Source: Deltaproteobacteria bacterium (GTDB lineage Bacteria; Desulfobacterota; GWC2-55-46; DRQE01). Taken from it: a DNA stretch of 64,000 bases. The position numbers were made by a program, and so were the translations under genes. This document shows positions 1 to 64,000 of the stretch, piece after piece. The notes beneath the pieces are model-generated. The model was not told where the DNA came from. It was given only the letters and a program-made list of their open reading frames with translations, and ran no database searches. Location: NCBI GenBank assembly GCA_024278765.1, contig JAJRSM010000034.1, positions 12,051 to 76,050 on the forward strand, read 5' to 3'. How positions within the stretch are numbered: the first letter of the stretch is position 1; each line of letters begins with the position of its first letter.

Positions 1-368
1 TAGAGCTTACCGTGCTGCTCTTTAAGGTACTTGGCAGGCTCGTTGCCGGTGATTTATCGATGAAAAGCCTGGGTGGGCCGATTATGATAGCGCAGGTAGC
101 AGGACAGGCCGCATCATCAGGGGTTATCGAGATACTCTCTCTGCTTGCATTTTTGAGTCTTCAGCTTGGTATTATCAACCTTTTCCCTGTACCCGTCCTT
201 GATGGTGGGCATTTATTTTTCTGCGGTATCGAGGCGATACGCGGTAAACCAATAAGCGAGCGCATTCAGGGGCTGGCGCAGTATGCCGGGATGGTCCTTT
301 TGATAGCCTTGATGGTCTTTGTGACGTGGAACGACCTGTGGCGTATCTTTGGCGCAAATTTTGGATGA
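1..368 (+). CDS. rseP: RIP metalloprotease RseP (site-2 protease), C-terminal portion; 5' end lies outside the window
   Basis: ORF 12..368 ends with the hydrophobic C-terminal TM region typical of RseP/YaeL ('LFPVPVLDGGHLFF...' LDG motif); the frame is open to the window edge. Family assignment is by recognition, not by search. Confidence 0.65.
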   Translation, partial: ELTVLLFKVLGRLVAGDLSMKSLGGPIMIAQVAGQAASSGVIEILSLLAFLSLQLGIINLFPVPVLDGGHLFFCGIEAIRGKPISERIQGLAQYAGMVLLIALMVFVTWNDLWRIFGANFG

Positions 369-454
369 CGATTTCATAGCTTCCGACGTCCTGCATTTTT
401 CTGGCGGCGTCTCGGTCTAACAACCCTTGATTACAAAGCAGTTATTTGGGTCGG

Positions 455-485
455 CGAGTCCTTTACCTGACAGGTAAAGGACTCG
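455..485. repeat. Perfect 31-bp palindrome (15-bp arms CGAGTCCTTTACCTG / CAGGTAAAGGACTCG) in the rseP-tsaB intergenic region
   Basis: Read directly: the arms are exact reverse complements around a single central base. No T-tract follows on the + strand. Confidence 0.8.
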
Positions 486-509
486 TGGCCATACCTTGGA
501 AGATTTCTT

Positions 510-1262
510 ATGAGTGAAGAATCAGATTACCTAGATATGCTCTTGTCCGGTGAAGAGCCGTCTGGCCAGAGGATACTGGCTATCGATACATCCTCGACCT
601 CTGGCTCTGTAGCCCTTGTTGAGGGCGGCACTGTCATCTCCGAGCTGAAGATTTCCCGGGTCAGTACGCATTCAGAGTGGCTTATGCCTGCGATAGAGTT
701 GTTTTTAAAGGATTGCAACCTAGGGGTCTCTGAGATAGATCTTTTTGCCGTGGGGAGCGGGCCGGGTTCTTTTACAGGGCTTCGCGTGGGGGTCAGTACC
801 TTAAAGGGGTTGGCCTGGGCGGTGTCTCGCCCTGTTATCGGTGTTTCTACCTTGCAGGCTCTAGCCATGAATATAAAAGAGCAGGACGCGCTAATATGTC
901 CTGTTCTTGATGCACGAAAGGGGCAAGTCTATAGTGCGCTCTTTATGTTGAGTTGCGGAGAGCTGGAGCGAGTCATGGAGGATGCCGCACAGTGTCCGGA
1001 AGAGGTGCTGGAGGTCTTGACCGATACAGGTCTTGTCAATGAGTCCATGCCGCTTATTTTTGTAGGTCATGGCTTGACGGTCTATGGGGATCTGATAAAG
1101 TCTGAAATCGGCGAATCCATCTTTGCGCCGGAAGAATTATGGGACGTAAGTGCTGGCAATATTGGGCTTATTGCAGGCGATAGATCGGACGAGGTCATAA
1201 CTCCCGTAGAACTCCTACCTACCTACCGCAGGGTCTCTGAGGCCGAGTTTAAAAGAAATTAA
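510..1262 (+). CDS. tsaB: tRNA threonylcarbamoyladenosine biosynthesis protein TsaB (inactive Kae1/YeaZ homologue)
   Basis: 250 aa with an N-terminal 'ILAIDTSS...SVAL' motif and 'GPGSFTGLRVG', both typical of the YeaZ/TsaB family. Confidence 0.75.
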   Translation: MSEESDYLDMLLSGEEPSGQRILAIDTSSTSGSVALVEGGTVISELKISRVSTHSEWLMPAIELFLKDCNLGVSEIDLFAVGSGPGSFTGLRVGVSTLKGLAWAVSRPVIGVSTLQALAMNIKEQDALICPVLDARKGQVYSALFMLSCGELERVMEDAAQCPEEVLEVLTDTGLVNESMPLIFVGHGLTVYGDLIKSEIGESIFAPEELWDVSAGNIGLIAGDRSDEVITPVELLPTYRRVSEAEFKRN

Positions 1263-1315
1263 AGTTATGAAATTTAGAATCTTTATCGGTTACTATGGCT
1301 TAAGATATAGTCTAG

Positions 1316-1344
1316 TTGACTTTCCCTTGCCTATGGGGTAAAAT
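1316..1344 (+). promoter_or_regulatory. Sigma70-like promoter (TTGACT-17 bp-TAAAAT) upstream of the DUF465 gene
   Basis: -35 TTGACT at 1316-1321, an exact 17-nt spacer, -10 TAAAAT at 1339-1344. The AGGAGG RBS follows at 1376-1381 and the ATG at 1390. Confidence 0.45.
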
Positions 1345-1389
1345 TTAACTTGCATAGGTGTTAAAATTTCCAAGCAGGAGGGCTCTTTT

Positions 1390-1608
1390 ATGAACAAGAA
1401 CAGTAGCCGTGTACCAGAGGGGGAATTAATGCAAAACAGGGAGCTGAGGCAGGCGTCCTTGGCACATGACGAGTTTGACGAGAAGGCAGCAAGGTTGGAG
1501 AAACAGGTCACACTTAGCGAGACTGAAAGTATAGAGCTTAAGAAGATCAAAAAGAAAAAATTAGCGATGAAGGATAAGATGGAGAGTATAATCAGCGAAG
1601 CGGGCTGA
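1390..1608 (+). CDS. DUF465 (YdcH-like) small protein
   Basis: 72 aa; the '[16 protein letters not shown]' segment matches the conserved DUF465 core. Strong AGGAGG RBS. Confidence 0.55.
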
Positions 1609-1630
1609 TCTTCCATATATAAAAACATAC

Positions 1631-3295
1631 ATGCGTAGCGATAGAGTTAAGAAAGGGGCTAATAGAGTTCCCCAAAGGGCACTACTTTATGCTACGGGCG
1701 TGCCCCGTAGCGAGATGAAGGCTCCTTTTATAGGGATTGCCACGAGCTTTACAGATCTTATACCTGGCCATATTGGTATGAGGGATCTGGAGAGGTTTAT
1801 CGAGAAGGGTGTGCACACCGGAGGTGGGTATCCTTTTCTCTTTGGTGTTCCAGGTATCTGCGACGGTATCTCGATGGGGCACAGGGGTATGCATTACTCT
1901 CTGCCCTCTCGCGAGCTTATAGCCGATTTGGTTGAGAGCGTTACCGAGGCGCATGCTTTGGACGGCTTGGTGTTGCTTACCAACTGCGATAAGATTACCC
2001 CTGGTATGCTTATGGCGGCGGCGCGTCTTAATGTGCCGACCGTAGTCGTCACGGCCGGGCCGATGATGACTGGGCGATATAAGGGGGCTCGTACTTCTTT
2101 TATACGTAATACATTCGAAGCGATGGGTCGCTTTAGCGAGGGTAAGATTACTAAGGACGAGCTTGAGAAATGCGAGCTTGGAGCTTGCCCGGGTGCGGGT
2201 AGTTGTCAGGGCCTTTATACGGCCAACACAATGAGCTCGCTGACCGAGGCCATGGGGATGAGTCTTCCCGGTTGTGGCACTGCGCCGGCGGTAACGAGTG
2301 AGAAAAGACGTATAGCCTTTGATAGTGGCGTGAGGATAGTCGAGCTTGTACGTAAAGATATAAAACCTCTGGATATCCTGACAAAGAATGCATTTGAAAA
2401 TGCCGTCCAAGTTGATCTAGCCCTTGGCGGATCTTCCAATACTGTGCTGCATCTTCTGGCTATTGCCCATGAGGCTGGTGTTGACTTACCGCTTGATACC
2501 TTTGATAGGCTTGCTCGCACTACGCCGCATCTGGCTTCGTTAGAGCCGGTAGGTAATTATTATATGGAAGACCTGCACTGGGCCGGTGGCATCCCAGCCG
2601 TAATGAGCCGGATAAAGAGCGGGATAAAGAATAATATAACGGTCTCTGGCCTTAAGGTCAAAAAGATTATCGAGGCAGTTGATTTTATAGATGATGACGT
2701 TATCAGGACTCGCAAGCAGGCCCATCATAAAGAGGGTGGGATCGCGATCCTTAAAGGTAATATCGCTCCGACCGGAGCTGTCATTAAGCAATCCGGCGTT
2801 AGTGCTAAAATGATGAAGTTTACTGGTAAGGCTCGCGTCTTTGACTCGGAAGACAAGGCCATGCGTGCTATCCAGGGTAAGGCCGAGCGTAGAGTCAAGG
2901 CAGGCGATTTTGTCGTCATCAGATACGAAGGCCCAAAAGGAGGCCCGGGAATGCGCGAGATGCTCGCACCGACGGCTGCCATTATGGGCCAGGGTCTGGG
3001 CGATTCCGTAGCACTCCTCACCGATGGTCGTTTCTCCGGCGGCACACGCGGGCCTTGCATTGGGCACGTATCTCCTGAGGCAATGGAGGGCGGTGTTATA
3101 GCCCTTATTAAAGACGGTGATATTATCGAGCTCGATGTGAAGAAAAGAAAGCTGGAGCTTAAGGTCACGGCTGCCGAGCTTAAGAAGAGACGAGCAAAGT
3201 GGAAGGCCCCTAAGCCGAAGATAACCACCGGGTGGTTATCAAGGTATGCAAAGGTCGTAACATCGGCTGATACCGGGGCTGTCTTGAAGGCCTAG
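1631..3295 (+). CDS. ilvD: Dihydroxy-acid dehydratase
   Basis: 554 aa; '[18 protein letters not shown]' and the C-terminal '[16 protein letters not shown]' are IlvD/EDD-family signatures. Confidence 0.95.
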
Positions 3296-3365
3296 AACGA
3301 CCATTAAGAATTAACTGCCGTCAAGAATTTAAAAAACTGATACCGGGGCTGTTTTGAAGGCTTAA
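3263..3365. repeat. Direct 29-bp duplication of the ilvD 3' end (CTGATACCGGGGCTGTYTTGAAGGCYTA) flanking a 42-bp A-rich spacer
   Basis: Copy 1 at 3263-3291 lies inside ilvD and includes its stop. Copy 2 at 3337-3365 is intergenic. There are 2 mismatches. Confidence 0.7.
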
Positions 3366-3547
3366 AGCGGCGAAATAATCTGGTCTTATTATATTATAAA
3401 GAACGGCGGTACTATATTTAAGTCAATAAAACTCCCTGCCCTCTTCCTTTGTAAAAGGGGAGTGTTTTATATTGTTATTTAGATGATTTTGGTGTTTTCG
3501 TACCATCTTGAGAAATAATAATCAATTATCAGGATAATTTACTGACT

Positions 3548-5236
3548 ATGAAAAAAAGCGGTGCAGAAATATTTTTAGAATGCCTTAAAAAAGAAAAGGT
3601 AGATACCATATTCGGCTATCCCGGCGGAGCGGTCTTGCCGATCTACGACGTCCTTTATAAGGCCGATATGAGGCATATCCTTGTTCGTCATGAACAGGGT
3701 GCGGTCCATATGGCAGACGGGTATGCAAGGGCTAGTGGTAGGCCAGGTGTTGTGCTGGTTACCTCAGGCCCCGGTGCAACGAACACGGTAACAGGGCTCG
3801 CTACGGCCTATTCGGACTCGATCCCTATGGTGGTCTTTACCGGTCAGGTACCTACGGCACTTATCGGCAACGATGCCTTTCAGGAGGCCGATATCGTAGG
3901 TATTACAAGGCCTTGCACAAAGCATAACTATCTTGTTAAAGACGTTAAAGACCTGGCCAGAATCGTAAAAGAGGCCTTTTATATCGCAACGACCGGCAGA
4001 CCCGGCCCGGTGCTTATAGATCTGCCAAAGGACGTGCAGACCGCTGTAACTGATTTTAGCTACCCGGATAATGTAGATATTCCTAGTTATCAGCCAAACC
4101 TGAAGGGGCATTCAGGGCAGATAAAGAAGGCCTTGAAGCTGATACTGGCCTCTGAAAGACCGGTAATATACGCAGGTGGCGGCGTGATTAGCTCTAACGC
4201 AGCGGCCGAGCTCACGAGCTTTGTCAGAAAGCTCGGTATACCTGTTACCAATACCCTTATGGGGCTTGGCGGTTTTCCAGGTGATGATCCGCTCTTTATG
4301 GGAATGCTAGGGATGCACGGAACATATGCGGCAAATATGGCGATGACAAATACAGATTGTCTGATTGCCATTGGTTCGCGTTTTGATGATAGGGTTACAG
4401 GCAAGATCGACGAGTTTGTCCCTTACGCAAAGATTATTCACTTAGATGTCGATCCGACGTCTATTAGTAAGAACGTCGCCGTTGATATCCCTATAGTAGG
4501 GGATATTAAGAATGTCCTGAAGGTAATGCTAAAAGAGCTTACCGGTGCCGCAAAGTTCAAGCGCAGCATCAAGGCGTGGCGCACCGAGATCGATGGTTGG
4601 GCAGCGACACATACGCTCTCGGCCAAGCAGGATAAAAAGAAGAAGATCAGGCCTCAGTATGTCGTTGATAGATTGTATGCGCTTACAAAGGGAGATGCCA
4701 TCATAACGACCGAGGTCGGGCAGAACCAGATGTGGAGTGCGCAATTTTATAAATATAAAAACCCTCGAACCTTCCTTACAAGCGGCGGTTTGGGGACTAT
4801 GGGCTACGGCCTGCCAGCGGCCATTGGTGCGCAGGTGGCCTTCCCGGAGAAGACCGTTATAGATATCGCCGGAGACGGCTCGATACAGATGAATATACAG
4901 GAGCTGGCTACAGCGGTTGATCAGAAGTTGCCGGTTAAGATCGCTATACTAAATAACCGTTTCCTCGGAATGGTCAGGCAGTGGCAGGAGCTATTTTTTG
5001 ATAAGCGGTACTCATCGACCTGCATAGGGAATAAGCCGGACTTTGTTAAGCTTATAGAGGCCTACGGTGGTGTCGGGCTACGCGCCAAGACACCTGATGA
5101 AGTCGATAATGTTATTAAGCAGGCCCTGAAAATAACAGACAGGCCTGTGCTTATGGATTTTGTCGTGGACGCAACAGAAGATGTCTACCCGATGGTTCCG
5201 GCTGGGCAGCCGCTCAATAAGATGCTGCTAGTTTAA
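3548..5236 (+). CDS. ilvB: Acetolactate synthase large subunit (biosynthetic, ThDP-dependent)
   Basis: 562 aa; N-terminal '[30 protein letters not shown]' and the TPP-binding '[12 protein letters not shown]' motif. Confidence 0.95.
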
Positions 5237-5302
5237 GCAACAGGATAGAATATACTAACCAACGAACTTTGCTCGTAATGTAGTGAGCAAGACAAGGTAG
5301 CT

Positions 5303-5800
5303 ATGGATAAAGGTGTAAGACATACGATTTCAGTATCGGTAGTAAACGAGTTCGGGGTGCTCTCGCGGATAGCGGGGTTATTCTCTGGCAGGGGCTTTAA
5401 TATCGAGAGCCTGTGCGTGGCAGAGACGCTGGACCCGAAGGTCTCGCGTATGACTATTGTTACGACAGGTGACGATAGGATTTTGGAGCAGATAACAAAG
5501 CAACTCAATAAGCTTGTAAATGTCATTAAGGTATATGACCTGACCGGTGAAGAGTACTTTGAGCGAGAGTTGGCCCTGATTAAGGTCAATATCAAGCAGG
5601 ATACAAGGACAGAAATCCTGAGTATCGTTGATATCTTCAGGGCAAAGATAGTTGACGTAAGCCCCAGGAGTTATACCCTTGAGGTTACGGGTGATGAGAA
5701 TAAGATACGCGCTATAACCGAGTTGCTCCGTCCTTTCGGGATTAAGGAGATAGTAAGGACCGGGCGCATAGCACTTGGAAGAAGTCCAAAGGCCAAGTAG
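5303..5800 (+). CDS. ilvN: Acetolactate synthase small (regulatory, ACT-domain) subunit
   Basis: 165 aa; 'ISVSVVNEFGVLSRIAGLFSGRGFNIESL' is the ACT-domain signature of IlvN/IlvH. Lies immediately after ilvB. Confidence 0.9.
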   Translation: MDKGVRHTISVSVVNEFGVLSRIAGLFSGRGFNIESLCVAETLDPKVSRMTIVTTGDDRILEQITKQLNKLVNVIKVYDLTGEEYFERELALIKVNIKQDTRTEILSIVDIFRAKIVDVSPRSYTLEVTGDENKIRAITELLRPFGIKEIVRTGRIALGRSPKAK

Positions 5801-5846
5801 CTTTACTGTAAATATAGAAGAGTGGATGATAAAACGGAGGAAGTAA

Positions 5847-6863
<1,017 letters not shown>

Positions 6864-6871
6864 ATACCGCC

Positions 6872-7555
6872 TTGGAGACTATATATAGAAAAGAAATAAT
6901 GCCTGGAGGAATTCTTCAGGTGGCGCGTGAGGGCTATCCATTTATATTGATAGCCCTTGCTCTTAATGTGCTTACTGGCTGGTTGGAGATTTACTGGCTC
7001 TTTGGTATAACCTGCGTTCTTACGGCATGGGTCGTCTGGTTCTTCAGGGATCCGGTTAGGCAGGTGCCATCGGGTGGGGCTTGGACTATAGTGAGCCCTG
7101 CGGACGGCGTGGTCATTAAGGCCGAGCCTGTGCAGGAAGATAAGCTGCTGAATGCCGAGGTCATTAAGGTCAGTATCTTTATGAACGTATTTAATGTACA
7201 TGTCAATAGGACTCCGATATACGGACGTGTTTTAAAGGTCGTTTATAGCCCGGGAAAGTTCTTTAACGCGAGCTTTGATAAGGCTTCGCTTTATAACGAA
7301 CAGAACGCGATACTTATGGAAGGCTACGGCGGTCGTCGCATCGTATTTACTCAGATCGCGGGGCTTGTCGCGCGGCGTATAGTATGCCGCGCTAAAGAAG
7401 GTATGGAGCTTAACTGCGGAGAGCGTTTTGGTCTGATTCGGTTTGGATCAAGGCTTGATGTATACCTGCCGCTTGATACGGAGATAGCCGTTAAGGTTGG
7501 TGATAAGGTAAGGGCTGGCACTAGTATTATCGGACGCTGGCAACAGGTACAGTGA
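6872..7555 (+). CDS. psd: Phosphatidylserine decarboxylase proenzyme (short, archaeal/delta-type Psd)
   Basis: 227 aa; the self-cleavage 'FGSR' (GS) motif sits in 'LIRFGSRLDVYLP'; N-terminal TM segment. The TTG start at 6872 is uncertain and an ATG at 6899 is also possible. Confidence 0.75.
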   Translation: METIYRKEIMPGGILQVAREGYPFILIALALNVLTGWLEIYWLFGITCVLTAWVVWFFRDPVRQVPSGGAWTIVSPADGVVIKAEPVQEDKLLNAEVIKVSIFMNVFNVHVNRTPIYGRVLKVVYSPGKFFNASFDKASLYNEQNAILMEGYGGRRIVFTQIAGLVARRIVCRAKEGMELNCGERFGLIRFGSRLDVYLPLDTEIAVKVGDKVRAGTSIIGRWQQVQ

Positions 7556-7558
7556 CCT

Positions 7559-8359
7559 ATGATAGATCGAGACGTAAGCAGGCGAAGGTCTAAGAAAAGA
7601 AGAGACGGGATGAAGAAGGGGGTATATCTTCTTCCAAATCTATTGACTTCGGCGAGCCTTTTTGGTGGTTTTTACTCTATTGTCGCAGCTCTGGACGGCA
7701 AGTACGAGATCGCGGCTATCGCAATACTTATCTCTGCCGTGCTGGATTGTCTGGACGGGCGAATAGCAAGGCTTACCGGTACTACGAGTCGTTTTGGTAT
7801 GGAGTATGACTCGCTTGCCGATCTTGTCGCATTCGGATTGGCTCCGGGGTTTCTGATATTTGTCTGGGCTGTTCGTCCCTTTGGCAGGTACGGCTGGCTC
7901 GCGGCCTTTTTGTATGTCGTCTGCGGTGCGTTGCGTCTGGCGCGTTATAATGTCGAGGCTCCGAGCGTTGGTAGCAAGCGTTTCAATGGCCTGCCGATTC
8001 CGGCTGCAGCTGCATTTATCGCGGCGACCGTATTGCTCTTTCACTATATCGGGCAAGGCCAGATCCCAAAGCATATAGCCATACCTGTTATAGTTTATTG
8101 TCTGGCGTTTTTGATGATAAGCAATGTTAAGTTTCACAGTTTTAAGGAGCTTAACTTTACCAAGAGAATGCCCTTTATACTTTTGGTTGGTGCGGTCTTT
8201 TTATTAATACTTATTGCGGCCGAGCCGCAGGTTATGTTGTTTATCTTGACCTTTGGCTATGTTGTCTCAGGCCCTGTAATGTGGATTGTCGGTAAGCGTA
8301 AGAAAGAAGTCAGCTACGTCCATGATGACGACGAAGTCGTAGCCAAAAAAACCAAATAA
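7559..8359 (+). CDS. pssA: CDP-diacylglycerol--serine O-phosphatidyltransferase (CDP-alcohol phosphatidyltransferase family)
   Basis: 266 aa multi-TM protein with the CDP-OH-P-transferase motif '[28 protein letters not shown]'. Confidence 0.8.
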
Positions 8360-8376
8360 AAAAAGAGAGTTGTGAT

Positions 8377-9918
8377 ATGAGTGAGTTGGTAAGGATATTT
8401 GATACCACACTTAGAGACGGCGAGCAGTCGCCCGGGGCCTCGATGAATGTCGAGGAAAAGCTCCGAGTGGCTCATCAGCTTGCACGTCTTGGTGTTGACA
8501 TTATAGAAGCGGGTTTTGCAGTTAGCTCTCCCGGTGACTTTGATGCGGTACGCCGAATCGGCCAAGAGGTCGAAGGCCCGGTGGTCTGCTCCCTTGCGCG
8601 TGCCATTGCAAAGGACATCGATGTTGCATGGGATGCACTAAAAGGTGCGTCAAAGCCTCGTATTCATACATTTATTTCGACCTCTGATATTCACTTGAAG
8701 TATCAGTTTAAGCTCTCCAGAGACGAGGCCTTAAAGCGTGCCGTAGATATGGTAACGCATGCAAAGGGTTACGTAGATGACGTAGAGTTTTCTCCGATGG
8801 ATGCTTCACGCACAGAAGAGAGCTATCTTTTTGAGGTCTTGGAGGCCGTAATAGAGGCCGGTGCAACGACCGTGAATATCCCTGATACCGTTGGCTACGC
8901 TCTGCCAAAGCAGTTTGGCGAGCTTATAAAAGGGATAAAGGAAAAGGTCCCTAATATCGATAAGGCCGTTATATCGGTTCATTGTCATAACGACCTGGGC
9001 TTGGCAGTTGCCAATGCCTTAAGTGCCGTAGTAAACGGCGCTCGTCAGGTCGAGTGTACGATAAACGGAATAGGCGAGCGTGCAGGAAACTCTTCACTTG
9101 AAGAGATAGTTATGATACTTAAGACCAGAAGAGATCTGCTGGACCTTGATACATTAATTAATACAGAGCAGATAATCGCATCCAGTCGCTTGATAACAGG
9201 CATAACAGGGATGACCGTCCAGCCGAATAAGGCGATAGTCGGAGCAAATGCCTTTGCCCATGAGTCGGGTATTCATCAGGACGGGCTTTTAAAAGAAAAG
9301 ACTACCTATGAGATAATGAGTCCCGAGTCGGTTGGGCTCTCTAAATCAACTCTAGTCCTTGGTAAGCACTCGGGGCGTCATGCCTTTAGGACCAGACTTG
9401 AAGAGCTTGGCTATAACTTAACGGACGGCGAAATTAATAAGGCCTTTGAACGTTTTAAATCTCTGGCAGATAAAAAGAAAGAAGTCTTTGATGAGGATTT
9501 AGAAGCGATTGTACAAGACGAGGTCTTAAGCCTTGCCATACCTGAACGGTATAAGATCGTTAGTCTTACAATTGAGAGCGGTACTGAGTCTCAGCCGCAT
9601 GCCTTGGTCCAGTTGGAGGTAGACGGCTCGCTTAGAAGGTTTGAGGCTGTGGGTGACGGTGCTGTAGACGCCGCCTTCCGTGCGATTGCGAATGCTACAG
9701 GTACTGGGAGTAAGCTCTTGCATTACGCGGTAAATGCCATAACCGGCGGCACCGATGCGCAGGGCGAGGTCACGGTTAGAATCCAGGAGCGTGAGGATAT
9801 CGTCATTGGTCAAGGTGCGCATACCGATATTATAGTCGCCAGCGCAAGGGCCTATATAAATGCTCTAAACAGGCTTGAGCATAAAAAGAAGCAGGGTGAT
9901 ATGCTGGACTTATTCTAG
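8377..9918 (+). CDS. leuA: 2-isopropylmalate synthase
   Basis: 513 aa; '[17 protein letters not shown]' HMGL-like signature and the LeuA dimerisation/regulatory C-terminus. Confidence 0.95.
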
Positions 9919-9990
9919 CACCTGCGGTGCGGCACCAGTCCAGTAGTAAGGTATGAGCCGTGCGTAGTCAGTAATTACCAAGGTGGATTT
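9919..9990. repeat. Stop-adjacent CACCTGCGGTG-containing element, copy A (directly 3' of leuA)
   Basis: 'CACCTGCGGTGcGGCaccAGTCCAGTAgtaAG...GCGTAGTcAgTAAT' aligns with the element directly 3' of pyrC (37498-37570). Short hairpin GCACC-tgc-GGTGC. Confidence 0.55.
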
Positions 9991-10352
9991 GCTGTACGCA
10001 GTACCACCTTCTTTGGAAAAAGGGGATTGAGGGGGACTGTTTTGTTTTGGTTTGGTTATGAAACGACGTGATAATCTCGTACTTGTTTTAAATAAGCGGT
10101 TTGTGATGTTTTGGGGTAATTTTTTTAAAGAGAGTTATCCCGGGTCGATTACGGTACTGTTGCAGTAACGTAGGGCAAGGCTTTAGCCTTGCGGTCTTTA
10201 ACGTCGTGTTGGCATTAAAAGACGCAACCCTGAAGGGTTGCCCTAGATAGACCTTACTGTTTTTGAGAACGGGATAGAAGCGGATTTGTTTTTGTATTTA
10301 AATCTATAAATGAGTTAGTAGAATAACTATAGAAAGAGAGGCTAATCTAATT

Positions 10353-11651
10353 ATGGCTGGAAGAGTTAAGAAGCAATCGATGACGATAACCGAGAAGATC
10401 CTTGCAAAGCACGCGGGGCGCAAATCAGTCAGTGCCGGTGAGTTGATAAATGCCAAGATCGATATAGCACTAGGCAATGATATTACAGCACCTATTGCTA
10501 TCTCGGAGTTTAAAAAGGTCGGTGCCAAGAAGGTCTTCAACCGAAATAAGGTCGTTCTTATTCCCGATCACTTTACGCCGAACAAAGACATTCAGTCTGC
10601 TACGCAGTGTAAGATAGTCAGGGAGTTTGCCAAGGAGCAAAAGCTTAAGCATTATTACGAAGGCGGCGAGGTCGGCGTAGAGCACGCGCTCTTGCCGGAG
10701 AAAGGAATAGTCGGCCCGGGTGATGTAGTTATCGGTGCTGACTCTCATACCTGTACTTACGGCGGCTTGGGCGCATTTGCAACAGGTGTTGGCTCGACCG
10801 ATCTGGCTGCTGCGATGGTAACGGGTGAGGTTTGGTTTAAGGTGCCTGAGACTATGAAGTTCGTCTATCACGGTAAACTGAATAAATGGGTAAGTGGTAA
10901 GGATCTGATCTTGCGCACTATCGGTGATATTGGCGTGGACGGTGCGCTGTACCGCGCAATGGAGTTTACAGGTTCTGTAATCGATAAGTTATCGATGGAC
11001 GGGCGGCTTACTATGTGTAATATGGCTATCGAGGCCGGTGGTAAGAGCGGAGTTATTGCGCCTGATGAGACGACAAAAAAATATACAAGAAACCGTTTTG
11101 AACGTAAGGCTGTTTATTACGAGAGCGATGCGGATGCTAAATATGTAGAGGTTATGGACTATGATTGTCGTAAAATCGAGCCTCAGGTTGCTATGCCTCA
11201 TCTGCCGGAAAACACAAAGAACGTAAGTGAGGTTGGTAAAATCTCTATTGATCAGGTAATTATTGGTAGCTGCACAAATGGCAGAATGGAGGACCTGGAG
11301 ATAGCCGCAAAGATTCTGCGTGGCAAGAAAGTATCCAGCAATGTACGGTTGATTGTTATCCCTACGACCCCGAAGATCTACGCCGATGCGATGAAGAAAG
11401 GCTGGTTTGATATCTTCCTTAAGGCCGGGGCTATTATCAGTCCGCCTACATGCGGGCCGTGCCTTGGCGGGCACATGGGAATACTCGGCCCGGGCGAGCG
11501 AGCCGTGGCGACGACCAATAGGAACTTCATCGGAAGGATGGGAGACGTCACAAGTGAGGTCTATCTCTCTAACCCGGCCGTGGCCGCAGCATCGGCTATA
11601 CTCGGTCGCGTAGCAGGCCCGGATGAAGTTATGAAAAGGAAAAAGAAGTAG
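10353..11651 (+). CDS. leuC: 3-isopropylmalate dehydratase large subunit (archaeal-type/short LeuC)
   Basis: 432 aa aconitase-family protein; 'GADSHTCTYGGLGAFATGVG' and 'GSCTNGR' are Fe-S cluster ligand motifs. Confidence 0.95.
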   Translation: MAGRVKKQSMTITEKILAKHAGRKSVSAGELINAKIDIALGNDITAPIAISEFKKVGAKKVFNRNKVVLIPDHFTPNKDIQSATQCKIVREFAKEQKLKHYYEGGEVGVEHALLPEKGIVGPGDVVIGADSHTCTYGGLGAFATGVGSTDLAAAMVTGEVWFKVPETMKFVYHGKLNKWVSGKDLILRTIGDIGVDGALYRAMEFTGSVIDKLSMDGRLTMCNMAIEAGGKSGVIAPDETTKKYTRNRFERKAVYYESDADAKYVEVMDYDCRKIEPQVAMPHLPENTKNVSEVGKISIDQVIIGSCTNGRMEDLEIAAKILRGKKVSSNVRLIVIPTTPKIYADAMKKGWFDIFLKAGAIISPPTCGPCLGGHMGILGPGERAVATTNRNFIGRMGDVTSEVYLSNPAVAAASAILGRVAGPDEVMKRKKK

Positions 11652-11756
11652 TCTTTACTGCTCTTTATCTATTTGTTTATATTACGATTTTATAGCTACG
11701 AGCGGCAATGTGCGAGCTTGTGCTAATTAAATAAAATTAAAAAATAAAGGTGGACT

Positions 11757-12251
11757 ATGAAGGTTAAGGGAAGTGTTTGGAAGTTTGGAGCTGATGTTGA
11801 TACCGATAGGATAATTCCTGCCAGGTACTTAAATACCTCTGACCCAAAGGAGTTGGCAAAGTGTTGTATGGAGGATGCCGACCCTGAATTCAGCAAGCAT
11901 GTCGAAAAGGGAGACATCATAATGGCCGATAAAAACTTCGGTTGCGGGTCTTCGCGCGAGCATGCGCCTATATCAATAAAGGCCAGCGGCGTTTCGTGTG
12001 TTATTGCAAAAAGCTTTGCCCGTATCTTTTACAGGAATTCTTTTAATATGGGGCTGCCTATCCTTGAATGCGCCGAGGCCGTTGACGGAACAAAGGCCGG
12101 AGACAAAGTAGAGGTTGACATGGGCAAGGGAGAGGTATATAACATAACTCGAAAGAAGACTTATCAGGCACGCCCAGTGCCACCCTTTATGCAGGAACTG
12201 GTAGGGGCCGGAGGCCTTATGAAATGGATAAAAAAAAGGGGGAAGGTATGA
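11757..12251 (+). CDS. leuD: 3-isopropylmalate dehydratase small subunit
   Basis: 164 aa; 'GSVWKFGADVDTDRIIPARYL' and 'NFGCGSSREHAP' aconitase swivel-domain motifs. Confidence 0.95.
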   Translation: MKVKGSVWKFGADVDTDRIIPARYLNTSDPKELAKCCMEDADPEFSKHVEKGDIIMADKNFGCGSSREHAPISIKASGVSCVIAKSFARIFYRNSFNMGLPILECAEAVDGTKAGDKVEVDMGKGEVYNITRKKTYQARPVPPFMQELVGAGGLMKWIKKRGKV

Positions 12252-12523
12252 GAAAGGAGAACGCTAAAAGCACTATTCTTTACACTGACAAGCTCCATAT
12301 TGAGAGCAAGACTCTTTTTCTTGATCTAAAGGAAAATGCCGGCGGTAAGTTTCTCCAGATAGCTGAGCTATCGAATGCAAGAAGAAGTACGGTCGTTATA
12401 CCCTTAAGCGGCTTTAATGAATTTATGCAGACCTTGCAGAAGATGTCTATTGAGCATCGCATCAGCGAGGGTGAGTTAGACGAAAAAGAGATCAGTGGAG
12501 AGGGAATCCTTGAAGAAGTATAA
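12248..12523 (+). CDS. PUR-alpha-like single-repeat nucleic-acid-binding protein (DUF3276 family)
   Basis: '[29 protein letters not shown]...[19 protein letters not shown]' fits the PUR-repeat pattern (Bpur/DUF3276). The ATG at 12248 overlaps the leuD stop as ATGA and follows an AGGGGGAAGG RBS. The ORF track starts at 12224. Confidence 0.55.
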
Positions 12524-13604
12524 CATACTGGCCCTGCCCGGAGACGGAATAGGCCCTGAAATAGTCAATGAAGCACTTAGAGTATTAGGTAAGGTCGCAG
12601 CACGGTTTGATGCAGAGTTTACGGTAAATGCGGCACTTGTTGGCGGAGCATCGATTGATCAGAGCGGCATGCCGCTTATGCCCGAGGTTTTAGCGGCGGC
12701 AATAGACGCGGATGCCGTCTTGCTCGGTGCCGTAGGTGGGCCGAAGTGGGAGGCCATGGATTATTCCATCCGCCCCGAGCGTGCCCTGCTTGCTCTGCGT
12801 AAAGAGCTTGGCCTTTTTGTGAACCTGCGCCCGGCAAAGGTCTACGGTCCGCTCATTGATTCCTCTACGCTTAAGCGTGAGGTCATCGAGGGCGTTGATA
12901 TAATGGTTCTGCGTGAACTTACCGGAGGTATCTATTTTGGTGAGCCCAGAGGCGTTGAGACGCTCCCAGACGGCACGGAACGGGGAATTAATACGTATGT
13001 CTATACAACACCAGAGATCGAGCGTATAGCGCGTGCAGCCTTTGAGGTAGCGATGAAACGTGGTAAGCGTCTTACCAGCATCGACAAGGCAAATGTCCTG
13101 GAGGCGACCGAGCTCTGGCGTAAAGTCGTCATTGAGGTCGGCAAAGATTATCCCGAGGTCGAGCTTAGCCATATGTATGTCGATAACTGTGCTATGCAGC
13201 TTGTGAGGAATCCGGGGCAGTTTGATGTCTTGGTGACCGGCAATATGTTCGGCGATATTATATCAGATGAGGCAGCGATGCTTACCGGTTCTATCGGTAT
13301 GTTGCCGTCTGCGAGCCTAAGTGCTGGTAATAAGCATGCAATGTATGAGCCGATCCACGGCAGCGCACCTGATATAGCAGGGCAGGGGATAGCTAATCCG
13401 CTTGCGACGATCCTGTCTGTCGCGATGATGCTCAGATATTCCTTTAATATGGAAGATGCTGCGGTATGGCTGGAGAGTGCCGTCGATGACGTCCTTGATA
13501 AGGGTTACAGAACCCCTGATATCTTTACCGAAGGCATGCGTAAGGTCAATTGCACCGAGATGGGCGATGCCGTCCTTGCGGAGCTTGAGGCATTGGTTAG
13601 TTAA
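12495..13604 (+). CDS. leuB: 3-isopropylmalate dehydrogenase
   Basis: 369 aa; '[14 protein letters not shown]' and the '[26 protein letters not shown]' IDH/IMDH signature. Confidence 0.95.
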
Positions 13605-13635
13605 GTCTTAGATTTTTATATCTGAATTGTTTGAA

Positions 13636-13670
13636 GCCCCCCTAAACGGTGTTTAGGGGGGCTTTTTTTT
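13636..13670. terminator. Rho-independent terminator, bidirectional (12-bp perfect stem GCCCCCCTAAAC/GTTTAGGGGGGC followed by T8)
   Basis: Read directly. Lies downstream of leuB on + and of the minus-strand accessory operon. Confidence 0.8.
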
Positions 13671-13698
13671 GCTTAGGAAGGAGAACTCGTTTTAAATG

Positions 13699-13884
13699 TT
13701 ATAATTTTTCAGGATCAAATCTTTTGCTAAATTCACCCCTTATATCTTCGAAACGTGTAAAGCCTTCTTCTTCCATATGTTGTGCAAAATCAATGCTTCG
13801 CTCAGTGCCGCAAATTGCAGACCAATAATACTTTACCTTACCAAGAGCATCTCTACCAAGAGCATCTCTTTTATTCAGCCGCAT
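13699..13884 (-). CDS. Hypothetical small protein (61 aa); in frame with a 34-aa ORF upstream (13894..13995) across a single TAA
   Basis: ORF with an AAGGAG upstream at sub-optimal spacing. Contains a 15-bp tandem duplication (TACCAAGAGCATCTC x2), seen as DALGRDALG in the protein. No family recognised. Confidence 0.3.
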   Translation of the reverse strand: MRLNKRDALGRDALGKVKYYWSAICGTERSIDFAQHMEEEGFTRFEDIRGEFSKRFDPEKL

Positions 13885-14028
13885 AATAGTTTATCTGACT
13901 CCTTGCTTTAAATTATTAGCAGTATTTGGAGACCTTAAAATCGGCTCAAAGACATTCTTATTAAGAAAAAACATTATCTCTTCATCTTTTGTCATGGTTA
14001 ACTACTATTTAGTTAATGGTTGATTTTA

Positions 14029-14280
14029 TTAAACTGCTCTTTCTTCAGGGTATACATAGACAGGGACAGTAACGGTTTTCTCTGCCTCTTCCTTTGTTAG
14101 TATCTTATGTTCGATTTCTTTTGATACTTCTGCAATCAGATATTTTTCACCACATTGTTGGCATACCCCTGCAGGTACGTCTTGGAATATGTATAATTGT
14201 TCTTTGTAGCGGTAGTCCAGCTCGACTTTTTCCGGGCTTACTTGACCTCCGCACTGTGAACAGTCTCCGTATTTATGCAT
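14029..14280 (-). CDS. YgiT-type zinc-finger protein (MqsA-like N-terminal domain), putative antitoxin
   Basis: 83 aa with two CxxC pairs ('CSQCGG...CQQCGE'), matching the YgiT-type zinc-finger family (N-terminal zinc-ribbon domain of MqsA antitoxins). Starts 6 bp downstream of the DUF4258 gene. Confidence 0.6.
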   Translation of the reverse strand: MHKYGDCSQCGGQVSPEKVELDYRYKEQLYIFQDVPAGVCQQCGEKYLIAEVSKEIEHKILTKEEAEKTVTVPVYVYPEERAV

Positions 14281-14285
14281 TTTAT

Positions 14286-14597
14286 TTACTCCTTTTCGGT
14301 TCTCGTTCTGTCGTTAGTCCATTTCGGTTTTTTTGGTAAATAGACCGTTAGTATCCGAATCCACTGGTTAGTCGAATATCCACATACTATGTGTATGGGT
14401 TTATTGTCAGAATAGCCTAAGATCAGACAGCTTTTTCCTCTTTGGTCATTAGGATAGTTCTCTAATATTTCGCCGTTTAAAATAGCTCTTTCCAAATCCT
14501 CTATTGTTATATCTTCTGCGTATCTTTCTTTTTCGCCGTGGAGGCTAATCTCATATTTGTTGGTTTGTATCTTTAATTTAATCTCTGCCATCTCCAT
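14286..14597 (-). CDS. DUF4258-family protein, putative toxin partner of the YgiT-type antitoxin
   Basis: 103 aa; the size and the 'SCLILGYSDNKPIHIVCGY' core resemble DUF4258 proteins, which are usually encoded immediately upstream of YgiT zinc-finger genes. Confidence 0.5.
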   Translation of the reverse strand: MEMAEIKLKIQTNKYEISLHGEKERYAEDITIEDLERAILNGEILENYPNDQRGKSCLILGYSDNKPIHIVCGYSTNQWIRILTVYLPKKPKWTNDRTRTEKE

Positions 14598-14641
14598 CTT
14601 AAGTTTATATCATATTTCTTGGATTTTAACAATATAGCAAG

Positions 14642-16933
14642 CTACCTCCCCAGCCATCTCTTCAGCACCATAATCGCCGTTCTTTTATCCAGCGGTTCGT
14701 TGTTGTTACCGCAGTGGGGGTCCTGGGTGCACGACGGACACGAGACCACGCAGGGGCAGTCCTCCATAAGTTCTAATGTCGCCTCAAACCAATGTTCGAC
14801 CATATCAAAGCCACGCCCTGTCAGGCCTATACCACCCTCAACGCCGTCGTAGATAAAGATCGCCGGCTGCTCTAGGTCAGGATTAATCGGGAAGTAACTG
14901 ACCCCTCCCAGATCATTGCGGTCACAGATGGCAAAGAGCGGCAGGGCTGCGATCTGAGCGTGTTCAAGGGCGTGCATGCCTCCTGCGCCGTCGTAGCCGA
15001 GCTCTTTGGCCTCAAGCAGTATATCTTCACCGACCGTCATCCAGACGCCCTTTGTCGTAAAGACATGCGGCGGCAGGTCCAGATAGATCTCGTCTATAAC
15101 CTTCCTTGTATTTATATCTTTTTTCATATAACCCAACACAGTCTCGGTCGTCCTTAGCGTACCTCGGCTTATAACAAGGCCGCCAGAGCCAACTGATTTT
15201 TCGCTGTCGATAGACAGAATCTCGGTATCCTCGTCACTAAGCGGGGTTGTGTAGTAATTCAGATCGACCTCCTGGCAGAAGACCTCTTTATCGCCCAGAT
15301 GCAGGCCCGTTACCTTATACTGCGAGCCACGGTGCAGGTAGATCGCACCCGGGTGCAGCTCTCGCAGGACACGCGTAGAGTCGGCCTCACCGAGCAGCGT
15401 CTTATCGTCTGCGATTATCCTGAAGGCACTTCCCGTGCCTCTAATCGATACGCCGTTATGTGGACGGCGACTGCGAGTTATCCATGTTTTTTTAACCGGC
15501 AGATACAGAACCCTTTTATCGCGCGTGAGTGTTTTTAGTGCCGGCTCTATATCTTCCCGATCAAAGACCTCTTCGGTGCTCTCCATCGGAACCTCGCTAA
15601 AGGCGCAAGGCAGGTGTGCTTCCAGTATTGGCAGGTTTGCTGTATCCAAAGTTGCGGCCTCTACGTTACGTCTGAAAAAATCAGTCGGATGGCGCATAAA
15701 GTATTTATCTAGTGCGTCTTCTATGGCGATCATTATAATAAGGGACTCTCGTCCTTTTCGTCCGACGCGTCCGGCGCGTTGCCATGTAGAGCTTATAGTC
15801 CCGGGATAACCGATCAGTATGCATACGTCAAGGCCGCCGATATCAACGCCTAATTCCAGTGCGCTCGTTGTGATCACTCCGTGCAGTTCGCCGCTGAAGA
15901 GTCGCGCCTCGATCTCTCGGCGTTCTTCGGGCAGGAAGCCCGAGCGGTAAGAGCTTACTACTTGGGTAAGTTCAGGGCGGCCCTGCGAGACCCACCGATA
16001 TATAAGTTCTGTAATTTTACGAGACTTTGTAAAGGCAATCGTCTTAAAACCCTGTTCGACCGACTCGCAGAAGAGTTTTGTCGCAACCGAGTAGGGGCTC
16101 TGGCCTTCTTCCGGGTCAATGAAGATAAAGTTGCGTTTACCCTGCGGTGCGCCGGACTCGGTTATGGCCTGAAACGGCAGGCCTGTGAGACGCTCTGCGA
16201 GTTCTATTGGATTTGCTATAGTCGCTGAGCAGGTTATGAACTGCGGGTCTGCATCGTAAACGGCTGCGATTCTGCGAAGTCTTCTGATAAGTTGCGCTAC
16301 GTGCGAGCCAAGCACACCACGGTATGTGTGGAGTTCGTCTAATACGATATACTTCAGACCTTTGAAAAACTCCGCCCAGTTCTGATGAAAGGCGCAGATG
16401 CCGAGATGGAGCATATCAGGGTTTGTTAGTAGGATGTTCGGTGGCTTCTCACGAATCTTTTTGCGCTTATAATCGGTCGTATCACCGTCGTATATAGCCG
16501 CGATATTTTTATGGTCAATCCCTTCTATTGATTTGGTGAATTCATTGATACCCTTTAGCTGGTCCTGCGTAAGGCTCTTGAGCGGAAAGATATATAGAGC
16601 GTGTGCCTCAGGGTCATTCAAGACCGCCTCAACAACAGGGATGTTATAGATCAGGCTCTTACCACTTGCCGTCGGGGTCATTACAACGACGTTCCTGCCT
16701 TCTCTGATCAGGTTTATAGCATCGGTCTGATGAGAGTAGAGTTTTTCGCGGTCAATGGCCGCAAGGTTTTGCTGGAGTGCATCCGGCAGGGGTTTTTTAA
16801 GCGCACCGTATACGGGGGCTATAGCTCGCAGTTCTTCGTGATGAACGAGCTGGCGCAGGTCTTTACGGGTCTTGAGTTCTTTAATTAGAGTTGATATATC
16901 TTTTTTCATAGCGTCAATGTATGGAAAGCTCAT
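14642..16933 (-). CDS. MrfA/YprA-like superfamily-2 DEAH helicase with C-terminal DUF1998 zinc-binding domain
   Basis: 763 aa; Walker A 'TPTASGKS', 'DELH' motif II, 'SAT' motif III, HELICc; the C-terminus 'CPCVVSCPSCTQDPHCGNN' is the four-Cys DUF1998 signature. Confidence 0.8.
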   Translation of the reverse strand: MSFPYIDAMKKDISTLIKELKTRKDLRQLVHHEELRAIAPVYGALKKPLPDALQQNLAAIDREKLYSHQTDAINLIREGRNVVVMTPTASGKSLIYNIPVVEAVLNDPEAHALYIFPLKSLTQDQLKGINEFTKSIEGIDHKNIAAIYDGDTTDYKRKKIREKPPNILLTNPDMLHLGICAFHQNWAEFFKGLKYIVLDELHTYRGVLGSHVAQLIRRLRRIAAVYDADPQFITCSATIANPIELAERLTGLPFQAITESGAPQGKRNFIFIDPEEGQSPYSVATKLFCESVEQGFKTIAFTKSRKITELIYRWVSQGRPELTQVVSSYRSGFLPEERREIEARLFSGELHGVITTSALELGVDIGGLDVCILIGYPGTISSTWQRAGRVGRKGRESLIIMIAIEDALDKYFMRHPTDFFRRNVEAATLDTANLPILEAHLPCAFSEVPMESTEEVFDREDIEPALKTLTRDKRVLYLPVKKTWITRSRRPHNGVSIRGTGSAFRIIADDKTLLGEADSTRVLRELHPGAIYLHRGSQYKVTGLHLGDKEVFCQEVDLNYYTTPLSDEDTEILSIDSEKSVGSGGLVISRGTLRTTETVLGYMKKDINTRKVIDEIYLDLPPHVFTTKGVWMTVGEDILLEAKELGYDGAGGMHALEHAQIAALPLFAICDRNDLGGVSYFPINPDLEQPAIFIYDGVEGGIGLTGRGFDMVEHWFEATLELMEDCPCVVSCPSCTQDPHCGNNNEPLDKRTAIMVLKRWLGR

Positions 16934-17061
16934 GCGGCTGGATACTGCGAAAGTAAGTCTGTGTGGCTATTTAGAAGGCCTTTAAAGGATAGCCTATGGA
17001 GCAATATGAATAGTATAAGTTCTTGTTACGTAAAGATTATTTATATCATCTTGCATTTGGT

Positions 17062-17090
17062 TTGACAAGTTTGATTTGAGAGGGTAAGAT
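17062..17090 (+). promoter_or_regulatory. Sigma70-like promoter (TTGACA-17-TAAGAT) upstream of the zinc-ribbon ORF
   Basis: -35 TTGACA at 17062-17067, a 17-nt spacer, -10 TAAGAT at 17085-17090. An AAGGGGAAG RBS precedes the ATG at 17140. Confidence 0.4.
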
Positions 17091-17139
17091 TATTAAGATT
17101 AACGGGAACGGAAAATTATCAAGGGGAAGATGAATTTAG

Positions 17140-17448
17140 ATGACGATCTTTAGATGCCAGAGTTGTAGAAGAGAATTGCCGCGTGAAGGCATAAAATACG
17201 TTGTAGAGGTCAGGAGTTTTGCTGATTTTGACGGCTATCTGGAAGAATATCCAGGTGATATTGATGATGGTTTAGAGGAACTTCTGGATGCAATGGAGAA
17301 TATAGATCCATGCACGATGGAGGACGATGTCTATATGGAGCATACCTATATCGTATGTAAGTCTTGTAGAGACCGCTTTGCAAGAGATCCTTTTCATACA
17401 GAGACCTTTGCCGAGGCAGAAGAGATCGCCAAGGGAACACTGCATTAA
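17140..17448 (+). CDS. Hypothetical acidic zinc-ribbon protein
   Basis: 102 aa with 'CQSC' near the N-terminus and 'CKSC' near the C-terminus. Has its own promoter and RBS and is followed by a strong terminator. No family recognised. Confidence 0.5.
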   Translation: MTIFRCQSCRRELPREGIKYVVEVRSFADFDGYLEEYPGDIDDGLEELLDAMENIDPCTMEDDVYMEHTYIVCKSCRDRFARDPFHTETFAEAEEIAKGTLH

Positions 17449-17478
17449 TCAAAGCTCTTATGTCAAGCAATGACCAAA

Positions 17479-17505
17479 GGGAGTCGCATAGCGACTCCCT
17501 TTTTT
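17479..17505 (+). terminator. Rho-independent terminator (GGGAGTCGC-ata-GCGACTCCC followed by T6)
   Basis: Perfect 9-bp stem and a U-tract, directly after the zinc-ribbon ORF. Confidence 0.8.
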
Positions 17506-18228
17506 GTGGTTTGCTGCGCACGGTAAAGAACAACCTAACATGTCACCCTGAACTTGATTCAGGGTCTGTATTTGTTTTTGCGCAAGGTGATAAAGCAAGA
17601 ACAGATGCTGAACTAAATTCAGCATGACAAATAGGGTGTTTAGTTATAATCGTTGCTGATAACTATCTGGCGATTTTGCGACAAAGGTGCTTTGCTCTGC
17701 GCAGGAGTTTGCCCCACCGCAGGTGGTGCTGCGCACGGTAAAGAACAACCTAAGATGCCACCCTGAACTTGATTCAGGGTCTGTATTTGTTTTTGCGTAA
17801 GGTGATAAAGCAAGAACAGATGCTGAACTAAATTCAGCATGACAAATATGGTATTTAGTTGTAATCGTTGCTGATAACTATCTGCTGATTTTGCGACGAA
17901 GGTGCTTTGCTCTGCGCAGAAGTTTGCCCTACCGCAGGTCGGCTTCCCCTAGGTGGGCGTTTGTAAGGTCGGCAAAGTGTTTTAAGATGGTTCGGAAAGG
18001 CGCGTAGCAGGGTGTGACCCAATGAATTTGTCCCACCGCAGGAGTTTGCCCCACCGCAGGTGGTGCTGCGCACGGCAAATTAATCAATATGATTAATTAC
18101 TACGCGTTGCACGGAACTTTCTGATGCGCTTCGCTCACCGCAGGTGCGCAAAGTAAATGCATTAACCAGGTTTTGTCTTTGCGGCGAAGCCGCTTTGCTC
18201 TCCGCAGGAGTGCCGCCCCGCATGGGGC
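17506..18228. repeat. Complex non-coding repeat locus. A ~215-bp unit is tandemly duplicated (17513-17727, 17728-17942), with a third partial copy from about 18065. Each unit carries hairpins CCCTGAA-cttga-TTCAGGG and ATGCTGAA-ctaaa-TTCAGCAT and multiple CACCGCAGGTG motifs.
   Basis: Read directly. Units are more than 95% identical. Minus-strand ORFs 17640..17840 and 17855..18073 are near-identical repeat artefacts. The locus lies between convergent genes. Confidence 0.75.
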
Positions 18229-19002
18229 TTATTTGCCGAGCGGTAGGCGTTTTGCATTTATATCGGGCAGGCCGGCGGCTATGATTTTTTCTGCTGTTGT
18301 TTTGAAATCATAGCCGACCAGGTGGAATTCTATTTCATATGTTGCGGAGTTAAAGGTAAGAAAGCCTGCCCTTGGATCTCCGTCTCGTGGCTGCCCTACA
18401 GAGCCCGGATTTATGAGGTATAGCTTGTCTTTTTCGATCTTGATTTTTTCTTTGTGAGGTGTTGGCAACTCTTTGATTGTATCTTCGATATGGTCAAGGG
18501 TTGAGTCTCCTGTCGGGGTTAAAGAGTATATACTCCTTCTGTGTGTATGCCCCAGAAATGCCAGAGGCAGGGTGCGGGCATCCAGCATTAGCTTGAAGGC
18601 AGCGGCTGCTGCGTATTTTGAACTTATATATTTATTTGTTATATCTTTTGGTGAGTGTAAGGCTATGAAGAGGTTGTCAACTGCGATCTCTGGTGGAAGA
18701 TCTTGTAGGAAGTCTTTATTTTCTTTTGTTAGTCTTTCCCTAGTCCATAGGATGGATTTTTCTGCTGGCTCGTTAAGGTTGTAAGGATCAGTCGTTGATA
18801 CCGCCTCTTCGTCGTGGTTGCTGGCTATGGCGGTTATCGCCAGGTCTTTTATCAGGGCCACGCACTCGTTCGGGTCAGCATTGTAGCCGACTATATCGCC
18901 GAGACTTACAATGCGGTCTACTTCCAGCTCACTGACGTGGTTAAGCACGGCGTGTAGGGCCGCAATGTTTGAGTGTATGTCTATGAGCACTGCGTAGCGC
19001 AT
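18229..19002 (-). CDS. Metallophosphoesterase (calcineurin-like, YfcE/MJ0936-type)
   Basis: 257 aa; 'DIHSNIAALHAV', 'GDIVGYNADP' and 'GHTHRR' are the metal-ligand motifs of the calcineurin-like phosphoesterase fold. Confidence 0.75.
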   Translation of the reverse strand: MRYAVLIDIHSNIAALHAVLNHVSELEVDRIVSLGDIVGYNADPNECVALIKDLAITAIASNHDEEAVSTTDPYNLNEPAEKSILWTRERLTKENKDFLQDLPPEIAVDNLFIALHSPKDITNKYISSKYAAAAAFKLMLDARTLPLAFLGHTHRRSIYSLTPTGDSTLDHIEDTIKELPTPHKEKIKIEKDKLYLINPGSVGQPRDGDPRAGFLTFNSATYEIEFHLVGYDFKTTAEKIIAAGLPDINAKRLPLGK

Positions 19003-19055
19003 AGTGTGCCTCTATATCTTTTGTTGTGGGAAGGCTGAGAGCCTTGAGTGTGAGC

Positions 19056-21746
19056 TTACAGAGTGCCTTGCGGCAAGGTGTTTTCTTCTTCCTGAGTCTC
19101 GTCTGTCCTAGGTGAGACCCTGGGTGATTGAAGGGGATCGGGCTCTGACTCAGGTGCGTCAATATCATCATAATCTTCGATGAAGGACTCGGTAGGAGTC
19201 TCTGTCGGTGCTTCCTCTGCGTCTATCATAAAGAAGTCGTCTTCGCTTGGCGTATCTACAGTGGGCGATACGCTGGTCGGTGTTGTGCCTGTCTTAAAGA
19301 CCTCAAAGAGGGCCTCTTTTGTAGATGAACTGGCCAGTAGTCCTGTCTCTTTGTCTATTCTTACGAACTCAACGCCGTCGGGGATCGGGAAGTTCTCTGG
19401 CGGTACGTCTTCCAAGGCTTTTTTCATGAACTTTACCCAGATTGGTGCTGCGGCTTTTGAGCCGGTCTCGTTCTTGCCAAGCGGCTTTTCATTGTCGTGT
19501 CCAAACCACACGCCTGCCACCAGATTTGGAACGTAGCCCATAAACCATGCGTCATTGAGGTTGTTGGTAGTTCCTGTCTTACCGGCTGCGGGTCGTTTAA
19601 GTGCGCGTGCCCTCCAGCCTGTGCCGTTCTCGACTACACCTTGTAAGAGGTTGGACATGAGGTAGGCCGTCTGTGGGCTTATGACCTCTTCTGATACCGG
19701 TGTGTTTTCTTCCAGCGTGTTGCCGTAACGGTCAAGTATCTTTGTAATGTATATTGGCTCGGTACGTACTCCGAGGTTTGCAATTGTGCTAAATACGCGT
19801 GTCATCTCCATAAGTGTTACGGCAGACGAGCCAAGGGCCAGCGAGAGATCTGGTGCTAGCTCTGAATCTATGCCGAGTTTTCTTGCGGTCTCGATTGCTT
19901 TTCTAACGCCGACGTCACGCAGGACCTTGATGGTAACGACGTTGCGGGACTTTGCCAGAGCTTGCCTGATGGTGGTAGGGCCGTGGAACTTCTTCTCAAA
20001 GTTTCTGGGCGTCCAGTCCCATGTCTCAGGCTCTTCTTCTTCGGCCAGCAGCTTGGTGGCATCCGGGTCAATAATTTCAACACCGTTTTCGTCTAGTTCC
20101 GGCTCTGGTTCTTTTTTTTGTACGATTTCTTCAAAGACGATAGGCGAATCTACTACGATAGTAGCAGGGGTATAGTCGCCGTCAAGGGCTGTAACGTAAG
20201 TGATCGGTTTAAAGGCAGAGCCGGGTTGGCGTTTTGCCTGAATGACGCGGTTAAACTGGGTCTTTTTAAATGATGAACCACCGACCATGGCCTTGACGTA
20301 TCCGGTAGACGGCTCTATTGCGACAAGGGCAGCCTCGGCCAGTGGCTCTTGGACGAGTCTAAGGTAGATCGGTGGCAGGTCTTTTATCGGTGTCTCAACC
20401 TGCGCAGGCTCTTCATTCGAGCCGGTACTCTCGCCGTGTATCGTTGCGATCTTCGGTTCAACGGGCTCTTTTGGCTCGGGGATGTAGCGGACCTTTACAT
20501 TTATAACATCGCCCGGGTTAAAGAGGGTAAGCGGATCTACGATCTTACCGCCGTCTGGGTCAAGCTTTGGGTTGGGGTTATATAGTTTTGCCCATGCAAA
20601 GTTTCTGTATTTTATCTTGGCCTTTCGGCTGCCGACGGTTACGTGGATGATCTTTCTTCTTGGGTCTACCGACCTTACCACGCCCTGGTAAACGCTGTTG
20701 AGCTTTAGCGGGTTACGCAGGAGCTTGCGGTCCATCTCTTTGCTGAAGAGCTTGATATCTTTTTCTTCGGTAAGGGTAAAGATAGGTCCTCTGTAGCCAC
20801 GCCTGCGTTCATAGCCCCTGAGCCCGTAATCTACGGCCTCGTTTGCGGCGCGTTGCATATTAATGTCAAGGGTCGTAAAGATGTGTAGTCCGCCTTGATA
20901 CAAGAGGTCTTTTCCGTAGTTATTTTCAACGTAGCGTCTGACGTGCTCGGTAAAGTAAGGGGCGACCCATAGGTTCTGGTTGCGTTTTGGCTTTAGGATA
21001 ATGTTGCGGTTCAGTGCGTTGTCGGCCTGATCTCTGCTTATATAGTTTTCTTCAACCATGCGCTGGATGACGAATTTCTGTCGTTTTCGGGCGAGTTTCG
21101 GGTTCTGATAAGGCGAGTAATTGCTGGGTGCTTTAGGAAGGCCTGCCAGCAGAGCGCTCTCGGCTATATCGAGGTCTTCGACATCTTTACCGTAATAGGA
21201 CTCGGCAGCGGCCTGAATGCCGTATGCTCCGCTGCCAAAGTAGATCTGGTTGAGGTAGAGGTAGAGGATATCTTCTTTAGAGAGGCGTTTTTCAATGCGG
21301 TAGGCTAAAATTGCTTCTTTTACCTTTCGCACCACCCGGCGCTCGGGAGAGAGAAAGAAGCTCTTGGCGACCTGCTGGGTTATGGTGCTTCCGCCCTGGA
21401 CGATCTTACCGGCGCTCATATTTTTATAGAAGGCCCTGACAATACTCAGGTAATCGATACCTTTGTGTTGAAAGAACTTTGCGTCTTCGGCAGCCAGGAA
21501 GGCTTTTAAGAGGTGGTCTGGGATCTTATTTAGCGCTACGACCTTTCTTCGTTCAATGTAGTACTCGCCGATGATGCTACCGTCTCTGGAGTAGACCTTT
21601 GTTATGAGGTTTGGGCGGTATTCATCCAGTGCCTCAATATGTGGGAGGTTTCGGGTAAAGATAAAGTAGGAGGAAGCTGCCAGTACTAAAGGAAGTACCA
21701 CGAAGATTCCGAGAATGTAGAGTGTTATCTTTTTTAGGCGTTGCAT
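19056..21746 (-). CDS. mrcA: Penicillin-binding protein 1A (bifunctional glycosyltransferase/transpeptidase) with acidic low-complexity C-terminal tail
   Basis: 896 aa; N-terminal TM segment, GT51 motifs ('EDAKFFQHKGID', 'GGSTITQQVAK'), and a transpeptidase SxxK ('SAFKP'). Confidence 0.9.
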   Translation of the reverse strand: MQRLKKITLYILGIFVVLPLVLAASSYFIFTRNLPHIEALDEYRPNLITKVYSRDGSIIGEYYIERRKVVALNKIPDHLLKAFLAAEDAKFFQHKGIDYLSIVRAFYKNMSAGKIVQGGSTITQQVAKSFFLSPERRVVRKVKEAILAYRIEKRLSKEDILYLYLNQIYFGSGAYGIQAAAESYYGKDVEDLDIAESALLAGLPKAPSNYSPYQNPKLARKRQKFVIQRMVEENYISRDQADNALNRNIILKPKRNQNLWVAPYFTEHVRRYVENNYGKDLLYQGGLHIFTTLDINMQRAANEAVDYGLRGYERRRGYRGPIFTLTEEKDIKLFSKEMDRKLLRNPLKLNSVYQGVVRSVDPRRKIIHVTVGSRKAKIKYRNFAWAKLYNPNPKLDPDGGKIVDPLTLFNPGDVINVKVRYIPEPKEPVEPKIATIHGESTGSNEEPAQVETPIKDLPPIYLRLVQEPLAEAALVAIEPSTGYVKAMVGGSSFKKTQFNRVIQAKRQPGSAFKPITYVTALDGDYTPATIVVDSPIVFEEIVQKKEPEPELDENGVEIIDPDATKLLAEEEEPETWDWTPRNFEKKFHGPTTIRQALAKSRNVVTIKVLRDVGVRKAIETARKLGIDSELAPDLSLALGSSAVTLMEMTRVFSTIANLGVRTEPIYITKILDRYGNTLEENTPVSEEVISPQTAYLMSNLLQGVVENGTGWRARALKRPAAGKTGTTNNLNDAWFMGYVPNLVAGVWFGHDNEKPLGKNETGSKAAAPIWVKFMKKALEDVPPENFPIPDGVEFVRIDKETGLLASSSTKEALFEVFKTGTTPTSVSPTVDTPSEDDFFMIDAEEAPTETPTESFIEDYDDIDAPESEPDPLQSPRVSPRTDETQEEENTLPQGTL

Positions 21747-21885
21747 AACCTAGGCAATATAACAAAAACCAGGGGCTTTAGCAAGGCGGTATTTTTACCG
21801 CTTTAGTTTTTAATTCCGGCCGTTTTCGGTCTCTAACACCTTAAGTATGTTGAAAAAAAGGACTATTTGAGGTAGAGTTGAAGCT

Positions 21886-24090
21886 ATGGTTAGGTTAGAG
21901 GATATTCTGGATAAGGTCGCGGCATATAACCCGGCGGCCGATCTTGAGATTATAAAGAAAGCGTATGTCTTCTCGGCAAAGGTCCATCACGGTCAAAATC
22001 GTCGTTCTGGTGAGCCTTACCTGACCCATCCGCTGGAGGTAGCGTCTCTGCTTGCCGACCTTAAGATGGATATCTCGGTTATCGCCACAGGTCTTTTGCA
22101 CGATACAATAGAGGATACCCATACAACGGTTGAGAAGATCCAGGAGCTGTTTGGCGACGAGGTCGCGGTCCTTGTCGATGGCCTTACAAAGCTTAGTCGC
22201 TTAAGCTTTGATAAGAAGCAGGATAGAGAGGCCGAGAACTTTCGTAAGATGATCCTTGCGATGAGTAAAGATATGCGGATAGTGCTTATAAAGCTTGCCG
22301 ATAGGCTTCACAACATGCGCACGCTCGATGCGATGACCCCGGATAAGCAATGTAGAATTGCAAAAGAGACCCTTGATATATACGCCCCTCTGGCCAACCG
22401 GCTAGGGATTGGCTGGATAAAGACCGAGCTTGAGGATCTGGCTTTTAAGTACATGGAGCCTGAGAAGTACCGCTGGCTGGAAGCCCTTGTAATGAAGAGA
22501 AAGGACGAGCGTGAGGTCTTTATCGGTAAGATAAAGGACTCGGTTACCGCTAAGCTTAGTGAAGAAAATATCAATTGCGAGGTCAGCGGCAGGGTAAAGC
22601 ATCTTTACAGTATCTATAGCAAGATGACCTCGCAGGGCCTTGAGTTCGACGATATTCACGATATTTTGGCCTTTAGGATCACGGTTGAGAGCCTTGGTGA
22701 GTGTTACGGCGTGGGGGGCCTTGTTCACTCGATGTGGAAGCCGGTGCCGGGCAGGTTTAAGGACTATATTGCTCTGCCTAAAAACAACGGCTATCAGTCC
22801 TTACATACAACGGTCGTTGGCCCCGGCGGCGACCGTATGGAATTTCAGATCAGGAGCGAGCAGATGCACAGGGTCTCGGAGCACGGCGTGGCCTCTCACT
22901 GGAAGTATAAGGATGCGGATGCAGTCGGATCTAGGCATGATAAGAGCTTTGGTTGGCTCAGACAACTGATAGAGTGGCAAAGAGATGTTACTGATTCTTA
23001 CGAGTTTTTGGAGACGCTGAAGGTCGATCTCTTCCCTGAAGACGTCTTTATTTTTACTCCGCAGGGGGAGATAAAGGTCTTTCCCGTAGGGGCTACGCCT
23101 GTTGATTTGGCATATAATATCCATACTGATGTCGGCAACCAGTGCGCTGGGGCAAAGGTAAATGGGCGGCTCGTCCCGCTCAAGCAGGTCCTGAAGAACG
23201 GCGATATCGTAGAGGTCATAACCTCTCCGCTTCAGATGCCCGGTAAGGACTGGCTGGAATTTGTGGTTACTTCAAGGGCGAGAGGACGGATAAGGCAGTG
23301 GATAAAGGCCGAGGAGCGGGGCAAAAGCCTGGAGCTTGGTCGTGATATATGCGAGAGCGGTTTTAAAAAATATGATCTGAGTTTTCAGCATCAGTTCGAT
23401 GCAGGCCTGCTGGTTAAGGTGGCAAGAGATGATCTGGGTTTTGATGATGTCGATGCCATGCTTATTCAAGTGGGGTACGGTAAGTTGTCGGTTAGGCAGA
23501 TTCTTACTAAACTTCTGCCCGAGAAGAAACTTGCCGCAAAAGACGCTGTTAAGGTATCGATGTTTGGTAAGGTCTTCGGGCGTTTTAAGGGCGGGCAAAG
23601 GCGCAGTAAGGACGGGGTCGTTATAAAGGGCATTGAGGACGTTATGGTACACTTTGCAAAGTGCTGTAACCCTCTGCCGGGTGATGATATCGCCGGTTTT
23701 ATAACGGATGGTAAGGGGATAAGCGTGCACCACGTGACGTGCCGCAATATATTAGATATTGATAGTGACCGTCGTATAGACGTAAAGTGGGAGAAAGACA
23801 GCAAGGTGTTGCGCCCGGTCCAGATCGAGGTCGTCTGTAAGGACGAGAAGGGGCTTTTGGTTGAAATGAGTAGCGCGATAATGGCGGCAGATGCCAATAT
23901 ACTGAGTGCACAGATAAAGACTACGCTCGACAATAGGGCGGCATGTACCTTTGAGGTCGGTGTTAATAGCACGGATCATCTGAAGAGTATTATAGCCTCG
24001 CTGCAAAAGGTAAAGAAGGTTATCCGCGTTGAAAGAGTCAGAGGGTTTGGCACATTAGGTGCCGGTAAGCGGATATCACGCGCAAAATAG
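21886..24090 (+). CDS. rel: Bifunctional (p)ppGpp synthetase/hydrolase (RelA/SpoT homologue)
   Basis: 734 aa; HD domain ('HHGQNRRSGEPYLTHPLEVA'), synthetase domain, TGS and ACT C-terminal domains. Confidence 0.95.
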   Translation: MVRLEDILDKVAAYNPAADLEIIKKAYVFSAKVHHGQNRRSGEPYLTHPLEVASLLADLKMDISVIATGLLHDTIEDTHTTVEKIQELFGDEVAVLVDGLTKLSRLSFDKKQDREAENFRKMILAMSKDMRIVLIKLADRLHNMRTLDAMTPDKQCRIAKETLDIYAPLANRLGIGWIKTELEDLAFKYMEPEKYRWLEALVMKRKDEREVFIGKIKDSVTAKLSEENINCEVSGRVKHLYSIYSKMTSQGLEFDDIHDILAFRITVESLGECYGVGGLVHSMWKPVPGRFKDYIALPKNNGYQSLHTTVVGPGGDRMEFQIRSEQMHRVSEHGVASHWKYKDADAVGSRHDKSFGWLRQLIEWQRDVTDSYEFLETLKVDLFPEDVFIFTPQGEIKVFPVGATPVDLAYNIHTDVGNQCAGAKVNGRLVPLKQVLKNGDIVEVITSPLQMPGKDWLEFVVTSRARGRIRQWIKAEERGKSLELGRDICESGFKKYDLSFQHQFDAGLLVKVARDDLGFDDVDAMLIQVGYGKLSVRQILTKLLPEKKLAAKDAVKVSMFGKVFGRFKGGQRRSKDGVVIKGIEDVMVHFAKCCNPLPGDDIAGFITDGKGISVHHVTCRNILDIDSDRRIDVKWEKDSKVLRPVQIEVVCKDEKGLLVEMSSAIMAADANILSAQIKTTLDNRAACTFEVGVNSTDHLKSIIASLQKVKKVIRVERVRGFGTLGAGKRISRAK

Positions 24091-24100
24091 GGGGTCTGTA

Positions 24101-24487
24101 GTGGCGGCAAAAGAGGTGAAGACAAGTAACGCACCTGGGGCGATAGGCCCTTATTCCCAAGCAGTCATCGCCGGTGGTCTTCTGTTTGTATCTGGGCAGA
24201 TCCCTATAATCCCTGAGAGCGGAGAGCTTGTTACAGGCAGCAGTGCTGATCAGGCACGGCGAGTTCTTGAAAATCTAAGGGCTGTTGTAGAGGCCGGTGG
24301 TGTCTCTATGCGCGATATCGTCAAGACCACGATATACCTGACAGACCTTTCTGATTTTGCCGCTGTAAATGAGGTCTATGGTGAGTTCTTCACTGAGCCT
24401 TACCCGGCCAGAGCGACCGTTGAGGTAAGCTCACTTCCAAATGGCGTAGCGGTCGAGATAGATGCCGTTGCCTGCCTTGCCAAATGA
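24101..24487 (+). CDS. ridA: RidA (YjgF/TdcF) reactive-intermediate deaminase
   Basis: 'SNAPGAIGPYSQAV...GQIP' RidA signature. Chosen start is GTG 24101 after an AGGGGG RBS (the ORF track starts at 24059 inside rel). Gives about 128 aa, the typical length. Confidence 0.85.
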   Translation: MAAKEVKTSNAPGAIGPYSQAVIAGGLLFVSGQIPIIPESGELVTGSSADQARRVLENLRAVVEAGGVSMRDIVKTTIYLTDLSDFAAVNEVYGEFFTEPYPARATVEVSSLPNGVAVEIDAVACLAK

Positions 24488-24549
24488 CAGGCCTCTTTGT
24501 TAAAGCTTTCCCTGAAATAGACGAAATATAATAGTACAACACTCTTGAT

Positions 24550-24897
24550 TTGATTTGCAGGTTGAACGTACTGTTAATATCTGTCTTTGCAATTAGCGTC
24601 CCTATCTTAAATGATAATTTCAGGTCTAATTGGGATCTGTCTTCCAGTAGAGCGGGAAGTCTGGTTAGTTATTTTGTAGAGAAAGCCGGCTTACCCCCCG
24701 AGCGTTTTACTGCCACCGGAATTTCACAGTACCGCCCTATAGCCAGCAACGCAACCTCTGAGGGCAGGGCCGCCAATAGAAGGGTCGAGATAAAGCTGTC
24801 GGCCCAGTATCTACTGTTGGCTCAGCAGGCGTTGGTCTTAAGGTTAGCAAATTTGTTTTTGTCCATGATAGAAATGAAAAAGCCCCGATTCAGGTGA
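24550..24897 (+). pseudogene. Remnant of a MotB/OmpA-family C-terminal peptidoglycan-binding domain (last ~85 aa only)
   Basis: 'ISVPILNDNFRSNWDLSSSRAG...NATSEGRAANRRVEIKL' matches the end of MotB/OmpA_C. Upstream in frame are TAA and TAG stops, then ridA, so the domain N-terminus and the whole N-terminal part of the protein are absent. Confidence 0.4.
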
Positions 24898-24908
24898 ATC
24901 GGGGCTTT
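24877..24908 (-). terminator. Rho-independent terminator for rpmB (stem GCCCCGATTC/GAATCGGGGC, U5 on the minus strand)
   Basis: 10-bp perfect stem, 4-nt loop, with the A5 on + giving a T5 on the minus strand. Confidence 0.7.
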
Positions 24909-24935
24909 GATATTAGATCTATTAAGCAGGGAGCT

Positions 24936-25124
24936 TTAGGCGGCCTTTGTCGTAGCTGAGCGTATGCAGCGACTGCATGCCTTAACTCTCTTTGAGACGC
25001 CGTTTTTGATAACCGTAGTCTTTTGTAGGTTCACATTCCATCTTCTCTTTGTCTTATTATGTGCGTGACTGACGTTGTTGCCTGTTGCCGGTCCTTTACC
25101 GCACATCTCACACTTTGCTGCCAT
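24936..25124 (-). CDS. rpmB: 50S ribosomal protein L28
   Basis: 62 aa; '[30 protein letters not shown]' is the L28 signature. Confidence 0.9.
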
Positions 25125-25227
25125 TGTCTTCCTCCATACTCTTTCTTTGTCTCTGATATTGATTACACAACTGAATCATATTTTTTAACACAGGGGCGTT
25201 GCCTTTGCAAGGATAATATGGCTTTTA

Positions 25228-25911
25228 TTATATTTCTATACTTTGCCCCGGCTTTATAATCTCTACCGCGACATCAAAGTCCGAGAGTTTATCTTTGAAC
25301 TCTTCTGGATCTTGTTTAATAAGGTCAAAGGTATTGTAATGCATCGGGATTACTGTCTTTGGCTTTATCAGTGCCACGGCCTTAACAGCGTCGTCTATGC
25401 CCATTGTAAAGTTATCGCCAATTGGCAGAAGTGCGCAATCCACAGGGCCGATCAAGGCCATATCAGAGAAGAGGCCGGTATCTCCGGCGTGGTATACGCT
25501 CTTGCCATTCATCGTAACGACAAAGCCGCAGGGATTGCCGACCGTCTGAGACGGGTCACCGCCAGCCCCAGTACCTGTAGTTGACCCGTGGAAGGCGATT
25601 GTTAGTTTGATCCTGCCAAATGGAAAGTCGTAACCGCCACCTATATGCATGGGGTGGCCTTCTGTGCCGCGTTCAGTACAGTAGTTGACGAGCTCAAACG
25701 GTGCGATGATAGGGGCGTTATTGGCCTTGGCGATCTCTATTGCGTCTCCGAGATGGTCGGCGTGGCCGTGGGTTACCAGGACGGCCTCGACCTTTATATC
25801 CTCTGGTTTTGAGACGGCCTGCGGATTGCCGGTAAGGAACGGGTCTATTATGATCGTGTGCCCGCCTTCTTCAATGGTAAAGCAGGAATGGCCTTGAAAG
25901 GTAATCTTCAT
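25228..25911 (-). CDS. UPF0173 metal-dependent hydrolase (MBL fold)
   Basis: Starts at 'MKITFQGHSCFTIEEGGHTIIIDPFLTGNP' (ATG 25909-25911, AAGGAG RBS). The longer ORF-track start at 26037 lacks support. 'HGHADH' metallo-beta-lactamase motif. Confidence 0.7.
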   Translation of the reverse strand: MKITFQGHSCFTIEEGGHTIIIDPFLTGNPQAVSKPEDIKVEAVLVTHGHADHLGDAIEIAKANNAPIIAPFELVNYCTERGTEGHPMHIGGGYDFPFGRIKLTIAFHGSTTGTGAGGDPSQTVGNPCGFVVTMNGKSVYHAGDTGLFSDMALIGPVDCALLPIGDNFTMGIDDAVKAVALIKPKTVIPMHYNTFDLIKQDPEEFKDKLSDFDVAVEIIKPGQSIEI

Positions 25912-26191
25912 TTGTTGCACTCCTTTTGTTTTTTTGTTGTTATGCTGAACTTGTTTCAGCATCTGTTTTGTTTTTTGTCGAATAAAGACAGATCCTGAAA
26001 TAGATCTCGTAGCCGTTTTAGATGGTCGGGATGACAAGTCTGGTATGTCTTTTGTATATTGTCGTAGCTGTCTGAGACGGTTTATCGCCAGTCTGGGACA
26101 GGTTGTCGTTATTATCTATTTTCATGTTACGTTAGTACTTTGAAGTTACTACAAAAATGGTGCTGAGGCAAGTAATCTTGAAGGGTTTTTG

Positions 26192-26668
26192 TTACGAGAT
26201 GCCGATGGTCTCTATATTATTTAGCCTGAGCAGTGCGGTCGTAACGCCCGAGCCTTCGCAGTCTTTATTACCTTTCTTTATGACAGTTACTCCGCAGGAC
26301 GGGCTCTTTTCCTTTAGATAAGCCCGAGTCGCAAGGTTCTCCCGTGCTATGCGCAGGGTCTCTTCTGCACCTTTGATGAAGCTTTCGGTAGTGTCTTTGC
26401 TGTTTACGTTCATAACTCTAGCCTTCCCGTCCAATACAGAGGCCCCGTCTGTGTTTCCTATTATTGAGCCGCCGTCGCCTGATCCTTTTATCTCGGCAGC
26501 CGGGCGAGGCGTGCCGAGCCCTCCCAGCTCTTCCGGGCAGACGGCAATGACGACCTTGCCGGCAAGCTTACTTATAAGGTCGTCGTTTTTAGAATGCCCG
26601 CCATCGTAACGCGTCGGTCTGCCGAGCAGGCAGGAGCTTACGATTACTTTCTCAGCTTTTTTTGACAT
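26192..26668 (-). CDS. DUF523 protein (TudS-like [4Fe-4S] thiouracil desulfidase family)
   Basis: 158 aa; the N-terminal 'VSSCLLGRPTRYDGG' is the DUF523 signature. Confidence 0.55.
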   Translation of the reverse strand: MSKKAEKVIVSSCLLGRPTRYDGGHSKNDDLISKLAGKVVIAVCPEELGGLGTPRPAAEIKGSGDGGSIIGNTDGASVLDGKARVMNVNSKDTTESFIKGAEETLRIARENLATRAYLKEKSPSCGVTVIKKGNKDCEGSGVTTALLRLNNIETIGIS

Positions 26669-26717
26669 TAATTATATGGGTTGTGTCTTGCTGCTTATGA
26701 GTTTTTATTTATCAGGT

Positions 26718-27353
26718 CTAGTATGTGCTGGGATCTATAGTCTTCTTTTTTACCACGACCCTGCGCCCTGCGACTTCAAGGCGGCCTTTGCTAAAGAGGC
26801 GGATTGCTTCGGGGTAGATGCGGTGTTCTTCTTTTAGGATGCGTTTGCTCAGGCTCTCGTCGGTGTCGTCGTCTTCTACAGCAACAGCCGCCTGAATAAT
26901 AATCGGGCCGGTATCGACGCCAGCGTCTACAAAATGAACGGTACAGCCTGAGAACTTTACGCCGTAGTCGATTGCCTTCTGCTGAACGCCAAGGCCCGGA
27001 AATGCAGGAAGTAGCGACGGATGGATATTCATTATGCGAAGCGGAAAGGCCTCTATAAGCGGCTTTGTGATGATTCGCATAAAGCCGGCGAGGGCTATGA
27101 GGTCAATACTATTTTCTTTTAAGATCTCGACGACCTTTTTGTCGAAAAGGTCTCTTGTCAGGTAGTCGGCCTTGGTGACGACGGCGGTCTTAATGCCGTG
27201 CTTTTTGGCGCGTTAAAGGGCGTAGGCCCCTGGCCTGTCGCTTAAGACCAGAGCGAGTTCAGCTCCGAGCGTTCCAGCCTCTGCCGCGTCTATTATAGAT
27301 TGCAGGTTTGTTCCGCCCCCAGATGCAAGTACTGCTATCCTAGTCATAGTCAT
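26718..27353 (-). pseudogene. purN: Phosphoribosylglycinamide formyltransferase PurN, reading frame interrupted by a single in-frame TAA (27213-27215) where a Gln codon is expected
   Basis: The minus-strand translation from ATG 27351-27353 (overlapping the purM stop as TAATG) reads MTMTRIAVLASGGGTNLQSIIDAAEAGTLGAELALVLSDRPGAYAL*RAKKHGIKTAVV... and continues in the same frame to 26718 ('NIHPSLLPAFPG' formyltransferase motif). The rest of the protein is intact. Confidence 0.7.
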
Positions 27354-28441
27354 TATTGGTCGCCACTGAGTCTGAGAGCGTGCTGGCCCTTTTTTCTTTC
27401 TTCTATTGTGCCGATCAGGTAGGCTCGTTCGCCGAGCTTTTCAAGCTTGTCGAGTGTCTTCTGCGCATCACGCTTTGCGACGATCAGCACCAGCCCTATG
27501 CCGCAGTTAAAGGCGCGTAGCATCTCTTTTTCATCGATATTACCGCCCTTCTGTATTATATTAAAGATAGGTAGTATTGGCCAAGAGCCTTTCTCGATTA
27601 CGGCCTTTGTGTTGTTCGGCAAAACACGAGGGATGTTTTCAATTATGCCACCGCCGGTTATATGCGAGATGGCCTTGAGCTTTATATCTTTGTTGAGTGC
27701 AAGGACGGTCTTTACGTAGATGCGCGTCGGCGTTAAGAGCTCTGAGCCGATTGTCTTTCTAAGGCCTTTCGGGCGATCTGATAATTTAAGTTTAAGTCTA
27801 TTGAAAATCACCTTTCTGGCAAGCGAGTAGCCGTTGCTATGCAGCCCGCTTGAGGCGATACCTATGATGGAATCACCTGGACGGATTTTTTTGCCGTCTA
27901 TGATCTTTGACTTATCGACGACCCCTACTGAGAAGCCAGCCAGATCATACTCGCCTGCCTCGTAGAGCCCCGGCATCTCGGCTGTCTCTCCGCCTATGAG
28001 TGCGCATCCAGCGTCCTTACAGCCGCGAGCTATGCCTCGCACAACAGCAGCGGCCTTCTTTGCGCGGAGCGAGCCGGTCGAGAAGTAATCAAGGAAGAAT
28101 AAGGGGCGGGCCCCTGTGGTGACGATATCATTTACGCACATCGCTACTAGATCTATGCCGATGCTGTCGTGTTTATCTGCCATAAAGGCGATTTTCAGCT
28201 TTGTGCCGACGCCGTCGGTCCCTGAGATAAGGACCGGGTTTTTAATACCTTTAAAATTGCCGGAAAAAGCCCCGCCAAAGCCGCCTATGCCGCCTATGAC
28301 GCCGCTGGTGTAAGTGCTCTTGGCCAGAGGCTTTATCATCTTAACAAGTCTTTCTCCCTCGGTAATATCCACGCCTGCGTCTTTGTAGGTCATTGTTTTT
28401 TTCATATTAACAAGATTAATCCATGGGCTTTTCAAAGTCAA
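27353..28441 (-). CDS. purM: Phosphoribosylformylglycinamidine cyclo-ligase (AIR synthetase)
   Basis: 'YKDAGVDITEGERLVKMIKP' and 'GGIGGFGGAF' PurM signatures. The true start is probably internal (M13 or M17 of the ORF). Confidence 0.9.
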   Translation of the reverse strand: MTLKSPWINLVNMKKTMTYKDAGVDITEGERLVKMIKPLAKSTYTSGVIGGIGGFGGAFSGNFKGIKNPVLISGTDGVGTKLKIAFMADKHDSIGIDLVAMCVNDIVTTGARPLFFLDYFSTGSLRAKKAAAVVRGIARGCKDAGCALIGGETAEMPGLYEAGEYDLAGFSVGVVDKSKIIDGKKIRPGDSIIGIASSGLHSNGYSLARKVIFNRLKLKLSDRPKGLRKTIGSELLTPTRIYVKTVLALNKDIKLKAISHITGGGIIENIPRVLPNNTKAVIEKGSWPILPIFNIIQKGGNIDEKEMLRAFNCGIGLVLIVAKRDAQKTLDKLEKLGERAYLIGTIEERKKGQHALRLSGDQ

Positions 28442-28755
28442 CGATATTAATACTTAAAATCTTTCATTAAATTGACAGTCTATACCCCTAGAGTGCACAT
28501 AAAACTGGGCGTAGGTGTGGCGATAACTGTGCAGTTTACTTGATTACTTTGCTTGTTAAAGCCCCCTCTAGAATCTAAGTCTTTGTTTTTAAAGGAGTTT
28601 GCCATATGCCAAGAAGTTGGCACAGGTATTGCATTTAAAGTATAAACAGTATATGCGACTTTTTTTGATTTTAGTACTATAAATACATAACATCGCAGAA
28701 ATATCTCCACCAAGCAACATACATTGTTACGACAGTGGGTTTTATGCGAGCAAGA

Positions 28756-28766
28756 GGGGGGGGGGG
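28756..28766. repeat. Homopolymeric G11 tract forming the spoVG ribosome-binding site
   Basis: Read directly: GAG-G11-C-ATG. It makes the ORF track extend the N-terminus artificially (MGFMRARGGGG). Confidence 0.8.
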
Positions 28767-28767
28767 C

Positions 28768-29085
28768 ATGCAGATTACCGAGGTGAAGGTCTTACCGGTC
28801 AATGGGGATGAGAGATTAAAAGCATTTGTTAGTATTAAGTTGGATGCCTGTTTTGTAGTACGAGATATGAAGATAATTGCTGGAAATAATGGACTTTTTG
28901 TGGCAATGCCTGCAAAAAAGATGAAGGATGGTACTTATAGAGACCTCATTCATCCGCTGGATCAGCAGACCAGAGAGATGGTTGAAGGGCTTGTATTGGA
29001 CGAATATAAGAAGGTTACCTCAGATAATGTCAAAAAATTCTCAGTCGTAGAGAGTACTCAGAGCAAGCATGTAGCTACTCTATAA
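28768..29085 (+). CDS. spoVG: Septation protein SpoVG
   Basis: 'MQITEVKVLPVNGDERLKAFVSIKLDACFVVRDMKIIAGNNGLFVAMP' is near-canonical SpoVG. Confidence 0.85.
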   Translation: MQITEVKVLPVNGDERLKAFVSIKLDACFVVRDMKIIAGNNGLFVAMPAKKMKDGTYRDLIHPLDQQTREMVEGLVLDEYKKVTSDNVKKFSVVESTQSKHVATL

Positions 29086-29128
29086 TTACAAGCATGGTTA
29101 CTATAATATACTAAAGCAGGGTTCAAAA

Positions 29129-29160
29129 GGGCCATCCTTATTAAGGGTGGCCCTTTTTTT
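29129..29160 (+). terminator. Rho-independent terminator (GGGCCAUCC/GGGUGGCCC stem with one G-U, then T7)
   Basis: Read directly, immediately after spoVG. Confidence 0.8.
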
Positions 29161-29216
29161 GCTGCAACGGGGGTGGGCTAAACTTCAGGTGTGTCTACTT
29201 GCATGTTAGATAGATA

Positions 29217-29259
29217 TTGACCGCGCGTTGTATTTAAGATAAAGTAAAGCCCTATAATT
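29217..29259 (+). promoter_or_regulatory. Candidate promoter for the rfb cluster (TTGACC-17-TAAAGT; a perfect TATAAT lies 9 bp further on)
   Basis: -35 TTGACC at 29217-29222, 17-nt spacer, TAAAGT at 29240-29245; TATAAT at 29254-29259. Confidence 0.35.
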
Positions 29260-29278
29260 AAAGGTTTAAGGGGGTTTT

Positions 29279-30010
29279 GTGAAGGGAATCATACTTGCCG
29301 GAGGGCTTGGCACTCGGCTTCATCCGCTTACAAAAGTTACAAATAAGCATCTACTTCCTGTTTTTCGTAAACCCATGATCTATTACCCTATTCAGTGCCT
29401 GTTGAATGCCGGAATAACCGATATTCTTATTGTTACCGGTGGTAATAATGCCGGAGATTTTCTAAAACTTCTGGGCAATGGCAAGGAGTTCGGGTTAAAG
29501 CACCTTAACTATACTTATCAGGAGGGTGAGGGTGGCATTGCCGAGGCCTTGGATCTGGCCGAGCATTTTGCCGATGGCGATAAAATATGCGTTGTTTTAG
29601 GTGATAATCTTATCGAAAAAAATATTAAGGCCGCGGTAGAAGACTTTGAGGCTATTGAGAGCGGTGCTATGGTTCTGCTCAAAGAGGTCGCCGATCCGGA
29701 GCGTTTCGGTGTTCCTGTTATAGAGGGTGAGAATATTTTGCGTATCGAGGAGAAACCTGCAAATCCCGGCTCTAACTATGCAGTAACAGGTATCTATATG
29801 TATGACAATAATGTCTTTGATATTATCAAGACACTTGAACCCTCCAAAAGGGGAGAGCTTGAGATAACCGATGTTAATAATGCCTATATTGAAAAGGGTA
29901 CTCTTGTATGGCGCGATCTTGCTGGTTGGTGGACCGATGCAGGTACCTTTGAGTCACTCTTAAATGCCGCCAATATGGTTGCCGCTTCTGGTGCCAATAA
30001 TCTGGAGTAA
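29279..30010 (+). CDS. rfbA: Glucose-1-phosphate thymidylyltransferase (short-form sugar-phosphate nucleotidyltransferase)
   Basis: 243 aa; 'GIILAGGLGTRLHPLTKVTNKHLLPV' NTP_transferase signature. GTG start. Followed by rfbD, rfbC and rfbB. Confidence 0.8.
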   Translation: MKGIILAGGLGTRLHPLTKVTNKHLLPVFRKPMIYYPIQCLLNAGITDILIVTGGNNAGDFLKLLGNGKEFGLKHLNYTYQEGEGGIAEALDLAEHFADGDKICVVLGDNLIEKNIKAAVEDFEAIESGAMVLLKEVADPERFGVPVIEGENILRIEEKPANPGSNYAVTGIYMYDNNVFDIIKTLEPSKRGELEITDVNNAYIEKGTLVWRDLAGWWTDAGTFESLLNAANMVAASGANNLE

Positions 30011-30019
30011 CCCTAAATT

Positions 30020-30925
30020 ATGAGTAAGGTTGTAATCCCTGGTCAGATGGTTCTGGTCGTAGGCGCAGCAGGTATGCTGGGCTCTGCACTAGTGCCGCTT
30101 CTTTTAAAAGACGGCTATGAGGTCGTTGCCCCTAGTATCTCTGAGCTTGATATTACGGACCTGCAAGCTACCAGAGTACTTGTGCGAGGGGTAGCACCGA
30201 GTGCTATTGTTAACTGCGCGGCCTATACTGCTGTTGACAAAGCTGAGGATGAGCGAACTAAGGCAGAGCTTATTAATTCCGAAGGGGCCGCTAATATCGC
30301 ACGCACAGCGCAGGAAGCCGGTGCAAAGTTTATCCATATCTCAACGGATTTTGTATTTGACGGCAAGAAAAACACCCCTTACGAAGAAGATGACGAGGCG
30401 TCTCCTTTAGGCGTCTACGGTAGCTCTAAACTTGCGGGCGAGCAGAGGGTTCAGGCCTTTGGCGGTGACTTCTTTATTGTTAGGACTTCTTGGTTGTACG
30501 GTCAGGGCAATGAGAACTTCGTGACAAAGATTGCAGAACGTGCCAAGTCTTTAAAAGAACTGCAAGTTGTCTTTGATCAGGTAGGGACTCCTACCTATAC
30601 TCTGGATCTGGCAGAGGCTATTGTAAACCTTATGCAGCGAGACCTTGAAAGCGGCATCTATCATTTCTCAAATGAAGGGCTTGCCAGTTGGTATGATTTT
30701 GCCGTTGCTATTGTAGATGGCCTTAAGAGGCGCGACGTCGTGCTCTCGGTCGAGACTATAAAACCGGTTTTGAGCTCGGCCTTTAAGCGCCTTGCAACGC
30801 GCCCGCCTTACTCGGTAATGGACAAAACAAAATACAAAGACAGCCTTGGTCTTACCATTAGAAACTGGAACGAGGCACTTTCTTTTTATCTCGATGATAT
30901 CGTAAGGAATGGGAGGCTAAAATGA
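30020..30925 (+). CDS. rfbD: dTDP-4-dehydrorhamnose reductase
   Basis: 301 aa RmlD_sub_bind; 'VVGAAGMLGSAL' Rossmann motif and 'CAAYTAVDKAE'. Confidence 0.85.
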   Translation: MSKVVIPGQMVLVVGAAGMLGSALVPLLLKDGYEVVAPSISELDITDLQATRVLVRGVAPSAIVNCAAYTAVDKAEDERTKAELINSEGAANIARTAQEAGAKFIHISTDFVFDGKKNTPYEEDDEASPLGVYGSSKLAGEQRVQAFGGDFFIVRTSWLYGQGNENFVTKIAERAKSLKELQVVFDQVGTPTYTLDLAEAIVNLMQRDLESGIYHFSNEGLASWYDFAVAIVDGLKRRDVVLSVETIKPVLSSAFKRLATRPPYSVMDKTKYKDSLGLTIRNWNEALSFYLDDIVRNGRLK

Positions 30926-31380
30926 TAGAGGGTGTTATTGTTAAGAATTTAGACCTTTATGCCGATGATAGAGGGTGGTTGACCGAGCTTGTTAGAAGCG
31001 ATGAACTGCCTGAGGGTTTTAAGCCTGCTATGAGTTATCTCTCGATGACTATCGCAGGGACTGTACGTGGCCCGCACGAACATAAAGAGCAGACCGATTA
31101 TTTTTGCTTTGTCGGGCCTTCGGATTTCAAGGTATATCTTTGGGACAATAGAGAGGGCTCTGCTACTAGTGGTGAACGTCAGGTCTTTGTAGCCGGTGCT
31201 GGCAACCCAAAAATAGTTGTAGTGCCGCCGGGCGTTGTTCATGCTTATAAGAATGTCGGTGAGGTAGACGGCTTGGTCTTTAACGCCCCCGATAGGCTCT
31301 ACCGGGGCGAGGGTAAGAGCGAAGAGGTAGATGAGATAAGGCATGAATCCGATACAGACTCTGCCTTTATAGTTGATTGA
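30922..31380 (+). CDS. rfbC: dTDP-4-dehydrorhamnose 3,5-epimerase (cupin)
   Basis: 152 aa; 'DDRGWLTELVRSDE' RmlC motif. Overlaps the rfbD stop (ATGA). Confidence 0.85.
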   Translation: MIEGVIVKNLDLYADDRGWLTELVRSDELPEGFKPAMSYLSMTIAGTVRGPHEHKEQTDYFCFVGPSDFKVYLWDNREGSATSGERQVFVAGAGNPKIVVVPPGVVHAYKNVGEVDGLVFNAPDRLYRGEGKSEEVDEIRHESDTDSAFIVD

Positions 31381-31399
31381 TTATTATATGTGAGGTTTT

Positions 31400-32467
31400 T
31401 TGACCGTGAATATTCTGATTACAGGCGGGGCCGGCTTTATTGGTGTTAACCTTGTTTCCTATATGGTTAACAAATATCCAGATTATAAGATAGTAGTTTT
31501 GGACGCCCTCACCTACGCAGGTAATCTGCAGAGCCTCAAATCCGTTGAGGGCAAGGCTAACTATACCTTTGTAAAGGGAGATATCTGCGACAGGACTCTG
31601 CTTGATAAGGCCTTTAACGAGCATCAGATAAATGCTGTTATGCATCTGGCGGCAGAGAGCCATGTTGATCGTTCTATTCTTAGTGCCGAGGAGTTCCTGC
31701 GTACGAATGTAATGGGTACGTACACCCTGCTTGAGGCCGCACGTAGTGCATGGAAGGACGCAGAAGCTGGCACCAAGAGATGGGTCTTTTTAAATGTCAG
31801 CACCGATGAGGTATACGGTACGCTTGGCAGCACCGGGGCATTTACCGAGCAGACCCCGTATAGCCCAAATAGTCCGTATTCGGCCTCCAAGGCCTCGGCA
31901 GATCATTTTGTGCGGGCCTTTTATGAGACGCATGGTCTTCCTACGCTCACAACAAACTGCTCAAATAACTACGGCCCTTTTCAGTTACCAGAGAAGCTTA
32001 TTCCCCTTATGATCTTAAATGCTACCGAGGGTAAAGCCCTGCCTGTTTATGGTAAGGGTGATAATGTCAGGGATTGGCTTTACGTCGAAGACCATTGCAG
32101 GGCTCTGGATCTTGCTTTGCATAAAGGGCGTTTCGGTCAGACCTATAATATCGGCGGTGAAAACGAATGGACAAATATAAAACTGGTCGGACGTATCTGC
32201 GAACTGTTAGATGAACTTCGCCCTGCCGCAGGTGGTCGGGGCTATGATTCGCAGATAACCTTTGTCCCGGATAGACCCGGTCATGATTTACGCTATGCTA
32301 TAGATGCAACGAAGATTAAAGACGAACTTGGTTGGCATGCGCAGCACAGTTTTGAGCAGGGGCTGAAGGATACGGTGCTGTGGTATTTAGATAACCTGGG
32401 TTGGTGCGAAGACGTTCGCAGTGGCGCGTACGCCGAGTATTATGATAAAAATTACATCGGGAGATAG
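31400..32467 (+). CDS. rfbB: dTDP-glucose 4,6-dehydratase
   Basis: 355 aa; '[13 protein letters not shown]', catalytic '[11 protein letters not shown]' (YxxxK). Start is TTG 31400 or GTG 31406. Confidence 0.9.
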
Positions 32468-32472
32468 AGCCA

Positions 32473-33777
32473 TTGCATATATCAGTTATAGGGACAGGTT
32501 ATGTGGGGCTTGTTACAGGGGCCTGTTTTGCGGACTTTGGCGTGAATGTAACCTGCGTCGATAAAGACGCAGCAAAGGTAGAGGCACTTAAGCGCGGAGA
32601 GATACCTATTTACGAGCCAGGCCTTAAAGAGGTCGTGGCTAGCAATATAAAGGCCGGAAGGCTTGTCTTTACGACAGATATTAAGGCGAGCATCAAGAAC
32701 TCGCTTGTTGTCTTTATCGCTGTTGGTACGCCGCCGCGCGGTGACGGCTCTACTGATATGCAGTATATAGATGAAGTGGCACGAACCATCGGCGCAAACC
32801 TAGACGGATATAAGGTTATAGTCACCAAAAGTACGGTGCCGGTCGGGACCGGCAGACGTATTGAGGATATTATTAGTGAGGCCAGCAATGGTGAGCATTC
32901 TTTTGATGTTGCATCTAATCCAGAGTTTTTGCGCGAAGGCTCTGCTGTCGAAGACTTTATGCGCCCCAACAGGGTCGTTCTAGGAGTCAGGAGCGAGCAG
33001 GTCGCGGCTATCTTGAAAGATCTTTATTCGCCGCTCTACCTTATGGACACGCCTTTTGTCGTAACGGATATTGAGACGGCTGAGTTGATAAAATATGCTG
33101 CTAATGCATTTCTTGCCACTAAGATCTCCTTTATCAATGAGATTGCAAATCTATGCGAGAGGACAGGCGGGAATGTCCAGACTGTGGCCAAGGCAATGGG
33201 GCTTGATAATAGAATTGGCCCGAAGTTTTTGCATGCAGGCCCTGGTTACGGGGGGTCTTGTTTTCCTAAAGATACGCTTTCACTTGTCAATATGGCTAAA
33301 GAACTTGGCTATGACTTTAAGATTGTCAGCGCAGTTGTCGATGTAAATAGAGAGCAGCGTTTGATTATGGTGGAGAAGATAAAAGCTCTGGTAGGTAGTA
33401 TGAAGGGTAGTGTTGTAGGTGTTCTGGGATTGACCTTTAAACCGAATACAGATGACGTCAGGGAATCGCCCTCCATAGATATAATAAATGCTCTTGTCGA
33501 AGAAGGTGCAAGCGTGCGGGTGTATGACCCGGTGGGTATGGAAAATGCTAGGCAATCGCTTCCAAAGGAAGGGGTAACTTATTGTCACGACGCATACGGG
33601 GTTGCAGAGGCCGCTGATTGTCTGGTTATTGCGACGGAGTGGAATCAGTTTAGAAATCTGGATCTGCTAAGGCTTAAAAGTCTTTTGAAGAGACCTTGCT
33701 TGATAGATCTTAAAAATATATATGATCCGCATAAACTTCGTGATCTGGGTTTTGAATATAGCTCGGTAGGAAGGTAG
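32473..33777 (+). CDS. ugd: UDP-glucose 6-dehydrogenase (nucleotide-sugar dehydrogenase family)
   Basis: 434 aa; 'ISVIGTGYVGLVTGACFADFG' and the catalytic Cys in 'GGSCFPKD'. TTG start. Confidence 0.85.
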   Translation: MHISVIGTGYVGLVTGACFADFGVNVTCVDKDAAKVEALKRGEIPIYEPGLKEVVASNIKAGRLVFTTDIKASIKNSLVVFIAVGTPPRGDGSTDMQYIDEVARTIGANLDGYKVIVTKSTVPVGTGRRIEDIISEASNGEHSFDVASNPEFLREGSAVEDFMRPNRVVLGVRSEQVAAILKDLYSPLYLMDTPFVVTDIETAELIKYAANAFLATKISFINEIANLCERTGGNVQTVAKAMGLDNRIGPKFLHAGPGYGGSCFPKDTLSLVNMAKELGYDFKIVSAVVDVNREQRLIMVEKIKALVGSMKGSVVGVLGLTFKPNTDDVRESPSIDIINALVEEGASVRVYDPVGMENARQSLPKEGVTYCHDAYGVAEAADCLVIATEWNQFRNLDLLRLKSLLKRPCLIDLKNIYDPHKLRDLGFEYSSVGR

Positions 33778-33792
33778 TCGTAAAATACGGAT

Positions 33793-33884
33793 TTTAGCAG
33801 GTAAGTAGTTGATAAGATGTTTCTGTAGGTCGGATAACCAAAGGCCTTCAACTTCATGGAGTTCCTTGGTTATCTTTAATAAAG
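33793..33884. terminator. Putative hairpin terminator after ugd (GATAACCAAAGG ... CCTTGGTTATC arms)
   Basis: Approximate coordinates. 11-12-bp inverted arms with a ~19-nt loop, followed by 'TTTAATAAAGG'. The weak U-tract lowers confidence. Confidence 0.35.
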
Positions 33885-33947
33885 GCAGTGTAAGGCCAAT
33901 TGCTGCCGGTTTTTCATTATTATTGTCTTGACTGCACTGAGGTGAAG

Positions 33948-34364
33948 ATGTATAAAATAAAGTTGAATGCAGGTCGCTGGTATAGGTCTTTACAGAGACC
34001 AGTCTCTGCAGAAAGTGGCAGGATTAAGTTAAAGCTTGTCTTATGGATATCTGGTGTGGCACTTATAGCTTATATGGCGGTTGTCTTGATACCGCCGTTT
34101 GTAAGTTATAAGATGCTAGAGTACGAAGCACGTGGCGAGGCGGATGTCGCCAACATGTACACGGATGCGCAGATCGAGAGTCGTTTAGCCTCTAAGGCTG
34201 CATTATGGTCTATAGAGATTGAATCTGGTGATATAGACGTAACCAGAGATTATGAAGAGATAGATATCTCTATAAATTATAGTATAACCTTGGTCTTTTT
34301 TGGTCGGTTTGAGCGAACTATATACTTCGATATAGAGGTAAGCGAACCACTTGAGCAGATTTGA
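33948..34364 (+). CDS. Hypothetical membrane-anchored protein (single N-terminal TM)
   Basis: The ORF track starts at 33900, but the likely start is 'MYKIKLNAG' at 33948. One hydrophobic helix ('LVLWISGVALIAYMAVVLIPPFV'). Confidence 0.4.
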   Translation: MYKIKLNAGRWYRSLQRPVSAESGRIKLKLVLWISGVALIAYMAVVLIPPFVSYKMLEYEARGEADVANMYTDAQIESRLASKAALWSIEIESGDIDVTRDYEEIDISINYSITLVFFGRFERTIYFDIEVSEPLEQI

Positions 34365-34445
34365 TATATACTCAGCGTAGCAATCGTAGAGTAGGATTGC
34401 TAATAACTTAAAATATAGACCGCTTAAACGGTCCCAGACCTTTTA

Positions 34446-35177
<732 letters not shown>

Positions 35178-35180
35178 AAA

Positions 35181-36182
35181 GTGCCGGATACATTTAACAG
35201 GAAAGATCTGCTGGGAATAGAAGACCTCTCAGTAGAAGAGATAGTAAAGATACTCGGCTCTGCCGCCTCTTTTAGAGAGGTCGCCGAGCGTGATATCAAG
35301 AAAGTCCCGACGCTTCGGGGCAAGACGATCATTAACCTCTTCTACGAACCGTCTACGCGCACACGTACCTCATTCGAGATCGCAGCGAAGCGGATGAGTG
35401 CTGATGCGATAAATATCGCCGTAGCCTCTAGTTCGATAAAAAAGGGCGAGACTCTGAAAGACACGGCCCTGAACCTAGAGGCGATGAGCCCTGACTGTAT
35501 AGTCGTTCGTCACGGGTCTTCGGGTACACCGCAGATGCTTGCCAGATATCTTAAGTGCAGCGTTATAAATGCCGGCGACGGCCTGCATGAGCACCCTTCT
35601 CAGGCCCTGCTCGATATGCTTACCGTCAGTAACAGGCTCGGTGGTATTGAAAAACTGGACGGGTTAAGGATTCTTATTGTTGGCGATGTTGCCCACTCTA
35701 GGGTGGCTCGTTCTAATATACTGGGTTTTTCTAAGATGGGTGCGCATGTTACGGTCTGCGGCCCGCCTACGATGATCCCCGTGGGGATAGAGCATCTGGG
35801 CTGTGATGTTAATCACGATATGACGGCTGCCGTAAAGGACGCCGATGTTGTTATGATGCTAAGGCTTCAGTTAGAGCGTCAGGCGGCAGGGCTCTTTCCA
35901 TCACCCAGAGAGTACGCAAAACTATACGGCCTTGATAGCCTAAAGCTTAAGAGGGCTAAAAAGGATGTTATTATTCTGCATCCAGGGCCGATCAATCGTG
36001 GCCTTGAGATCTCCCCTGAAGTCGCCGACGGCCCCTGGTCGCTGATCTTGGAGCAGGTCGCAAACGGGTTGGCCGTAAGGATGGCGTTGTTTTACTTGTT
36101 GCTCGGAGGCGTAAAGGATGGCATTTCAAACGCCAATAAGAGCCTAAACCCTGATGGTGTGAGGCTCTTGAATCTAAGGTGA
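35181..36182 (+). CDS. pyrB: Aspartate carbamoyltransferase catalytic subunit
   Basis: 333 aa; 'STRTRTSFE' and 'HPSQAL' carbamoyltransferase motifs. GTG start. Confidence 0.9.
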
Positions 36183-36189
36183 AGAATTT

Positions 36190-37497
36190 ATGAAAAGATT
36201 ACTATTAAAAGGCGGCAGGGTACTAGACCCTTCGCGTTCGGTCGATGGCCTCTATGACGTTATAGTCTTTGGCGGTAAGGTAGCTTCGATTAAGGCCTCG
36301 GATGATCAGGCCTCGCCAAGCGAGGCCGAGACAGACGCGGGTTGGGAGGGTATTGATTGTGCGGGACTTTTGATCGTCCCGGGTCTTATCGATATACATA
36401 CGCACCTGCGCGAGCCGGGCTTTGAGTATAAAGAGACGATAAAGACCGGCACCGAAGCAGCCGTTGCCGGAGGTTTTACGACGATCCTGTGTATGGCGAA
36501 TACCGAGCCTATAAACGACAATGGCTCGGTAAGCCGTTTTATAGTTAGGCAGGGGCATGATCTGAAGCTTGCAAATGTCCTGCCGATCGGGGCCGTGACC
36601 ACTGGTTTTAAAGGCTCGCAACTAACAGAGATGGCAGAGTTGCAAGAGGCCGGGTGCGTAGCCCTCTCTGATGATGGTCTACCGATAACCGATGCGGCTA
36701 TTATGCGTCGTGCTCTGGAGTACGCAAAGGGGCTTGATCTTACCGTTATCAGCCACGCCGAAGAGCCTGCGCTTGTAGCAGGCGGTGCTATGCACGAGGG
36801 TGATGTCTCAACAAGGCTTGGCCTTAAGGGGATACCATCTGAAGCAGAGTCAGTGATGGTGGCCCGGGATGTTCTTTTATCCGAACTTACCGGAGGCAAG
36901 CTGCATGTTGCGCACGTAAGCACCAAAGGTGCACTCGATATAATCCGTGAAGCAAAAAAACGTGGCGTAAACGTAACGGCAGAGGCCAGTCCGCATCATC
37001 TGATGCTTACCGATCACGCCGTCTCTGATTACGGCACTGAGTTTAAGATGAACCCGCCGCTTCGAGCCGGTGATGATAGAGCTGCGCTTCGCGCTGCTAT
37101 TAAGGACGGAACAATAGATACGATAGCGACCGATCACGCACCGCATTCTTCGATTGAAAAAGACGTCGAATTCGATAGTGCCGCAAATGGCGTGGTTGGG
37201 CTAGAGACCTCGCTTGGCGTAGTCTTGAGGCTCGTTGATAAAGGTGAACTGACGCTTGCTGAGGTTATAAGGGCTATGACGATAAATCCGGCGATTGCGA
37301 TGGGTCTTGAAAAAGGCACTCTGCAAGTCGGGCGTGACGCAGATATTACGATAATAGATCTTAATAAAGAATGGACGGTCGAGCCGGAAAACTTTAAGAC
37401 AAAAGGGCGCAACACCCCCTTTGCAGGATGGAAGCTAAAGGGCCGTGCCATAAGAACGATAGTCGGCGGGCGTACCGTCTTTGAACTCATTGCGTAA
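36190..37497 (+). CDS. pyrC: Dihydroorotase (multifunctional-complex type)
   Basis: 435 aa amidohydrolase; 'DIHTHLREPG' metal-binding motif. Confidence 0.85.
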   Translation: MKRLLLKGGRVLDPSRSVDGLYDVIVFGGKVASIKASDDQASPSEAETDAGWEGIDCAGLLIVPGLIDIHTHLREPGFEYKETIKTGTEAAVAGGFTTILCMANTEPINDNGSVSRFIVRQGHDLKLANVLPIGAVTTGFKGSQLTEMAELQEAGCVALSDDGLPITDAAIMRRALEYAKGLDLTVISHAEEPALVAGGAMHEGDVSTRLGLKGIPSEAESVMVARDVLLSELTGGKLHVAHVSTKGALDIIREAKKRGVNVTAEASPHHLMLTDHAVSDYGTEFKMNPPLRAGDDRAALRAAIKDGTIDTIATDHAPHSSIEKDVEFDSAANGVVGLETSLGVVLRLVDKGELTLAEVIRAMTINPAIAMGLEKGTLQVGRDADITIIDLNKEWTVEPENFKTKGRNTPFAGWKLKGRAIRTIVGGRTVFELIA

Positions 37498-37925
37498 CCA
37501 CCTGCGGTGGGGCTAAGTCCAGTAAGTGAGTTCCAGAGCAGCACGTAGTAATAAATTAAATTGATGGATTGGCAGTGCGCAGTACCTGTGTGAGTTAAAG
37601 CAACTTCGTCACAGTAGTAATTATATTTTACTGTCATTGCGAGGAACAGAAGCCCCGAGCATAGCGACGGGGTCTGCGACAAAGCAATCTCGTTTTGTTT
37701 GGAGGCAAACCTTCAGGTTTGCATGTTTACAGGGTTGACTGGTTTAGTGAATTGTCATTGCGAGGAACGTAGGGTCTAAGACCCGTAGAGACGAAGCAAT
37801 CTAGTATTTACTACCCCCTTTGAAAAGGAGAAATTTAAGGGGATTTGAAAGTAGGGCAAGGCTTTAGCTTTGCTTTACTATAAAGCAAAGTAATAAAGTA
37901 AAAACAACGGAGATTATTTTTAGAT
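37498..37925. repeat. Intergenic repeat cluster between pyrC and carA. Contains stop-adjacent CACCTGCGGTG element copy B (37498-37570), two copies of 'TGTCATTGCGAGGAAC-hairpin-GACGAAGCAATCT' (about 37630-37695 and 37753-37810), and a 'GTAGGGCAAGGCTTTAGC' segment shared with 10170-10192.
   Basis: Read directly. Element order and sequence parallel the leuA-leuC spacer. Confidence 0.65.
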
Positions 37926-39059
37926 ATGAAAGAACGTAAAAAAGCAATGCTTGTATTATCGGACGGAACGGTCTTTGAGGGTTATTCTTTAGGCGCGGTC
38001 GGCGAAGCACCGGGCGAGGTCGTCTTTAATACCTCGCTTATGGGTTATCAGGAAATCTTGACCGATCCGTCGTATAAGGGCCAGATAGTCACGATGACCT
38101 ATACCGAGCAGGGAAACTACGGGGTGAACCTTGAAGACATCGAGTCTTGCAAGCCATGGGTAAGCGGCTTTATCGTAAAGCAGGCCTGCGCCTACCCGAG
38201 CAGTTGGCGTAACAATAAAAAAGGCGGCATGACGCTCGACGCATATCTTAAAGAGAGCAATGTCGTTGGTATTGAAGGTATAGATACCCGTGCGCTTACT
38301 CGTCATATCCGCAAAGAGGGAGCAATGCCAGGCATTATATCTTCGGTTGACCTTGATGCAGAGAGCCTCTATAAGAAGGCCATGGCGATACCAACGCTCG
38401 CCGGGCAAGACCTCGCAAAAGAAGTCACCTGTAAAGAACCATACCAGTGGACAGAAGGGCTCTGGGATATGGAGAATGGGTATTGCGAAGACTCGGAAAA
38501 ACCAAAATATAAAGTCGTTGCCTTTGACTTCGGAATAAAATTTAATATTCTGCGCTCGCTCGTCAGTACTGGCTGCGAGGTGACGGTCGTCCCTGCCAGC
38601 ACTACGGCAGCAGAGGTTATGGAGATGAACCCGGACGGGATTTTCCTCTCTAACGGTCCGGGCGATCCCGAGCCCGTAGACTATGCACAGAAGACGATTA
38701 AGGAACTCATAGGTAAAAAGCCAATCTTTGGAATATGTCTTGGTCATCAGCTGCTGAGCCTAGCCCTTGGCGGCAAGTCATTTAAACTCAAGTTCGGCCA
38801 TAGGGGCGGTAACCAGCCCGTGATGGATCTGACGACTAGGAAGGTCGAGATAACCTCGCAGAACCACGGCTTTGCAATAGACGCAGACTCGATGGAGGGG
38901 CTCGCCGAGCTTACGCACATCAACTTGAATGACAAGACCGTTGAAGGGATTCGTGGTGAGGCCAGAAAATTATTTACGGTACAGTACCACCCCGAGGCCT
39001 CTCCCGGCCCACATGACTCGCATTACCTCTTTAAGAGGTTTACCGATATGATGGGGTGA
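37926..39059 (+). CDS. carA: Carbamoyl-phosphate synthase small (glutaminase) subunit
   Basis: 377 aa; CPSase_sm_chain N-domain plus class-I GATase ('GICLGHQLL' catalytic Cys, 'HPE'). Confidence 0.9.
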
Positions 39060-39100
39060 GGGGTTGATAAGTTTTACCTTAACTAGATTTGGAGGTTACT

Positions 39101-40189
39101 ATGTCTAAAAATTTGATTGATATTGAAGAGGCAACTTATCAAGAGGACGACTGCGATGAAGTGCCACCTACAGATATAGTAGCTTATAATGAACTACGTT
39201 CTTGTGCAGACCTTTTTAGGATGCAAACGAAAGGTATGTTAGATATAAAACCAGAGTTTCAGAGAGAGGTTGTATGGAAGAAACCAGCACAAACTCGTTT
39301 TATTGATTCACTTATGAAAGGATTGCCAATTCCTAGCATGTGTTTTAGTTTTGACCATAAGACACAAAAGTGGCAAGTGATAGACGGCTTGCAAAGAATG
39401 TATACTATTATAGCGTTTTTATCAGGATCAATAGGAACTTTATCTAAGCTGAACGATATAGATCAGAGAATTTCTGGCCAGCCTTTCTATAAATTTGAAG
39501 GTGTTGATTCAGAGTTGTATTCCTATCTTACTCGTGTTGAAAATTTAACTTTGCCAATTACTGTTTTGAGATGTGATTATAGCAAGAGAAGTCATATGGA
39601 ATATCTTTTTACTATATTTCATAGGTTAAATGCTGGAGGAATGAAGCTTAACAATCAGGAAATTAGGAACTGCATATTTAGCGGTAGTTTTAATCGTTTG
39701 CTAAATGAGTTAAACGATACTAGTAGTTGGTTGAAAATAAATAGGATTAAAAAAAGTGTGGGGCATCGTTTCACTAAACAAGAGTTGATTTTAAGGTTTT
39801 TTGCTTTTTACGATTCTTATAATAACTATGATGGAAAACTTGCACGTTTTTTGAATTATTATATGGAGGATAACAGGAATCCTAGTGATGAATTTTTAGC
39901 GAATAAGAAAGAGATTTTTCAGCAAACAGTTGACGTGCTGAATGTGAATATCTTTCAAGGAAAAGTGCCTCCTAAGCTAGGTATAACAGTGTTAGAAGCA
40001 CTACTTCTTGGGGTTGCTTTTAATCTTCGAACTATTAGAAAAAAGTCTGATTCAGAGATTAATGCAATGTACTTTAAAATATTGCATCATGAAGAATTTT
40101 CAGAGAATAAACTCATGGAAGGAATCTCACAGAAGTCAAGAGTACAAGGGAGAATCAAAGCAGCAAAACAAATATTTTCTGGTAAGTAG
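39101..40189 (+). CDS. DUF262-domain protein (GmrS/ParB-like NTPase-nuclease superfamily N-terminal domain)
   Basis: 'KPEFQREVVWKKPAQTRFIDSLMKGLPIPSMCF' and 'VIDGLQRMYTI' match the DUF262 signature (YQR..W ... IDGQQRLTT). GGAGG RBS 6 nt before ATG 39101. AT-rich relative to flanking carA and carB. Confidence 0.75.
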   Translation: MSKNLIDIEEATYQEDDCDEVPPTDIVAYNELRSCADLFRMQTKGMLDIKPEFQREVVWKKPAQTRFIDSLMKGLPIPSMCFSFDHKTQKWQVIDGLQRMYTIIAFLSGSIGTLSKLNDIDQRISGQPFYKFEGVDSELYSYLTRVENLTLPITVLRCDYSKRSHMEYLFTIFHRLNAGGMKLNNQEIRNCIFSGSFNRLLNELNDTSSWLKINRIKKSVGHRFTKQELILRFFAFYDSYNNYDGKLARFLNYYMEDNRNPSDEFLANKKEIFQQTVDVLNVNIFQGKVPPKLGITVLEALLLGVAFNLRTIRKKSDSEINAMYFKILHHEEFSENKLMEGISQKSRVQGRIKAAKQIFSGK

Positions 40190-40191
40190 AT

Positions 40192-40695
40192 ATGATAGTC
40201 AAAGGCTATATTCGTGATAATTTAGACAGGTTGGAGAACCTATATTATGTAGATTCAGCTGGTCTTGCTGGATTTCTTTACTCTAAATTGGCAATTCTTG
40301 AGCTCGGTGGTTGGGCTGAAGAGTCAATGGAAGATATTGTTTTGAGGCATGCAAAACGTCATCTAAGAAAGGAGCTTAAATTTAATAGTTTTAAGAAATA
40401 CCATGTTGATAAAAACCATGGTTTTCATTACGAGAAAAACTTTTTCGTAATGTTAATAAAACTTATTGGCATTGTCAATGTTGAGCGCATTGAAAGAAAG
40501 ATTGATTTGTTAAGATTTGACCAGATGAAGTCAGCCTTAAGTACTCTTAAGTACAGTCGTAATAGTTTAGCACATACGCACACTAAGGGAATTACTGTAA
40601 CTATAGATACACCATCTATAACGAAGAAATCTTTCGTGCGTATATTAGAAGGTTTTAAAGAGTTTGATAATATTTTAAGAACTTTAAGTTTCTAA
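40192..40695 (+). CDS. Small HEPN-like protein (Rx4H motif; resembles the MAE_28990/MAE_18760 HEPN-like nuclease family often found beside DUF262 genes)
   Basis: 167 aa, predicted helical; 'SRNSLAHTH' near the C-terminus is an Rx4-6H HEPN-type motif. The start codon is 2 bp after the DUF262 stop. Family assignment is by recollection, not by search. Confidence 0.45.
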   Translation: MIVKGYIRDNLDRLENLYYVDSAGLAGFLYSKLAILELGGWAEESMEDIVLRHAKRHLRKELKFNSFKKYHVDKNHGFHYEKNFFVMLIKLIGIVNVERIERKIDLLRFDQMKSALSTLKYSRNSLAHTHTKGITVTIDTPSITKKSFVRILEGFKEFDNILRTLSF

Positions 40696-40731
40696 TATCG
40701 ACTAAGTTTATATAAAAAGGAGCTTATAACT

Positions 40732-43700
40732 TTGCCAAAACGTACTGACATAAAAAAGATATTATTAATCGGCTCTGGTCCAATCGTAATCGGGCAGGCC
40801 TGCGAGTTTGATTACTCCGGTACGCAGGCCTGCAAGTCGCTTAAAGAAGAAGGCTACGAGGTTGTCTTGATAAACTCGAATCCGGCGACGATTATGACCG
40901 ACCCGAACCTTGCTGATAAGACCTATATTGAGCCGCTCTCAGCCGATATGATCGCAAAGGTAATCGAGCGAGAACGTCCGGATGCTCTGCTGCCGACGAT
41001 GGGCGGTCAGACCGCTCTGAACGTAGCGATTGAGCTTGACGAGATGGGCGTCCTTGAGAAGTTCAATGTCGAGCTGATCGGTGCTGGCATCGAGGCGATA
41101 AAAAAAGGCGAAGATAGAGAGCTATTTAAAAAAGCTATGGAGCGTATCGGACAAAAAGTCCCAAGCGGCGGCTTTGCAACTACATTCGATGCTGCATGCA
41201 AGGTCGTCGAGCAGTTTGATTACCCTGTGATCGTAAGGCCGTCTTTTACCCTTGGCGGCACAGGCGGTGGTATCGCCTATAACCGTGAAGAGTTTGAGAA
41301 GCTCGCAAAGCACGGAATAGACGCAAGTCCGACTGACGAGATACTTATAGAAGAATCGGTGATTGGTTGGAAGGAGTTTGAGCTGGAGGTAATGCGCGAT
41401 ACCAAGGACAATGTCGTAATTATCTGCTCGATTGAGAATCTAGATCCGATGGGCGTGCATACAGGTGATTCGATAACCGTTGCTCCGGCGCAGACCCTCT
41501 CGGATAAAGAATATCAGCTTATGCGCAACGCGTCTCTGGATATTATTCGAGAGATCGGCGTTGATACCGGCGGCTCTAATATACAGTTCTCGGTCAATCC
41601 AAAGACAGGTGGTATATATGTTATCGAGATGAATCCGAGGGTCTCAAGGAGTTCTGCTCTGGCCAGTAAGGCAACCGGCTTTCCGATAGCCAAGATCGCT
41701 GCTAAGCTCGCCGTTGGTTATACCCTCGATGAGATACCAAACGATATAACAAAGATGACGCCAGCGTCATTTGAGCCGACGATTGATTATGTCGTAACAA
41801 AGATTCCTCGTTTTACCTTTGAGAAATTCCCGCATGCCGACTCTGTCTTGACCACCCAGATGAAGAGCGTTGGTGAGGTTATGAGTATGGGGAGGACCTT
41901 TAAAGAATCATTTTTAAAGGCTCTGCGTTCCTTAGAGACAGGCGTTTCAGGGCTTGACCCGATTGTGCGCAAAGATCGCTCGGAGGTCTTTTTTGAGGTT
42001 ACAGAGGAAGAGGCCGAGGAGATCTCTACGAACCTGAAGGTCCCAAGGGCCGAGCGTATGTACTACGTTGCCGATGCCATGCGTTCCGGTATGACTGTGG
42101 AGAAGGTTCATGCCCTGACAAATATTGATATGTGGTTCTTAAATAATATACGAGAGATCGTCGAGCTTGAGGGTGAGTTATACGAGGAAAGTAAAAAAGG
42201 CGAGTTGACTAACGCCTCGATACGTGCGGCAAAGGAGTCTGGTTTTTCTTACACAACGCTTGCGCGTATTACAGGCGAGGCAGAGTCGGCTATAACAGCG
42301 CGTGCGCACAAGGCCGGAATCAGGCCAGCGTATAAGTGTGTCGATACCTGCGCTGCTGAGTTCGAGGCACATACGCCGTATCTCTATTCTACATATGAGC
42401 GGCCTTTCTATAATATAAAAGACAAGACCGAACCAGCAGTCGAGTGCGAGGCAGCACCGACCAGGAATAAAAAAGTAATGATTCTTGGAAGCGGTCCGAA
42501 CCGAATCGGTCAGGGTGTTGAATTTGATTATTGTTGCGTCCATGCAAGCTTCGCCCTTAAAGAAGAGGGCATTGAATCGATAATGCTCAACTGTAACCCA
42601 GAGACGGTATCGACTGATTACGATACCTCTGATAGGCTTTATTTTGAGCCGCTTACCTTTGAAGATGTCATGGCCGTCATAGAACGAGAAAAGCCCGACG
42701 GCGTTATCGTACAGCTTGGCGGGCAGACCCCGCTTAAGTTATGCGTAGCTCTCGAGCGTGCAGGGGTGAAGATCCTTGGCACTACGCCTGACTCAATAGA
42801 TGAGGCCGAGGATAGAGAACGTTTTGATGCGTTATTAGAGAAGCTGAAGTTAAGACGACCCGAGAGCGGGCTTGCGCGTAGCACAGAAGAGGCCGTAGCT
42901 GCTGCAAATAGTATTGGATATCCAGTTATGGTAAGGCCGTCTTACGTGCTTGGCGGTCGGGCAATGGAGATCGTCTTTAACGAAGATAGCCTCAATGAAT
43001 ATATGGCGCGTGCCGTGCAGGCCTCGCCCGAGCATCCTGTGCTCGTCGATAGATTCTTAGTAGGGGCAACTGAGGTTGATGTCGATTGCGTAAGCGACGG
43101 CGATCTTGTAGTGATCGGAGCTATCATGGAGCATATAGAAGAGGCCGGTGTCCATTCCGGCGACTCGGCCTGCTCGTTACCACCGTACTCACTTAGCAAA
43201 GAAAGTCTAGCAGAGATTACGAGGCAGACCAAGGCACTGGCAAAAGAGCTAAAGGTTGTTGGTCTTATGAATGTTCAGTTTGCGGTAAAGGACGAGGTGA
43301 TCTATATCATAGAGGTCAATCCGAGAGCCTCCCGTACCGTACCGTTTGTCAGCAAAGCAATAGGGCGTCCTCTGGCCAAGATCGCAACGAAGGTTATGAT
43401 AGGTAAGACATTAACTGAGCTTGGCTTTACCAGGCAGATCCATCCGCCGTACGTCTCTGTCAAAGAAGCTGTCTTTCCGTTTATAAAGTTCCCGGGTGTT
43501 GATACTATTTTAAGCCCAGAGATGAAGAGCACCGGTGAGGTGATGGGTGTTGGTGACGGCTTTGGCAAGGCCTTTGCAAAGGCGCAGATAGCCGCCGGTA
43601 ATACCCTGCCGCTTGTGGGTAATGTATTTGTAAGTGTCAGAGATGCTGATAAAGAAGGGGTCTTGCATGTTGCCAGAGAATTAAAAGAGATGGGTTTTAA

Positions 43701-44040
43701 TATCCTGGCGACGCGCGGTACGGTACGGTTTTTGGCCGAGCATGGCGTAGAGACCGAGTATGTTCATAAGGTAAATGCAGGGCGGCCTCATATCGTAGAT
43801 GAGATAAAAAGTAAAAAGGTTGCGATGGTTATTAATACATCCTTTGGCGCAAAGAGTGTTGCTGATTCTTACTCTATTAGGCGAAGCTCGATAGAGAATG
43901 GCGTGCCGTACTTTACTACCATCGCCGGTGCGCATGCAGCGACTCGCGGCATAAAGGCAAAGAAAAAAGAAGCCCTCGATGTTATGAGTCTTCAGGAGTA
44001 TCACGAGCAGAACGAGGCTGCGATAAAGGCCTCGCTCTGA
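40732..44040 (+). CDS. carB: Carbamoyl-phosphate synthase large subunit
   Basis: 1102 aa; duplicated ATP-grasp halves, oligomerisation domain, MGS-like C-terminus. TTG start after an AAGGAG RBS. Confidence 0.95.
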
Positions 44041-44421
44041 AAAATTGAATTTTCTCTCTTAGAGTTTTAGGTTGTAAATAATTTAAAAGATAGATATTGA
44101 CTGCTTGCAGTGGTGTTAAAGGCTGTAGGTAGATATAGCACTGCGAGTAGTAATAAGTTATATAGATTGATCTATTCGTACGCAATACTCTGAAACAAGT
44201 TCAGGGTGACAGGTTTTGTAGTTAGTGTGTACAGGCGTAAATAGGCATTGGTTTGTTTTATGATAATTAAATTTTCAATATGTCATGCTGAATTCAGTTC
44301 AGCATCTGTCTTTAAGATTTCGATAACAGTAGATCCCTAAACAAGTTAAATCAGGGTAAGAGTCGGAATAGAATGTTAAACTTCTAAATTCACAGAGGTC
44401 TTCTTTTGAGGAGTACCTTTT

Positions 44422-46590
44422 ATGCAATCCATCAATAGCGTTTTTCAAGGTCAGGGCATTACTAAGTCTCTTCAATATGTGAAGGGTATTGGCCCAAAGC
44501 TTGGCGAACGCCTTGCCAAGAAAGGCCTTACTACGATTGAAGACGCTCTGTATTTTCTTCCTATTAGATATGAAGATAGAAGCCTTATGAGCTCGATCCG
44601 TGATCTTCAGGTCGGCACAAGTGGCGGAGCTACCGGTGAGGTTATGGTAAGCGGCGAGGTTCGTTACGGCAGGCGCAGGGGCTTTGAGGTCGTTATAAGT
44701 GACGGTACCGCCATTCTTAAACTCAAGTGGTTTAACTTTAAACTCCAATATATAAAGGGTCGTTTTAAGCAAGGCACAAAAATAAAAGCCTTTGGTAATG
44801 TCACGGCCTATGGTGCGCAGAAAGAAATTATCCACCCTGACGTCGAGGTGGTCGCAGCCTCAGGTGATGACGACCTTCTGAAAACCTCTGGCGGCAACCT
44901 TGCAGGCGGCCTTGCAGGTGGCGGCCTTATTCCAGTATATTCTCAGATCGATAACTTTCATCAAAAGACAATAAGGAAAATCATAGATAGTATCGTTCTT
45001 GATTATGCAGCCGGGTTGCTTGGTGCTGTGCCTCGTGGCGTTTTGGCTGCAAGAGGCCTTTTAACTCTTGGCGAGTCTTTTACCAAGGCCCATTTGCCAG
45101 TGGCGATGGACGAGGTAGAGCTTGCCAGACGAAGTATAGTTTTTGATGAGCTCTTCTCGTTGGAGCTAGGCCTTGCGTTAAAGAGGCGAGCCATCAAAAA
45201 AGAAGGCGGCCTTGTTCAAGCCGGTGGTGACGAGACTGTTTTAAAAAAGCTTGGCGAGCTTATTCCATTTGAATTGACGCAGGCTCAGAGGCGTGTCTTA
45301 AAAGATATAAAGCGTGATATGAGATCGGATCGCCCTATGAACCGGCTTTTGCAGGGTGATGTCGGGAGCGGTAAGACCATCGTCAGTCTTATCGCAGCAC
45401 TTATCGCAATAGACTCCGGGCATCAGGCGGCGATTATGGCACCGACCGAGATCTTAGCCGAGCAGCATTATCTTCTGATTCACGGTTACGGAGAAGGGCT
45501 TGGGATAAAGGTACGGCTCTTAACAGGAAGTACAAAGAAGGCCGTGCGGGCAGAGTATCTGCACGAGATAAAGGCCGGTAATGTCGATATTGTCGTCGGT
45601 ACACACGCGCTTATTCAGGGTGACGTAGAGTTCAGGAGTCTTGGCCTTGCTATAATCGACGAGCAGCACCGCTTTGGCGTCGAGCAGCGTAGTTTTTTAC
45701 AGAACAAGGCGCGTAAGAGCCGAGACGGTAAGGTAGGTCTTACCCCTGATATTCTGGTTATGACGGCGACCCCGATCCCAAGGACTTTATCTATGACGGT
45801 CTTTGGAGAGCTCGACGTCTCGGTAATCGACGAGTTGCCAAAAGGGCGCCAGCCGATAGAGACTCGCCTTATGCGTGAGGCCGAGCGCCAAGAGGCTTAC
45901 GGCCTGATTCGTAGAGAACTGGAACGAGGCTCTCAGGCCTATCTAGTCTATCCTTTGGTGGAAGAGAGCGAGGAGTTAGAACTGCGTGACGCCACTAGGA
46001 TGCATGCGCATCTGGCAAAGGATATTTTTCCGGAATATAAAGTAGCCCTTTTGCATGGTCGTATGAAGGGTGCGGAAAAAGAAGCCGTTATGGCCGACTT
46101 TAAGGCCGGTCGTTTTGATATCCTCGTCTCGACGACGGTTATAGAGGTTGGTGTGGATGTGCCGAACGCTACCGTAATCCTAATTGAACACGCCGAGCGT
46201 TTTGGCCTTGCGCAGTTGCATCAGCTCAGAGGTCGCGTTGGGCGGGGTTCTCGTCGTTCTGTTTGCATATTGCTTGCGCAGTATACCCGCAACGAAGATA
46301 CTTGGAAACGGCTTAAGGTAATAGAGCGGACGACCGATGGTTTTTTGATAGCTGAGGAGGATTTGAAAATAAGAGGCCCTGGCGACTTTATTGGGACGCG
46401 CCAGTCCGGGATGCCGGATTTTCGCAGCAGTGATACATTCGCAGATCTCGGTCTTCTGCGTGACGCACGGGCCGATGCAACGGCCTTTCTCGAATCAGAC
46501 CCGGAGCTTACTACCCCAGAAGGTCAGCGAATAAAAGAAATACTTCGCCATAGGTGGCGCGATAGGCTCTCGCTTGCAGAGGTAGGGTGA
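44422..46590 (+). CDS. recG: ATP-dependent DNA helicase RecG
   Basis: 722 aa; wedge/OB domain then SF2 helicase ('GDVGSGKT', 'DEQHRFGV'). Confidence 0.9.
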   Translation: MQSINSVFQGQGITKSLQYVKGIGPKLGERLAKKGLTTIEDALYFLPIRYEDRSLMSSIRDLQVGTSGGATGEVMVSGEVRYGRRRGFEVVISDGTAILKLKWFNFKLQYIKGRFKQGTKIKAFGNVTAYGAQKEIIHPDVEVVAASGDDDLLKTSGGNLAGGLAGGGLIPVYSQIDNFHQKTIRKIIDSIVLDYAAGLLGAVPRGVLAARGLLTLGESFTKAHLPVAMDEVELARRSIVFDELFSLELGLALKRRAIKKEGGLVQAGGDETVLKKLGELIPFELTQAQRRVLKDIKRDMRSDRPMNRLLQGDVGSGKTIVSLIAALIAIDSGHQAAIMAPTEILAEQHYLLIHGYGEGLGIKVRLLTGSTKKAVRAEYLHEIKAGNVDIVVGTHALIQGDVEFRSLGLAIIDEQHRFGVEQRSFLQNKARKSRDGKVGLTPDILVMTATPIPRTLSMTVFGELDVSVIDELPKGRQPIETRLMREAERQEAYGLIRRELERGSQAYLVYPLVEESEELELRDATRMHAHLAKDIFPEYKVALLHGRMKGAEKEAVMADFKAGRFDILVSTTVIEVGVDVPNATVILIEHAERFGLAQLHQLRGRVGRGSRRSVCILLAQYTRNEDTWKRLKVIERTTDGFLIAEEDLKIRGPGDFIGTRQSGMPDFRSSDTFADLGLLRDARADATAFLESDPELTTPEGQRIKEILRHRWRDRLSLAEVG

Positions 46591-46752
46591 TGGGTTATTG
46601 TGCTATCCATCTGCTAAATTACAGCTATAATCTTAGTATGGACTTAAGGTTGTAGCTATAACAAATTTATTTTGTTAATTTTTTTTGCTTGCTGCCGATA
46701 TGTGTAGTGTCTGTAGTTTTGTTTTTATTACATTTAAAAAAGGAGGCTTGTC

Positions 46753-48189
46753 ATGGCTGAAGATAATATTGGTGTTGACGGAAAGTCGTTTCGTAAAAGT
46801 GTTGAAAAGATGGTCGATGAGGTCCTTCAGCTTACCGGTCTGGAGAAAGGAATCTGTGATGCGATAAAGGGTAATAACGCTGTTATAAAGTTAAAATTCC
46901 CTGTGACGATAAAGGGCAAGGTCGAGATCTTTACCGGGTGGCGAGCGACGCACAGTATTCACCGCCTACCGGCAAAAGGCGGTATACGCTACTCACTGGC
47001 CGTTGATCAGGGTGAGGTCGAGGCCATGGCGGCACTGATGACCTATAAATGTGCCATCGTTGATGTGCCTTTTGGTGGTTCAAAGGGCGGGTTGAAGATC
47101 GACCCTCGTAAATATGAGCGTGAAGAGCTCCAGCGGATAACCCGGCGTTTTGCACGGGAGCTGGCAACTGCCGGATTCTTAAGTCCTGCGATGAATGTGC
47201 CGGCCCCGGATATGGGAACAGGCCAGCGCGAGATGGCATGGATCGCCGATACCTATAAGCATCTTTATCCCAACGATATTGATTATAACGCGTGTGTAAC
47301 AGGCAAGCCCGTGCATCTGGGCGGTATAAGAGGGCGTGTCGAGGCCACGGGGCGTGGCGTTCAGTATGTCTTGCGTGAGTTCTTCCGTCACCCTGAGGAT
47401 GTAAAGGAAGCGAATATGAGCGGCGGGCTGGTGGGTAAGCGTGTTGTAATTCAGGGGCTTGGTAATGTCGGCTATCATGCCGCAAAGTTCTTGCAGGAAG
47501 AAGACGGTGTAAAGGTTATTGCAATTATTGAGCATGACGGTGCGCTGGTAAATGAGAACGGAATAAATGTAGAGGATGTACATCAGTATCTGGTCGCTGA
47601 GGGCTCAACCGGGGTAAAGGGTTTCACTGGTGCGGCGTATAGTGAGGACGGCGCGGCTGCTCTTACGATGGACTGCGATATACTAATACCGGCTGCTCTG
47701 GAAGGCGTGATTCATAAAAATAATGCCGCTGATATCAAGGCTAACCTGGTAGCTGAGGCCGCAAACGGACCGACGACCTATGAGGCAGATCAGATATTAA
47801 ATGGTAGAGGCATAGCGGTCTTGCCCGATGTATTCGTCAACGCAGGTGGTGTTGTGGTCTCGTATTTTGAGTGGGTAAGGAACCTGAGCCATATACGCTT
47901 TGGACGTATGGAACGGCGCATAGAAGAGATGCGTGGCCGTGACACAGCGCGCGCTATAGAAGAGGCTACGGGGCAGAAACTGTCGGCCAGTATTAGAGAT
48001 GGGCTTGGTCACGGCGCAGACGAGCTGGATCTGGTTCGCTCAGGGCTGGCAGATTCAATGAGCGATGCCTATAAAGAGATTCGACGCGTTAAGATCGAGA
48101 CGGAAGGAGTCTATAGCTACCGGATGGCGGCCTTCCTTATAGCTGTTAGAAAAATTGCCAAGTCGTATCTTGATATAGGTGTTTATTAG
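46753..48189 (+). CDS. gdh: Glu/Leu/Phe/Val dehydrogenase family protein (probable glutamate dehydrogenase, long N-terminal form)
   Basis: 478 aa; 'KGGIRY' and 'FGGSKGG' ELFV_dehydrog_N motifs, NAD(P)-binding 'QGLGNVG'. AAGGAGG RBS. Confidence 0.8.
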   Translation: MAEDNIGVDGKSFRKSVEKMVDEVLQLTGLEKGICDAIKGNNAVIKLKFPVTIKGKVEIFTGWRATHSIHRLPAKGGIRYSLAVDQGEVEAMAALMTYKCAIVDVPFGGSKGGLKIDPRKYEREELQRITRRFARELATAGFLSPAMNVPAPDMGTGQREMAWIADTYKHLYPNDIDYNACVTGKPVHLGGIRGRVEATGRGVQYVLREFFRHPEDVKEANMSGGLVGKRVVIQGLGNVGYHAAKFLQEEDGVKVIAIIEHDGALVNENGINVEDVHQYLVAEGSTGVKGFTGAAYSEDGAAALTMDCDILIPAALEGVIHKNNAADIKANLVAEAANGPTTYEADQILNGRGIAVLPDVFVNAGGVVVSYFEWVRNLSHIRFGRMERRIEEMRGRDTARAIEEATGQKLSASIRDGLGHGADELDLVRSGLADSMSDAYKEIRRVKIETEGVYSYRMAAFLIAVRKIAKSYLDIGVY

Positions 48190-48202
48190 AGTGGGTTCGT
48201 AC

Positions 48203-48496
48203 TCATAAATGTCCTGCGGCGTTGCCAGAACTGCAAACTCTAATCCTCAAATACCTAAAAGGTGCTCGCCGCACGGCAAATGCATTAATATGGTTTTGTC
48301 TCATAAATGTCCTGCGGCGTTGCCAGAACTGCAAACTCTAATCCTCAAATACCTAAAAGGTGCTCGCCGCACGGCAAATGCATTAATATGGTTCTGTCTC
48401 ATAAATGTCCTGCGGCGTTGTCAGAACTGCAAACTCTAATCCTCAAATACCTAAAAGGTGCTCGCCGCACGGTAAATGCATTAATATGGTTCTGTA
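48203..48496. repeat. Tandem array of three ~98-bp units (TCATAAATGTCCTGCGGCGTTGCCAGAACTGCAAACTCTAATCCTCAAATACCTAAAAGGTGCTCGCCGCACGGCAAATGCATTAATATGGTTYTGTC)
   Basis: Copies start at 48203, 48301 and 48399 and are almost identical. ORF-track entries 48209..48439 and 48307..48534 are repeat artefacts. The 'GCACGGCAAAT..ATTAAT.ATATGGTT' core recurs at 18060-18160. Confidence 0.8.
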
Positions 48497-48797
48497 CTTC
48501 GCATGGCTGCGAGCTATCTAGGATGTCATCCTGAACTTGATTCAGGATCTGTATTGGTAGTAGGCATAGAAAGATAGCTGCGTTGGCTCTGCCTCCTCGC
48601 AAAGACTTGCTTGGTGGTTTATCTTGTAAAAGGTCTATCTATGCGTCTGCATAGGCAGCAGTACCAGCCTTGCCTTTGAATATTCCACTTCAAATCCTAT
48701 TGACAAATAGCCTCATGGATAGTAATCTAATGTGCTCTGAGTCGAGTGATCTTTTCAGAGTATAGTTACGAAATACTAGAAGAAAAAGGAGTTTTAG

Positions 48798-50159
48798 ATG
48801 GCGGTAATAAAGCCCTTCAGGGCCATAAGATACAACATGGATAAGTCTCAGAACAGGGACGCAGAACTAACAAAGATTATGGCACCTCCTTATGACGTTA
48901 TATCAGAGGAGTTTCAGCAGGAGCTTTATCTGAGGCATTCTAATAATGTGATAAGGCTTATACTGGGTAAGATCCTCCCGGACGACACAGATGATTCTAA
49001 CAGGTATACAAGGGCTGCGGCCTATTTTGATAAATGGCAGGAGGACGGTACACTTGTTAGGGATCTCGCCCCTTCGATGTATGTGTATGCGCAGCGCTAT
49101 ACGCTGGACAGTGGGCATGAGCGTGAACGTAAGGGCTTTATTGCTCTAACGCGTGTCGAAGACTTCGACGGCGGTGCGGTGCGTCCGCATGAGAGAACCT
49201 TATCAGGACCAAAGGCCGATAGGCTTAATCTTATGAAGCACTGTAAGAGCAATATGAGCAGTATTTTTTCGCTCTACCCTGAGTCGGTCGAGTTGCCACC
49301 AAACGAGCGTGTTATGGGGGTGTTAGAGAGTGCTGTTAAAGGTGAGCCGCTTGTTAATGTCGTCGGTGACGATGGCGTGACCAATATGGTTTGGAAGGTA
49401 GATGACGCAGCTACAATAGAAAAGGTAGTAGAGGCTATGTCAGAGAAGGGTCTTTTTATAGCCGACGGTCATCACCGTTACGAGACTGCTATTAATTATC
49501 GTAATTATATGCGTGAGCAGACAGAGAACCCGACCGGCGATGAGCCATTTAATTTTGTAATGATGTACTTTACTTCAATGCGTGATGATGGGCTCGATAT
49601 CTTCCCGACTCACAGGGTCGTGCGTGGCCTTGAGGGCTTTGACGGAGCTGCTTTACTAGAGGACTGTAAAGAGTACTTTGATTTAGAGAAGGTTGAATTT
49701 GACGACTCCGGCGAGCCAGTTGCCAGGGCAGAGTTTATGAAACGCCTCGGTGACGGCGTAGAGGGTCATACCAGTTTTGGTCTTTATCTAAAGGGCACAA
49801 ATACTTACAATATATTAAGACTTAAAGACGTAAAGGTTATGGATGAACTGCTAGGTGCTGACCTGCCAGAGGTATATAAGAATCTAGATGTGACGATCCT
49901 TCATTCGTTGCTGCTCGGTAAGATACTTGGTATAAGTCAAGAGTCTCAGACTCGTCAAGAAAACCTTCAGTACGTAAAGAGCACAGATCAGGCTTTTGAA
50001 CTCGGGCGTAGTGCTGAAAACCAGATGGTTTTTATTATGAATCCGACTACAGTCGAACAGGTAAGGCTCGTCTCTGAGGCAGAGCTTCTTATGCCTCAGA
50101 AGTCAACGTATTTCTATCCTAAGATTTTATCGGGGCTTACCATTAACCCGCTCTGGTAG
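48798..50159 (+). CDS. DUF1015 family protein
   Basis: 453 aa; N-terminal 'IKPFRAIRY...IMAPPYDVIS' and the central 'DGHHRYETA' are DUF1015 hallmarks. Confidence 0.7.
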   Translation: MAVIKPFRAIRYNMDKSQNRDAELTKIMAPPYDVISEEFQQELYLRHSNNVIRLILGKILPDDTDDSNRYTRAAAYFDKWQEDGTLVRDLAPSMYVYAQRYTLDSGHERERKGFIALTRVEDFDGGAVRPHERTLSGPKADRLNLMKHCKSNMSSIFSLYPESVELPPNERVMGVLESAVKGEPLVNVVGDDGVTNMVWKVDDAATIEKVVEAMSEKGLFIADGHHRYETAINYRNYMREQTENPTGDEPFNFVMMYFTSMRDDGLDIFPTHRVVRGLEGFDGAALLEDCKEYFDLEKVEFDDSGEPVARAEFMKRLGDGVEGHTSFGLYLKGTNTYNILRLKDVKVMDELLGADLPEVYKNLDVTILHSLLLGKILGISQESQTRQENLQYVKSTDQAFELGRSAENQMVFIMNPTTVEQVRLVSEAELLMPQKSTYFYPKILSGLTINPLW

Positions 50160-50188
50160 CAGGCGGGTGTAGTGGGGGTTAAAGGCCT

Positions 50189-50953
50189 ATGAATAGGCGG
50201 GGCGTGAATCTAGCTGGCAGGCTTGGTGCGATTGTTGATGGCCTGGTCCTCGCTCAAGGCGTTGGTGCGTCAGATACGCAAGTCCTGGGTGAGACTCTTC
50301 AGAAGGTAACTACAGATACCCTGCTGCTCGCAGATTTTATCCTTCCTTTAAAGAATGTAAATACCATGATGGAACTAGGTGTTGGCACTGGTGCGCTTGC
50401 GCTCATAGCCGCTCGTAAAACTAGTGATCTCCAGGTGACCGGCGTTGATATTCATAGCGGTGCTGCTGCCTGCGCAGCTGAGAATGTCCAGAGCAATTCT
50501 TTATCTGATAGGGTCAGGATACTTCGCCAGGACTGGCGTGCTCTTTATGGGTCTTTTCCCGAAGGCTCTTTTGATCTAGTCGTCAGTAATCCTCCGTATA
50601 TTAAAAAAGGCACAGGCCGGGTCAGCCCGGTAGAGCACCGCGCTGTTGCGCGTCACGAAAGTTGCGGGACTCTGGCAGAGCTCGTAGGTATTGCAACGTA
50701 TCTGGCAGGTGAGCACGGACGCATCGCTTTTGTCTATCCAATTAGCAGGTACTGCGAACTGCTAGGTGAACTTTACAGGAAGGGGTTGGTGCTTAGAAGG
50801 CTTGCTTTTGTCTATACTCACTGCGTGAGGGCTAAAGCCCCTTCGGGGCGGTTAACAGATAAACCATTAAAAGGCAATAAAACTGCGAGTCTGTTTCTGA
50901 TCGAGTTTGGCCGTAGCGGTATGTTAAAGGTGGGCGAGTCGGTGTTTTTATAA
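50189..50953 (+). CDS. N6-adenine-type (NPPY motif) SAM methyltransferase, TrmN6/YfiC-like
   Basis: 254 aa; 'ELGVGTGALALIAA' SAM-binding motif I and 'VVSNPPY' motif IV. Confidence 0.5.
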   Translation: MNRRGVNLAGRLGAIVDGLVLAQGVGASDTQVLGETLQKVTTDTLLLADFILPLKNVNTMMELGVGTGALALIAARKTSDLQVTGVDIHSGAAACAAENVQSNSLSDRVRILRQDWRALYGSFPEGSFDLVVSNPPYIKKGTGRVSPVEHRAVARHESCGTLAELVGIATYLAGEHGRIAFVYPISRYCELLGELYRKGLVLRRLAFVYTHCVRAKAPSGRLTDKPLKGNKTASLFLIEFGRSGMLKVGESVFL

Positions 50954-50963
50954 TTCGGTTTTT

Positions 50964-51413
50964 CTATTTGGTTCTGTCTGTGGCGTGGCTACGTTGCATG
51001 GCCCTGATAAGGGCCTCTTTTATGGAAGGGTCTTTTACGCCGTCGGCTATTCTGTCTATTTCACTGGTTTCATGGGCTGAAAGTTTGCGTAGAGTGGGCT
51101 TGTTTTCTGGTTTTTTTTCTTTTGGAGGATTGACCCTTCCGACCTTAAAGATTAGATCCTCTACAACACCGCGCCCGAGGCCTTCTGTGAGTTTCCTGAG
51201 TATATCAGCTTTATGAAAGCTGAGTTCATTCATCCACGCAGCCGAGGTAACGCTGACGTTAAGCTTTGTGCCAAAGAGTCTGGTGGGCTCGGTCTTTTGG
51301 GCAATCGCCGGGCCTACGGCCTCTTGCCAGAGTTTTTTTATCTTGTGCTCATTGGGCCAGACCTCGCTGGCGAGCTTGCCCCATGATTTGCCAAGTACTG
51401 CTGCGATATGCAT
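50964..51413 (-). CDS. DUF721 / DciA-like protein
   Basis: 'KLWQEAVGPAIAQKTEPTRLFGTKLNVSVTSAAWMNELSFHKADILRKL' matches the DUF721 core. Start taken at 'MHIAAVL' (the ORF track starts at 51461). Confidence 0.55.
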   Translation of the reverse strand: MHIAAVLGKSWGKLASEVWPNEHKIKKLWQEAVGPAIAQKTEPTRLFGTKLNVSVTSAAWMNELSFHKADILRKLTEGLGRGVVEDLIFKVGRVNPPKEKKPENKPTLRKLSAHETSEIDRIADGVKDPSIKEALIRAMQRSHATDRTK

Positions 51414-51531
51414 GGGAGAGCCACCCTTGAGAGGCTCTCTCTTTTTGAATTTTCTTTTCATCTTGTCTTCCGAAGCGGTTCTGCGGATAATATTGTTTTA
51501 TAATAAATGATCAGATGCTGAAAGTGGGGGC

Positions 51532-51789
51532 TTAGTTGTTTTGCCTTGCCATGTATAGGCGACCTCCGACTATCTGGCCTATTATTGCCCCTGCGATTAT
51601 GATCGGGATCGTCTTGAAGCCGAGTCCGGCGAATGTGCGTATGATGAAGATAGCTGGAATGGGCAGGTGTATATATAGAAACCATTTTGCCGAGAACTTG
51701 CACGCATTGCCTCTGAAATATCCAAAAGGAAGGTTTATGATAAGTGTTAATATTGTAACGGCGGCTAGTAGCAAAATTAGTTTATCCAC
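51532..51789 (-). CDS. Small two-helix membrane protein, unknown function
   Basis: 85 aa, two hydrophobic segments; AAGGAAG RBS 5 nt upstream of the ATG. Overlapping +strand ORF 51536..51928 judged spurious. Confidence 0.45.
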   Translation of the reverse strand: MDKLILLLAAVTILTLIINLPFGYFRGNACKFSAKWFLYIHLPIPAIFIIRTFAGLGFKTIPIIIAGAIIGQIVGGRLYMARQNN

Positions 51790-52166
51790 GTGGTCTTCCT
51801 TAGTGTATCTTTCCTTTCTTTATATCTATAATTTAACAGAACTAGGGGGTTTTTGTCAATTTATATCGTCTCTATCAGATGGTTTGACTGTCTTGACACC
51901 TATGAAAAGCCTGATATATTCTATGTAAGACAACGAAGCCTCTTCTTGATTAAGCATCCTGCGAAGCAATACTTGATTAACTCTACATTTATTTTAAAGA
52001 CACGGTTGCACCGAGCTTAGCTCAGATGTGATTACACAACTGCGTCTAGTTCTATGAAAGTACGTAAAATCTCGATTGCCATATGTACTATTATTTATTT
52101 TTATCAGGATATCACCTTTTATTCGAGGATACCTTCGCAGAGGATACCCTCGTAGAGGTTTGTTTG

Positions 52167-53870
52167 ATGTATAGAGATTTTTTGATCTTTGCGCCTGTAG
52201 TGGTAGTGGCAGTTATCTTCATATGCTTTGCCACATTTGTATACCTACGGGGGCGGCGCCAGCGAACCGACCTTAAGTCTTTGACCAAGGCAACCGAGCT
52301 TATGGGCGGTGGTGCTTATGACCTAGAGATTGACTGTGATCTTGACGGCGATCTTGGTCTGCTTGCCGCGGCTTTGCACGAAGCCTCAGGTGCGATAAAG
52401 GAAAGAACTCAAAGTTGCGAGTATTTAAGTGAAGTGGTCGATGAGATGGACGCGAGCCTTATAGTAGTCGATCAGGAAGGTGATATAAAGATTGTTAATA
52501 AGGCTACTACCTCATTGCTTGGGTATAGTCGTGATGAACTTGTTGGTCAGCCCTTTATGGTGATTACAGGCAAGCGCGTAAAGGGAGAGATTGAGAGCAG
52601 TGAGGACATCAGGTATCTGAGAAAAGACGGTCGTAGTATTCCCGTTCATTTTTCGAGCTCCGAGTTGGCTGTTGCCGATGGAGAGCCCTCAGGGATGGTC
52701 TGTGTTGCAAGAGATATTAGTGAGCACGCAGCCGTGCAGGAGGCCCTAAAGTCGAGTGAAGGTAAGCTTAATGCTATTTTGCAGGCAATCGGCGATTTAA
52801 TTATTATGGTGGATAAAGATATGTCGATTATCTGGGCGAATGAGGCCGTAACCTCGGCCTTTGGTTTTGATATTGTTGGGAAAAACTGTCATGAAACATT
52901 ATTTAACCAGAGGCAGCCATGCGTGAGTGGTGCTTGTCCGGTAGTGGATGCATTTGAAGACCAACTCTCTCATACCGATGAAATAGATGTTGAGGTCTTT
53001 GGAGAAGCTAGGAGCTTTGAGTGTACCGCGAATGTCGCTACCAGAGACGAAAATGGAGCTCCTGTCGCAGTTATAGAGGTCTGTAAGGATATAACCGAGT
53101 ACAGGCGCACCGAGCAGGCACTTATTCAGAACGCCAAGCTTGCCTCTCTCGGTGAATTGGGTGCGGGCATTGCCCATGAACTGAACAGCCCGCTTGCCGG
53201 CATTTTATCGCTCGCCGAGCTTATGCTTGCGCGCATGGAGAGTACAAACGCTAACTACGTCTTTGTCGAGAAGATAAAGGACGCGACCATACGAAGCAAG
53301 CATATAATTATGGACCTTATGTCTTATTCAAGGCCTGACGCAGAGCATATGCGACTGGTCTCTGTCAATGAGGCCTTGAACTCTGTCCTTTCCCTCTTTA
53401 TATCTGAACTTAAGACCTTTCAGGTGAAGATCGAAGAAGACCTTGCACCGGACCTTCCCGATATTATGGGCAATAAAGGGCAGCTTATGGAGGTCTTTTT
53501 AAATATTATTAAAAACTCAAAGGATGCACTTGTGGGTGCGGGGAATATAAATATAAAGACCTCTAAACTTAAAATAGATGGTGAGGAGTTTGTGGAGGTA
53601 GATATATCTGATAATGGCCCGGGTATTGCTGAAGACTCGATAACGAGAATTTTTGACCCTTTTTATACTACTAAGGAAAAGGGTGGGGGGATGAATATAG
53701 GGCTCGGGCTTTCAATATCAAAGGGTATAATAGAGGCACATGATGCCATGATTAAGGTCGAGAGCACTGTTGGGGTGGGTACGCATTTCAGGATGTTGTT
53801 TCCTGTTGCGGAGCATCCGGCGCAGGCCGATCTTGAGGGGGAGGTAGAGAATGCAGAGTCATGCGGGTGA
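52167..53870 (+). CDS. Membrane-anchored PAS-domain sensor histidine kinase
   Basis: Start chosen at 'MYRDFLIF' (GAGG RBS); N-terminal TM, two PAS-like segments, HisKA 'GIAHELNSPL', HATPase_c 'DNGPGI...GLGLSI'. Confidence 0.8.
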   Translation: MYRDFLIFAPVVVVAVIFICFATFVYLRGRRQRTDLKSLTKATELMGGGAYDLEIDCDLDGDLGLLAAALHEASGAIKERTQSCEYLSEVVDEMDASLIVVDQEGDIKIVNKATTSLLGYSRDELVGQPFMVITGKRVKGEIESSEDIRYLRKDGRSIPVHFSSSELAVADGEPSGMVCVARDISEHAAVQEALKSSEGKLNAILQAIGDLIIMVDKDMSIIWANEAVTSAFGFDIVGKNCHETLFNQRQPCVSGACPVVDAFEDQLSHTDEIDVEVFGEARSFECTANVATRDENGAPVAVIEVCKDITEYRRTEQALIQNAKLASLGELGAGIAHELNSPLAGILSLAELMLARMESTNANYVFVEKIKDATIRSKHIIMDLMSYSRPDAEHMRLVSVNEALNSVLSLFISELKTFQVKIEEDLAPDLPDIMGNKGQLMEVFLNIIKNSKDALVGAGNINIKTSKLKIDGEEFVEVDISDNGPGIAEDSITRIFDPFYTTKEKGGGMNIGLGLSISKGIIEAHDAMIKVESTVGVGTHFRMLFPVAEHPAQADLEGEVENAESCG

Positions 53871-54282
53871 GGCAGTAAATACAGGGTCGAATAAACGTCT
53901 AAGTGCGGTGATGCCGGAGAACAGGGCTATTCTGGTCGTAGATGACGAGGAGACGGTTGGGCTTGGGATGAGCGAGATGCTAAAGTTATCGGGCTTTAAA
54001 TCATCTTTTGTCACCGATGGTGCCGCAGCGATAGAAGAGGTGCGAAATAGCCATTATTCGCTGGTATTTATGGATATTATCATGCCGGGTTTAAATGGGC
54101 TTGATGCATATCGGCTAATAAGAGAGATTGAGCCGAAGATAAAGGTAGTGCTATTTACCGGTTTTTATAGAGATGCAGATACCGTTATTATGGAAGGGGT
54201 CAGGGAGGGGATGATAGATGAATTTATAAGAAAGCCTTTCTTTGCCAGCGAAATTATAGATATAGCAAAAAAATATACATAG
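53851..54282 (+). CDS. Single-domain response regulator (CheY-like receiver)
   Basis: 143 aa; 'ILVVDDEE' ... 'VFMDIIMPGLNG' (phospho-acceptor Asp) ... 'KVVLFTG'. GGAGG RBS; overlaps the HK 3' end. Confidence 0.8.
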   Translation: MQSHAGEAVNTGSNKRLSAVMPENRAILVVDDEETVGLGMSEMLKLSGFKSSFVTDGAAAIEEVRNSHYSLVFMDIIMPGLNGLDAYRLIREIEPKIKVVLFTGFYRDADTVIMEGVREGMIDEFIRKPFFASEIIDIAKKYT

Positions 54283-54317
54283 TCAGATCTTCTTTGAGGT
54301 TTGATAGAGGGTTGTTT

Positions 54318-54803
54318 ATGGATATGATAGATATTGATTCCTTTGTAGAGAGTCTGGGGGGGAGCTGTGCCTTTGTCGATGACAGAGGTGTGTTGCTGGT
54401 TGCTACACCTTATTTTGAGAAGGTCTTTGGTGATAGTAAGTTTTTGGAAACCTCTTTGGAACTCTTTGAAATGGACGTGGATGGGGTGAGAAATTTACAT
54501 ATGGAAATTCTCTCGGAAATGCGTGTCGGACTAAAGGATTTCGCTGATATGACGATAAGATGGAGAGGGCAGTCTTATCTCTTGCAGTTTGTTGCATCGC
54601 GTCGTGGAGGTGTTTTTTTTGGTGCTTTGGTCAATGTCACTAATATTAGTGATAGAATAAGAGATGATGAGTGCAGTCGTAGAGAGTTGAGCGATCTGAC
54701 GCTGTTGCAAAAGATCGCTTTTGGAAGAGAAAAAAAGATGGATGAGCTAAGACAGAAGATCGAGGACTTAGCCAGGCAACTCGAGACGCGCGGAGTCGCT
54801 TGA
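54318..54803 (+). CDS. Hypothetical PAS-like protein with C-terminal coiled coil
   Basis: ATG 54318 after a GAGG RBS (the ORF track starts at TTG 54294). 'GALVNVTNISDR' resembles the end of a PAS fold. Confidence 0.4.
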   Translation: MDMIDIDSFVESLGGSCAFVDDRGVLLVATPYFEKVFGDSKFLETSLELFEMDVDGVRNLHMEILSEMRVGLKDFADMTIRWRGQSYLLQFVASRRGGVFFGALVNVTNISDRIRDDECSRRELSDLTLLQKIAFGREKKMDELRQKIEDLARQLETRGVA

Positions 54804-54938
54804 GCGGCCCGTGCCATTGTCGCCGTTGGTTTAATAAGCTCGTCTCACTGGTTATAACCCTGACCTGGCAATACCACTTTCACACCGATAAAAGCATGTT
54901 ATTTTCATCATCTCAGCAAAGAGTGAGTATAAAGGATT

Positions 54939-56642
54939 ATGGCGGAAAGAATAGGTGAGCTCCTACTTAAAGAGAAGCTTATAAACCACGAACAGCTTCA
55001 ACAGGCAGTTGATGAACAGAAAAAAGGTGGTGGCCGGCTTGGCTTTAATCTTACAAAGCTTGGCCATATAAGCGAAAAAGACCTTACGATTTTTCTCAGC
55101 AAACAGTACGGAATACCTACCGTTGAAATTGTTGAGGGAGAGTTGGATAGTGAGGTCGTCTGTTTAATCCCCGAAGATGTTGCACGCAAATACCAAGTTT
55201 TACCGGTCAGTCGTAACGGTGCCACCCTGGTCGTCGCTATGGCGGATCCTTCCAATATTTTTGCAATCGATGATATAAAATTCCTTACAGGTTATAACGT
55301 TGAGACCGTAGTTGCCTCTGAGGTCGCTATAAAGAGCGCTATTGAGAGCAGTTATCAGAGTAGCGAGATGGACCTAGCGATGGAGGACGTCCTCACCGAG
55401 TTTGACGAGGATGATATGGAGGTCATCCAGGAAGAAGACGAGGTCGATCTAGGCGACCTTAAAAAGGCCGTTGAAGACGCGCCTGTCGTTAAACTCGTTA
55501 ACTTTATCCTTACCGATGCTATTGTTAAGCAGGCCAGTGATATCCATGTCGAGCCGTATGAGAAGTCCTTCAGGGTGCGCTACAGGGTAGACGGTGTGCT
55601 TCATGAGGTTATGAGACCTCCGATGAAGCTTAAAAACGCCATAGTCTCAAGGATCAAGATCATGAGCCAGCTTGATATCGCCGAGCGTAGATTGCCCCAG
55701 GATGGCAGGATAAAGCTCAAGCTCGGGCGTAACCGCGAGATGGACTTCAGGGTCTCGGTCCTTCCAACGCTCTTTGGTGAGAAGGTCGTTATGAGGCTTC
55801 TAGATAAGAGTAACCTTCAGCTTGATATGACCAAGCTCGGCTTTGAGCGGGCAGCGTTGGATAACTTCCTTGATGCGATACATAAACCTTGGGGTATAGT
55901 GCTGGTAACCGGGCCGACAGGAAGTGGTAAGACAACTACCCTTTACTCAGCACTTTCAGACCTTAACAAAGAATCAGAGAATATATCTACAGCAGAGGAT
56001 CCGGTCGAGTTTAACCTGATGGGTATTAATCAGGTTCAGATGCATGAGGATATTGGTCTTAACTTCGCAGCGGCTCTTAGAAGTTTCCTTCGTCAAGATC
56101 CGGATATAATCATGGTTGGTGAGATAAGGGACTATGAGACGGCTGAGATCGCCATCAAGGCCGCACTCACCGGCCATCTGGTCTTATCTACCTTGCATAC
56201 AAATGACGCCCCTAGTACCGTCAACAGGCTCTTGAATATGGGAGTAGAACCTTTTCTTGTCTCTTCGGCCTGTAACCTGATACTAGCGCAGAGGCTGGCG
56301 CGCAAGATCTGTGAGAAATGCAAGGAAGAGACGACAATCTCGGAGCAGGCCTTATTGGATCTGGATATTACCGCAGAGCAGGCAAAGAAGATGAAGTTTT
56401 TTAAGGGCAAGGGATGTACTGATTGCAATGGTACGGGCTATAAGGGCAGGATAGCGCTTTATGAGGTCATGCCATTTACAGAGACCCTTAAAGAGCTGGT
56501 CTTAAACGGCGCATCTTCATCTGAGCTTAAGAAGCAGGCGATAGTCGAGGGCATGCAGTCGTTGCGTATGAGTGGACTTAGCAAGGTAGAAGAAGGGGTA
56601 ACAACGCTTGAAGAAATATTAAAGGCTACTATGGCCGATTGA
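54939..56642 (+). CDS. pilB: Type IV pilus assembly ATPase PilB (GspE family)
   Basis: 567 aa; T2SSE_N domain ('LINHEQLQQAVDEQKK'), Walker A 'GPTGSGKTTT', C-terminal tetracysteine 'CEKC...CTDCNGTG'. Confidence 0.9.
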   Translation: MAERIGELLLKEKLINHEQLQQAVDEQKKGGGRLGFNLTKLGHISEKDLTIFLSKQYGIPTVEIVEGELDSEVVCLIPEDVARKYQVLPVSRNGATLVVAMADPSNIFAIDDIKFLTGYNVETVVASEVAIKSAIESSYQSSEMDLAMEDVLTEFDEDDMEVIQEEDEVDLGDLKKAVEDAPVVKLVNFILTDAIVKQASDIHVEPYEKSFRVRYRVDGVLHEVMRPPMKLKNAIVSRIKIMSQLDIAERRLPQDGRIKLKLGRNREMDFRVSVLPTLFGEKVVMRLLDKSNLQLDMTKLGFERAALDNFLDAIHKPWGIVLVTGPTGSGKTTTLYSALSDLNKESENISTAEDPVEFNLMGINQVQMHEDIGLNFAAALRSFLRQDPDIIMVGEIRDYETAEIAIKAALTGHLVLSTLHTNDAPSTVNRLLNMGVEPFLVSSACNLILAQRLARKICEKCKEETTISEQALLDLDITAEQAKKMKFFKGKGCTDCNGTGYKGRIALYEVMPFTETLKELVLNGASSSELKKQAIVEGMQSLRMSGLSKVEEGVTTLEEILKATMAD

Positions 56643-56724
56643 CTTAAGGTTTGGGTCTTTTTCCTCGATAATAAATAGTATAGGCTACAGTATATACCGG
56701 TATATGAACGGTAAGGAGTGAGTC

Positions 56725-57840
56725 ATGTCAGAAGGCGTAAAAATGCCGGAACTCCAAGTGTTACTTAAGAAACTTGTAGAACTTAATGGTTCGGATCTGC
56801 ATATATCCGCTGCTTCTCCGCCAAGGATTCGAGTGCACGGTAAGCTTACCCCCCTTGATCTGCCTACTCTAACCGGTGTGCAGACCAAGCACATGTGTTA
56901 CTCCATCTTAACAGACGCACAGAAGCATAAGTTTGAGGATAACAACGAGCTTGATCTATCATTCGGAATGAAGGGGCTTGCGCGGTTCAGGGCGAATATC
57001 TTTGTACAGAGAGGGACGATTGCCGGAGTTTTTCGTTCTATTCCTATAGAGATTTTGACTGTGAAGGATCTTGGTTTACCGCCGGTTGTAGATGAGCTTA
57101 CCAATAGACCGCGAGGGCTTGTTCTGGTCACCGGCCCTACAGGAAGCGGTAAGTCCACGACCATCGCTGCGATGATAGATAAGATCAATACCGAGCGTGA
57201 CGAACATATCGTTACTATTGAAGACCCGATAGAGTACTTGCACCGGTCAAAGAGAGCACTGGTTAATCAGCGTGAGGTCGGTGCCGATACCTTTAGCTTT
57301 AGAAAGGCGATAAAGTCGGTCCTGCGCCAGGACCCGGATGTTGTGCTTGTCGGTGAACTTCGTGATCTCGAGACTATCGAGACCGCTCTTACGATTGCCG
57401 AGACAGGTCATCTCTGTTTTGCGACCCTGCATACAAACTCATGCGTCCAGTCAATCAACAGGATTATAGATGTCTTTCCCGCTGCTCAGCAGCCGCAGGC
57501 TCGTGCTCAGCTTTCTTTTGTGCTGGAAGGTGTTATGAGCCAGCTTTTGCTTACTAAGGCCGATGGCACGGGACGTGTACTGGCTCTGGAGATTATGACT
57601 CCTAACTCGGCTATAAGAAATCTTATCCGCGAGGATAAGATTCACCAAATCTATTCGCAGATGCAGGTAGGACAAGCCAAGTTCGGTATGCAGACGATGA
57701 ATCAGAGCCTGATAACCTTGCAGGCGCGTCGCCTGATTTCTGTGGACGATGCGCTCAACAGGAGCCCAGACCAGGATGAGTTGCGTCAGATGATGATAAA
57801 CGCAGGTGTGATGCGTAGTGCATCGGGGTCAAAGAAGTAA
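56725..57840 (+). CDS. pilT: Type IV pilus retraction ATPase PilT
   Basis: 371 aa; 'GLVLVTGPTGSGKSTT' and the 'AIRNLIRE' PilT motif. AAGGAG RBS. Confidence 0.9.
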   Translation: MSEGVKMPELQVLLKKLVELNGSDLHISAASPPRIRVHGKLTPLDLPTLTGVQTKHMCYSILTDAQKHKFEDNNELDLSFGMKGLARFRANIFVQRGTIAGVFRSIPIEILTVKDLGLPPVVDELTNRPRGLVLVTGPTGSGKSTTIAAMIDKINTERDEHIVTIEDPIEYLHRSKRALVNQREVGADTFSFRKAIKSVLRQDPDVVLVGELRDLETIETALTIAETGHLCFATLHTNSCVQSINRIIDVFPAAQQPQARAQLSFVLEGVMSQLLLTKADGTGRVLALEIMTPNSAIRNLIREDKIHQIYSQMQVGQAKFGMQTMNQSLITLQARRLISVDDALNRSPDQDELRQMMINAGVMRSASGSKK

Positions 57841-57859
57841 GTATAAGAGGTTATTATTT

Positions 57860-59083
57860 ATGCCTAAATTTGCATATTCAGGGAAAACACTCTCAGGTCA
57901 GGCGGCAAAGGGTGTTATAGAGGCTGCCAATCTGGCGCAGGCCAACTCAATGCTCAGGCGTAAGCAGGTTGTGCCGAACTCGTTATACCCTAAGAAGAGT
58001 GGGTTTGCCGCTTTAAATGAAATACAGATCCCTGGAATGGCGCAGAAGATCAAGGTAAAGGAGATAGTCGTCTTTACCCGTCAGTTCGCGACGATGATAG
58101 ATGCGGGTCTGCCTCTTGTTCAGTGTTTGGATATTCTGGCAAATCAACAGGATAATAAAGAGTTTCAGAAGGTGCTCATTGACGTTAAGTCGAGCGTAGA
58201 GGAAGGCTCTACCTTTGCCGATGCCTTAAAGAAACACCCGAAGGTCTTTGATGATCTCTTTGTCAATCTTGTTGCCGCAGGCGAGATCGGTGGTATCCTC
58301 GATACAATCCTAAACAGGTTGTCGGGCTTTATGGAGAAGGCCGAGAAGTTAAAGGGTAAGATAAAGGGTGCTCTAACCTACCCGAGTGCAGTTATAGTTA
58401 TAGCACTGATAGTCGTAACGGGACTTCTCTTATGGGTTGTGCCTGTCTTTGATGATATGTTCAAGGGCTTTGGCAGTGCTCTTCCCGCACCGACTCAGGT
58501 CGTTGTGGCTATGAGCAACGCGCTTCAAAATTACTGGTATATAATCTTTGGCACACTTGCGGCAGTTATAGTTGCTCTTAAGCAGAGTTACAAAACGCGT
58601 AGGGGCAAGCGGATTATGGACGGGGTATTTCTAAAGATGCCTGTCTTTGGTGATCTACTAAGAAAGACAGCCGTTGCGCGTTTTACGCGGACCCTTGGAA
58701 CGATGCTGGCAAGCGGAGTGCCCATACTCGAGGCACTTGAGATAGTGGCCAAAACTGCTGGTAATGTAGTGATTGAGGAAGCTATTATGGATGCAAGGTC
58801 AAGTCTTAGCGAAGGAAAGACGCTGGCCGAACCACTTGCCGCTACCAAAGTATTCCCCAGCATGGTAACTCAGATGATAACAGTTGGTGAGAGTACGGGT
58901 TCAATGGATACGATGCTTAATAAGATCGCTGATTTTTATGAGGATGAAGTCGATGCCTCGGTCGATACATTAACCTCTCTTATAGAGCCGCTTTTGATGG
59001 CCTTCTTGGGTGTTGTCGTCGGTGGTCTTGTTATTGCTCTCTATCTTCCAATCTTCTCTCTTGCCGGTGCTGCGGGCGGCTAA
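57860..59083 (+). CDS. pilC: Type IV pilus inner-membrane platform protein PilC (GspF family)
   Basis: Start 'MPKFAYSGK' (the ORF track starts at 57818); duplicated T2SSF domains. Confidence 0.85.
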   Translation: MPKFAYSGKTLSGQAAKGVIEAANLAQANSMLRRKQVVPNSLYPKKSGFAALNEIQIPGMAQKIKVKEIVVFTRQFATMIDAGLPLVQCLDILANQQDNKEFQKVLIDVKSSVEEGSTFADALKKHPKVFDDLFVNLVAAGEIGGILDTILNRLSGFMEKAEKLKGKIKGALTYPSAVIVIALIVVTGLLLWVVPVFDDMFKGFGSALPAPTQVVVAMSNALQNYWYIIFGTLAAVIVALKQSYKTRRGKRIMDGVFLKMPVFGDLLRKTAVARFTRTLGTMLASGVPILEALEIVAKTAGNVVIEEAIMDARSSLSEGKTLAEPLAATKVFPSMVTQMITVGESTGSMDTMLNKIADFYEDEVDASVDTLTSLIEPLLMAFLGVVVGGLVIALYLPIFSLAGAAGG

Positions 59084-59088
59084 CTGAT

Positions 59089-60789
59089 ATGGACCGTTCA
59101 GCGTTAAAGGCTATAAAAGACAAACTACTAGGTCTCATGATCTTGCGAGTAGTCTTCGCTCTTATCTTTCTGGGCGTTGGAAGTTGGTTTCAGCTAAAGG
59201 ACTATTACATCATCGGTCCTATGCATTACCCCATACATGTTCTTGTGGTGGTTGTCGGCGTGCTTACTGTGATCTACGGTCTTATGCTCAGGCGAGTTCG
59301 CAGAGTTTTGTTTTTTGCCTATTTTCAGGTATCAGTTGATGTACTTCTTATAACTATAGCTATATTTATTACCGGCGGTAGTGATAGTTATTTCTCCATA
59401 CTTTACTTTATAGGTGTAATCGGTTCTTCGATGATTCTTGGTGGTCGTGGGGGTTTTTTTACGGCTTTTTTATCATCGGTTCTTTTTGCTTTTATGATGA
59501 GTATGGATTTATACCGGGTCCTGCCACAGCAATTTAAAGTCTTTTATTATAGTACTGAGGTGCCTGACTGGAGCTTTGTTATGACGACGATAGCTACTCA
59601 TGCGATAGGGCTCTTTACCGTTGCCTACCTTACAGGTCGGTATGTTGAGAAGGCTGTCCGTATGGAGAAGCGTCTTGAGGAACGTGAGGTGGATCTAGGG
59701 CGTTTGGAGACCCTCAATAAGACGGTTGTCGAGAATATTCCGGCAGGTATTATGACTATTGATATAGAAGGGCGTATTACGTCTTTTAATAGGGCGGCTA
59801 CTGTTATAACAGGGTACGAGCTTCGTGAGGTATATTTGCAGAGCGTTTATGAGGTTTTCCCGCCGCTTTTAACGGCACGTCCGTGGCCTGTCGCAGAGGT
59901 GGCAAGGCCAGAGAAGGTAGTAAAGACAAAGGACGGCAGGGATATATGCCTTGGCTTTACAGTTTCATTCGGCACCGAAGGTGAGGTGACTAATATTATA
60001 ATCTTTCAGGACCTGACCGAGTTGAAATCCATGGAGGAACAGCTGCGGCGTGACGATAGGCTTAAAGCTCTGGGCGAGCTATCGGCTTCAATTGCTCATG
60101 AGGTGCGCAATCCGCTGGCAGCCATCTCCGGTTCTATTCAGATGTTAAGTCAAGATATGGACTTCAGTGGTGATAAAAAGCAGCTAATGGGTATAGTGCT
60201 TAAGGAGACTGATCGACTAAATAGACTTATAACTGATTTTCTTCTCTTTGCAAAGCCCGCTTCTACAAGTAAAAAGGCATTTATTGACATAGCTGATGTT
60301 ATAAGTGAAACTGTCGAGGTCTTCTCCAATAGTCCTCAGGCAAAAGGAATTAAAATAGAAGCAGAGCTGCGAAAGGGTTTTTTTGTAGAAGCAGATGTTC
60401 ATCAACTGTCTCAGGTTTTTTGGAATCTGTTCATTAATGCTGCTATCGCAATGGACGGAGTAGGGGCACTCACTATATCTGCGAGTCAAGCAACTGGTAA
60501 TGTGCGTGGCAAATCAAAGCCCGGTGCTGTAGGCGGCGATGAGATCGTAGAAATAACTGTGGTTGATACAGGTGTTGGTATTGCTAAGGCTGCACTTGGT
60601 AAGATCTTTGATCCTTTCTACTCAACCAGAGACGGTGGTACAGGTATGGGGCTCGCTCTGGTCCACAGGATGATAGAGGAGCATGGTGGTACTATTGATG
60701 TAATAAGCAGCGTCGGAGAAGGAACGAGTTTTATTATTTCAATGCCGAGGGTTAATCTTCAGGTAGCAGAGCGTGAGACAGCTTCGTAG
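59089..60789 (+). CDS. pilS: Sensor histidine kinase PilS (polytopic membrane N-terminus, PAS, HisKA, HATPase)
   Basis: 566 aa; about six TM helices, then PAS, 'SIAHEVRNPLAAI' H-box, 'DTGVGI...GMGLAL'. Confidence 0.8.
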   Translation: MDRSALKAIKDKLLGLMILRVVFALIFLGVGSWFQLKDYYIIGPMHYPIHVLVVVVGVLTVIYGLMLRRVRRVLFFAYFQVSVDVLLITIAIFITGGSDSYFSILYFIGVIGSSMILGGRGGFFTAFLSSVLFAFMMSMDLYRVLPQQFKVFYYSTEVPDWSFVMTTIATHAIGLFTVAYLTGRYVEKAVRMEKRLEEREVDLGRLETLNKTVVENIPAGIMTIDIEGRITSFNRAATVITGYELREVYLQSVYEVFPPLLTARPWPVAEVARPEKVVKTKDGRDICLGFTVSFGTEGEVTNIIIFQDLTELKSMEEQLRRDDRLKALGELSASIAHEVRNPLAAISGSIQMLSQDMDFSGDKKQLMGIVLKETDRLNRLITDFLLFAKPASTSKKAFIDIADVISETVEVFSNSPQAKGIKIEAELRKGFFVEADVHQLSQVFWNLFINAAIAMDGVGALTISASQATGNVRGKSKPGAVGGDEIVEITVVDTGVGIAKAALGKIFDPFYSTRDGGTGMGLALVHRMIEEHGGTIDVISSVGEGTSFIISMPRVNLQVAERETAS

Positions 60790-60832
60790 GTAAAAGATGT
60801 CTTTAATAAGAATTTTTTCATAAAGAGGTTAT

Positions 60833-62242
60833 ATGGCAAAATATAAATTGATAGTAGTTGACGATGAAGAGAGCATGCGAAATTTTTTAAGTATTATGCT
60901 TAAAAAAGAAGGTTATGATGTCTCTGCTTTCTCAACCGGTGAAGATGCTCTGGAGTTTTTCAGGGCAGAGTCTGCTGATATTGTAATGACCGATCTTAAG
61001 ATGCCGGGGATGGGCGGGGTGGCTCTCTTAAAAGAGCTTAAAGCACTGGATTCTAATGTCGCGGTAATACTTATGACGGCCTATGCATCAGTAGATAGTG
61101 CGGTGGAGGCGATGCGCGCTGGGGCGTACGATTACTTTACCAAGCCTTTTAATATCGATGAGATCAAGCTGCACCTCAAACGTGCGCTCAGGCTTAAAGA
61201 GCTAGAGCAGGAAAATATTCTGCTTAAAAAAGATATCCACTCAAGGTATGGCTTTAGTAATTTTATAGGGACCAGCCCCTTGATGTTAGAGATATACGCT
61301 CTTATTTCAAGTGTAGCCGGAACGCGTACAAATGTGCTGATAAGTGGAGAGAGTGGAACTGGTAAGGAACTGGTGGCCAGAGCCGTACATACTGAGGGGG
61401 ATCGTAAGGACAAGCCCTTTGTTACTATAAACTGCGGTGCCATCCCTGAGAACCTTCTTGAGAGCGAGCTTTTTGGTCATAAAAAGGGTGCTTTTACAGG
61501 GGCGGTAAAGGATAAGGCCGGACTTGCCGAGATGGCAGATGGCGGAACTCTTTTTCTAGATGAGATAACAGAGCTGCCGCTTAACCTGCAGGTAAAGCTC
61601 CTTAGATTTCTACAAGAGAAGACGGTCAGGCGTGTGGGTGGCTCAGTTGATAAAGTTGTGGATATAAGGGTGATAGCCGCGACCAACAGAGATATTGAAG
61701 GAGAGGTCAAGGCAGGGCGCTTCAGAGAAGATCTTTTTTATAGGTTAAATGTGCTGGGTATAGACTTGCCGCCCTTGAGAGCTAGAAAGGAAGACATTCC
61801 TAAACTCGCTGATTTCTTCTTTGATAAGTATGTAAAAGAGAATGGTAAGGATATAAAGCGTATATCAGAGGATGCTCTGGCTTTGTTGGTTGATTACGAT
61901 TATACAGGTAATGTCCGTGAGTTGGAGAATGCAATTGAGCGTGGTGTTGCACTGGAGTCGACCGATGTGCTGCGAGCGGGCTCGTTGCCGCCGGCTATAA
62001 GGGACTTTAAGGTTGCTCACTCAGTTGTTGTTGCTGGTGGAGGTGTTGCAGAATCTGACGCCGGTGCCGTAGTAATAACAGAGGCAGGACTGGACCTTGA
62101 GCAGGTTGTAGGTGAGTTTGAGCGCAAGATAATAATGGACGCCCTCAAAAAAACCGGAGGCGTTAAGAAAAAAGCCGCAGAGCTTTTAAAGATAAGTTTT
62201 CGTTCAATGAGGTATAAGATAAGTAAATATGAAGATACCTAG
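60833..62242 (+). CDS. pilR: Sigma-54-dependent response regulator PilR (REC-AAA+-Fis HTH)
   Basis: 469 aa; 'LIVVDDEE', 'GESGTGKE', 'GAFTGA' sigma-54 interaction motif, C-terminal HTH. Confidence 0.9.
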   Translation: MAKYKLIVVDDEESMRNFLSIMLKKEGYDVSAFSTGEDALEFFRAESADIVMTDLKMPGMGGVALLKELKALDSNVAVILMTAYASVDSAVEAMRAGAYDYFTKPFNIDEIKLHLKRALRLKELEQENILLKKDIHSRYGFSNFIGTSPLMLEIYALISSVAGTRTNVLISGESGTGKELVARAVHTEGDRKDKPFVTINCGAIPENLLESELFGHKKGAFTGAVKDKAGLAEMADGGTLFLDEITELPLNLQVKLLRFLQEKTVRRVGGSVDKVVDIRVIAATNRDIEGEVKAGRFREDLFYRLNVLGIDLPPLRARKEDIPKLADFFFDKYVKENGKDIKRISEDALALLVDYDYTGNVRELENAIERGVALESTDVLRAGSLPPAIRDFKVAHSVVVAGGGVAESDAGAVVITEAGLDLEQVVGEFERKIIMDALKKTGGVKKKAAELLKISFRSMRYKISKYEDT

Positions 62243-64000
62243 GACTGAACGTTCACCAATAATATATTTATTGTTATTTGCTGTTCTCTGCCTATTTATA
62301 TTTCTAGTCTCTTTTCAGAAGCAGCATTGGGATACGGATATCTTCTGGGCACTTAAGAGTGGTGAGTGGATAATAACCAATTTTAGAGCTCCTTTGACCG
62401 ATCCCTTCTCTTTTACATTCGCAGATAAGGAGTGGATCGATTTTACCTGGGGTTTTCAGGTTATAGTCTACCTTGTCTATACCTATCTTGGCGGATGGTT
62501 AGGTCTTTTCATACTGCAGTTCATTACTTTACTGGCCACTTTTTACGTCCTTTATTGTCTTTTTATGCTTATATCAGAGGGCAAGAGCTGGTTGGCAATA
62601 GCATTGCTTTACCTCGTCTTTGCTGCAACGTACCCTCGGTTCATGATAAGGCCGCATATATTTGTTTTCCTTTTTATATCGACCTACTTTTATCTTCTGG
62701 TGCTAAGTGAAAAGCAAGACAGGCTTAAGTGGCTGATTTTATTACTACCTTTACAGGTTGTATGGGCAAATATTCACTCCAGTTCTATTCTCGGCATCTT
62801 TATTGTTGGCAGTTTTGCTATCTGTGCATTTGTTGAAGAAATTAGAGGGGGGCTAGGGCGTGCCTCATCATCTTACTTTAAGCGCATCTTGGTGGTCTCG
62901 CTCCTGGTCGTGGCCGTATCATTTATCAATCCTTATAGTTGGAAGCTGGTGTTGTTCCCATTTGTTCATCAGGGTGGAAACAACCCTGATGCCCTTCGTT
63001 ATATATTAGAGTGGCAACCATTTGCTCTTACTTCTCTGCTCTACTTTATGCCAGTTCCTTTGTATAGTATCGCATTTAAAATACTTCTTTTCGGCTCGTT
63101 TGTAGCCATAGTGCTGAATAGAAGAAATCTTAAGATAAGATACTTTATTCTGTTGCTGCCTATACTCTTTGTCTCTCTTCAGCATGTTCGGATGCTATCT
63201 GTTTTTGCAGTCTTTGCAGCTCCTGTGCTTGTAATGAACCTTGCTTCTTATATGCGCAGTGCTAGACGAAGGTCAGGTTTTTTAGAGTGGGCGGCGGGTT
63301 GTATTATTCTAGGAACTATTGTTATTTTTATGGTTGGTTTTTTTGCAGGTAATTATAAGAGTTACTTTGGTCTGGGAATGCTTAAAGGGCATTTTTCAGA
63401 AGGTATCGTATCTTTTGTTAAAAATGAGAGAGTAAGAGGGAATTTTTTCAATGAATATGATCATGGCGGGTATTTGCTCTTTAATGATATAAGGGTTTCA
63501 CTCGACAGTAGGACTCCTACTGTATATTCTCCTGATTTTTATTGGATGTGGAGGCGTGCTAGAGAAAAGCAAAAATATTTTGATAGATTTACCGCCAGAA
63601 ATGCTATGGACGTTGCTATAGTCTTACCGACAATACAGTTGTGTGACAGATTATGGAAGGACAAGGATTGGCAGGCAGTGGCCTTTGATGACGTCTCTGC
63701 ACTCTTTCTTAAAAATGTAGCCTCCAATGCGGATATTATCTCAAAGTGGGGGTTAAAGAGCCTAAGTCCATGTGACCTGAGTGCTGAAGAAACCATGACT
63801 GCGCAGCGCGAAGGGCTTTTGAAGATGCGCACCGAGGCAAAGCGAATGGTTGATTATTATCAATCTGTAGGGCTTGGCGACACTGTGAGTAGGACGCATA
63901 GCCTGCTTGCCCGTGTCGAGACGGCCCTTGGTGGTGAGTATTTGCAGGGGGCTGTAGCGAACTATAGGCGTGCCATTGATGTTCGCAGTAGGCAGCGACT
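62229..64000 (+). CDS. Large polytopic membrane protein with C-terminal soluble TPR-like region (possibly Wzy_C/O-antigen-ligase-like or GT-C); 3' end lies outside the window
   Basis: I translated frame 0 from ATG 62229 (it overlaps the pilR 3' end) to the window edge with no stop (590+ aa). It is not in the ORF track because no stop falls in the window. At least 10 hydrophobic helices, then a hydrophilic region with helical repeats. Confidence 0.5.
   Translation, partial: MKIPRTERSPIIYLLLFAVLCLFIFLVSFQKQHWDTDIFWALKSGEWIITNFRAPLTDPFSFTFADKEWIDFTWGFQVIVYLVYTYLGGWLGLFILQFITLLATFYVLYCLFMLISEGKSWLAIALLYLVFAATYPRFMIRPHIFVFLFISTYFYLLVLSEKQDRLKWLILLLPLQVVWANIHSSSILGIFIVGSFAICAFVEEIRGGLGRASSSYFKRILVVSLLVVAVSFINPYSWKLVLFPFVHQGGNNPDALRYILEWQPFALTSLLYFMPVPLYSIAFKILLFGSFVAIVLNRRNLKIRYFILLLPILFVSLQHVRMLSVFAVFAAPVLVMNLASYMRSARRRSGFLEWAAGCIILGTIVIFMVGFFAGNYKSYFGLGMLKGHFSEGIVSFVKNERVRGNFFNEYDHGGYLLFNDIRVSLDSRTPTVYSPDFYWMWRRAREKQKYFDRFTARNAMDVAIVLPTIQLCDRLWKDKDWQAVAFDDVSALFLKNVASNADIISKWGLKSLSPCDLSAEETMTAQREGLLKMRTEAKRMVDYYQSVGLGDTVSRTHSLLARVETALGGEYLQGAVANYRRAIDVRSRQR

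What the first reader, a model, noticed from the sequence alone, without database searches (positions are those of the whole stretch)
13672..18228. Accessory block between leuB and the PBP1A region: MrfA-like DUF1998 helicase, DUF4258/YgiT toxin-antitoxin pair, orphan zinc-ribbon gene and a repeat field
Between two conserved core segments lies a 4.5-kb block. On the minus strand the order is MrfA/YprA-like DEAH helicase with DUF1998 zinc domain, DUF4258 toxin, YgiT zinc-finger antitoxin, then two tiny ORFs. A separately promoted acidic zinc-ribbon ORF sits on the plus strand, followed by 0.7 kb of tandem repeats. MrfA normally partners the MrfB exonuclease in DNA crosslink repair, but no MrfB is present. 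Helicase-DUF1998 is also the core of DISARM DrmA-like defence proteins. Co-location with a TA pair and repeat-rich DNA suggests a mobile or defence-associated context rather than plain housekeeping.
Basis: partly seen in the sequence, partly recalled or inferred. Interest (0 to 1): 0.55.

Follow-up and report, generated by a model that had tools for sequence, protein, structure and literature searches.

The report
Core repair helicase plus small mobile inserts
The 4.5-kb "accessory block" is mostly conserved housekeeping genes (a MrfA-type repair helicase and a zinc-ribbon gene), and only a 1-kb toxin-antitoxin cassette, a dead passenger gene and a field of selfish-type intergenic repeats are truly variable, so it is ordinary.

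Summary
All the listed features are present. The block is a mosaic, not one accessory or defence island.

- **Helicase (14642-16933, minus):** a full-length MrfA/YprA-type helicase. About 20 relatives with 55-62% identical helicases keep it next to the zinc-ribbon gene, a metallophosphoesterase (MPE), PBP1A and, in many, leuB. It is a vertically inherited "YprA-only" repair helicase. It has none of DrmA's features. No MrfB is in the window or the syntenic loci.
- **Zinc-ribbon gene:** not an orphan. It forms a conserved pair with the MPE gene.
- **Variable segment (13670-14645, GC 0.36 against 0.51-0.53):** it holds a self-contained two-gene toxin-antitoxin cassette. The DUF4258 toxin's predicted fold best matches E. 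coli MqsR. The antitoxin is a YgiT zinc finger without the helix-turn-helix (HTH) DNA-binding domain.
- **The "two tiny ORFs":** one about 95-aa gene linked to mobile elements, killed by a nonsense codon and a 15-bp duplication.
- **Strain-level evidence:** two contigs 98.8% identical from the helicase stop codon onward differ at this junction. One carries the cassette, the other an acyltransferase gene.
- **Repeat field:** a fast-evolving cluster of REP/REPIN-like palindromes that also occur in other intergenic gaps of the window.

Interest is low.

The parts
13633..13665 (+). leuB intrinsic terminator hairpin. It marks the left edge of conserved DNA.
   Evidence: 15-bp stem with 8 GC pairs, followed by a T run. 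Homology to the close relative L083 ends at 13669.
13670..14645 (.). Variable, horizontally acquired segment of 976 bp between the leuB terminator and the helicase stop codon.
   Evidence: GC is 0.36 against 0.51-0.53 in the flanks. Homology to L083 stops at 13669 and resumes at 14646, and L083 has an Acyl_transf_3 gene here instead. In L004, L002 and L041 the leuB-helicase gap is only 25-81 bp.
13699..13995 (-).
   Evidence: The joined translation aligns over 100% of its length to 95-aa homologues. An in-frame TAA at 13891-13893 replaces a Tyr present in 12 of the 13 aligned homologues. The 5-aa RDALG duplication is unique to the window. The gene is intact in the close relatives L017 and L018.
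13839..13868 (.). 15-bp perfect tandem duplication inside the pseudogene.
   Evidence: Repeat family D11, TACCAAGAGCATCTC x2. Absent from all homologues.
14029..14280 (-). Antitoxin: an 83-aa YgiT-type zinc finger, equivalent to the MqsA N-terminal domain only, without an HTH domain.
   Evidence: TIGR03831 gives 45.5 bits against a cutoff of 20.2. The Pfam MqsA match covers only profile positions 3-61 of 131. It has two CxxC pairs. It is always paired with DUF4258 in unrelated genomes.
14286..14597 (-). Toxin: a 103-aa DUF4258 protein with an MqsR/RelE-like fold.
14642..16933 (-). MrfA/YprA/SftH-family SF2 DNA helicase of the "YprA-only" repair type. A core, syntenic gene.
   Evidence: Pfam finds DEAD 67-242, Helicase_C 288-394, WHD_HRQ1 430-500 and MZB 656-736. 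TIGR03817 gives 696 bits over the full length. PDB 6ZNP YprA matches at E 9e-148, residues 10-736 to 5-730. Synteny is conserved in about 20 loci.
17062..17090 (+). Promoter-like site for the zinc-ribbon gene.
   Evidence: TTGACA-17-TAAGAT, 10 of 12 matches. This is a consensus match only.
17140..17448 (+). Conserved acidic zinc-ribbon protein (102 aa, pI 4.39), the usual partner of the MPE gene.
   Evidence: 139 clusters at 50% identity, all about 100 aa long. Cys 6, 9, 73 and 76 are invariant. It is adjacent to MPE in 22 of 24 loci.
17476..17502 (+). Intrinsic terminator of the zinc-ribbon gene.
   Evidence: 12-bp stem with 7 GC pairs, followed by a T run. Conserved in L031, L032 and L083.
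17512..17939 (.). Tandem duplication of a 215-nt composite repeat unit.
   Evidence: Tandem Repeats Finder gives period 215, 2.0 copies, 94% matches. Repeat family D1 is 95% identical.
17542..17628 (.). REPIN-like doublet 1: two 27-nt palindromic units in inverted orientation.
   Evidence: The pattern GTCAYSCTGAAYTTRRTTCAGSRTCTG matches at 17542-17568 (+) and 17602-17628 (-). They fold into one long hairpin with a z-score of -5.
17757..17843 (.). REPIN-like doublet 2, the copy in the second tandem unit.
   Evidence: Matches at 17757-17783 (+) and 17817-17843 (-).
17940..18228 (.). Partial copies of other palindromic modules (GAGTTTGCCCCACCGCAGG..., GGTGCTGCGCACGGCAAA...).
   Evidence: Repeat families D2-D4. 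The 19-mer is found 5 times in the window against 0.01 expected. Related pieces lie at 37497-37586.
18229..19002 (-). Calcineurin-like metallophosphoesterase (MPE, 257 aa), inverted relative to the zinc-ribbon gene in this subclade.
   Evidence: Metallophos_2, E 2.5e-14. It is co-directional with the zinc-ribbon gene in 17 loci and convergent in 5.

Best explanation
The region is a mosaic of four unrelated things that happen to lie side by side.

(1) The helicase is a vertically inherited DNA-repair helicase of the MrfA/YprA/SftH family. It carries a RecA1-RecA2 core, a winged helix and the zinc-binding MZB canopy. It belongs to the "YprA-only" type that works without an adjacent MrfB exonuclease. 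By homology it is a 3'-to-5' single-strand DNA translocase.

(2) The acidic zinc-ribbon gene and the metallophosphoesterase form a conserved gene pair next to PBP1A. In this subclade the phosphoesterase gene has been inverted.

(3) The junction between the convergent 3' ends of leuB and the helicase is a hot spot where foreign DNA comes and goes. In this genome it holds two items:
- A self-contained, horizontally mobile type II toxin-antitoxin cassette. The toxin is a DUF4258 protein with an MqsR-like RNase-toxin fold. It is followed by a YgiT zinc-finger antitoxin, which presumably neutralises the toxin by direct binding, as the MqsA N-terminal domain does with MqsR. The antitoxin has no DNA-binding domain.
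- The decaying remnant of a second small gene linked to mobile elements.

(4) The zinc-ribbon/MPE spacer is filled by rapidly turning-over REP/REPIN-like palindromic repeats, which also occupy other intergenic gaps of this genome.

Shown here: the domain and fold assignments, the synteny, the strain-level polymorphism, the pseudogenisation and the dispersal of the repeats.
Inferred: helicase activity and a repair role, RNase activity of the toxin and its neutralisation by the antitoxin, and mobilisation of the repeats by a RAYT-type transposase.
For: Helicase identity:
- Pfam DEAD, Helicase_C, WHD_HRQ1 and MZB.
- Full-length match to TIGR03817.
- B. subtilis YprA crystal structure 6ZNP at E 9e-148.

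Helicase is core:
- The helicase is conserved next to the zinc-ribbon gene, MPE, PBP1A and (in many loci) leuB in relatives with 55-62% identical helicases.
- All flanking window genes are housekeeping: ilv/leu genes, PBP1A, relA, pur genes.

Variable segment:
- GC is 0.36 against 0.51-0.53 in the flanks.
- L083 and L031 are 98.8% identical from the helicase stop codon onward, yet carry an acyltransferase gene and the DUF4258 cassette respectively.
- Other relatives have 25-81 bp, UvrD plus MsrB, or other genes at this junction.

The cassette is a mobile unit:
- The same DUF4258 plus 83-94-aa YgiT pair lies between unrelated genes in other bacteria and in a Methanoperedenaceae archaeon, at 64-73% toxin identity.
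- The syntenic L037 copy is only 58% identical to the window toxin, yet 67-71% identical to unrelated copies.

Pseudogene. Its family sits in plasmids and next to recombinases, IS elements and restriction-modification genes.

Zinc-ribbon/MPE pair: 22 of 24 loci.

Repeats:
- 7 copies of the 27-nt palindrome in the window against 0 expected.
- Pieces occur in four other places outside this block, three of them in large intergenic gaps.
- The same spacer in L031, L032 and L083 holds different arrangements of related modules.
- No Rfam family matches.
Against: - Nothing here tests activity. Helicase function, toxin RNase activity and antitoxin neutralisation all rest on homology and predicted fold.
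- DUF4258 has no experimentally characterised member.
- A DUF4258/YgiT cassette lies directly downstream of the helicase in two non-sister lineages, the window clade and L037. That could hint at more than coincidence.
- The window repeats begin with GTCA rather than the canonical REP GTAG/GGAG, and no RAYT gene is present in the 64 kb.
- The helicase scores below the curated TIGR03817 cutoff (696 against 874 bits).
Confidence: 0.82

Rival explanations
1. The whole 4.5-kb block is an accessory, defence-associated island in which the DUF1998 helicase acts like a DrmA/DISARM-type antiphage protein, together with the toxin-antitoxin pair.
For: - PADLOC and NCBIfam give partial hits to BrxH, SngC, DruE, DpdF/J and DrmA models.
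- YprA-family helicases are the core of DISARM, Dpd, Druantia and ARMADA.
- A toxin-antitoxin pair and repeats lie alongside.
Against: - The defence-model hits cover only the generic RecA core, residues about 60-410. The DISARM DrmA model aligns 53 residues out of 1329.
- The protein is 763 aa with the MZB domain fused. Only about 45 residues separate RecA1 from RecA2, so there is no BrxA-like insert, and there is no C-terminal nuclease.
- No DrmB, DrmC or methyltransferase neighbours are present.
- The helicase is syntenic in about 20 relatives, whereas the toxin-antitoxin pair and the repeats are not.
Confidence: 0.04
2. The DUF4258/YgiT cassette is functionally coupled to the helicase. For example, it could be co-transcribed with it as a damage-responsive module, which would explain why it lies 31-44 bp downstream of the helicase stop codon in two separate lineages.
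For: - The cassette lies directly 3' of the helicase in the window, L017, L018 and L031, and in the distant L037.
- No terminator or consensus promoter was detected between the helicase and the toxin.
- The antitoxin lacks a DNA-binding domain, so it cannot autoregulate as MqsA does.
Against: - Most relatives with the same helicase lack the cassette.
- A contig 98.8% identical to L031 from the helicase stop onward has an acyltransferase gene at this junction instead.
- The closest cassette homologues sit next to unrelated genes such as Sua5 and a tRNA synthetase, with no helicase nearby.
- The junction also receives other cargo: a RAYT gene, UvrD plus MsrB, and a protease.
Confidence: 0.07
3. 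The zinc-ribbon protein and the metallophosphoesterase form a lineage-specific repair module with the helicase. The phosphoesterase would supply the nuclease role that MrfB plays in Bacillus.
For: - The zinc-ribbon gene and MPE are adjacent in 22 of 24 loci.
- The helicase is divergently adjacent to the zinc-ribbon gene in 11 of 17 loci with enough flank.
- The linkage survives an inversion of MPE and the insertion of ccsA/resB-like genes.
- Some calcineurin-like phosphoesterases, such as Mre11 and SbcD, are nucleases (general knowledge).
Against: - Six loci keep the zinc-ribbon gene with no helicase within about 5.4-6 kb upstream. Five of them also keep MPE and four keep PBP1A. The pair therefore tracks PBP1A, not the helicase.
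- The MPE matches YfcE-type phosphodiesterases, not SbcD/Mre11.
- More distant helicase homologues (L005-L014) show no detectable zinc-ribbon or MPE neighbours.
- No structural or interaction evidence was obtained.
Confidence: 0.07

Closest known systems
B. subtilis MrfA (YprA) and M. smegmatis SftH: DUF1998/MZB SF2 DNA helicases of the repair branch, "YprA only" subgroup of Bell et al. 2025
   Same: - Same length class: 763 aa here against 751 aa in the crystallised chain.
- Same domain order: RecA1, RecA2, winged helix, MZB.
- End-to-end sequence match.
- No conserved operon partner, as described for the "YprA only" subgroup.
   Different: - No adjacent MrfB exonuclease, unlike B. subtilis mrfAB.
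- It scores below the actinobacterial TIGR03817 cutoff.
- Its placement in the published tree was not computed here.
E. coli MqsR-MqsA (YgiU-YgiT) type II toxin-antitoxin system
   Same: - The toxin gene comes first.
- The antitoxin has the YgiT/MqsA zinc-finger domain that binds MqsR in structure 3HI2.
   Different: - By sequence the toxin belongs to Pfam DUF4258, not the MqsR family (2% identity in the structural alignment).
- The antitoxin is 83 aa and lacks the C-terminal HTH-XRE DNA-binding domain, so MqsA-style operator binding is not possible.
- Activity is untested for any DUF4258 member.
REP / REPIN elements and BIME-like clusters mobilised by RAYT (Y1) transposases (Nunvar et al. 2010 and Bertels & Rainey 2011, cited from memory)
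   Same: - A 27-nt imperfect palindrome, extragenic and dispersed in several intergenic gaps.
- Units occur as inverted doublets that fold into a long hairpin.
- Units are clustered and tandemly amplified, with rapid turnover between close relatives.
   Different: - The 5' tetranucleotide is GTCA, not GTAG or GGAG.
- No RAYT gene lies in the window.
- Genome-wide copy number is unknown.
- The field also contains other, unrelated palindromic modules.
DISARM DrmA/DrmB and other defence-branch YprA helicases (Druantia DruE, Dpd DpdJ/F, ARMADA)
   Same: They share the SF2 core and, more distantly, the DUF1998/MZB zinc domain.
   Different: - Those proteins are much larger, or split into two proteins.
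- They carry inserted domains or fused nucleases.
- They sit in conserved defence operons and are patchily distributed.
- None of this applies here.

Membership tests
MrfA/YprA helicase family (repair branch) | SF2 core with Walker A and DExH motifs | tested here: met
   DEAD gives 111.8 bits and Helicase_C 51.2 bits. TASGKS and DELH can be read in the translation.
MrfA/YprA helicase family (repair branch) | Winged-helix domain after RecA2 and a C-terminal zinc-binding MZB/DUF1998 domain, fused in one polypeptide | tested here: met
   WHD_HRQ1 gives 30.9 bits (cutoff 27). MZB gives 75.7 bits (cutoff 24.2) at residues 656-736, with the Cys cluster CPCVVSCPSC...C.
MrfA/YprA helicase family (repair branch) | Full-length collinearity with a characterised member | tested here: met
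   6ZNP_A (B. subtilis YprA), E 9.2e-148, query residues 10-736 to chain residues 5-730.
MrfAB operon (B. subtilis type) | Adjacent MrfB/YprB DEDDh exonuclease gene | tested here: not met
   No RNase_T/DnaQ domain in any window ORF of at least 90 aa. In the syntenic relatives whose junction was read, the genes downstream of the helicase are leuB, the toxin-antitoxin cassette or other cargo, never an exonuclease. The rest of the genome could not be searched.
MrfA/YprA helicase family (repair branch) | 3'-to-5' DNA helicase activity and a role in mitomycin C damage repair | not testable with these tools
   Needs biochemistry and genetics.
DISARM DrmA / defence-branch YprA helicases | Large or split architecture (DrmA plus a separate DUF1998 protein DrmB), inserted BrxA-like or zinc domains, or a C-terminal nuclease | tested here: not met
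   The protein is 763 aa with MZB fused. The RecA1-RecA2 linker is about 45 aa. The protein ends 27 aa after MZB. The DrmA models align only to RecA2.
DISARM DrmA / defence-branch YprA helicases | Conserved operon with DrmB, DrmC (PLD nuclease) and a methyltransferase, in a patchy defence-island context | tested here: not met
   The neighbours are leuB, the zinc-ribbon gene, MPE and PBP1A, conserved across about 20 relatives.
DUF4258 toxin family (PF14076; RelE/ParE superfamily) | Sequence match above the Pfam gathering score | tested here: met
   71.9 bits against a cutoff of 25, profile positions 1-70 of 71.
DUF4258 toxin family (PF14076; RelE/ParE superfamily) | RelE/MqsR-like (BECR) fold | tested here: met
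DUF4258 toxin family (PF14076; RelE/ParE superfamily) | Toxicity that is neutralised by the cognate antitoxin | not testable with these tools
   No member has been characterised (Table 1 of PMC11980606).
MqsRA toxin-antitoxin family | Toxin belongs to the MqsR sequence family (PF15723) | tested here: not met
MqsRA toxin-antitoxin family | Antitoxin N-terminal zinc-finger (YgiT) domain, with the toxin gene upstream | tested here: met
   TIGR03831 gives 45.5 bits against 20.2. The gene order is toxin then antitoxin with a 5-nt gap.
MqsRA toxin-antitoxin family | Antitoxin C-terminal HTH-XRE DNA-binding domain | tested here: not met
   The protein is 83 aa. The MqsA_antitoxin match covers only profile positions 3-61 of 131 and falls below the cutoff (23.8 against 30). 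TIGR03830 gives 23.2 against 61.8.
REP/REPIN elements | Short (20-40 nt) imperfect palindrome, extragenic and repeated far above chance | tested here: met
   7 copies of the 27-nt unit in 64 kb against 0 in 100 shuffles. All lie outside confident coding sequence.
REP/REPIN elements | Inverted doublets that form a larger hairpin (REPIN) | tested here: met
   Doublets at 17542-17568 (+) / 17602-17628 (-) and at 17757-17783 (+) / 17817-17843 (-). The fold gives one long stem with a z-score of -4.97.
REP/REPIN elements | Conserved 5' GTAG/GGAG tetranucleotide | tested here: not met
   The units start with GTCA. By contrast, the REPs flanking the RAYT gene in relative L037 start with GTAG.
REP/REPIN elements | A cognate RAYT (Y1 transposase) in the genome and hundreds of copies genome-wide | not testable with these tools
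   No Y1_Tnp domain in the 64-kb window. The rest of the genome is not available. Relative L037 has a Y1_Tnp gene (24.5 bits) flanked by its own REPs at the leuB-helicase junction.

The most novel reading that the evidence does not exclude
The most novel reading not excluded has two parts.

(1) The 3' end of the MrfA-type helicase gene is a preferred landing site for promoterless cargo. Independently acquired DUF4258/YgiT "minimal MqsRA" cassettes would then be expressed by read-through from the repair helicase. That would tie a toxin whose antitoxin lacks a DNA-binding domain to DNA-damage-dependent transcription.

(2) Alternatively or in addition, the conserved zinc-ribbon/metallophosphoesterase pair is the missing nuclease partner of "YprA-only" helicases in Thermodesulfobacteriota.
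Probability: 0.1. Interest if true: 0.5.

Novelty: new member of a known kind. Interest (0 to 1): 0.22.

Why it matters
The main value is a cleaner annotation. A helicase with a DUF1998 domain next to a toxin-antitoxin pair should not be read as a defence system when synteny shows it to be a core gene. This example shows how to separate the repair ("YprA only") branch from the defence branch of the family.

Secondary points that could seed small studies:
- The DUF4258/YgiT pairs look like a stripped-down MqsRA system without the DNA-binding half of the antitoxin, and no member has been tested.
- An about 95-aa four-helix-bundle family with no Pfam model recurs next to recombinases, IS elements and restriction systems.
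- The zinc-ribbon/metallophosphoesterase gene pair is conserved next to PBP1A in this lineage and has no known function.
- The leuB-helicase junction is a clear strain-level insertion hot spot.

Tried and rejected
- **Rfam on 13400-18400:** permissive thresholds gave only sub-threshold hits on the leuB terminator and nothing in the repeat field. A known RNA family was rejected.
- **PADLOC:** many hits to the helicase, all confined to the generic SF2 core. No hits for the toxin-antitoxin proteins, the zinc-ribbon protein or MPE. Membership of a defence system was rejected.
- **CRISPR-like reading of the repeat field:** rejected, because whole units including the would-be spacers are duplicated.
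- **PDB sequence searches** with the toxin and the antitoxin found nothing meaningful.
- **Exact look-ups:** the window's own helicase, and the NCBI protein P0002 (100% identical to the 61-aa half of the pseudogene), are not on record as encoded genes, so the source contig could not be retrieved.
It was repeated with 11 sequences.
- **REP consensus in the fetched loci:** no exact match. The close relatives carry diverged versions of the unit.
- **Target-site duplications or inverted repeats at the edges of the 13670-14645 segment:** not found by eye.

Full report
**1. What is there**

The region begins after leuB (12495-13604, +) and its strong terminator hairpin (13633-13665). On the minus strand it then holds:

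- two small ORFs, 13699-13884 and 13891-13995;
- an 83-aa YgiT-type zinc-finger protein (14029-14280; TIGR03831, 45.5 bits against a cutoff of 20.2);
- a 103-aa DUF4258 protein (14286-14597; 71.9 bits against 25);
- a 763-aa helicase (14642-16933) with DEAD, Helicase_C, WHD_HRQ1 and MZB/DUF1998 domains.

On the plus strand lies a 102-aa acidic protein (pI 4.39) with two CxxC pairs (17140-17448). It has a promoter-like site and a clean terminator. A repeat-rich spacer runs from 17511 to 18228. After it come a 257-aa calcineurin-like metallophosphoesterase (MPE, 18229-19002, minus) and PBP1A (19056-21746, minus).

**2. The helicase is a core MrfA/YprA-type gene, not a defence gene**

- It matches the B. 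subtilis YprA (MrfA) crystal structure sequence end to end (6ZNP, E 9e-148, residues 10-736 to 5-730).
- It matches the TIGR03817 DEAH helicase model over its full length (696 bits, below the 874-bit equivalog cutoff).
- Hits to defence models (BrxH, DruE, DpdF/J, DrmA, Cas3) cover only the generic RecA core. The DISARM DrmA model aligns 53 of its 1329 positions.

Bell et al. 2025 (bioRxiv 10.1101/2025.09.15.676423) divide the YprA family into two branches. The repair branch is either "YprA only", with no conserved context, or paired with MrfB. The defence branch has helicases that are larger, carry inserted domains or fused nucleases, and sit in conserved operons. None of those defence features is present here:

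- about 45 residues lie between RecA1 and RecA2;
- the protein ends 27 residues after MZB;
- the neighbours are housekeeping genes.

A scan of species-representative genomes and a metagenome scan recovered about 20 loci from Deltaproteobacteria/Thermodesulfobacteriota metagenome-assembled genomes and contigs whose helicases are 55-62% identical. Most keep the helicase next to the zinc-ribbon gene, MPE and PBP1A. Many also have leuB and the rest of the leu cluster (PurA-like gene, leuD, leuC) downstream of the helicase. Some of them have ccsA/resB-like cytochrome c biogenesis genes inserted between the zinc-ribbon gene and the helicase.

The rest of the window is housekeeping as well: ilv/leu genes, relA, pur, rml, pyr/car, recG and pil genes. 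No RNase_T/DnaQ-type exonuclease exists among the window ORFs of at least 90 aa. In the syntenic relatives whose junction was examined, no exonuclease gene follows the helicase either. The gene is therefore best described as a "YprA-only" repair helicase.

**3. The truly variable piece is 976 bp**

The close relative L083 (a 103-kb metagenome contig) aligns to the window up to 13669, the end of the leuB terminator. The alignment resumes at 14646, at the helicase stop codon. Between these points L083 has an Acyl_transf_3 gene.

L083 is 98.8% identical over 3.4 kb to L031, starting at the helicase stop codon. Yet L031 carries the DUF4258 gene at this position. This is a strain-level presence/absence polymorphism.

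Other relatives have the following at the same junction:
- only 25-81 bp (L002, L004, L041);
- UvrD plus MsrB (L045);
- a nuclease-like gene plus a protease (L050);
- small ORFs, a RAYT transposase flanked by GTAG-type REPs, and another DUF4258/YgiT pair (L037).

The window segment has GC 0.36, against 0.51-0.53 for leuB and the helicase. The convergent leuB/helicase junction is therefore an insertion hot spot.

**4. The toxin-antitoxin cassette**

DUF4258 homologues at 64-73% identity occur in Planctomycetes, Binatia, unclassified bacteria and a Methanoperedenaceae archaeon. In each context examined, the toxin is followed immediately by an 83-94-aa YgiT/MqsA-like protein, and the flanking genes are unrelated (Sua5, Macro, a tRNA synthetase). 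The pair is therefore a self-contained mobile unit.

The window and L037 copies share the same location but are not each other's closest relatives:
- The toxins are 58% identical and the antitoxins 65%.
- Each is 67-73% identical to cassettes from unrelated genomes.
- This argues for independent acquisition or replacement.

The antitoxin matches only the zinc-finger half of MqsA (profile positions 3-61 of 131) and is too short to hold the HTH domain.

The cassette therefore works like a minimal MqsRA. It is not a member of the MqsR sequence family, and it lacks the antitoxin's DNA-binding half. Toxin activity and neutralisation are inferred, not shown.

**5. The "two tiny ORFs" are one dead gene**

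Joined, the two ORFs align over their whole length with an about 95-aa protein family that has no Pfam model. The TAA between them replaces a Tyr present in 12 of the 13 aligned homologues. A perfect 15-bp tandem duplication (13839-13868) adds five residues found in no homologue. The gene is intact in the close relatives L017 and L018, which are 78-82% identical in DNA and have the same gene order.

Elsewhere the family lies in the following contexts:
- on rhizobial and Burkholderia plasmids;
- next to serine and tyrosine recombinases, IS elements, a Y1 transposase, MmeI-type and type ISP restriction enzymes, and HigB;
- downstream of partners that are unrelated to one another.

It is not found with the DUF4258 cassette in other genomes. 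Its model is a four-helix bundle (pLDDT 86) with no specific structural neighbour. Its function remains unknown. Here it is a decaying passenger.

**6. The zinc-ribbon gene is not an orphan**

A search of 1.84 billion representative proteins found 139 clusters, all about 100 aa long, with four invariant cysteines. All named members are "hypothetical", and all come from Deltaproteobacteria/Thermodesulfobacteriota. The nearest, at 92% identity, comes from a hydrothermal-vent metagenome.

In loci where the homologue is at least 45% identical:
- the MPE gene is adjacent in 22 of 24;
- in 17 of these it is co-directional, with gaps of 3-234 nt, which looks like an operon;
- in 5 it is convergent, as in the window, which indicates an inversion of MPE in this subclade;
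- the helicase lies upstream in 11 of 17 loci with enough flank.

The zinc-ribbon gene's firmest partner is therefore the phosphoesterase, not the helicase.

**7. The repeat field**

Only 17512-17939 is a true tandem repeat, 215 nt x 2. Each unit contains two copies of a 27-nt palindrome, GTCAYSCTGAAYTTRRTTCAGSRTCTG, in inverted orientation. Together they fold into one long hairpin (z-score -5).

The 27-nt unit occurs 7 times in the window against 0 expected. Three of those copies lie outside this block, at 25939, 44282 and 48525. Other modules of the field recur at 37497-37586. A second tandem field lies at 48192-48495.

The orthologous spacer in L031, L032 and L083 (about 80% identical in DNA) also holds repeats, but in different arrangements. 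More distant relatives have spacers as short as 3-80 nt. No Rfam family matches.

This behaviour fits REP/REPIN-type selfish palindromes clustered as in BIMEs. There are caveats. The units start with GTCA, not GTAG. No RAYT gene lies in the window. Genome-wide copy number is unknown.

**8. Verdict**

The mobile context is real but limited to a 1-kb cassette and the repeats. The helicase and the zinc-ribbon gene are conserved core genes. Nothing here departs from known kinds of elements, so interest is low.

Noticed in passing
window 39089-40695: A GmrSD_N/DUF262 protein (366 aa; PF03235, E 3.6e-24) and a following 167-aa ORF with no Pfam hit are wedged between carA (37926-39059) and carB (40732-44040). 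This looks like a type IV restriction-like defence insertion inside the carAB pair.
   Followed up: no
window 48192-48495: A second tandem repeat field: a 99-nt unit x 3 copies at 94-97% identity, downstream of the glutamate dehydrogenase gene. It contains the GGTGCTCGCCGCACGGCAAA module and is followed by a copy of the 27-nt palindrome at 48525-48551.
   Followed up: partly
window 17140-19002 and loci L032-L062: The zinc-ribbon gene and the metallophosphoesterase gene form a conserved pair, adjacent in 22 of 24 loci and often only 3-31 nt apart and co-directional. In the window's subclade the phosphoesterase is inverted. It is also much more divergent than its flanks: 63% amino-acid identity to L032 against 85-93% for the neighbouring genes, and 65% DNA identity to L083 against about 80% for the flanks.
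   Followed up: partly
L037 2158-2760: A textbook REPtron in a relative, at the same leuB-helicase junction. A 182-aa Y1_Tnp/RAYT gene (24.5 bits) is flanked by inverted GTAGGGTGGGCATTGCCCACC REP units.
   Followed up: partly
L019, L021, L024, L027, L029, L081, L082: The about 95-aa four-helix-bundle family (no Pfam model) recurs in defence islands and mobile elements. In several loci it lies 25-30 nt downstream of unrelated partner genes: DUF6414, a 224-aa protein, and a 203-aa protein following a type ISP restriction enzyme. Its role is unknown. It could be a promiscuous accessory or immunity-type protein.
   Followed up: partly
window 12224-12523: A 99-aa PurA-like (PF04845, ssDNA/RNA-binding) gene overlaps the ends of both leuD and leuB inside the leu operon. 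It is conserved there in relatives L004, L037, L050 and L083.
   Followed up: no
L001, L004, L012, L041, L046-L049, L053: In part of the clade a ccsA-like and a resB-like cytochrome c biogenesis gene lie between the zinc-ribbon gene and the helicase, co-directional with the helicase. They are absent from that position in the window.
   Followed up: no

What the first reader, a model, noticed from the sequence alone, without database searches (positions are those of the whole stretch)
17506..18228. 0.7-kb non-coding repeat field between convergent genes: 215-bp tandem duplication with paired hairpins and CACCGCAGGTG motifs
Immediately after a strong terminator, a ~215-bp unit occurs twice in tandem at more than 95% identity, with a third degenerate copy. 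Each unit contains two distinct perfect hairpins (CCCTGAA-cttga-TTCAGGG and ATGCTGAA-ctaaa-TTCAGCAT) and several copies of the 11-mer CACCGCAGGTG, the reverse complement of the CACCTGCGGTG found directly after the leuA and pyrC stops. This is not CRISPR, because the units are long and there are no unique spacers. It could be an array of small structured RNAs, a REP/BIME-like element nest, or a protein-binding array.
Basis: seen in the sequence. Interest (0 to 1): 0.5.

Follow-up and report, generated by a model that had tools for sequence, protein, structure and literature searches.

The report
Cluster of REP-type palindromic repeats
The 0.7-kb spacer between two converging genes is a pile-up of small hairpin-forming repeat elements of the REP/BIME kind, one composite unit of which has been duplicated in tandem; this is an ordinary class of bacterial repeat DNA, although one of the two repeat families involved appears to be undescribed.

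Summary
A 215-bp unit occurs twice in tandem (17512-17939, 94.8% identical), just after a strong terminator and between convergent genes. It is not one element but a mosaic of two dispersed repeat families.

- **Family B (the two large hairpins).** This is a head-to-head pair of TGTC/CGTC-tagged REPs, a class described by Di Nocera et al. 2013. The same 87-89-nt heterodimers occur in sphingomonad plasmids and in 95 stretches of viral contigs. Their stem changes are strictly compensatory (124 of 126 copies).
- **Family A (the CACCGCAGGTG motif).** This is an 11-nt mini-hairpin with a GCA loop next to TTTGCC. It forms the two ends of 50-215-nt elements that sit head to tail. I found no description of it.

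The orthologous spacer in three related uncultured Thermodesulfobacteriota-like contigs (59-65% flanking-protein identity) is also filled with family A arrays. Two of them carry other units independently amplified in tandem. Two closer relatives (82-84%) carry family A elements after the same stop codon before their contigs end.

No Rfam match, promoter-like site, shared internal fold, transposase or RAYT was found. The best reading is a REP/BIME-like cluster, probably part of the 3' untranslated region, with terminator-like hairpins. The duplication most likely arose by unequal recombination between flanking junction repeats. Interest is low to moderate.

The parts
17476..17505 (+). Intrinsic terminator of the 102-aa gene (12-bp stem, ATA loop, T-run). 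The repeat field starts directly at its T-run in the window and in all three full-length orthologous loci.
   Evidence: (I8); orthologs
17506..17725 (+). Composite element copy 1 (E1). It contains a family A left end, a family B head-to-head REP dimer, a GCGAC-AAA-GGTGC degenerate mini-hairpin, and two family A right ends.
17514..17527 (+). Family A left end CTGCGCACGGTAAA (mini-hairpin GTGC-TGC-GCAC, here with a degenerate 5' side). Further copies lie at 17729-17742 and 18066-18079.
17541..17629 (.). Family B head-to-head heterodimer 1 (89 nt). It reads TGTC tag, ACCCTGAA-cttga-TTCAGGGT, CTG tail, 33-nt spacer, then the inverted partner CAG, ATGCTGAA-ctaaa-TTCAGCAT, GACA. It can fold as two hairpins or as one long hairpin.
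17690..17725 (+). Two tandem family A right ends: CTTTGCT-CTGC-GCA-GGAG (one mismatch) and TTTGCCC-CACC-GCA-GGTG.
   Evidence: (D3, D5)
17726..17940 (+). Composite element copy 2 (E2). It has 11 substitutions relative to E1, the tag of the first REP is mutated from TGTC to TGCC, and the right end is degenerate (TACCGCAGGTC).
17756..17844 (.). Family B head-to-head heterodimer 2 (stem-loops 17760-17780 and 17820-17840).
17941..18062 (+). Degenerate family A element (E3) ending in two tandem right ends (18027-18044 and 18045-18062).
   Evidence: (D4, D5)
18063..18146 (+). Short family A element (E4, about 84 nt), of the same type as the copies after leuA and pyrC.
18143..18213 (+). Short degenerate family A element (E5) containing the GNA-loop hairpin GCGGC-GAA-GCCGC (18181-18193) and the right end CTCC-GCA-GGAG. 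It is conserved at the same place in relatives L116 and L117.
18215..18228 (.). Mini-hairpin GCCCC-GCAT-GGGGC abutting the metallophosphoesterase stop codon. Orthologs carry different stems at the same place (CCACC/GGTGG, CTCAC/GTGAG, CCCC/GGGG).
9919..10005 (-). Solo short family A element starting at the first base after the leuA stop codon. It is absent from the leuA-leuC spacer of relatives at 78-89% LeuA identity.
37499..37586 (-). Solo short family A element starting two bases after the pyrC stop codon.

Best explanation
The field is a REP/BIME-like cluster: a mosaic of two families of short palindromic dispersed repeats that has accumulated in the spacer between two convergent genes.

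**Family B.** Each large hairpin is a TGTC-tagged REP of the published CGTC superfamily. It has an 8-bp stem that begins with an A-T pair, a 5-nt loop and a short tail. Two of them in inverted orientation, with tags on the outside, form an 89-nt head-to-head heterodimer, which is REPIN-like.

**Family A.** Its basic motif is TTTGCC followed by a 4-bp stem, a GCA loop and the complementary 4-bp stem. One copy in each orientation caps elements of 50-215 nt (GGTG-CTGCGCACGGCAAA ... TTTGCCCACCGCAG-GTG). These elements sit head to tail and share the GTG.

**The 215-bp unit.** It is a recurrent composite: family A left end, family B dimer, family A right end.

**Inferred steps.**
- The tandem copy arose by unequal recombination or slippage between the 43-nt junction repeats that bound it.
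- The field is transcribed as the 3' untranslated region of the metallophosphoesterase operon.
- The hairpins act as REPs do elsewhere: they block 3' exonucleases, or terminate or attenuate transcription. The two family B hairpins face each other, and each is followed by a T-rich tract, so together they form a bidirectional terminator-like module.
- The families spread as non-autonomous elements through single-stranded hairpin recognition by an enzyme encoded elsewhere in the genome.
For: **Anatomy**
- Anatomy and repeat statistics.

**Family B**
- The window has 8 exact CTGAA-N5-TTCAG sites; allowing one mismatch gives 11 sites against 2.0 expected. All 8 exact sites are intergenic.
- In the window and its relatives, 14 of 15 copies keep all three outer stem pairs, using three stem types (ATG/CAT, ATC/GAT, ACC/GGT).
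- The same consensus gives 126 matches in viral contigs. Of these, 124 have complementary stems, 80 carry a CGTC tag, 35 carry a TGTC tag, and CCA is the commonest tail. There are also 16 head-to-head dimers, mostly 87-89 nt.
- Twin copies occur in sphingomonad plasmids.
- Tag, stem, loop and dimer organisation fit the published description of CGTC REPs; the tail deviates from the CCA consensus. [quoted passage not shown]

**Family A**
- Dispersed copies occur in the window.
- The same ends, with different interiors, occur in other MAGs and metagenome contigs.
- Nine different complementary 4-bp stems surround an invariant GCA loop.
- The strict motif occurs 6 times against 0.085 expected.

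**Locus history and composite**
- The orthologous spacer is filled with such arrays in L118, L119 and L120. L116 and L117 also carry family A elements after the stop codon before their contigs end.
- Different units are amplified there: 100 bp x2.4, 84 bp x2.4 and 89 bp x3.2.
- The composite architecture is shared by six copies at three or four different loci.

**Structure and termination**
- The field has 11 terminator-like sites against 1.6 expected.
- T-rich tails follow family B hairpins: 8.2 T per 15 nt against a background of 4.1.
- The whole-field RNA fold has z = -6.3, with each dimer folding as a long hairpin.
Against: - No transposase or RAYT was found in the window (25 ORFs scanned in Pfam).
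- None was found among 8877 six-frame ORFs of the window and all fetched loci. Mobility is therefore inferred, not shown.
- No alignable empty site or target-site duplication was recovered.
- No expression data exist, so the terminator and stabiliser roles are inference from REP biology. The T-rich tails could simply be part of this lineage's element consensus.
- Family A has 4-bp stems and mostly head-to-tail organisation. Published tagged REPs have 5-13-bp stems and rarely form head-to-tail dimers.
- The family B tail is CTG rather than the CCA consensus.
Confidence: 0.8

Rival explanations
1. Family A elements, including the 215-bp composite, are classical MITEs. They would be deletion derivatives of a DDE-transposase insertion sequence, with 14-18-nt imperfect terminal inverted repeats (CTGCG-CAC-GGCAAA / TTTGCC-CAC-CGCAG). 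They would insert into GGTG with duplication of the target, so that repeated insertion into the duplicated target builds head-to-tail arrays.
For: - The ends are imperfect inverted repeats (I3-I6).
- Every copy is preceded by GGTG or GGTA and ends in ...CAG-GTG.
- Interiors vary while the ends are conserved across genomes.
- The element after leuA is missing in relatives.
Against: - No long element with these ends was seen in any locus.
- No transposase was found nearby.
- The GGTG is invariant, so it cannot be told apart from part of the element.
- The asymmetry between the two ends (the CAC direct repeat and different stems) is conserved, and variants preserve local mini-hairpins rather than end-to-end complementarity.
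- There are no hits in plasmids or viral contigs.
Confidence: 0.2
2. The field is an array of binding sites for a DNA-binding protein, such as a nucleoid protein, gyrase or IHF as at E. coli BIMEs, or a dedicated dimeric regulator. The 31-bp junction TTTGCC-CAC-CGCAG-GTG-CTGCG-CAC-GGCAAA would be the palindromic site.
For: - The junction is a near-perfect palindrome reiterated at least 3 times here, and it also occurs in arrays of other genomes (D4, 24, 71).
- The array has been kept at this convergent spacer in relatives down to 59% flanking-protein identity.
Against: - Solo elements carry only half-sites.
- The stems covary while keeping their pairing, which points to hairpin formation rather than duplex sequence readout.
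- No candidate binding protein has been identified.
- This reading is not exclusive of the REP reading, because BIMEs do bind proteins.
Confidence: 0.12
3. The units are genes for small structured RNAs, or one long structured non-coding RNA, with a function of their own.
For: - The whole field folds much better than shuffles (z = -6.3).
- The family B hairpins covary.
- The second REP with its flanks is nearly invariant across six composite copies.
Against: - There is no Rfam match, even at E up to 10.
- No promoter-like site lies inside 17506-18228.
- Short family A elements fold no better than shuffles.
- Fifteen members share only two 4-bp terminal hairpins, with a consensus energy of -6.5 kcal/mol and no compensatory pairs in that alignment.
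- Interiors differ completely between species.
- The same hairpins occur in both orientations relative to neighbouring genes.
Confidence: 0.05
4. Family A elements are attC-like folded recombination sites of an integron-like or other tyrosine-recombinase system. They would have an outer box, an unpaired spacer, an inner box and a variable terminal structure.
For: - Left and right ends could pair as CTGCG/CGCAG and GGCAAA/TTTGCC around an unpaired CAC/CAC, enclosing a variable interior of 20-180 nt.
- The elements form head-to-tail arrays.
Against: - They lack the AAC/GTT core triplets of attC.
- No integrase or cassette ORFs are present.
- Variants break the long-range pairing but keep the local mini-hairpins: CTCAC-TGC-GTGAG paired with CCGGT-GCA-ACCGG in L118, and GTAC-TGC-GTAC with no matching inner box in the element after leuA.
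Confidence: 0.02

Closest known systems
CGTC-tagged REPs (Di Nocera, De Gregorio & Rocco 2013, BMC Genomics 14:522), 8-bp-stem / 5-nt-loop type
   Same: - An unpaired terminal tag, here TGTC, which the paper lists as a common variant.
- An 8-bp stem that begins with A-T, a 5-nt loop and a short tail.
- Alternative stems that stay complementary.
- Head-to-head heterodimers with spacers of 20-100 bp.
- Location between convergent or co-directional ORFs, close to their 3' ends.
- Clusters made of dimers reiterated in tandem together with flanking DNA.
- The stem sequences match copies in sphingomonad plasmids and in viral contigs.
   Different: - The tail is CTG followed by a T-rich tract, instead of CCA.
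- The host is a Thermodesulfobacteriota-like lineage, which that paper does not list among CGTC hosts.
- Here the dimers are embedded between family A ends.
REPIN / RAYT systems (Bertels & Rainey 2011; Nunvar et al. 2010)
   Same: Two inverted REPs separated by a short spacer that can fold into one long hairpin. They are present in many copies and persist at orthologous positions.
   Different: - REPINs carry GTAG-type tags and depend on a single-copy RAYT gene that is itself flanked by REPs.
- No RAYT was found here, and the published survey says CGTC REPs lack a known dedicated transposase.
E. coli BIMEs (bacterial interspersed mosaic elements)
   Same: Intergenic mosaics built from REP hairpins plus other short conserved motifs. 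Copy number is variable and they often lie in 3' untranslated regions. Their known roles are mRNA stabilisation, termination, and binding of IHF, gyrase and Pol I.
   Different: BIMEs alternate REP orientation and use GTAG REPs of about 35 nt. Here most units (family A) are 11-nt mini-hairpins arranged head to tail. There is no sequence similarity.
MITEs such as Correia/NEMIS elements, and modular BOX elements of Streptococcus pneumoniae
   Same: Elements of 50-215 nt with inverted ends and a variable or modular interior. They occur at high copy number, lie next to genes and can supply terminators.
   Different: No related autonomous insertion sequence is known and no demonstrable target-site duplication was found. 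The ends are mini-hairpins with conserved asymmetry.
Integron attC sites
   Same: Conserved imperfectly palindromic ends with an unpaired central segment, enclosing a variable interior of similar length range.
   Different: There are no AAC/GTT core sites, integrase or cassettes. Covariation supports local hairpins rather than the attC fold.

Membership tests
CGTC-tagged REP superfamily (Di Nocera et al. 2013) | Unpaired terminal tetranucleotide CGTC (TGTC or CCTC are accepted variants) at one end of the hairpin | tested here: met
   TGTC lies at 17541-17544 and GACA (inverted) at 17626-17629 and 17841-17844. Copy 2 has it mutated to TGCC at 17756-17759. In viral-contig copies the tag is CGTC 80 times and TGTC 35 times out of 126. 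Criterion taken.
CGTC-tagged REP superfamily (Di Nocera et al. 2013) | Stem of 8-9 bp beginning with A-T pairs, and a loop of 4-5 nt | tested here: met
   The hairpins are ACCCTGAA/TTCAGGGT and ATGCTGAA/TTCAGCAT, with 8-bp stems and 5-nt loops. The first pair is always A-T. The second pair is T-A in the ATG and ATC types and C-G in the ACC type.
CGTC-tagged REP superfamily (Di Nocera et al. 2013) | Short unpaired tail at the other end, with consensus CCA | tested here: inconclusive
   The tail is CTG followed by a T-rich tract in this lineage. It is CCA in 52 of 126 viral-contig copies and in the sphingomonad copies. A tail is therefore present but its sequence deviates from the consensus.
CGTC-tagged REP superfamily (Di Nocera et al. 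2013) | Many dispersed, mostly intergenic copies, with subfamilies that differ by complementary stem changes | tested here: met
   There are 8 exact copies at 5 intergenic sites in 64 kb. Three complementary stem types are used: 14 of 15 copies in this lineage and 124 of 126 copies elsewhere keep their pairing. A genome-wide count is not possible because only the window is available.
CGTC-tagged REP superfamily (Di Nocera et al. 2013) | Predominant head-to-head dimers (tags outside), often heterodimers, with 20-100-bp spacers | tested here: met
   17541-17629 and 17756-17844 are ACC+ATG heterodimers with tags outside and a 33-nt spacer. The same arrangement occurs in L119, L120 and L121, and in 16 viral-contig dimers. 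One tail-to-tail pair lies at 44184-44310.
REPIN/RAYT system | A single-copy RAYT (Y1 HUH transposase) gene in the genome, typically flanked by the REPs | not testable with these tools
   Only 64 kb of the source genome is available. No Y1 transposase was found among 25 window ORFs. phmmer with E. coli RayT against 8877 ORFs of the window and all loci gave no real hit.
REPIN/RAYT system | A GTAG-type tag 5' of the REP stem | tested here: not met
   Family B carries TGTC/CGTC. Family A carries no GTAG. A separate GTAG-tagged family does exist in the window, at 10170-10246 and 37851-37873.
MITE | Terminal inverted repeats | tested here: met
   Family A has imperfect 14-nt inverted ends, CTGCGCACGGCAAA and TTTGCCCACCGCAG (11 of 14 positions complementary) (I3-I6, 34).
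MITE | Target-site duplication shown by comparing filled and empty sites | tested here: inconclusive
   The flanks are constant: GGTG or GGTA on the 5' side and GTG on the 3' side. Relatives lack the element after leuA, but their spacers are too diverged to align an empty site. A candidate empty site in L036 did not hold up.
MITE | A related autonomous insertion sequence with the same ends | tested here: not met
   No pair of ends spanning more than 300 bp occurs in any locus. Plasmids and viral contigs gave no hit. Whole genomes could not be searched.
CRISPR array | Repeats of 24-48 nt separated by unique spacers of similar length, usually with cas genes | tested here: not met
   The units are 70-215 nt, their interiors are copies of each other, and there are no cas genes in the window.
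Integron attC | R''/R' core sites (RYYYAAC ... GTTRRRY) and a neighbouring intI gene with cassettes | tested here: not met
   The ends have no AAC/GTT cores. There is no integrase. Variants do not keep the long-range pairing.
Any Rfam RNA family | A covariance-model match at the gathering threshold | tested here: not met
   There are 0 matches in the whole window. Only sub-threshold noise appears in 17400-18300 at E up to 10.

The most novel reading that the evidence does not exclude
Family A is an undescribed class of hairpin-guided mobile DNA. Its ends are 11-nt mini-hairpins (C-GCA-G triloops of the very stable GNA type) next to TTTGCC.

The same end motifs occur in organisms from 46% to 71% G+C. 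These include Thermodesulfobacteriota-like MAGs, MAGs labelled Clostridia and Eubacterium, and G+C-rich contigs of unknown taxon.

The elements always sit after GGTG and end in GGTG. This would let each inserted copy recreate the target for the next one and so build head-to-tail arrays. That is the insertion logic of single-strand (HUH/Y1-type) transposition, carried out by an enzyme not yet identified.
Probability: 0.15. Interest if true: 0.55.

Novelty: new member of a known kind. Interest (0 to 1): 0.3.

Why it matters
**Practical value.**
- These repeat nests break metagenome assemblies. Three relatives' contigs end inside them.
- They generate spurious ORFs.
- They can be mistaken for sRNA or CRISPR-like loci. 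Recognising them helps annotation of uncultured Thermodesulfobacteriota.

**Biological value.**
- The locus extends CGTC-type REPs to a lineage where they had not been reported.
- It shows a REP cluster kept at the same convergent spacer across species whose flanking protein is only 59% identical, while its units are turned over and amplified independently.
- It exposes a second mini-hairpin family whose mobilising enzyme is unknown, as is that of CGTC REPs. Such a family could help identify how untagged and CGTC REPs spread.

None of this changes current concepts.

Tried and rejected
- **Known RNA family.** Rfam gave nothing at gathering or permissive thresholds. ARAGORN found nothing in the loci tested.
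- **Structured sRNA units.** Single folds and the consensus fold of 15 members show only the terminal mini-hairpins.
- **Literature by sequence.** No paper holds the family B or family A motifs. Every hit was an unrelated sequence such as a PCR primer. The supplements of the REP survey hold none of these sequences.
- **Source genome.** The exact protein is on record (P0001, an 80-kb NCBI contig), but no DNA could be fetched for it.
- **Strain-level copy number.** A 22-mer specific to the 215-bp unit found nothing in metagenome contigs.
- **Empty-site and target-duplication test.** Relatives lack the leuA element, but their spacers cannot be aligned. A putative empty site for the L061/L100 copies, in L036, was not homologous beyond one hairpin.
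- **Autonomous partner or RAYT.** None was found in the window or in any locus.
- **Family A in plasmids or viral contigs.** None was found.
- **attC-like fold.** Rejected, because variants keep local pairing rather than long-range pairing.
- **Selection on hairpins since the duplication.** None of the 11 substitutions between the two copies fall in the four stem-loops, but this is not significant (P about 0.09).
Full report

Yes. Tandem Repeats Finder reports one array at 17512-17939 with period 215, 2.0 copies, 94% matches and score 779. Gapless comparison gives 213 nt at 94.8% identity, with 11 substitutions and E = 6e-76.

The field begins at the T-run of a 12-bp-stem terminator (17476-17502). 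That terminator follows a 102-aa ORF at 17140-17448 (+) that has no Pfam match. The field ends at the stop codon of a metallophosphoesterase gene at 18229-19002 (-).

Both hairpins are perfect in both copies. CACCGCAGGTG with up to one mismatch occurs 10 times in the window against 0.59 expected. Its reverse complement starts at the first base after the leuA stop (9919) and the second base after the pyrC stop (37499).

Three details need correcting:
- Identity is just under 95%, not above it.
- The exact 11-mer occurs once in unit 1 and not at all in unit 2.
- The 'third degenerate copy' is really three shorter elements (17941-18213) that share only end motifs with the unit.

**2. Anatomy: two repeat families, not one element**

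*Family B.* The two 'distinct' hairpins are one element type in opposite orientations:
- TGTC - ACCCTGAA - cttga - TTCAGGGT - CTG on the + strand.
- TGTC - ATGCTGAA - tttag - TTCAGCAT - CTG on the - strand.

With tags on the outside they form 89-nt inverted pairs at 17541-17629 and 17756-17844. More copies lie at 25937, 44187(-), 44285 and 48528, all intergenic. The window holds 8 exact CTGAA-N5-TTCAG sites; allowing one mismatch gives 11 sites against 2.0 expected.

*Family A.* CACCGCAGGTG is a mini-hairpin (CACC-GCA-GGTG) preceded by TTTGCC. The unit starts with its inverted counterpart, GTGC-TGC-GCAC-GGCAAA. Elements capped by these two ends occur in several forms:
- Solo 80-90-nt copies after leuA (9919-10005, -) and after pyrC (37499-37586, -).
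- Units E4 and E5 inside the field.
- A variant left end in a second tandem array at 48194-48495 (98 bp x3.1).

The field therefore reads: terminator | E1 (215 bp) | E2 (215 bp) | E3 | E4 | E5 | mini-hairpin | stop codon. All elements point the same way and are joined by ...CCGCAG-GTG(GTG)-CTGCGCACGG... junctions.

**3. Evidence from elsewhere**

*Family A in other genomes.* A scan of species-representative genomes with the family A left end returned mostly chance or coding hits. It also returned real arrays in MAG CBDUXY01 (9 loci), in a 'Deltaproteobacteria' MAG (JACRNL01) and in a Thermodesulfobacteriota MAG (L026). These have identical ends and quite different interiors of 51-178 nt. A metagenome scan with the junction found further arrays:
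- Contigs with 46-51% G+C (L123, L126, L127, L131, L133).
- Contigs with 63-71% G+C, where the left and right mini-hairpins are themselves reiterated with 13-19-nt periods.

A complete 49-nt element sits in a MAG labelled Clostridia (L063). The left end is fused to a GTAG REP twice in a MAG labelled Eubacterium (L043).

*The orthologous locus.* Homologs of the metallophosphoesterase led to five relatives' contigs. Synteny (RelA, PBP1A, metallophosphoesterase convergent with the 102-aa gene, then a DEAD/MrfA helicase) is seen in the contigs long enough to show it.

In the three full-length loci, at 59-65% protein identity, the same spacer is 379-768 bp long. It is again filled with head-to-tail family A elements in the same orientation. 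They start at the terminator's T-run (TTTTTTGGTG|CTGCG...) and end at the stop codon. L119 and L120 each hold one family B pair of the same two stem types.

Different units have been amplified there: 100 bp x2.4 and 84 bp x2.4 in L119, and 89 bp x3.2 in L120. L118 shows none.

The two closest relatives, at 82-84% identity, have contigs that stop 52-87 nt after the stop codon, inside the repeats.

By contrast, the leuA-leuC spacer of relatives at 78% and 89% LeuA identity carries no family A element. A third contig at 93% identity shows a different sequence in the 17 nt after the stop before it ends. Individual copies therefore come and go.

*The composite unit.* Left end, family B pair, TTTTGCGrCGAAGnnGCTTTGCC, right end recurs in six copies across three or four different loci. 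The 215-bp unit is therefore a recurrent composite form, duplicated locally here.

**4. Structure and covariation**

*Family B.* In the window and its relatives, 14 of 15 copies keep all three variable outer stem pairs, using three stem types: ATG/CAT, ATC/GAT and ACC/GGT. Three chance matches in unrelated loci keep 0-1 of the three pairs.

The consensus, written so that it does not force pairing, matches 126 sites in 95 stretches of viral contigs with 28-71% G+C. Of these, 124 are complementary. The tag is CGTC 80 times and TGTC 35 times, and the commonest tail is CCA. There are 16 head-to-head dimers, mostly 87-89 nt, and 11 of the 16 are ACC+ATG heterodimers like those in the window. Sphingomonad plasmids carry the same twins.

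*Family A.* I anchored only on TTTGCC and a GCA loop. The four flanking positions then pair in 62-74% of 90 instances, a set that includes chance background matches. The fifth position pairs in only 20%. Nine different complementary stems appear: GTGC/GCAC, CACC/GGTG, CGGT/ACCG, GTAC/GTAC, TCAC/GTGA, CTGC/GCAG, CGCC/GGCG, CTCC/GGAG and CAAC/GTTG.

Beyond these caps the short elements have no shared fold. Single folds give z from -1.4 to +1.6. The consensus of 15 members contains only the two terminal hairpins.

*Whole field.* The field folds with z = -6.3, mainly because each family B pair forms one long hairpin.

**5. Comparison with what is known**

Di Nocera et al. 2013 (PMC3733652) divide REPs into GTAG- and CGTC-tagged superfamilies. 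Their description of CGTC REPs includes:
- a tag that is often TGTC;
- 8-9-bp stems that start with A-T pairs;
- 4-5-nt loops and short tails;
- predominantly head-to-head dimers, often heterodimers, with 20-100-bp spacers;
- location between convergent or co-directional ORFs, close to 3' ends;
- no known dedicated transposase.

Family B meets every one of these except the tail sequence, which is CTG plus a T-rich tract instead of CCA. The paper names no deltaproteobacterial CGTC host.

Family A is REP-like in several respects. It is palindromic, dispersed and intergenic, it abuts stop codons, and its stems covary. It also differs: the stems are only 4 bp, there is no GTAG or CGTC tag, and head-to-tail arrays dominate. 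No paper in the library contains its motifs.

The window also holds GTAG-tagged REPs and a further TGTC-tagged family. The genome is therefore REP-rich in general.

**6. How it most likely works**

*Shown.*
- The field is a mosaic of two dispersed palindromic families.
- It sits between convergent genes.
- It is old at this locus.
- Its units are turned over and amplified independently in each lineage.

*Inferred.*
- The 215-bp duplication arose by unequal recombination or slippage between the 43-nt junction repeats that bound the unit. Those repeats are 17700-17742, 17915-17957 and 18037-18079, at 70-98% identity (D4).
- The field is probably the 3' untranslated region of the metallophosphoesterase operon. 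The + strand gene has its own strong terminator, and no promoter-like site lies inside the field.
- The family B hairpins face each other, and each is followed on its own strand by a T-rich tract. The tracts have 8.2 T per 15 nt, against 4.1 background and 4.6 in viral-contig copies. The scan finds 11 terminator-like sites against 1.6 expected. This makes a bidirectional terminator-like module.
- Family A hairpins directly after stop codons would act as exonuclease blocks, as REPs do in E. coli. That last point rests on established knowledge, not on a test made here.
- Spread by a hairpin-recognising enzyme is inferred from the conserved ends and covarying stems. No transposase or RAYT was found in the window or in any fetched locus.

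**7. Rivals**

- *Classical MITE reading of family A.* This remains possible: the ends are inverted and the GGTG flanks are constant. It lacks both an autonomous partner and an empty site.
- *Protein-binding array.* The 31-bp palindromic junction makes this compatible with the REP reading, but it is untested.
- *sRNA array, attC-like and CRISPR readings.* All three are disfavoured by the tests described above.

**8. Verdict**

This is a genuine feature, correctly noticed. It is a new member of a known kind, namely CGTC-type REP dimers in a new host lineage, together with an apparently undescribed mini-hairpin family.

Interest is low to moderate (0.3). It would rise if family A proves to be a new hairpin-guided mobile element class with its own enzyme.

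Noticed in passing
window 48194-48552: A second tandem array (98 bp x3.1, 97% matches) lies directly after the glutamate dehydrogenase stop codon. Each unit ends in a variant family A left end (GGTGCTCGCCGCACGGCAAATGCATTAAT). A single TGTC-tagged REP follows at 48525-48552. A related array lies at the orthologous place in metagenome contig L133.
   Followed up: partly
window 10170-10246 and 37851-37873: A third repeat family carries a GTAG tag (GTAG-GGCAAGGC-TTTA-GCCTTGC). It forms a head-to-head pair between leuA and leuC and a single copy between pyrC and carA. Its presence suggests the genome may also encode a RAYT.
   Followed up: partly
window 37632-37700 and 37753-37812: Two copies of another TGTC-tagged palindromic element (TGTCATTGCGAGGAAC ... 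GACrAAGCAATCT), with a hairpin in its loop, lie in the pyrC-carA spacer.
   Followed up: no
window 44184-44310 and 25937-25960: A tail-to-tail (tags inside) pair of family B REPs lies between the carB-like gene and recG. A single copy with a long T-tract lies upstream of an MBL-fold gene, where no + strand gene would need a terminator.
   Followed up: partly
L116 (end 6275), L117 (end 1990), L136 (end 2687): The contigs of the closest relatives stop within 17-87 nt after the stop codons of the metallophosphoesterase gene and leuA. These are the places where the window has repeat elements, so the repeats appear to break short-read assemblies.
   Followed up: partly
window 17140-17448: The 102-aa ORF upstream of the field has two CxxC pairs and no Pfam match. 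It is conserved at the same length next to the MrfA-type DEAD-box helicase in L118, L119 and L120. It may be an uncharacterised zinc-ribbon partner of that helicase.
   Followed up: no
L063 (reverse strand, about 1290-1340), L043 (two sites), L129, L130, L132: Family A end motifs occur outside the window's lineage. A complete 49-nt element sits in a MAG labelled Clostridia. The left end is fused to a GTAG REP twice in a MAG labelled Eubacterium. Contigs of unknown taxon with 63-71% G+C carry 13-19-nt tandem reiterations of the left and right mini-hairpins.
   Followed up: partly
L122 1378-1436 (Sulfurovum mangrovi plasmid NZ_CP087125.1): A family B REP pair lies inside an annotated 4Fe-4S dicluster protein gene. 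This is an intragenic REP of the kind reported for Rickettsia palindromic elements.
   Followed up: no
L061 and L100 (MAG CBDUXY01): Two family A elements are inserted at the same position of another repeated about 150-nt sequence (...GGCGCnACGAnnnnGA|element|TGAGGCGTACTTTnAnGTnCGCCGCAAC...). That sequence has no Rfam or tmRNA match and its nature is unknown.
   Followed up: partly

What the first reader, a model, noticed from the sequence alone, without database searches (positions are those of the whole stretch)
25941..25965. Dispersed family of small hairpin elements TGTCA-YSCTGAA-N5-TTCAGSR-TCTGT (at least 8 copies in 64 kb)
The same 25-35-bp structured motif (7-8-bp stem, 5-nt loop, conserved TGTCA 5' flank and TCTGT 3' flank) occurs in both orientations at the following sites:
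- 17541-17570 and 17605-17629
- their tandem copies at about 17756-17785 and 17820-17845
- 25941-25965 (5' of the UPF0173 gene)
- 44188-44213 and 44281-44310 (carB-recG spacer)
- 48524-48555
This density and conservation indicate a genome-specific REP-like element family, possibly serving as transcript-stabilising or terminator hairpins, a nucleoid-protein or tyrosine-transposase (REPtron-like) target, or sRNA modules.
Basis: seen in the sequence. Interest (0 to 1): 0.5.

Follow-up and report, generated by a model that had tools for sequence, protein, structure and literature searches.

The report
Hairpin repeats recognised by Ssn nucleases
The repeated 29-base hairpin is real, but it is not specific to this genome: it is a widespread sequence class of the hairpin repeats that accompany small GIY-YIG "Ssn" single-stranded-DNA nucleases, a system first described in 2025.

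Summary
The window holds eight full copies and two half copies of (T)GTCA-YSCTGAA-N5-TTCAGSR-TC(TGT). All are intergenic, against 0.03 copies expected by chance.

The element is not genome-specific. The 29-mer occurs in at least 15 phylum-level lineages; the scan stopped at 117 loci.

Its architecture matches the NTS/SRM hairpin repeats of Chenal et al. 2025 (PMC11893778): GTC, a palindrome running from A to T, then C. Those repeats are the ssDNA recognition sites of the ~95-aa GIY-YIG nuclease Ssn.

- In 80 metagenomic loci chosen only for such a GIY-YIG gene, 74 carry this hairpin class within 250 bp of the gene, and 46 carry it on both sides. Density is 4.6 per kb near the gene and 0.13 per kb elsewhere.
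- Three close relatives of the window organism carry a hairpin-flanked GIY-YIG gene between carA and carB. The window has a PD-T4-2 defence pair at that site instead.
- Stem positions covary strongly, as do loop positions 1 and 4.
- No Y1/RAYT transposase recurs near the hairpins, there is no Rfam match, and few copies have terminator-like tails.
- The published SRM search string misses this class.

Verdict: a new sequence class of a known kind. Cleavage by the nuclease is inferred, not shown.

The parts
17540..17569 (+). Full hairpin copy ATGTCA-CCCTGAA-CTTGA-TTCAGGG-TCTGT. It is the forward member of a convergent doublet.
   Evidence: ssDNA fold -7.4 kcal/mol, z -3.07.
17601..17630 (-). Full hairpin copy TTGTCA-TGCTGAA-TTTAG-TTCAGCA-TCTGT on the minus strand. 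It is the reverse member of the doublet, 31 nt from the 17540 copy, with the TCTGT ends facing each other.
   Evidence: -6.9 kcal/mol, z -4.79. The same 29-mer lies next to the GIY-YIG genes of relatives L198, L200 and L204.
17755..17784 (+). Duplicate of the 17540 copy, with GTCA mutated to GCCA.
17816..17845 (-). Duplicate of the 17601 copy, intact.
17512..17939 (.). 215-bp tandem duplication (2.0 copies, 94% match). Each unit carries one forward/reverse hairpin doublet.
25937..25966 (+). Hairpin copy with an intact TGCTGAA/TTCAGCA stem and the 5' flank mutated to GTTA. This is the copy named in the finding. It lies between the MBL-fold (UPF0173-type) gene and the 2-thiouracil desulfurase gene.
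   Evidence: -7.0 kcal/mol, z -4.69.
25988..25999 (-). Half copy (TTCAGGATCTGT, the 3' arm plus flank), 21 nt from the 25937 copy in the convergent arrangement. It is a decayed doublet partner.
   Evidence: It does not fold as the family hairpin.
44183..44212 (-). Degenerate copy in the carB-recG spacer, with a stem mismatch and the 3' TC changed to TA.
   Evidence: -2.6 kcal/mol, z -0.86. The orthologous copy is present in L198 and absent in L200.
44280..44309 (+). Full copy ATGTCA-TGCTGAA-TTCAG-TTCAGCA-TCTGT in the carB-recG spacer.
   Evidence: The orthologous copy is present in L198 and absent in L200.
48523..48552 (+). Full copy ATGTCA-TCCTGAA-CTTGA-TTCAGGA-TCTGT in the gdh-DUF1015 spacer.
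   Evidence: The orthologous copy is present in L198 and absent in L200. Identical 29-mers occur in L018 (Balneolaceae) and L117 (Dehalococcoidia).
51511..51522 (-). Half copy (TTCAGCATCTGA) between dciA and the next ORF.

Best explanation
The elements are a sequence class of Ssn-related hairpin repeats, called NTS in Neisseria and SRM more generally.

Inferred mechanism: when one strand is exposed as ssDNA (during replication, repair or DNA uptake), GTC-[A-YNCYGAA-loop-TTCRGNR-T]-C folds into a 9-bp hairpin closed by a small C:G- or T:A-closed loop. A ~95-aa single-domain GIY-YIG nuclease of the Ssn family then binds that hairpin on one strand only and nicks the ssDNA a few nucleotides 5' of GTC.

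The nuclease gene is normally bracketed by a same-strand hairpin upstream and an opposite-strand hairpin downstream. The convergent gene-less doublets, such as 17540/17601 in the window, have the same relative orientation and look like cassette derivatives that lack the gene.

Shown here:
- the hairpin architecture;
- covariation in the stem and loop;
- the intergenic, doublet distribution;
- the cross-phylum spread;
- the tight association with the GIY-YIG gene;
- presence/absence differences between close relatives.

Inferred from the published Neisseria/Wolbachia enzymes:
- ssDNA-specific, strand-specific binding and cleavage;
- the biological effect, which would be restriction or modulation of incoming or exposed ssDNA, possibly combined with selfish spread.

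The window itself carries sites only and no nuclease gene. Three of its eight copies are already mutated at positions that are critical in the Neisseria system.
For: 1. Same architecture as the published NTS. NTS is CGTC-ATTCCCGC-GMAV-GCGGGAAT-CYRG. The paper reports that the C directly after the palindrome is the most important base for binding, and that the three bases before the palindrome matter most for cleavage (PMC11893778). The window consensus is TGTC-ATCCTGAA-CTTGA-TTCAGGAT-CTGT.

2. Association with the nuclease gene. Three GIY-YIG genes (PF01541, 91-121 aa) lay beside hairpins in the genome loci. A metagenome scan with them gave 80 loci. Of these, 74 have a GTCA-stem7-loop-stem7-TC hairpin within 250 bp of the gene and 46 have one on both sides. 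Density is 4.56 per kb near the gene against 0.13 per kb elsewhere. Upstream copies are mostly on the gene strand (54 against 22) and downstream copies mostly on the opposite strand (67 against 26).

3. The window's own lineage. Relatives with 88% and 82% RecG identity (L198/L199, L200), and a third relative found through its GIY-YIG protein (L204, whose pyr-carA region is 84-91% identical to the window in DNA), are syntenic with the window. Each carries a 96-106-aa GIY-YIG gene between carA and carB. That gene is flanked by 29-mers identical or nearly identical to the window copies.

4. Structure. 139 copies were chosen by invariant positions only, from loci selected by protein. 99.2% of cells pair. 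161 cells show changes on both sides, against 42.8 +/- 4.7 in shuffles (0 of 500 shuffles reached the observed value). The covariation score is 0.363 against 0.142, and at most 0.063 when partners are slid. Loop positions 1 and 4 covary (C..G 132, T..A 33).

5. Link to the published family. A GIY-YIG protein flanked by NTS-like hairpins (L184, GTCATTCCTGCGTACGCAGGAATC) is 50% identical (E 6e-33) to the relative's protein. L178 in the same protein set has a flank that matches the published SRM string.

6. Location and arrangement. Only 41 of 423 copies lie in long-ORF cores, which make up 75% of the sequence. Convergent doublets dominate (86 of 140 neighbour pairs), mostly with spacers of 10-30 nt.
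Against: - There is no Ssn-like ORF in the 64-kb window. The rest of the source genome could not be retrieved, so a cognate nuclease in this organism is unproven.
- The published degenerate SRM search string matches none of the window copies and only 1 of the 80 GIY-YIG loci.
- No enzyme of this subfamily has been tested on a CTGAA-type hairpin.
- Assignment of the proteins to CDD family cd10448 could not be tested here.
- The association could in principle mean that the nuclease gene is a preferred landing site for the hairpins, rather than that the hairpins are its substrate.
- Three of the eight window copies carry changes at GTC, at the stem, or at the 3' C.
Confidence: 0.75

Rival explanations
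1. REP/REPIN elements mobilised by a RAYT (IS200/IS605-like Y1 tyrosine transposase).
For: The copies are extragenic oriented hairpins with an asymmetric head. They occur frequently as inverted doublets with short spacers, which is the REPIN arrangement. They differ in presence between close relatives.
Against: All-against-all clustering of 3147 ORFs from 117 hairpin loci plus the window found no recurrent transposase. Apart from spurious translations of the repeat itself, the recurrent clusters were pilin-like proteins, ABC ATPases, histidine kinases, HTH proteins, an ABC-transporter permease-like cluster (identified by eye only), FtsA-like proteins and housekeeping enzymes. The single recurrent nuclease was GIY-YIG. 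The head is GTCA, not the GTAG of REPs. The hairpins bracket GIY-YIG genes in 74 of 80 loci.
Confidence: 0.04
2. The hairpins act mainly at the RNA level, as transcription terminators, 3'-end stabilisers or sRNA modules.
For: A simple terminator scan flags the four copies at 17.5-17.8 kb, because their tails (CTGTATTTGT, CTGTTCTTGC) are T-rich. All copies are intergenic. The 25937 and 17540 copies are followed by T-rich stretches.
Against: Only 73 of 423 copies have at least 6 T in the next 10 nt. The gene upstream of the 17.5-kb cluster has its own canonical terminator at 17476-17502. A terminator does not need an invariant GTCA, GAA/TTC core and 3' TC across many phyla. Copies occur in both orientations relative to neighbouring genes. 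No Rfam family matches. The published homologous enzyme does not bind RNA.
Confidence: 0.1
3. A palindromic double-stranded operator bound by a dimeric transcription factor or nucleoid protein.
For: The core CTGAA-N5-TTCAG is a perfect inverted repeat located in intergenic DNA.
Against: Within one genome the stems differ (CCCTGAA, TGCTGAA, TCCTGAA), yet both arms always change together. That pattern is expected for a folded single strand, not for a protein reading two identical half-sites. The flanks are asymmetric. Copy density is far above that of any regulon. Many copies sit at gene 3' ends or between convergent genes.
Confidence: 0.03

Closest known systems
NTS / SRM hairpin repeats with the Ssn (SsnA, GIY-YIG cd10448) ssDNA nuclease (Chenal et al. 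2025, Nat Commun 16:2388, PMC11893778)
   Same: Both are ~29-nt oriented hairpins with GTC before a palindrome that runs from A to T, followed by C. Both are high-copy and almost always intergenic. Both flank a ~95-aa single-domain GIY-YIG gene on both sides in inverted orientation, and both are found across many phyla.
   Different: The stem is AT-richer (YNCYGAA instead of TTCCCGC). The loop is 5 nt (CTTGT, TTTAT, CTCGT or CTTGA), with covarying positions 1 and 4, instead of GMAV. The published degenerate search string does not detect it. The hosts seen here are mostly Bacteroidota, Spirochaetota, Patescibacteria, Melainabacteria, Ignavibacteriota, Balneolaceae and a Desulfobacterota-like vent lineage, rather than the Neisseria, Wolbachia, Rickettsia and Sphingomonas hosts emphasised in the paper. 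No biochemistry exists for this class.
REP / REPIN / BIME elements with RAYT (TnpA-REP) Y1 transposases
   Same: Both are dispersed extragenic hairpins with an orienting head sequence and frequent inverted doublets. Both are proposed non-autonomous partners of a single-copy nuclease gene that they flank.
   Different: The head is GTCA rather than GTAG. The associated gene encodes a GIY-YIG nuclease, not an HUH/Y1 enzyme, and no Y1 gene was found nearby.
Subterminal hairpins of IS200/IS605 insertion sequences
   Same: Both are ssDNA hairpins recognised on one strand by a small nuclease encoded between them. The hairpin-gene-hairpin layout is shared.
   Different: The enzyme family is different. 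No defined element ends or cleavage tetranucleotides could be identified here, and the boundaries of the indels between relatives are not clean.
Neisseria dRS3 repeats (ATTCCC-N8-GGGAAT)
   Same: These are the palindromic core of NTS. They were a long-known dispersed repeat whose partner protein was unknown for about 20 years.
   Different: The sequences are unrelated apart from the shared flanks. dRS3 is confined to Neisseria.

Membership tests
Ssn-related motif (SRM/NTS-type) hairpin repeat | A 20-50-nt inverted repeat that folds into a hairpin as a single strand | tested here: met
   The intact window copies fold as ssDNA at -6.4 to -7.4 kcal/mol with z-scores of -3 to -4.8. In 139 independent copies, 99.2% of cells pair, with covariation far above shuffled and slid controls.
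Ssn-related motif (SRM/NTS-type) hairpin repeat | Conserved non-palindromic flanks that give orientation: GTC immediately 5' of the palindrome and C immediately 3' | tested here: met
   The consensus is (T)GTC-A...T-C(TGT). GTC and the 3' C were required by the search that picked the 170 copies, so their invariance there is by construction. The positions outside the required bases are also biased (T at -1 in 92 of 170, T after the TC in 139 of 170). In the window, the flanks were not required by the CTGAA-N5-TTCAG search, and 5 of the 8 copies keep both. The NTS definition and mutagenesis data are from PMC11893778.
Ssn-related motif (SRM/NTS-type) hairpin repeat | Many copies per genome, almost all outside genes | tested here: met
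   The window has 8 full copies in 64 kb, all intergenic. Only 41 of 423 copies lie in long-ORF cores, which cover 75% of the sequence. A whole-genome count for the source organism was not possible.
Ssn-related motif (SRM/NTS-type) hairpin repeat | Copies flank a gene for a small single-domain GIY-YIG (Ssn) protein, often on both sides | tested here: met
   74 of 80 GIY-YIG loci have a copy within 250 bp and 46 of 80 have one on both sides, a 35-fold local enrichment. The same holds in three relatives of the window organism. It does not hold inside the window, which has no such gene.
Ssn-related motif (SRM/NTS-type) hairpin repeat | Match to the published degenerate search string HGTCWYN(0-2)YYVSBRHN(0-5)WNVSBRGN(0-2)RNCYNB | tested here: not met
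   There are 0 matches in the window, none of the copies match, and only 1 of 80 GIY-YIG loci matches. The string was hand-built from 29 genomes with GC-rich stems. It is a search tool rather than the definition of the family, but this class lies outside it.
Ssn-related motif (SRM/NTS-type) hairpin repeat | Bound and cut by the cognate Ssn as ssDNA only, on one strand only, a few nt upstream of the hairpin | not testable with these tools
   This needs purified protein and oligonucleotides. It has been shown only for the Neisseria and Wolbachia enzymes.
Ssn nuclease family (CDD cd10448, GIY-YIG_unchar_3), for the associated protein | A single GIY-YIG domain of about 94 aa with no extra DNA-binding domain | tested here: met
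   PF01541 is the only Pfam hit and covers nearly the whole protein. Lengths are 91-121 aa. L198 is 96 aa, L200 106 aa and L204 96 aa. There are at least 4178 protein clusters at E<=1e-10, mostly 95-106 aa.
Ssn nuclease family (CDD cd10448, GIY-YIG_unchar_3), for the associated protein | Assignment to cd10448, or to a clade with N. meningitidis SsnA | not testable with these tools
Indirect support: 50% identity (E 6e-33) to a protein flanked by NTS-like hairpins. There is no solved structure of a relative.
REP/REPIN-RAYT system | A Y1 (HUH) transposase gene flanked by the repeats | tested here: not met
   No such protein appears among the recurrent ORF clusters of 117 hairpin loci plus the window. 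The flanked gene is GIY-YIG. Complete genomes were not searched.
REP/REPIN-RAYT system | A conserved GTAG head 5' of the palindrome | tested here: not met
   The head is GTCA in all copies.
Intrinsic (Rho-independent) terminator | A GC-rich stem followed directly by a U-tract, placed in the sense orientation after a gene | tested here: inconclusive
   Four window copies pass a permissive scan. However, only 17% of 423 copies have a T-rich tail, orientation relative to genes is mixed, and the sequence is conserved far beyond what a terminator needs.
Any Rfam RNA family | Score at or above a family's gathering threshold | tested here: not met
   No match in the whole window.

The most novel reading that the evidence does not exclude
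The hairpin-GIY-YIG-hairpin cassette is an autonomous selfish mobile element that moves through ssDNA, using a GIY-YIG nuclease in place of a transposase. The gene-less convergent doublets and single hairpins are its non-autonomous, MITE/REPIN-like progeny. On this reading, one nearly invariant site class has spread by horizontal transfer through at least 15 bacterial phyla and competes with defence systems for the same chromosomal hot spots.

The following observations would be footprints of its cleavage and repair cycle:
- tandem arrays of half arms (L009, L104);
- foreign inserts placed exactly in the loop after GAAC (L077, L067, L198, L200);
- a duplicated 5' fragment of the nuclease gene (L067).
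Probability: 0.3. Interest if true: 0.7.

Novelty: new member of a known kind. Interest (0 to 1): 0.45.

Why it matters
The Ssn/NTS system was described only in 2025 and was characterised in Neisseria and Wolbachia. The published search string for its hairpins does not detect the class found here.

This class appears to be one of the most widely distributed short DNA motifs in bacteria. The same 29-mer occurs in Bacteroidota, spirochaetes, CPR bacteria, non-photosynthetic cyanobacterial relatives, Ignavibacteriota, Balneolaceae, Nitrospirota, Gammaproteobacteria and a vent Desulfobacterota-like lineage.

Three practical consequences follow.
- The motif accounts for a recurrent set of spurious peptides in gene calls; an ORF cluster made of translated copies, containing peptides such as MLKQVQHD, turned up here.
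- It gives a ready-made, well-conserved candidate substrate for a new specificity of site-specific ssDNA nuclease.
- It offers natural comparative material for asking whether these cassettes are mobile elements, ssDNA restriction systems, or both: filled and empty sites in close relatives, half-arm arrays, and an Ssn cassette and a PD-T4-2 defence pair as alternative occupants of one site.

For this window alone the result is modest. The copies are sites without a nuclease gene, and some of them are decaying.

Tried and rejected
- Rfam at gathering thresholds gave 0 matches in the window. ARAGORN found no tRNA or tmRNA.
- A literal search of the paper library for the repeat sequence and its spurious peptide found 0 papers.
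- A recurrent Y1/RAYT transposase or any other mobile-element protein was sought near the hairpins by all-against-all ORF clustering plus Pfam. The Pfam-checked clusters were housekeeping families and an HTH protein; the remaining top clusters were read by eye. GIY-YIG was the only recurrent nuclease.
- The source contig could not be retrieved to look for an Ssn gene outside the window. Three window proteins and the 100%-identical RecG record P0001 are not in the position index. The listing of cluster members gave no accession.
- The supplementary tables of the Ssn paper are not held, so its genome lists could not be checked for this class.
- No solved structure of a relative was found in the PDB by sequence.
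- NCBIfam gave no family for the GIY-YIG proteins. PADLOC gave only weak partial hits for them.
- The exact insertion boundaries or target-site duplications of hairpins could not be defined from filled against empty orthologous spacers. The spacers are too divergent.
- The pattern scan of viral contigs returned only 2 hits in 2.9 million contigs, so phage carriage is not a feature.
- An early idea that the loop mimics a tRNA anticodon loop was dropped, because the loop variants do not keep U33 and R37.
Full report

Yes. The core CTGAA-N5-TTCAG occurs eight times in the 64-kb window, against 0.03 expected from dinucleotide-preserving shuffles. Two more half copies, consisting of the 3' arm plus TCTG, lie at 25988-25999(-) and 51511-51522(-).

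The flanks are asymmetric, with (T)GTCA on one side and TC(TGT) on the other, so each copy has an orientation. Three stem variants occur in the window (CCCTGAA, TGCTGAA, TCCTGAA), and each is perfectly compensated on the other arm. Folded as ssDNA, the intact copies reach -6.4 to -7.4 kcal/mol (z -3.0 to -4.8). The 44183 copy (stem mismatch, TC changed to TA) and the half copies do not beat shuffles. The copies at 17755 and 17816 belong to a 215-bp tandem duplication at 17512-17939.

All copies lie between genes:
- between an unknown 102-aa ORF and a metallophosphoesterase gene;
- between the MBL-fold (UPF0173-type) gene and a 2-thiouracil desulfurase gene;
- between carB and recG;
- between gdh and a DUF1015 gene;
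- next to dciA.

**2. It is not genome-specific.**

A scan of one genome per species (596 Gb) for TGTCANNCTGAANNNNNTTCAGNNTCTGT has 20 specified bases, so roughly one chance match is expected. The loci come from:
- Treponema and other spirochaetes;
- Bacteroidaceae, Bacteroidales, Sphingobacteriaceae, Chitinophaga, Psychroflexus and Marinifilaceae;
- Parcubacteria, Saccharibacteria, Moranbacteria, Gracilibacteria and Roizmanbacteria;
- Melainabacteria (Gastranaerophilales);
- Ignavibacteriota;
- Balneolaceae, Fodinibius and Aliifodinibius;
- Rhodothermales;
- Nitrospirota;
- Gammaproteobacteria, including Pseudoalteromonas;
- Rickettsiales, Dehalococcoidia, Chlorobiota, Endomicrobium, Zixibacteria, Armatimonadota and Thermodesulfobacteriota.

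Most are MAGs, so individual assignments could be binning errors. Three are isolates, however: Pseudoalteromonas xiamenensis, Psychroflexus longus and Aliifodinibius salipaludis.

Relaxing the pattern shows the full family: GTCA-[Y N C Y G A A]-[CTTGT, TTTAT, CTCGT, CTTGA or TTTAG]-[T T C R G N R]-TC. The stems seen are TGCTGAA, TCCTGAA, CCCTGAA, TTCTGAA, TTCCGAA, TCCCGAA, TGCCGAA and CCCCGAA. Only two matches were found in 2.9 million viral contigs.

**3. Structure.**

To avoid circularity, copies were taken only from loci that had been selected by a protein (see section 5), and they were picked by the invariant positions alone (GTCA..GAA..TTC..TC). This gave 170 unique copies.

| Stem pair | Pair types observed | Watson-Crick fraction | Expected if the two sides were independent |
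|---|---|---|---|
| 1 | T-A 135, C-G 33 | 99% | 67% |
| 2 | C-G 78, G-C 56, T-A 23 | 93% | 37% |
| 4 | T-A 127, C-G 41 | 99% | 63% |

On 139 of these copies, the pair-count tool gives 99.2% paired cells. It counts 161 cells changed on both sides, against 42.8 +/- 4.7 in shuffles (0 of 500 shuffles reached the observed value). The covariation score is 0.363, against 0.142 for shuffles and at most 0.063 when partners are slid by 1-3 columns.

Loop positions 1 and 4 also covary (C..G 132, T..A 33, other 5). The loop is therefore effectively a C:G- or T:A-closed two-base loop plus one extra base. From memory, CTTG and TTTA are classic stable DNA mini-loops (NMR work by Blommers and colleagues around 1989-91). 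That is a lead pointing to DNA rather than RNA as the folded form, not a tested result.

Compensated variation within a single genome argues for a folded single strand and against a duplex operator.

**4. Distribution and arrangement.**

Of 423 copies in all sequence held, only 41 lie in the cores of long ORFs, although those cores make up 75% of the sequence. Only 73 have a T-rich tail.

Among neighbouring copies within 120 nt, 86 pairs are convergent (TC ends facing, mostly with 10-30 nt between them), 38 are divergent and 16 are tandem. The window shows the same pattern:
- 17540/17601 and 17755/17816 are convergent doublets with 31-nt spacers.
- 25937 has a decayed convergent partner 21 nt away.
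- 44183/44280 are divergent.

**5. What goes with it.**

All-against-all clustering of 3147 ORFs from the hairpin loci gave no dominant neighbour. The largest clusters were pilin-like proteins, ABC ATPases and histidine kinases. The smaller recurrent clusters checked by Pfam were an HTH protein and housekeeping enzymes, one more looked like an ABC-transporter permease and one like FtsA, and one cluster was simply the translated repeat, with peptides such as MLKQVQHD. No Y1/RAYT transposase appeared.

The one recurrent nuclease was a small GIY-YIG protein, found in L009, L067 and L077 and tightly bracketed by hairpins in each. PF01541 is its only Pfam domain.

A literature search then found Chenal et al. 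2025 (PMC11893778). That paper reports the following.
- The ~94-aa single-domain GIY-YIG protein SsnA (CDD cd10448) of N. meningitidis is a site-specific nuclease that acts on ssDNA only.
- It binds a hairpin repeat, NTS = CGTCATTCCCGCGMAVGCGGGAATCYRG, on one strand only and cuts a few nucleotides upstream.
- The C just after the palindrome is the key base for binding, and the three bases before the palindrome are key for cleavage.
- NTS-like "Ssn-related motifs" (SRM) occur in hundreds of copies per genome and flank ssnA homologues in many phyla.
- In Neisseria the system lowers transformation by NTS-bearing DNA.

The window element has the same plan: TGTC-[A TCCTGAA CTTGA TTCAGGA T]-CTGT.

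**6. Direct test of the association.**

A metagenome scan was run with the three GIY-YIG proteins (alignment A1). It returned 80 loci chosen only by the protein.
- 74 have a hairpin of this class within 250 bp of the gene, and 46 have one on both sides.
- Density is 4.56 per kb near the gene against 0.13 per kb elsewhere in the same loci.
- The typical layout is a same-strand copy 40-70 nt upstream (54 against 22) and an opposite-strand copy 10-60 nt downstream (67 against 26).

That relative orientation matches the common gene-less convergent doublets, which therefore look like cassettes without the gene.

The published degenerate SRM string matches none of the window copies and only one of these 80 loci. 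This class therefore lies outside the published search tool.

Two members bridge the classes. L178 has a flank that matches the published string. L184 is flanked by NTS-like GTCATTCCTGCGTACGCAGGAATC, and its protein is 50% identical (E 6e-33) to the relative's protein. The protein family is large, with at least 4178 clusters at E<=1e-10, mostly 95-106 aa and named only "GIY-YIG nuclease family protein" or "putative endonuclease".

**7. The window's own lineage.**

RecG of the window is 100% identical to an NCBI record on an 80-kb contig that could not be fetched. The closest other RecG proteins are 88% and 82% identical and come from hydrothermal-vent metagenomes. The next are about 60% identical and are labelled Deltaproteobacteria or Thermodesulfobacteriota.

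The two close relatives (L198/L199 and L200/L201) are syntenic with the window: carB-recG-gdh-DUF1015-methyltransferase-dciA. A third relative (L204, GCA_054015855.1), found through its GIY-YIG protein, covers the adjacent pyrR-pyrB-pyrC-carA stretch, which is 84-91% identical to the window in DNA, and runs into the start of carB. All three lineages carry a 96-106-aa GIY-YIG gene between carA and carB (L201 does not reach that junction). The gene is surrounded by hairpins, several of them identical to the window's 29-mers.

The window has no such gene anywhere. Between carA (37926-39059) and carB (40732-44040) it holds a low-GC two-gene insert instead. That insert matches the anti-phage system PD-T4-2 over its full length (A: 5.5e-154; B: 7.7e-53).

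The carB-recG hairpin pair and the gdh-DUF1015 hairpin are present at orthologous positions in the window and in the 88% relative. They are absent from the 82% relative, whose carB-recG spacer is only 98 bp. Copies are thus gained or lost on the time scale that separates these relatives, although the junctions are too diverged to read a mechanism from them.

**8. Most likely mechanism.**

- Shown: oriented hairpins under selection for pairing; intergenic location; frequent convergent doublets; tight bracketing of Ssn-type GIY-YIG genes; presence in the same lineage as the window; gain and loss between relatives.
- Inferred from the published enzymes: the hairpin forms on exposed ssDNA, the nuclease binds it strand-specifically, and it nicks a few bases 5' of GTC. 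The consequences would be restriction or modulation of incoming or exposed ssDNA.
- Open: whether the cassette is itself mobile (the paper raises this possibility too), and whether the source genome of the window still has a nuclease.

Three of the eight window copies are mutated at GTC, at the stem or at the 3' C, which fits partial decay.

**9. Rivals.**

- REP/RAYT: the layout is similar, but the head (GTCA rather than GTAG) and the enzyme are different, and no Y1 gene was found nearby.
- Terminator or RNA element: some copies pass a permissive terminator scan, but most lack a U-tract. Sequence conservation is far beyond what a terminator needs, and the upstream gene at 17.4 kb has its own canonical terminator.
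- Duplex operator: contradicted by compensated stem variation within one genome and by the asymmetric flanks.

**10. Novelty and score.**

The kind of system is known and was published in March 2025. This is a distinct sequence class that the published search string does not detect. It is very widely spread, and it is documented here in a Desulfobacterota-like vent lineage and many other phyla. I rate it a new member of a known kind, with moderate interest.

The more novel reading is a GIY-YIG-driven ssDNA mobile element family with MITE-like progeny that competes with defence systems for hot spots. The evidence does not exclude it, and the side observations listed below hint at it.

Noticed in passing
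window 39089-40695 (with carA at 37926-39059 and carB at 40732-44040): Two ORFs (366 aa and 167 aa) in a low-GC stretch (0.43) match the anti-phage defence pair PD-T4-2_A (5.5e-154) and PD-T4-2_B (7.7e-53) over their full length. The first also has a GmrSD_N domain. They sit between carA and carB, exactly where three relatives (L198, L200, L204) carry the hairpin-flanked GIY-YIG cassette. The site is therefore a variable hot spot with alternative occupants.
   Followed up: partly
window 48194-48495; also 17513-17527, 17728-17742, 18065-18079: A second repeat family. A 98-bp unit is repeated 3.1 times in tandem (97% match) in the gdh-DUF1015 spacer, just upstream of the 48523 hairpin, with the core GGTGCTCGCCGCACGGYAAA. 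The related motif GCTGCGCACGG[TC]AAA lies next to the hairpins at 17.5-18.1 kb. Similar sequence is present in the relative L198. Its function is unknown.
   Followed up: partly
L009 7200-7360 and 7740-7990; also L104 3450-4320, L066, L044, L070: Tandem arrays of 5' half arms ((TGT)CATCCTGAAC plus 2-9 nt) run up to a complete hairpin, and 3' half arms (TTCAGGATCT plus a few nt) follow it. The 5' arms end right after GAAC, at the first loop base. This could be slippage or a repair footprint at the hairpin.
   Followed up: no
L077 820-925; L067 893-945; L198 920-976; L200 2030-2078 and 2410-2462; L204 4780-4825: Some hairpins have foreign sequence of 25-70 nt, often itself a hairpin, inserted in the loop directly after GAAC or CTGA. 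The two arms and the GTCA/TC flanks remain intact. The published enzyme tolerates loop extensions.
   Followed up: no
L067 1255-1390: The first ~50 nt of the GIY-YIG gene are duplicated upstream of the intact gene, and each copy is preceded by its own hairpin about 10 nt before the ATG. This suggests recombination or repeated insertion at the 5' end of the gene.
   Followed up: no
L006, L022, L075, L083, L106, L110 (Patescibacteria); L004, L012, L088, L108, L115 (Bacteroidaceae); L034, L038, L043, L077 (Gastranaerophilales): Within single lineages the hairpin is followed by a conserved extension specific to that lineage. Examples are TTCGCTATATTATGATTAAGA in CPR bacteria and a CCGCGG...CTCGCGG second hairpin in Bacteroidaceae. 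The 29-mer is therefore embedded in larger lineage-specific repeat units.
   Followed up: no
window 54939-59083: A PilB-type type II/IV secretion ATPase (T2SSE plus MshEN domains) is followed by two more ORFs, on which no domain search was run. If this is a type IV pilus or DNA-uptake apparatus, it would fit a role of the hairpin system in handling incoming ssDNA.
   Followed up: no
L013 4055-4438, L047, L095, L116 (ORF cluster 5): ORFs made of translated hairpins cluster together as a false protein family, with peptides such as MLKQVQHDN, CHPELVSGS and DPETS. These repeats are a source of spurious gene calls and odd C-terminal extensions, for example on the GIY-YIG protein of L067.
   Followed up: partly
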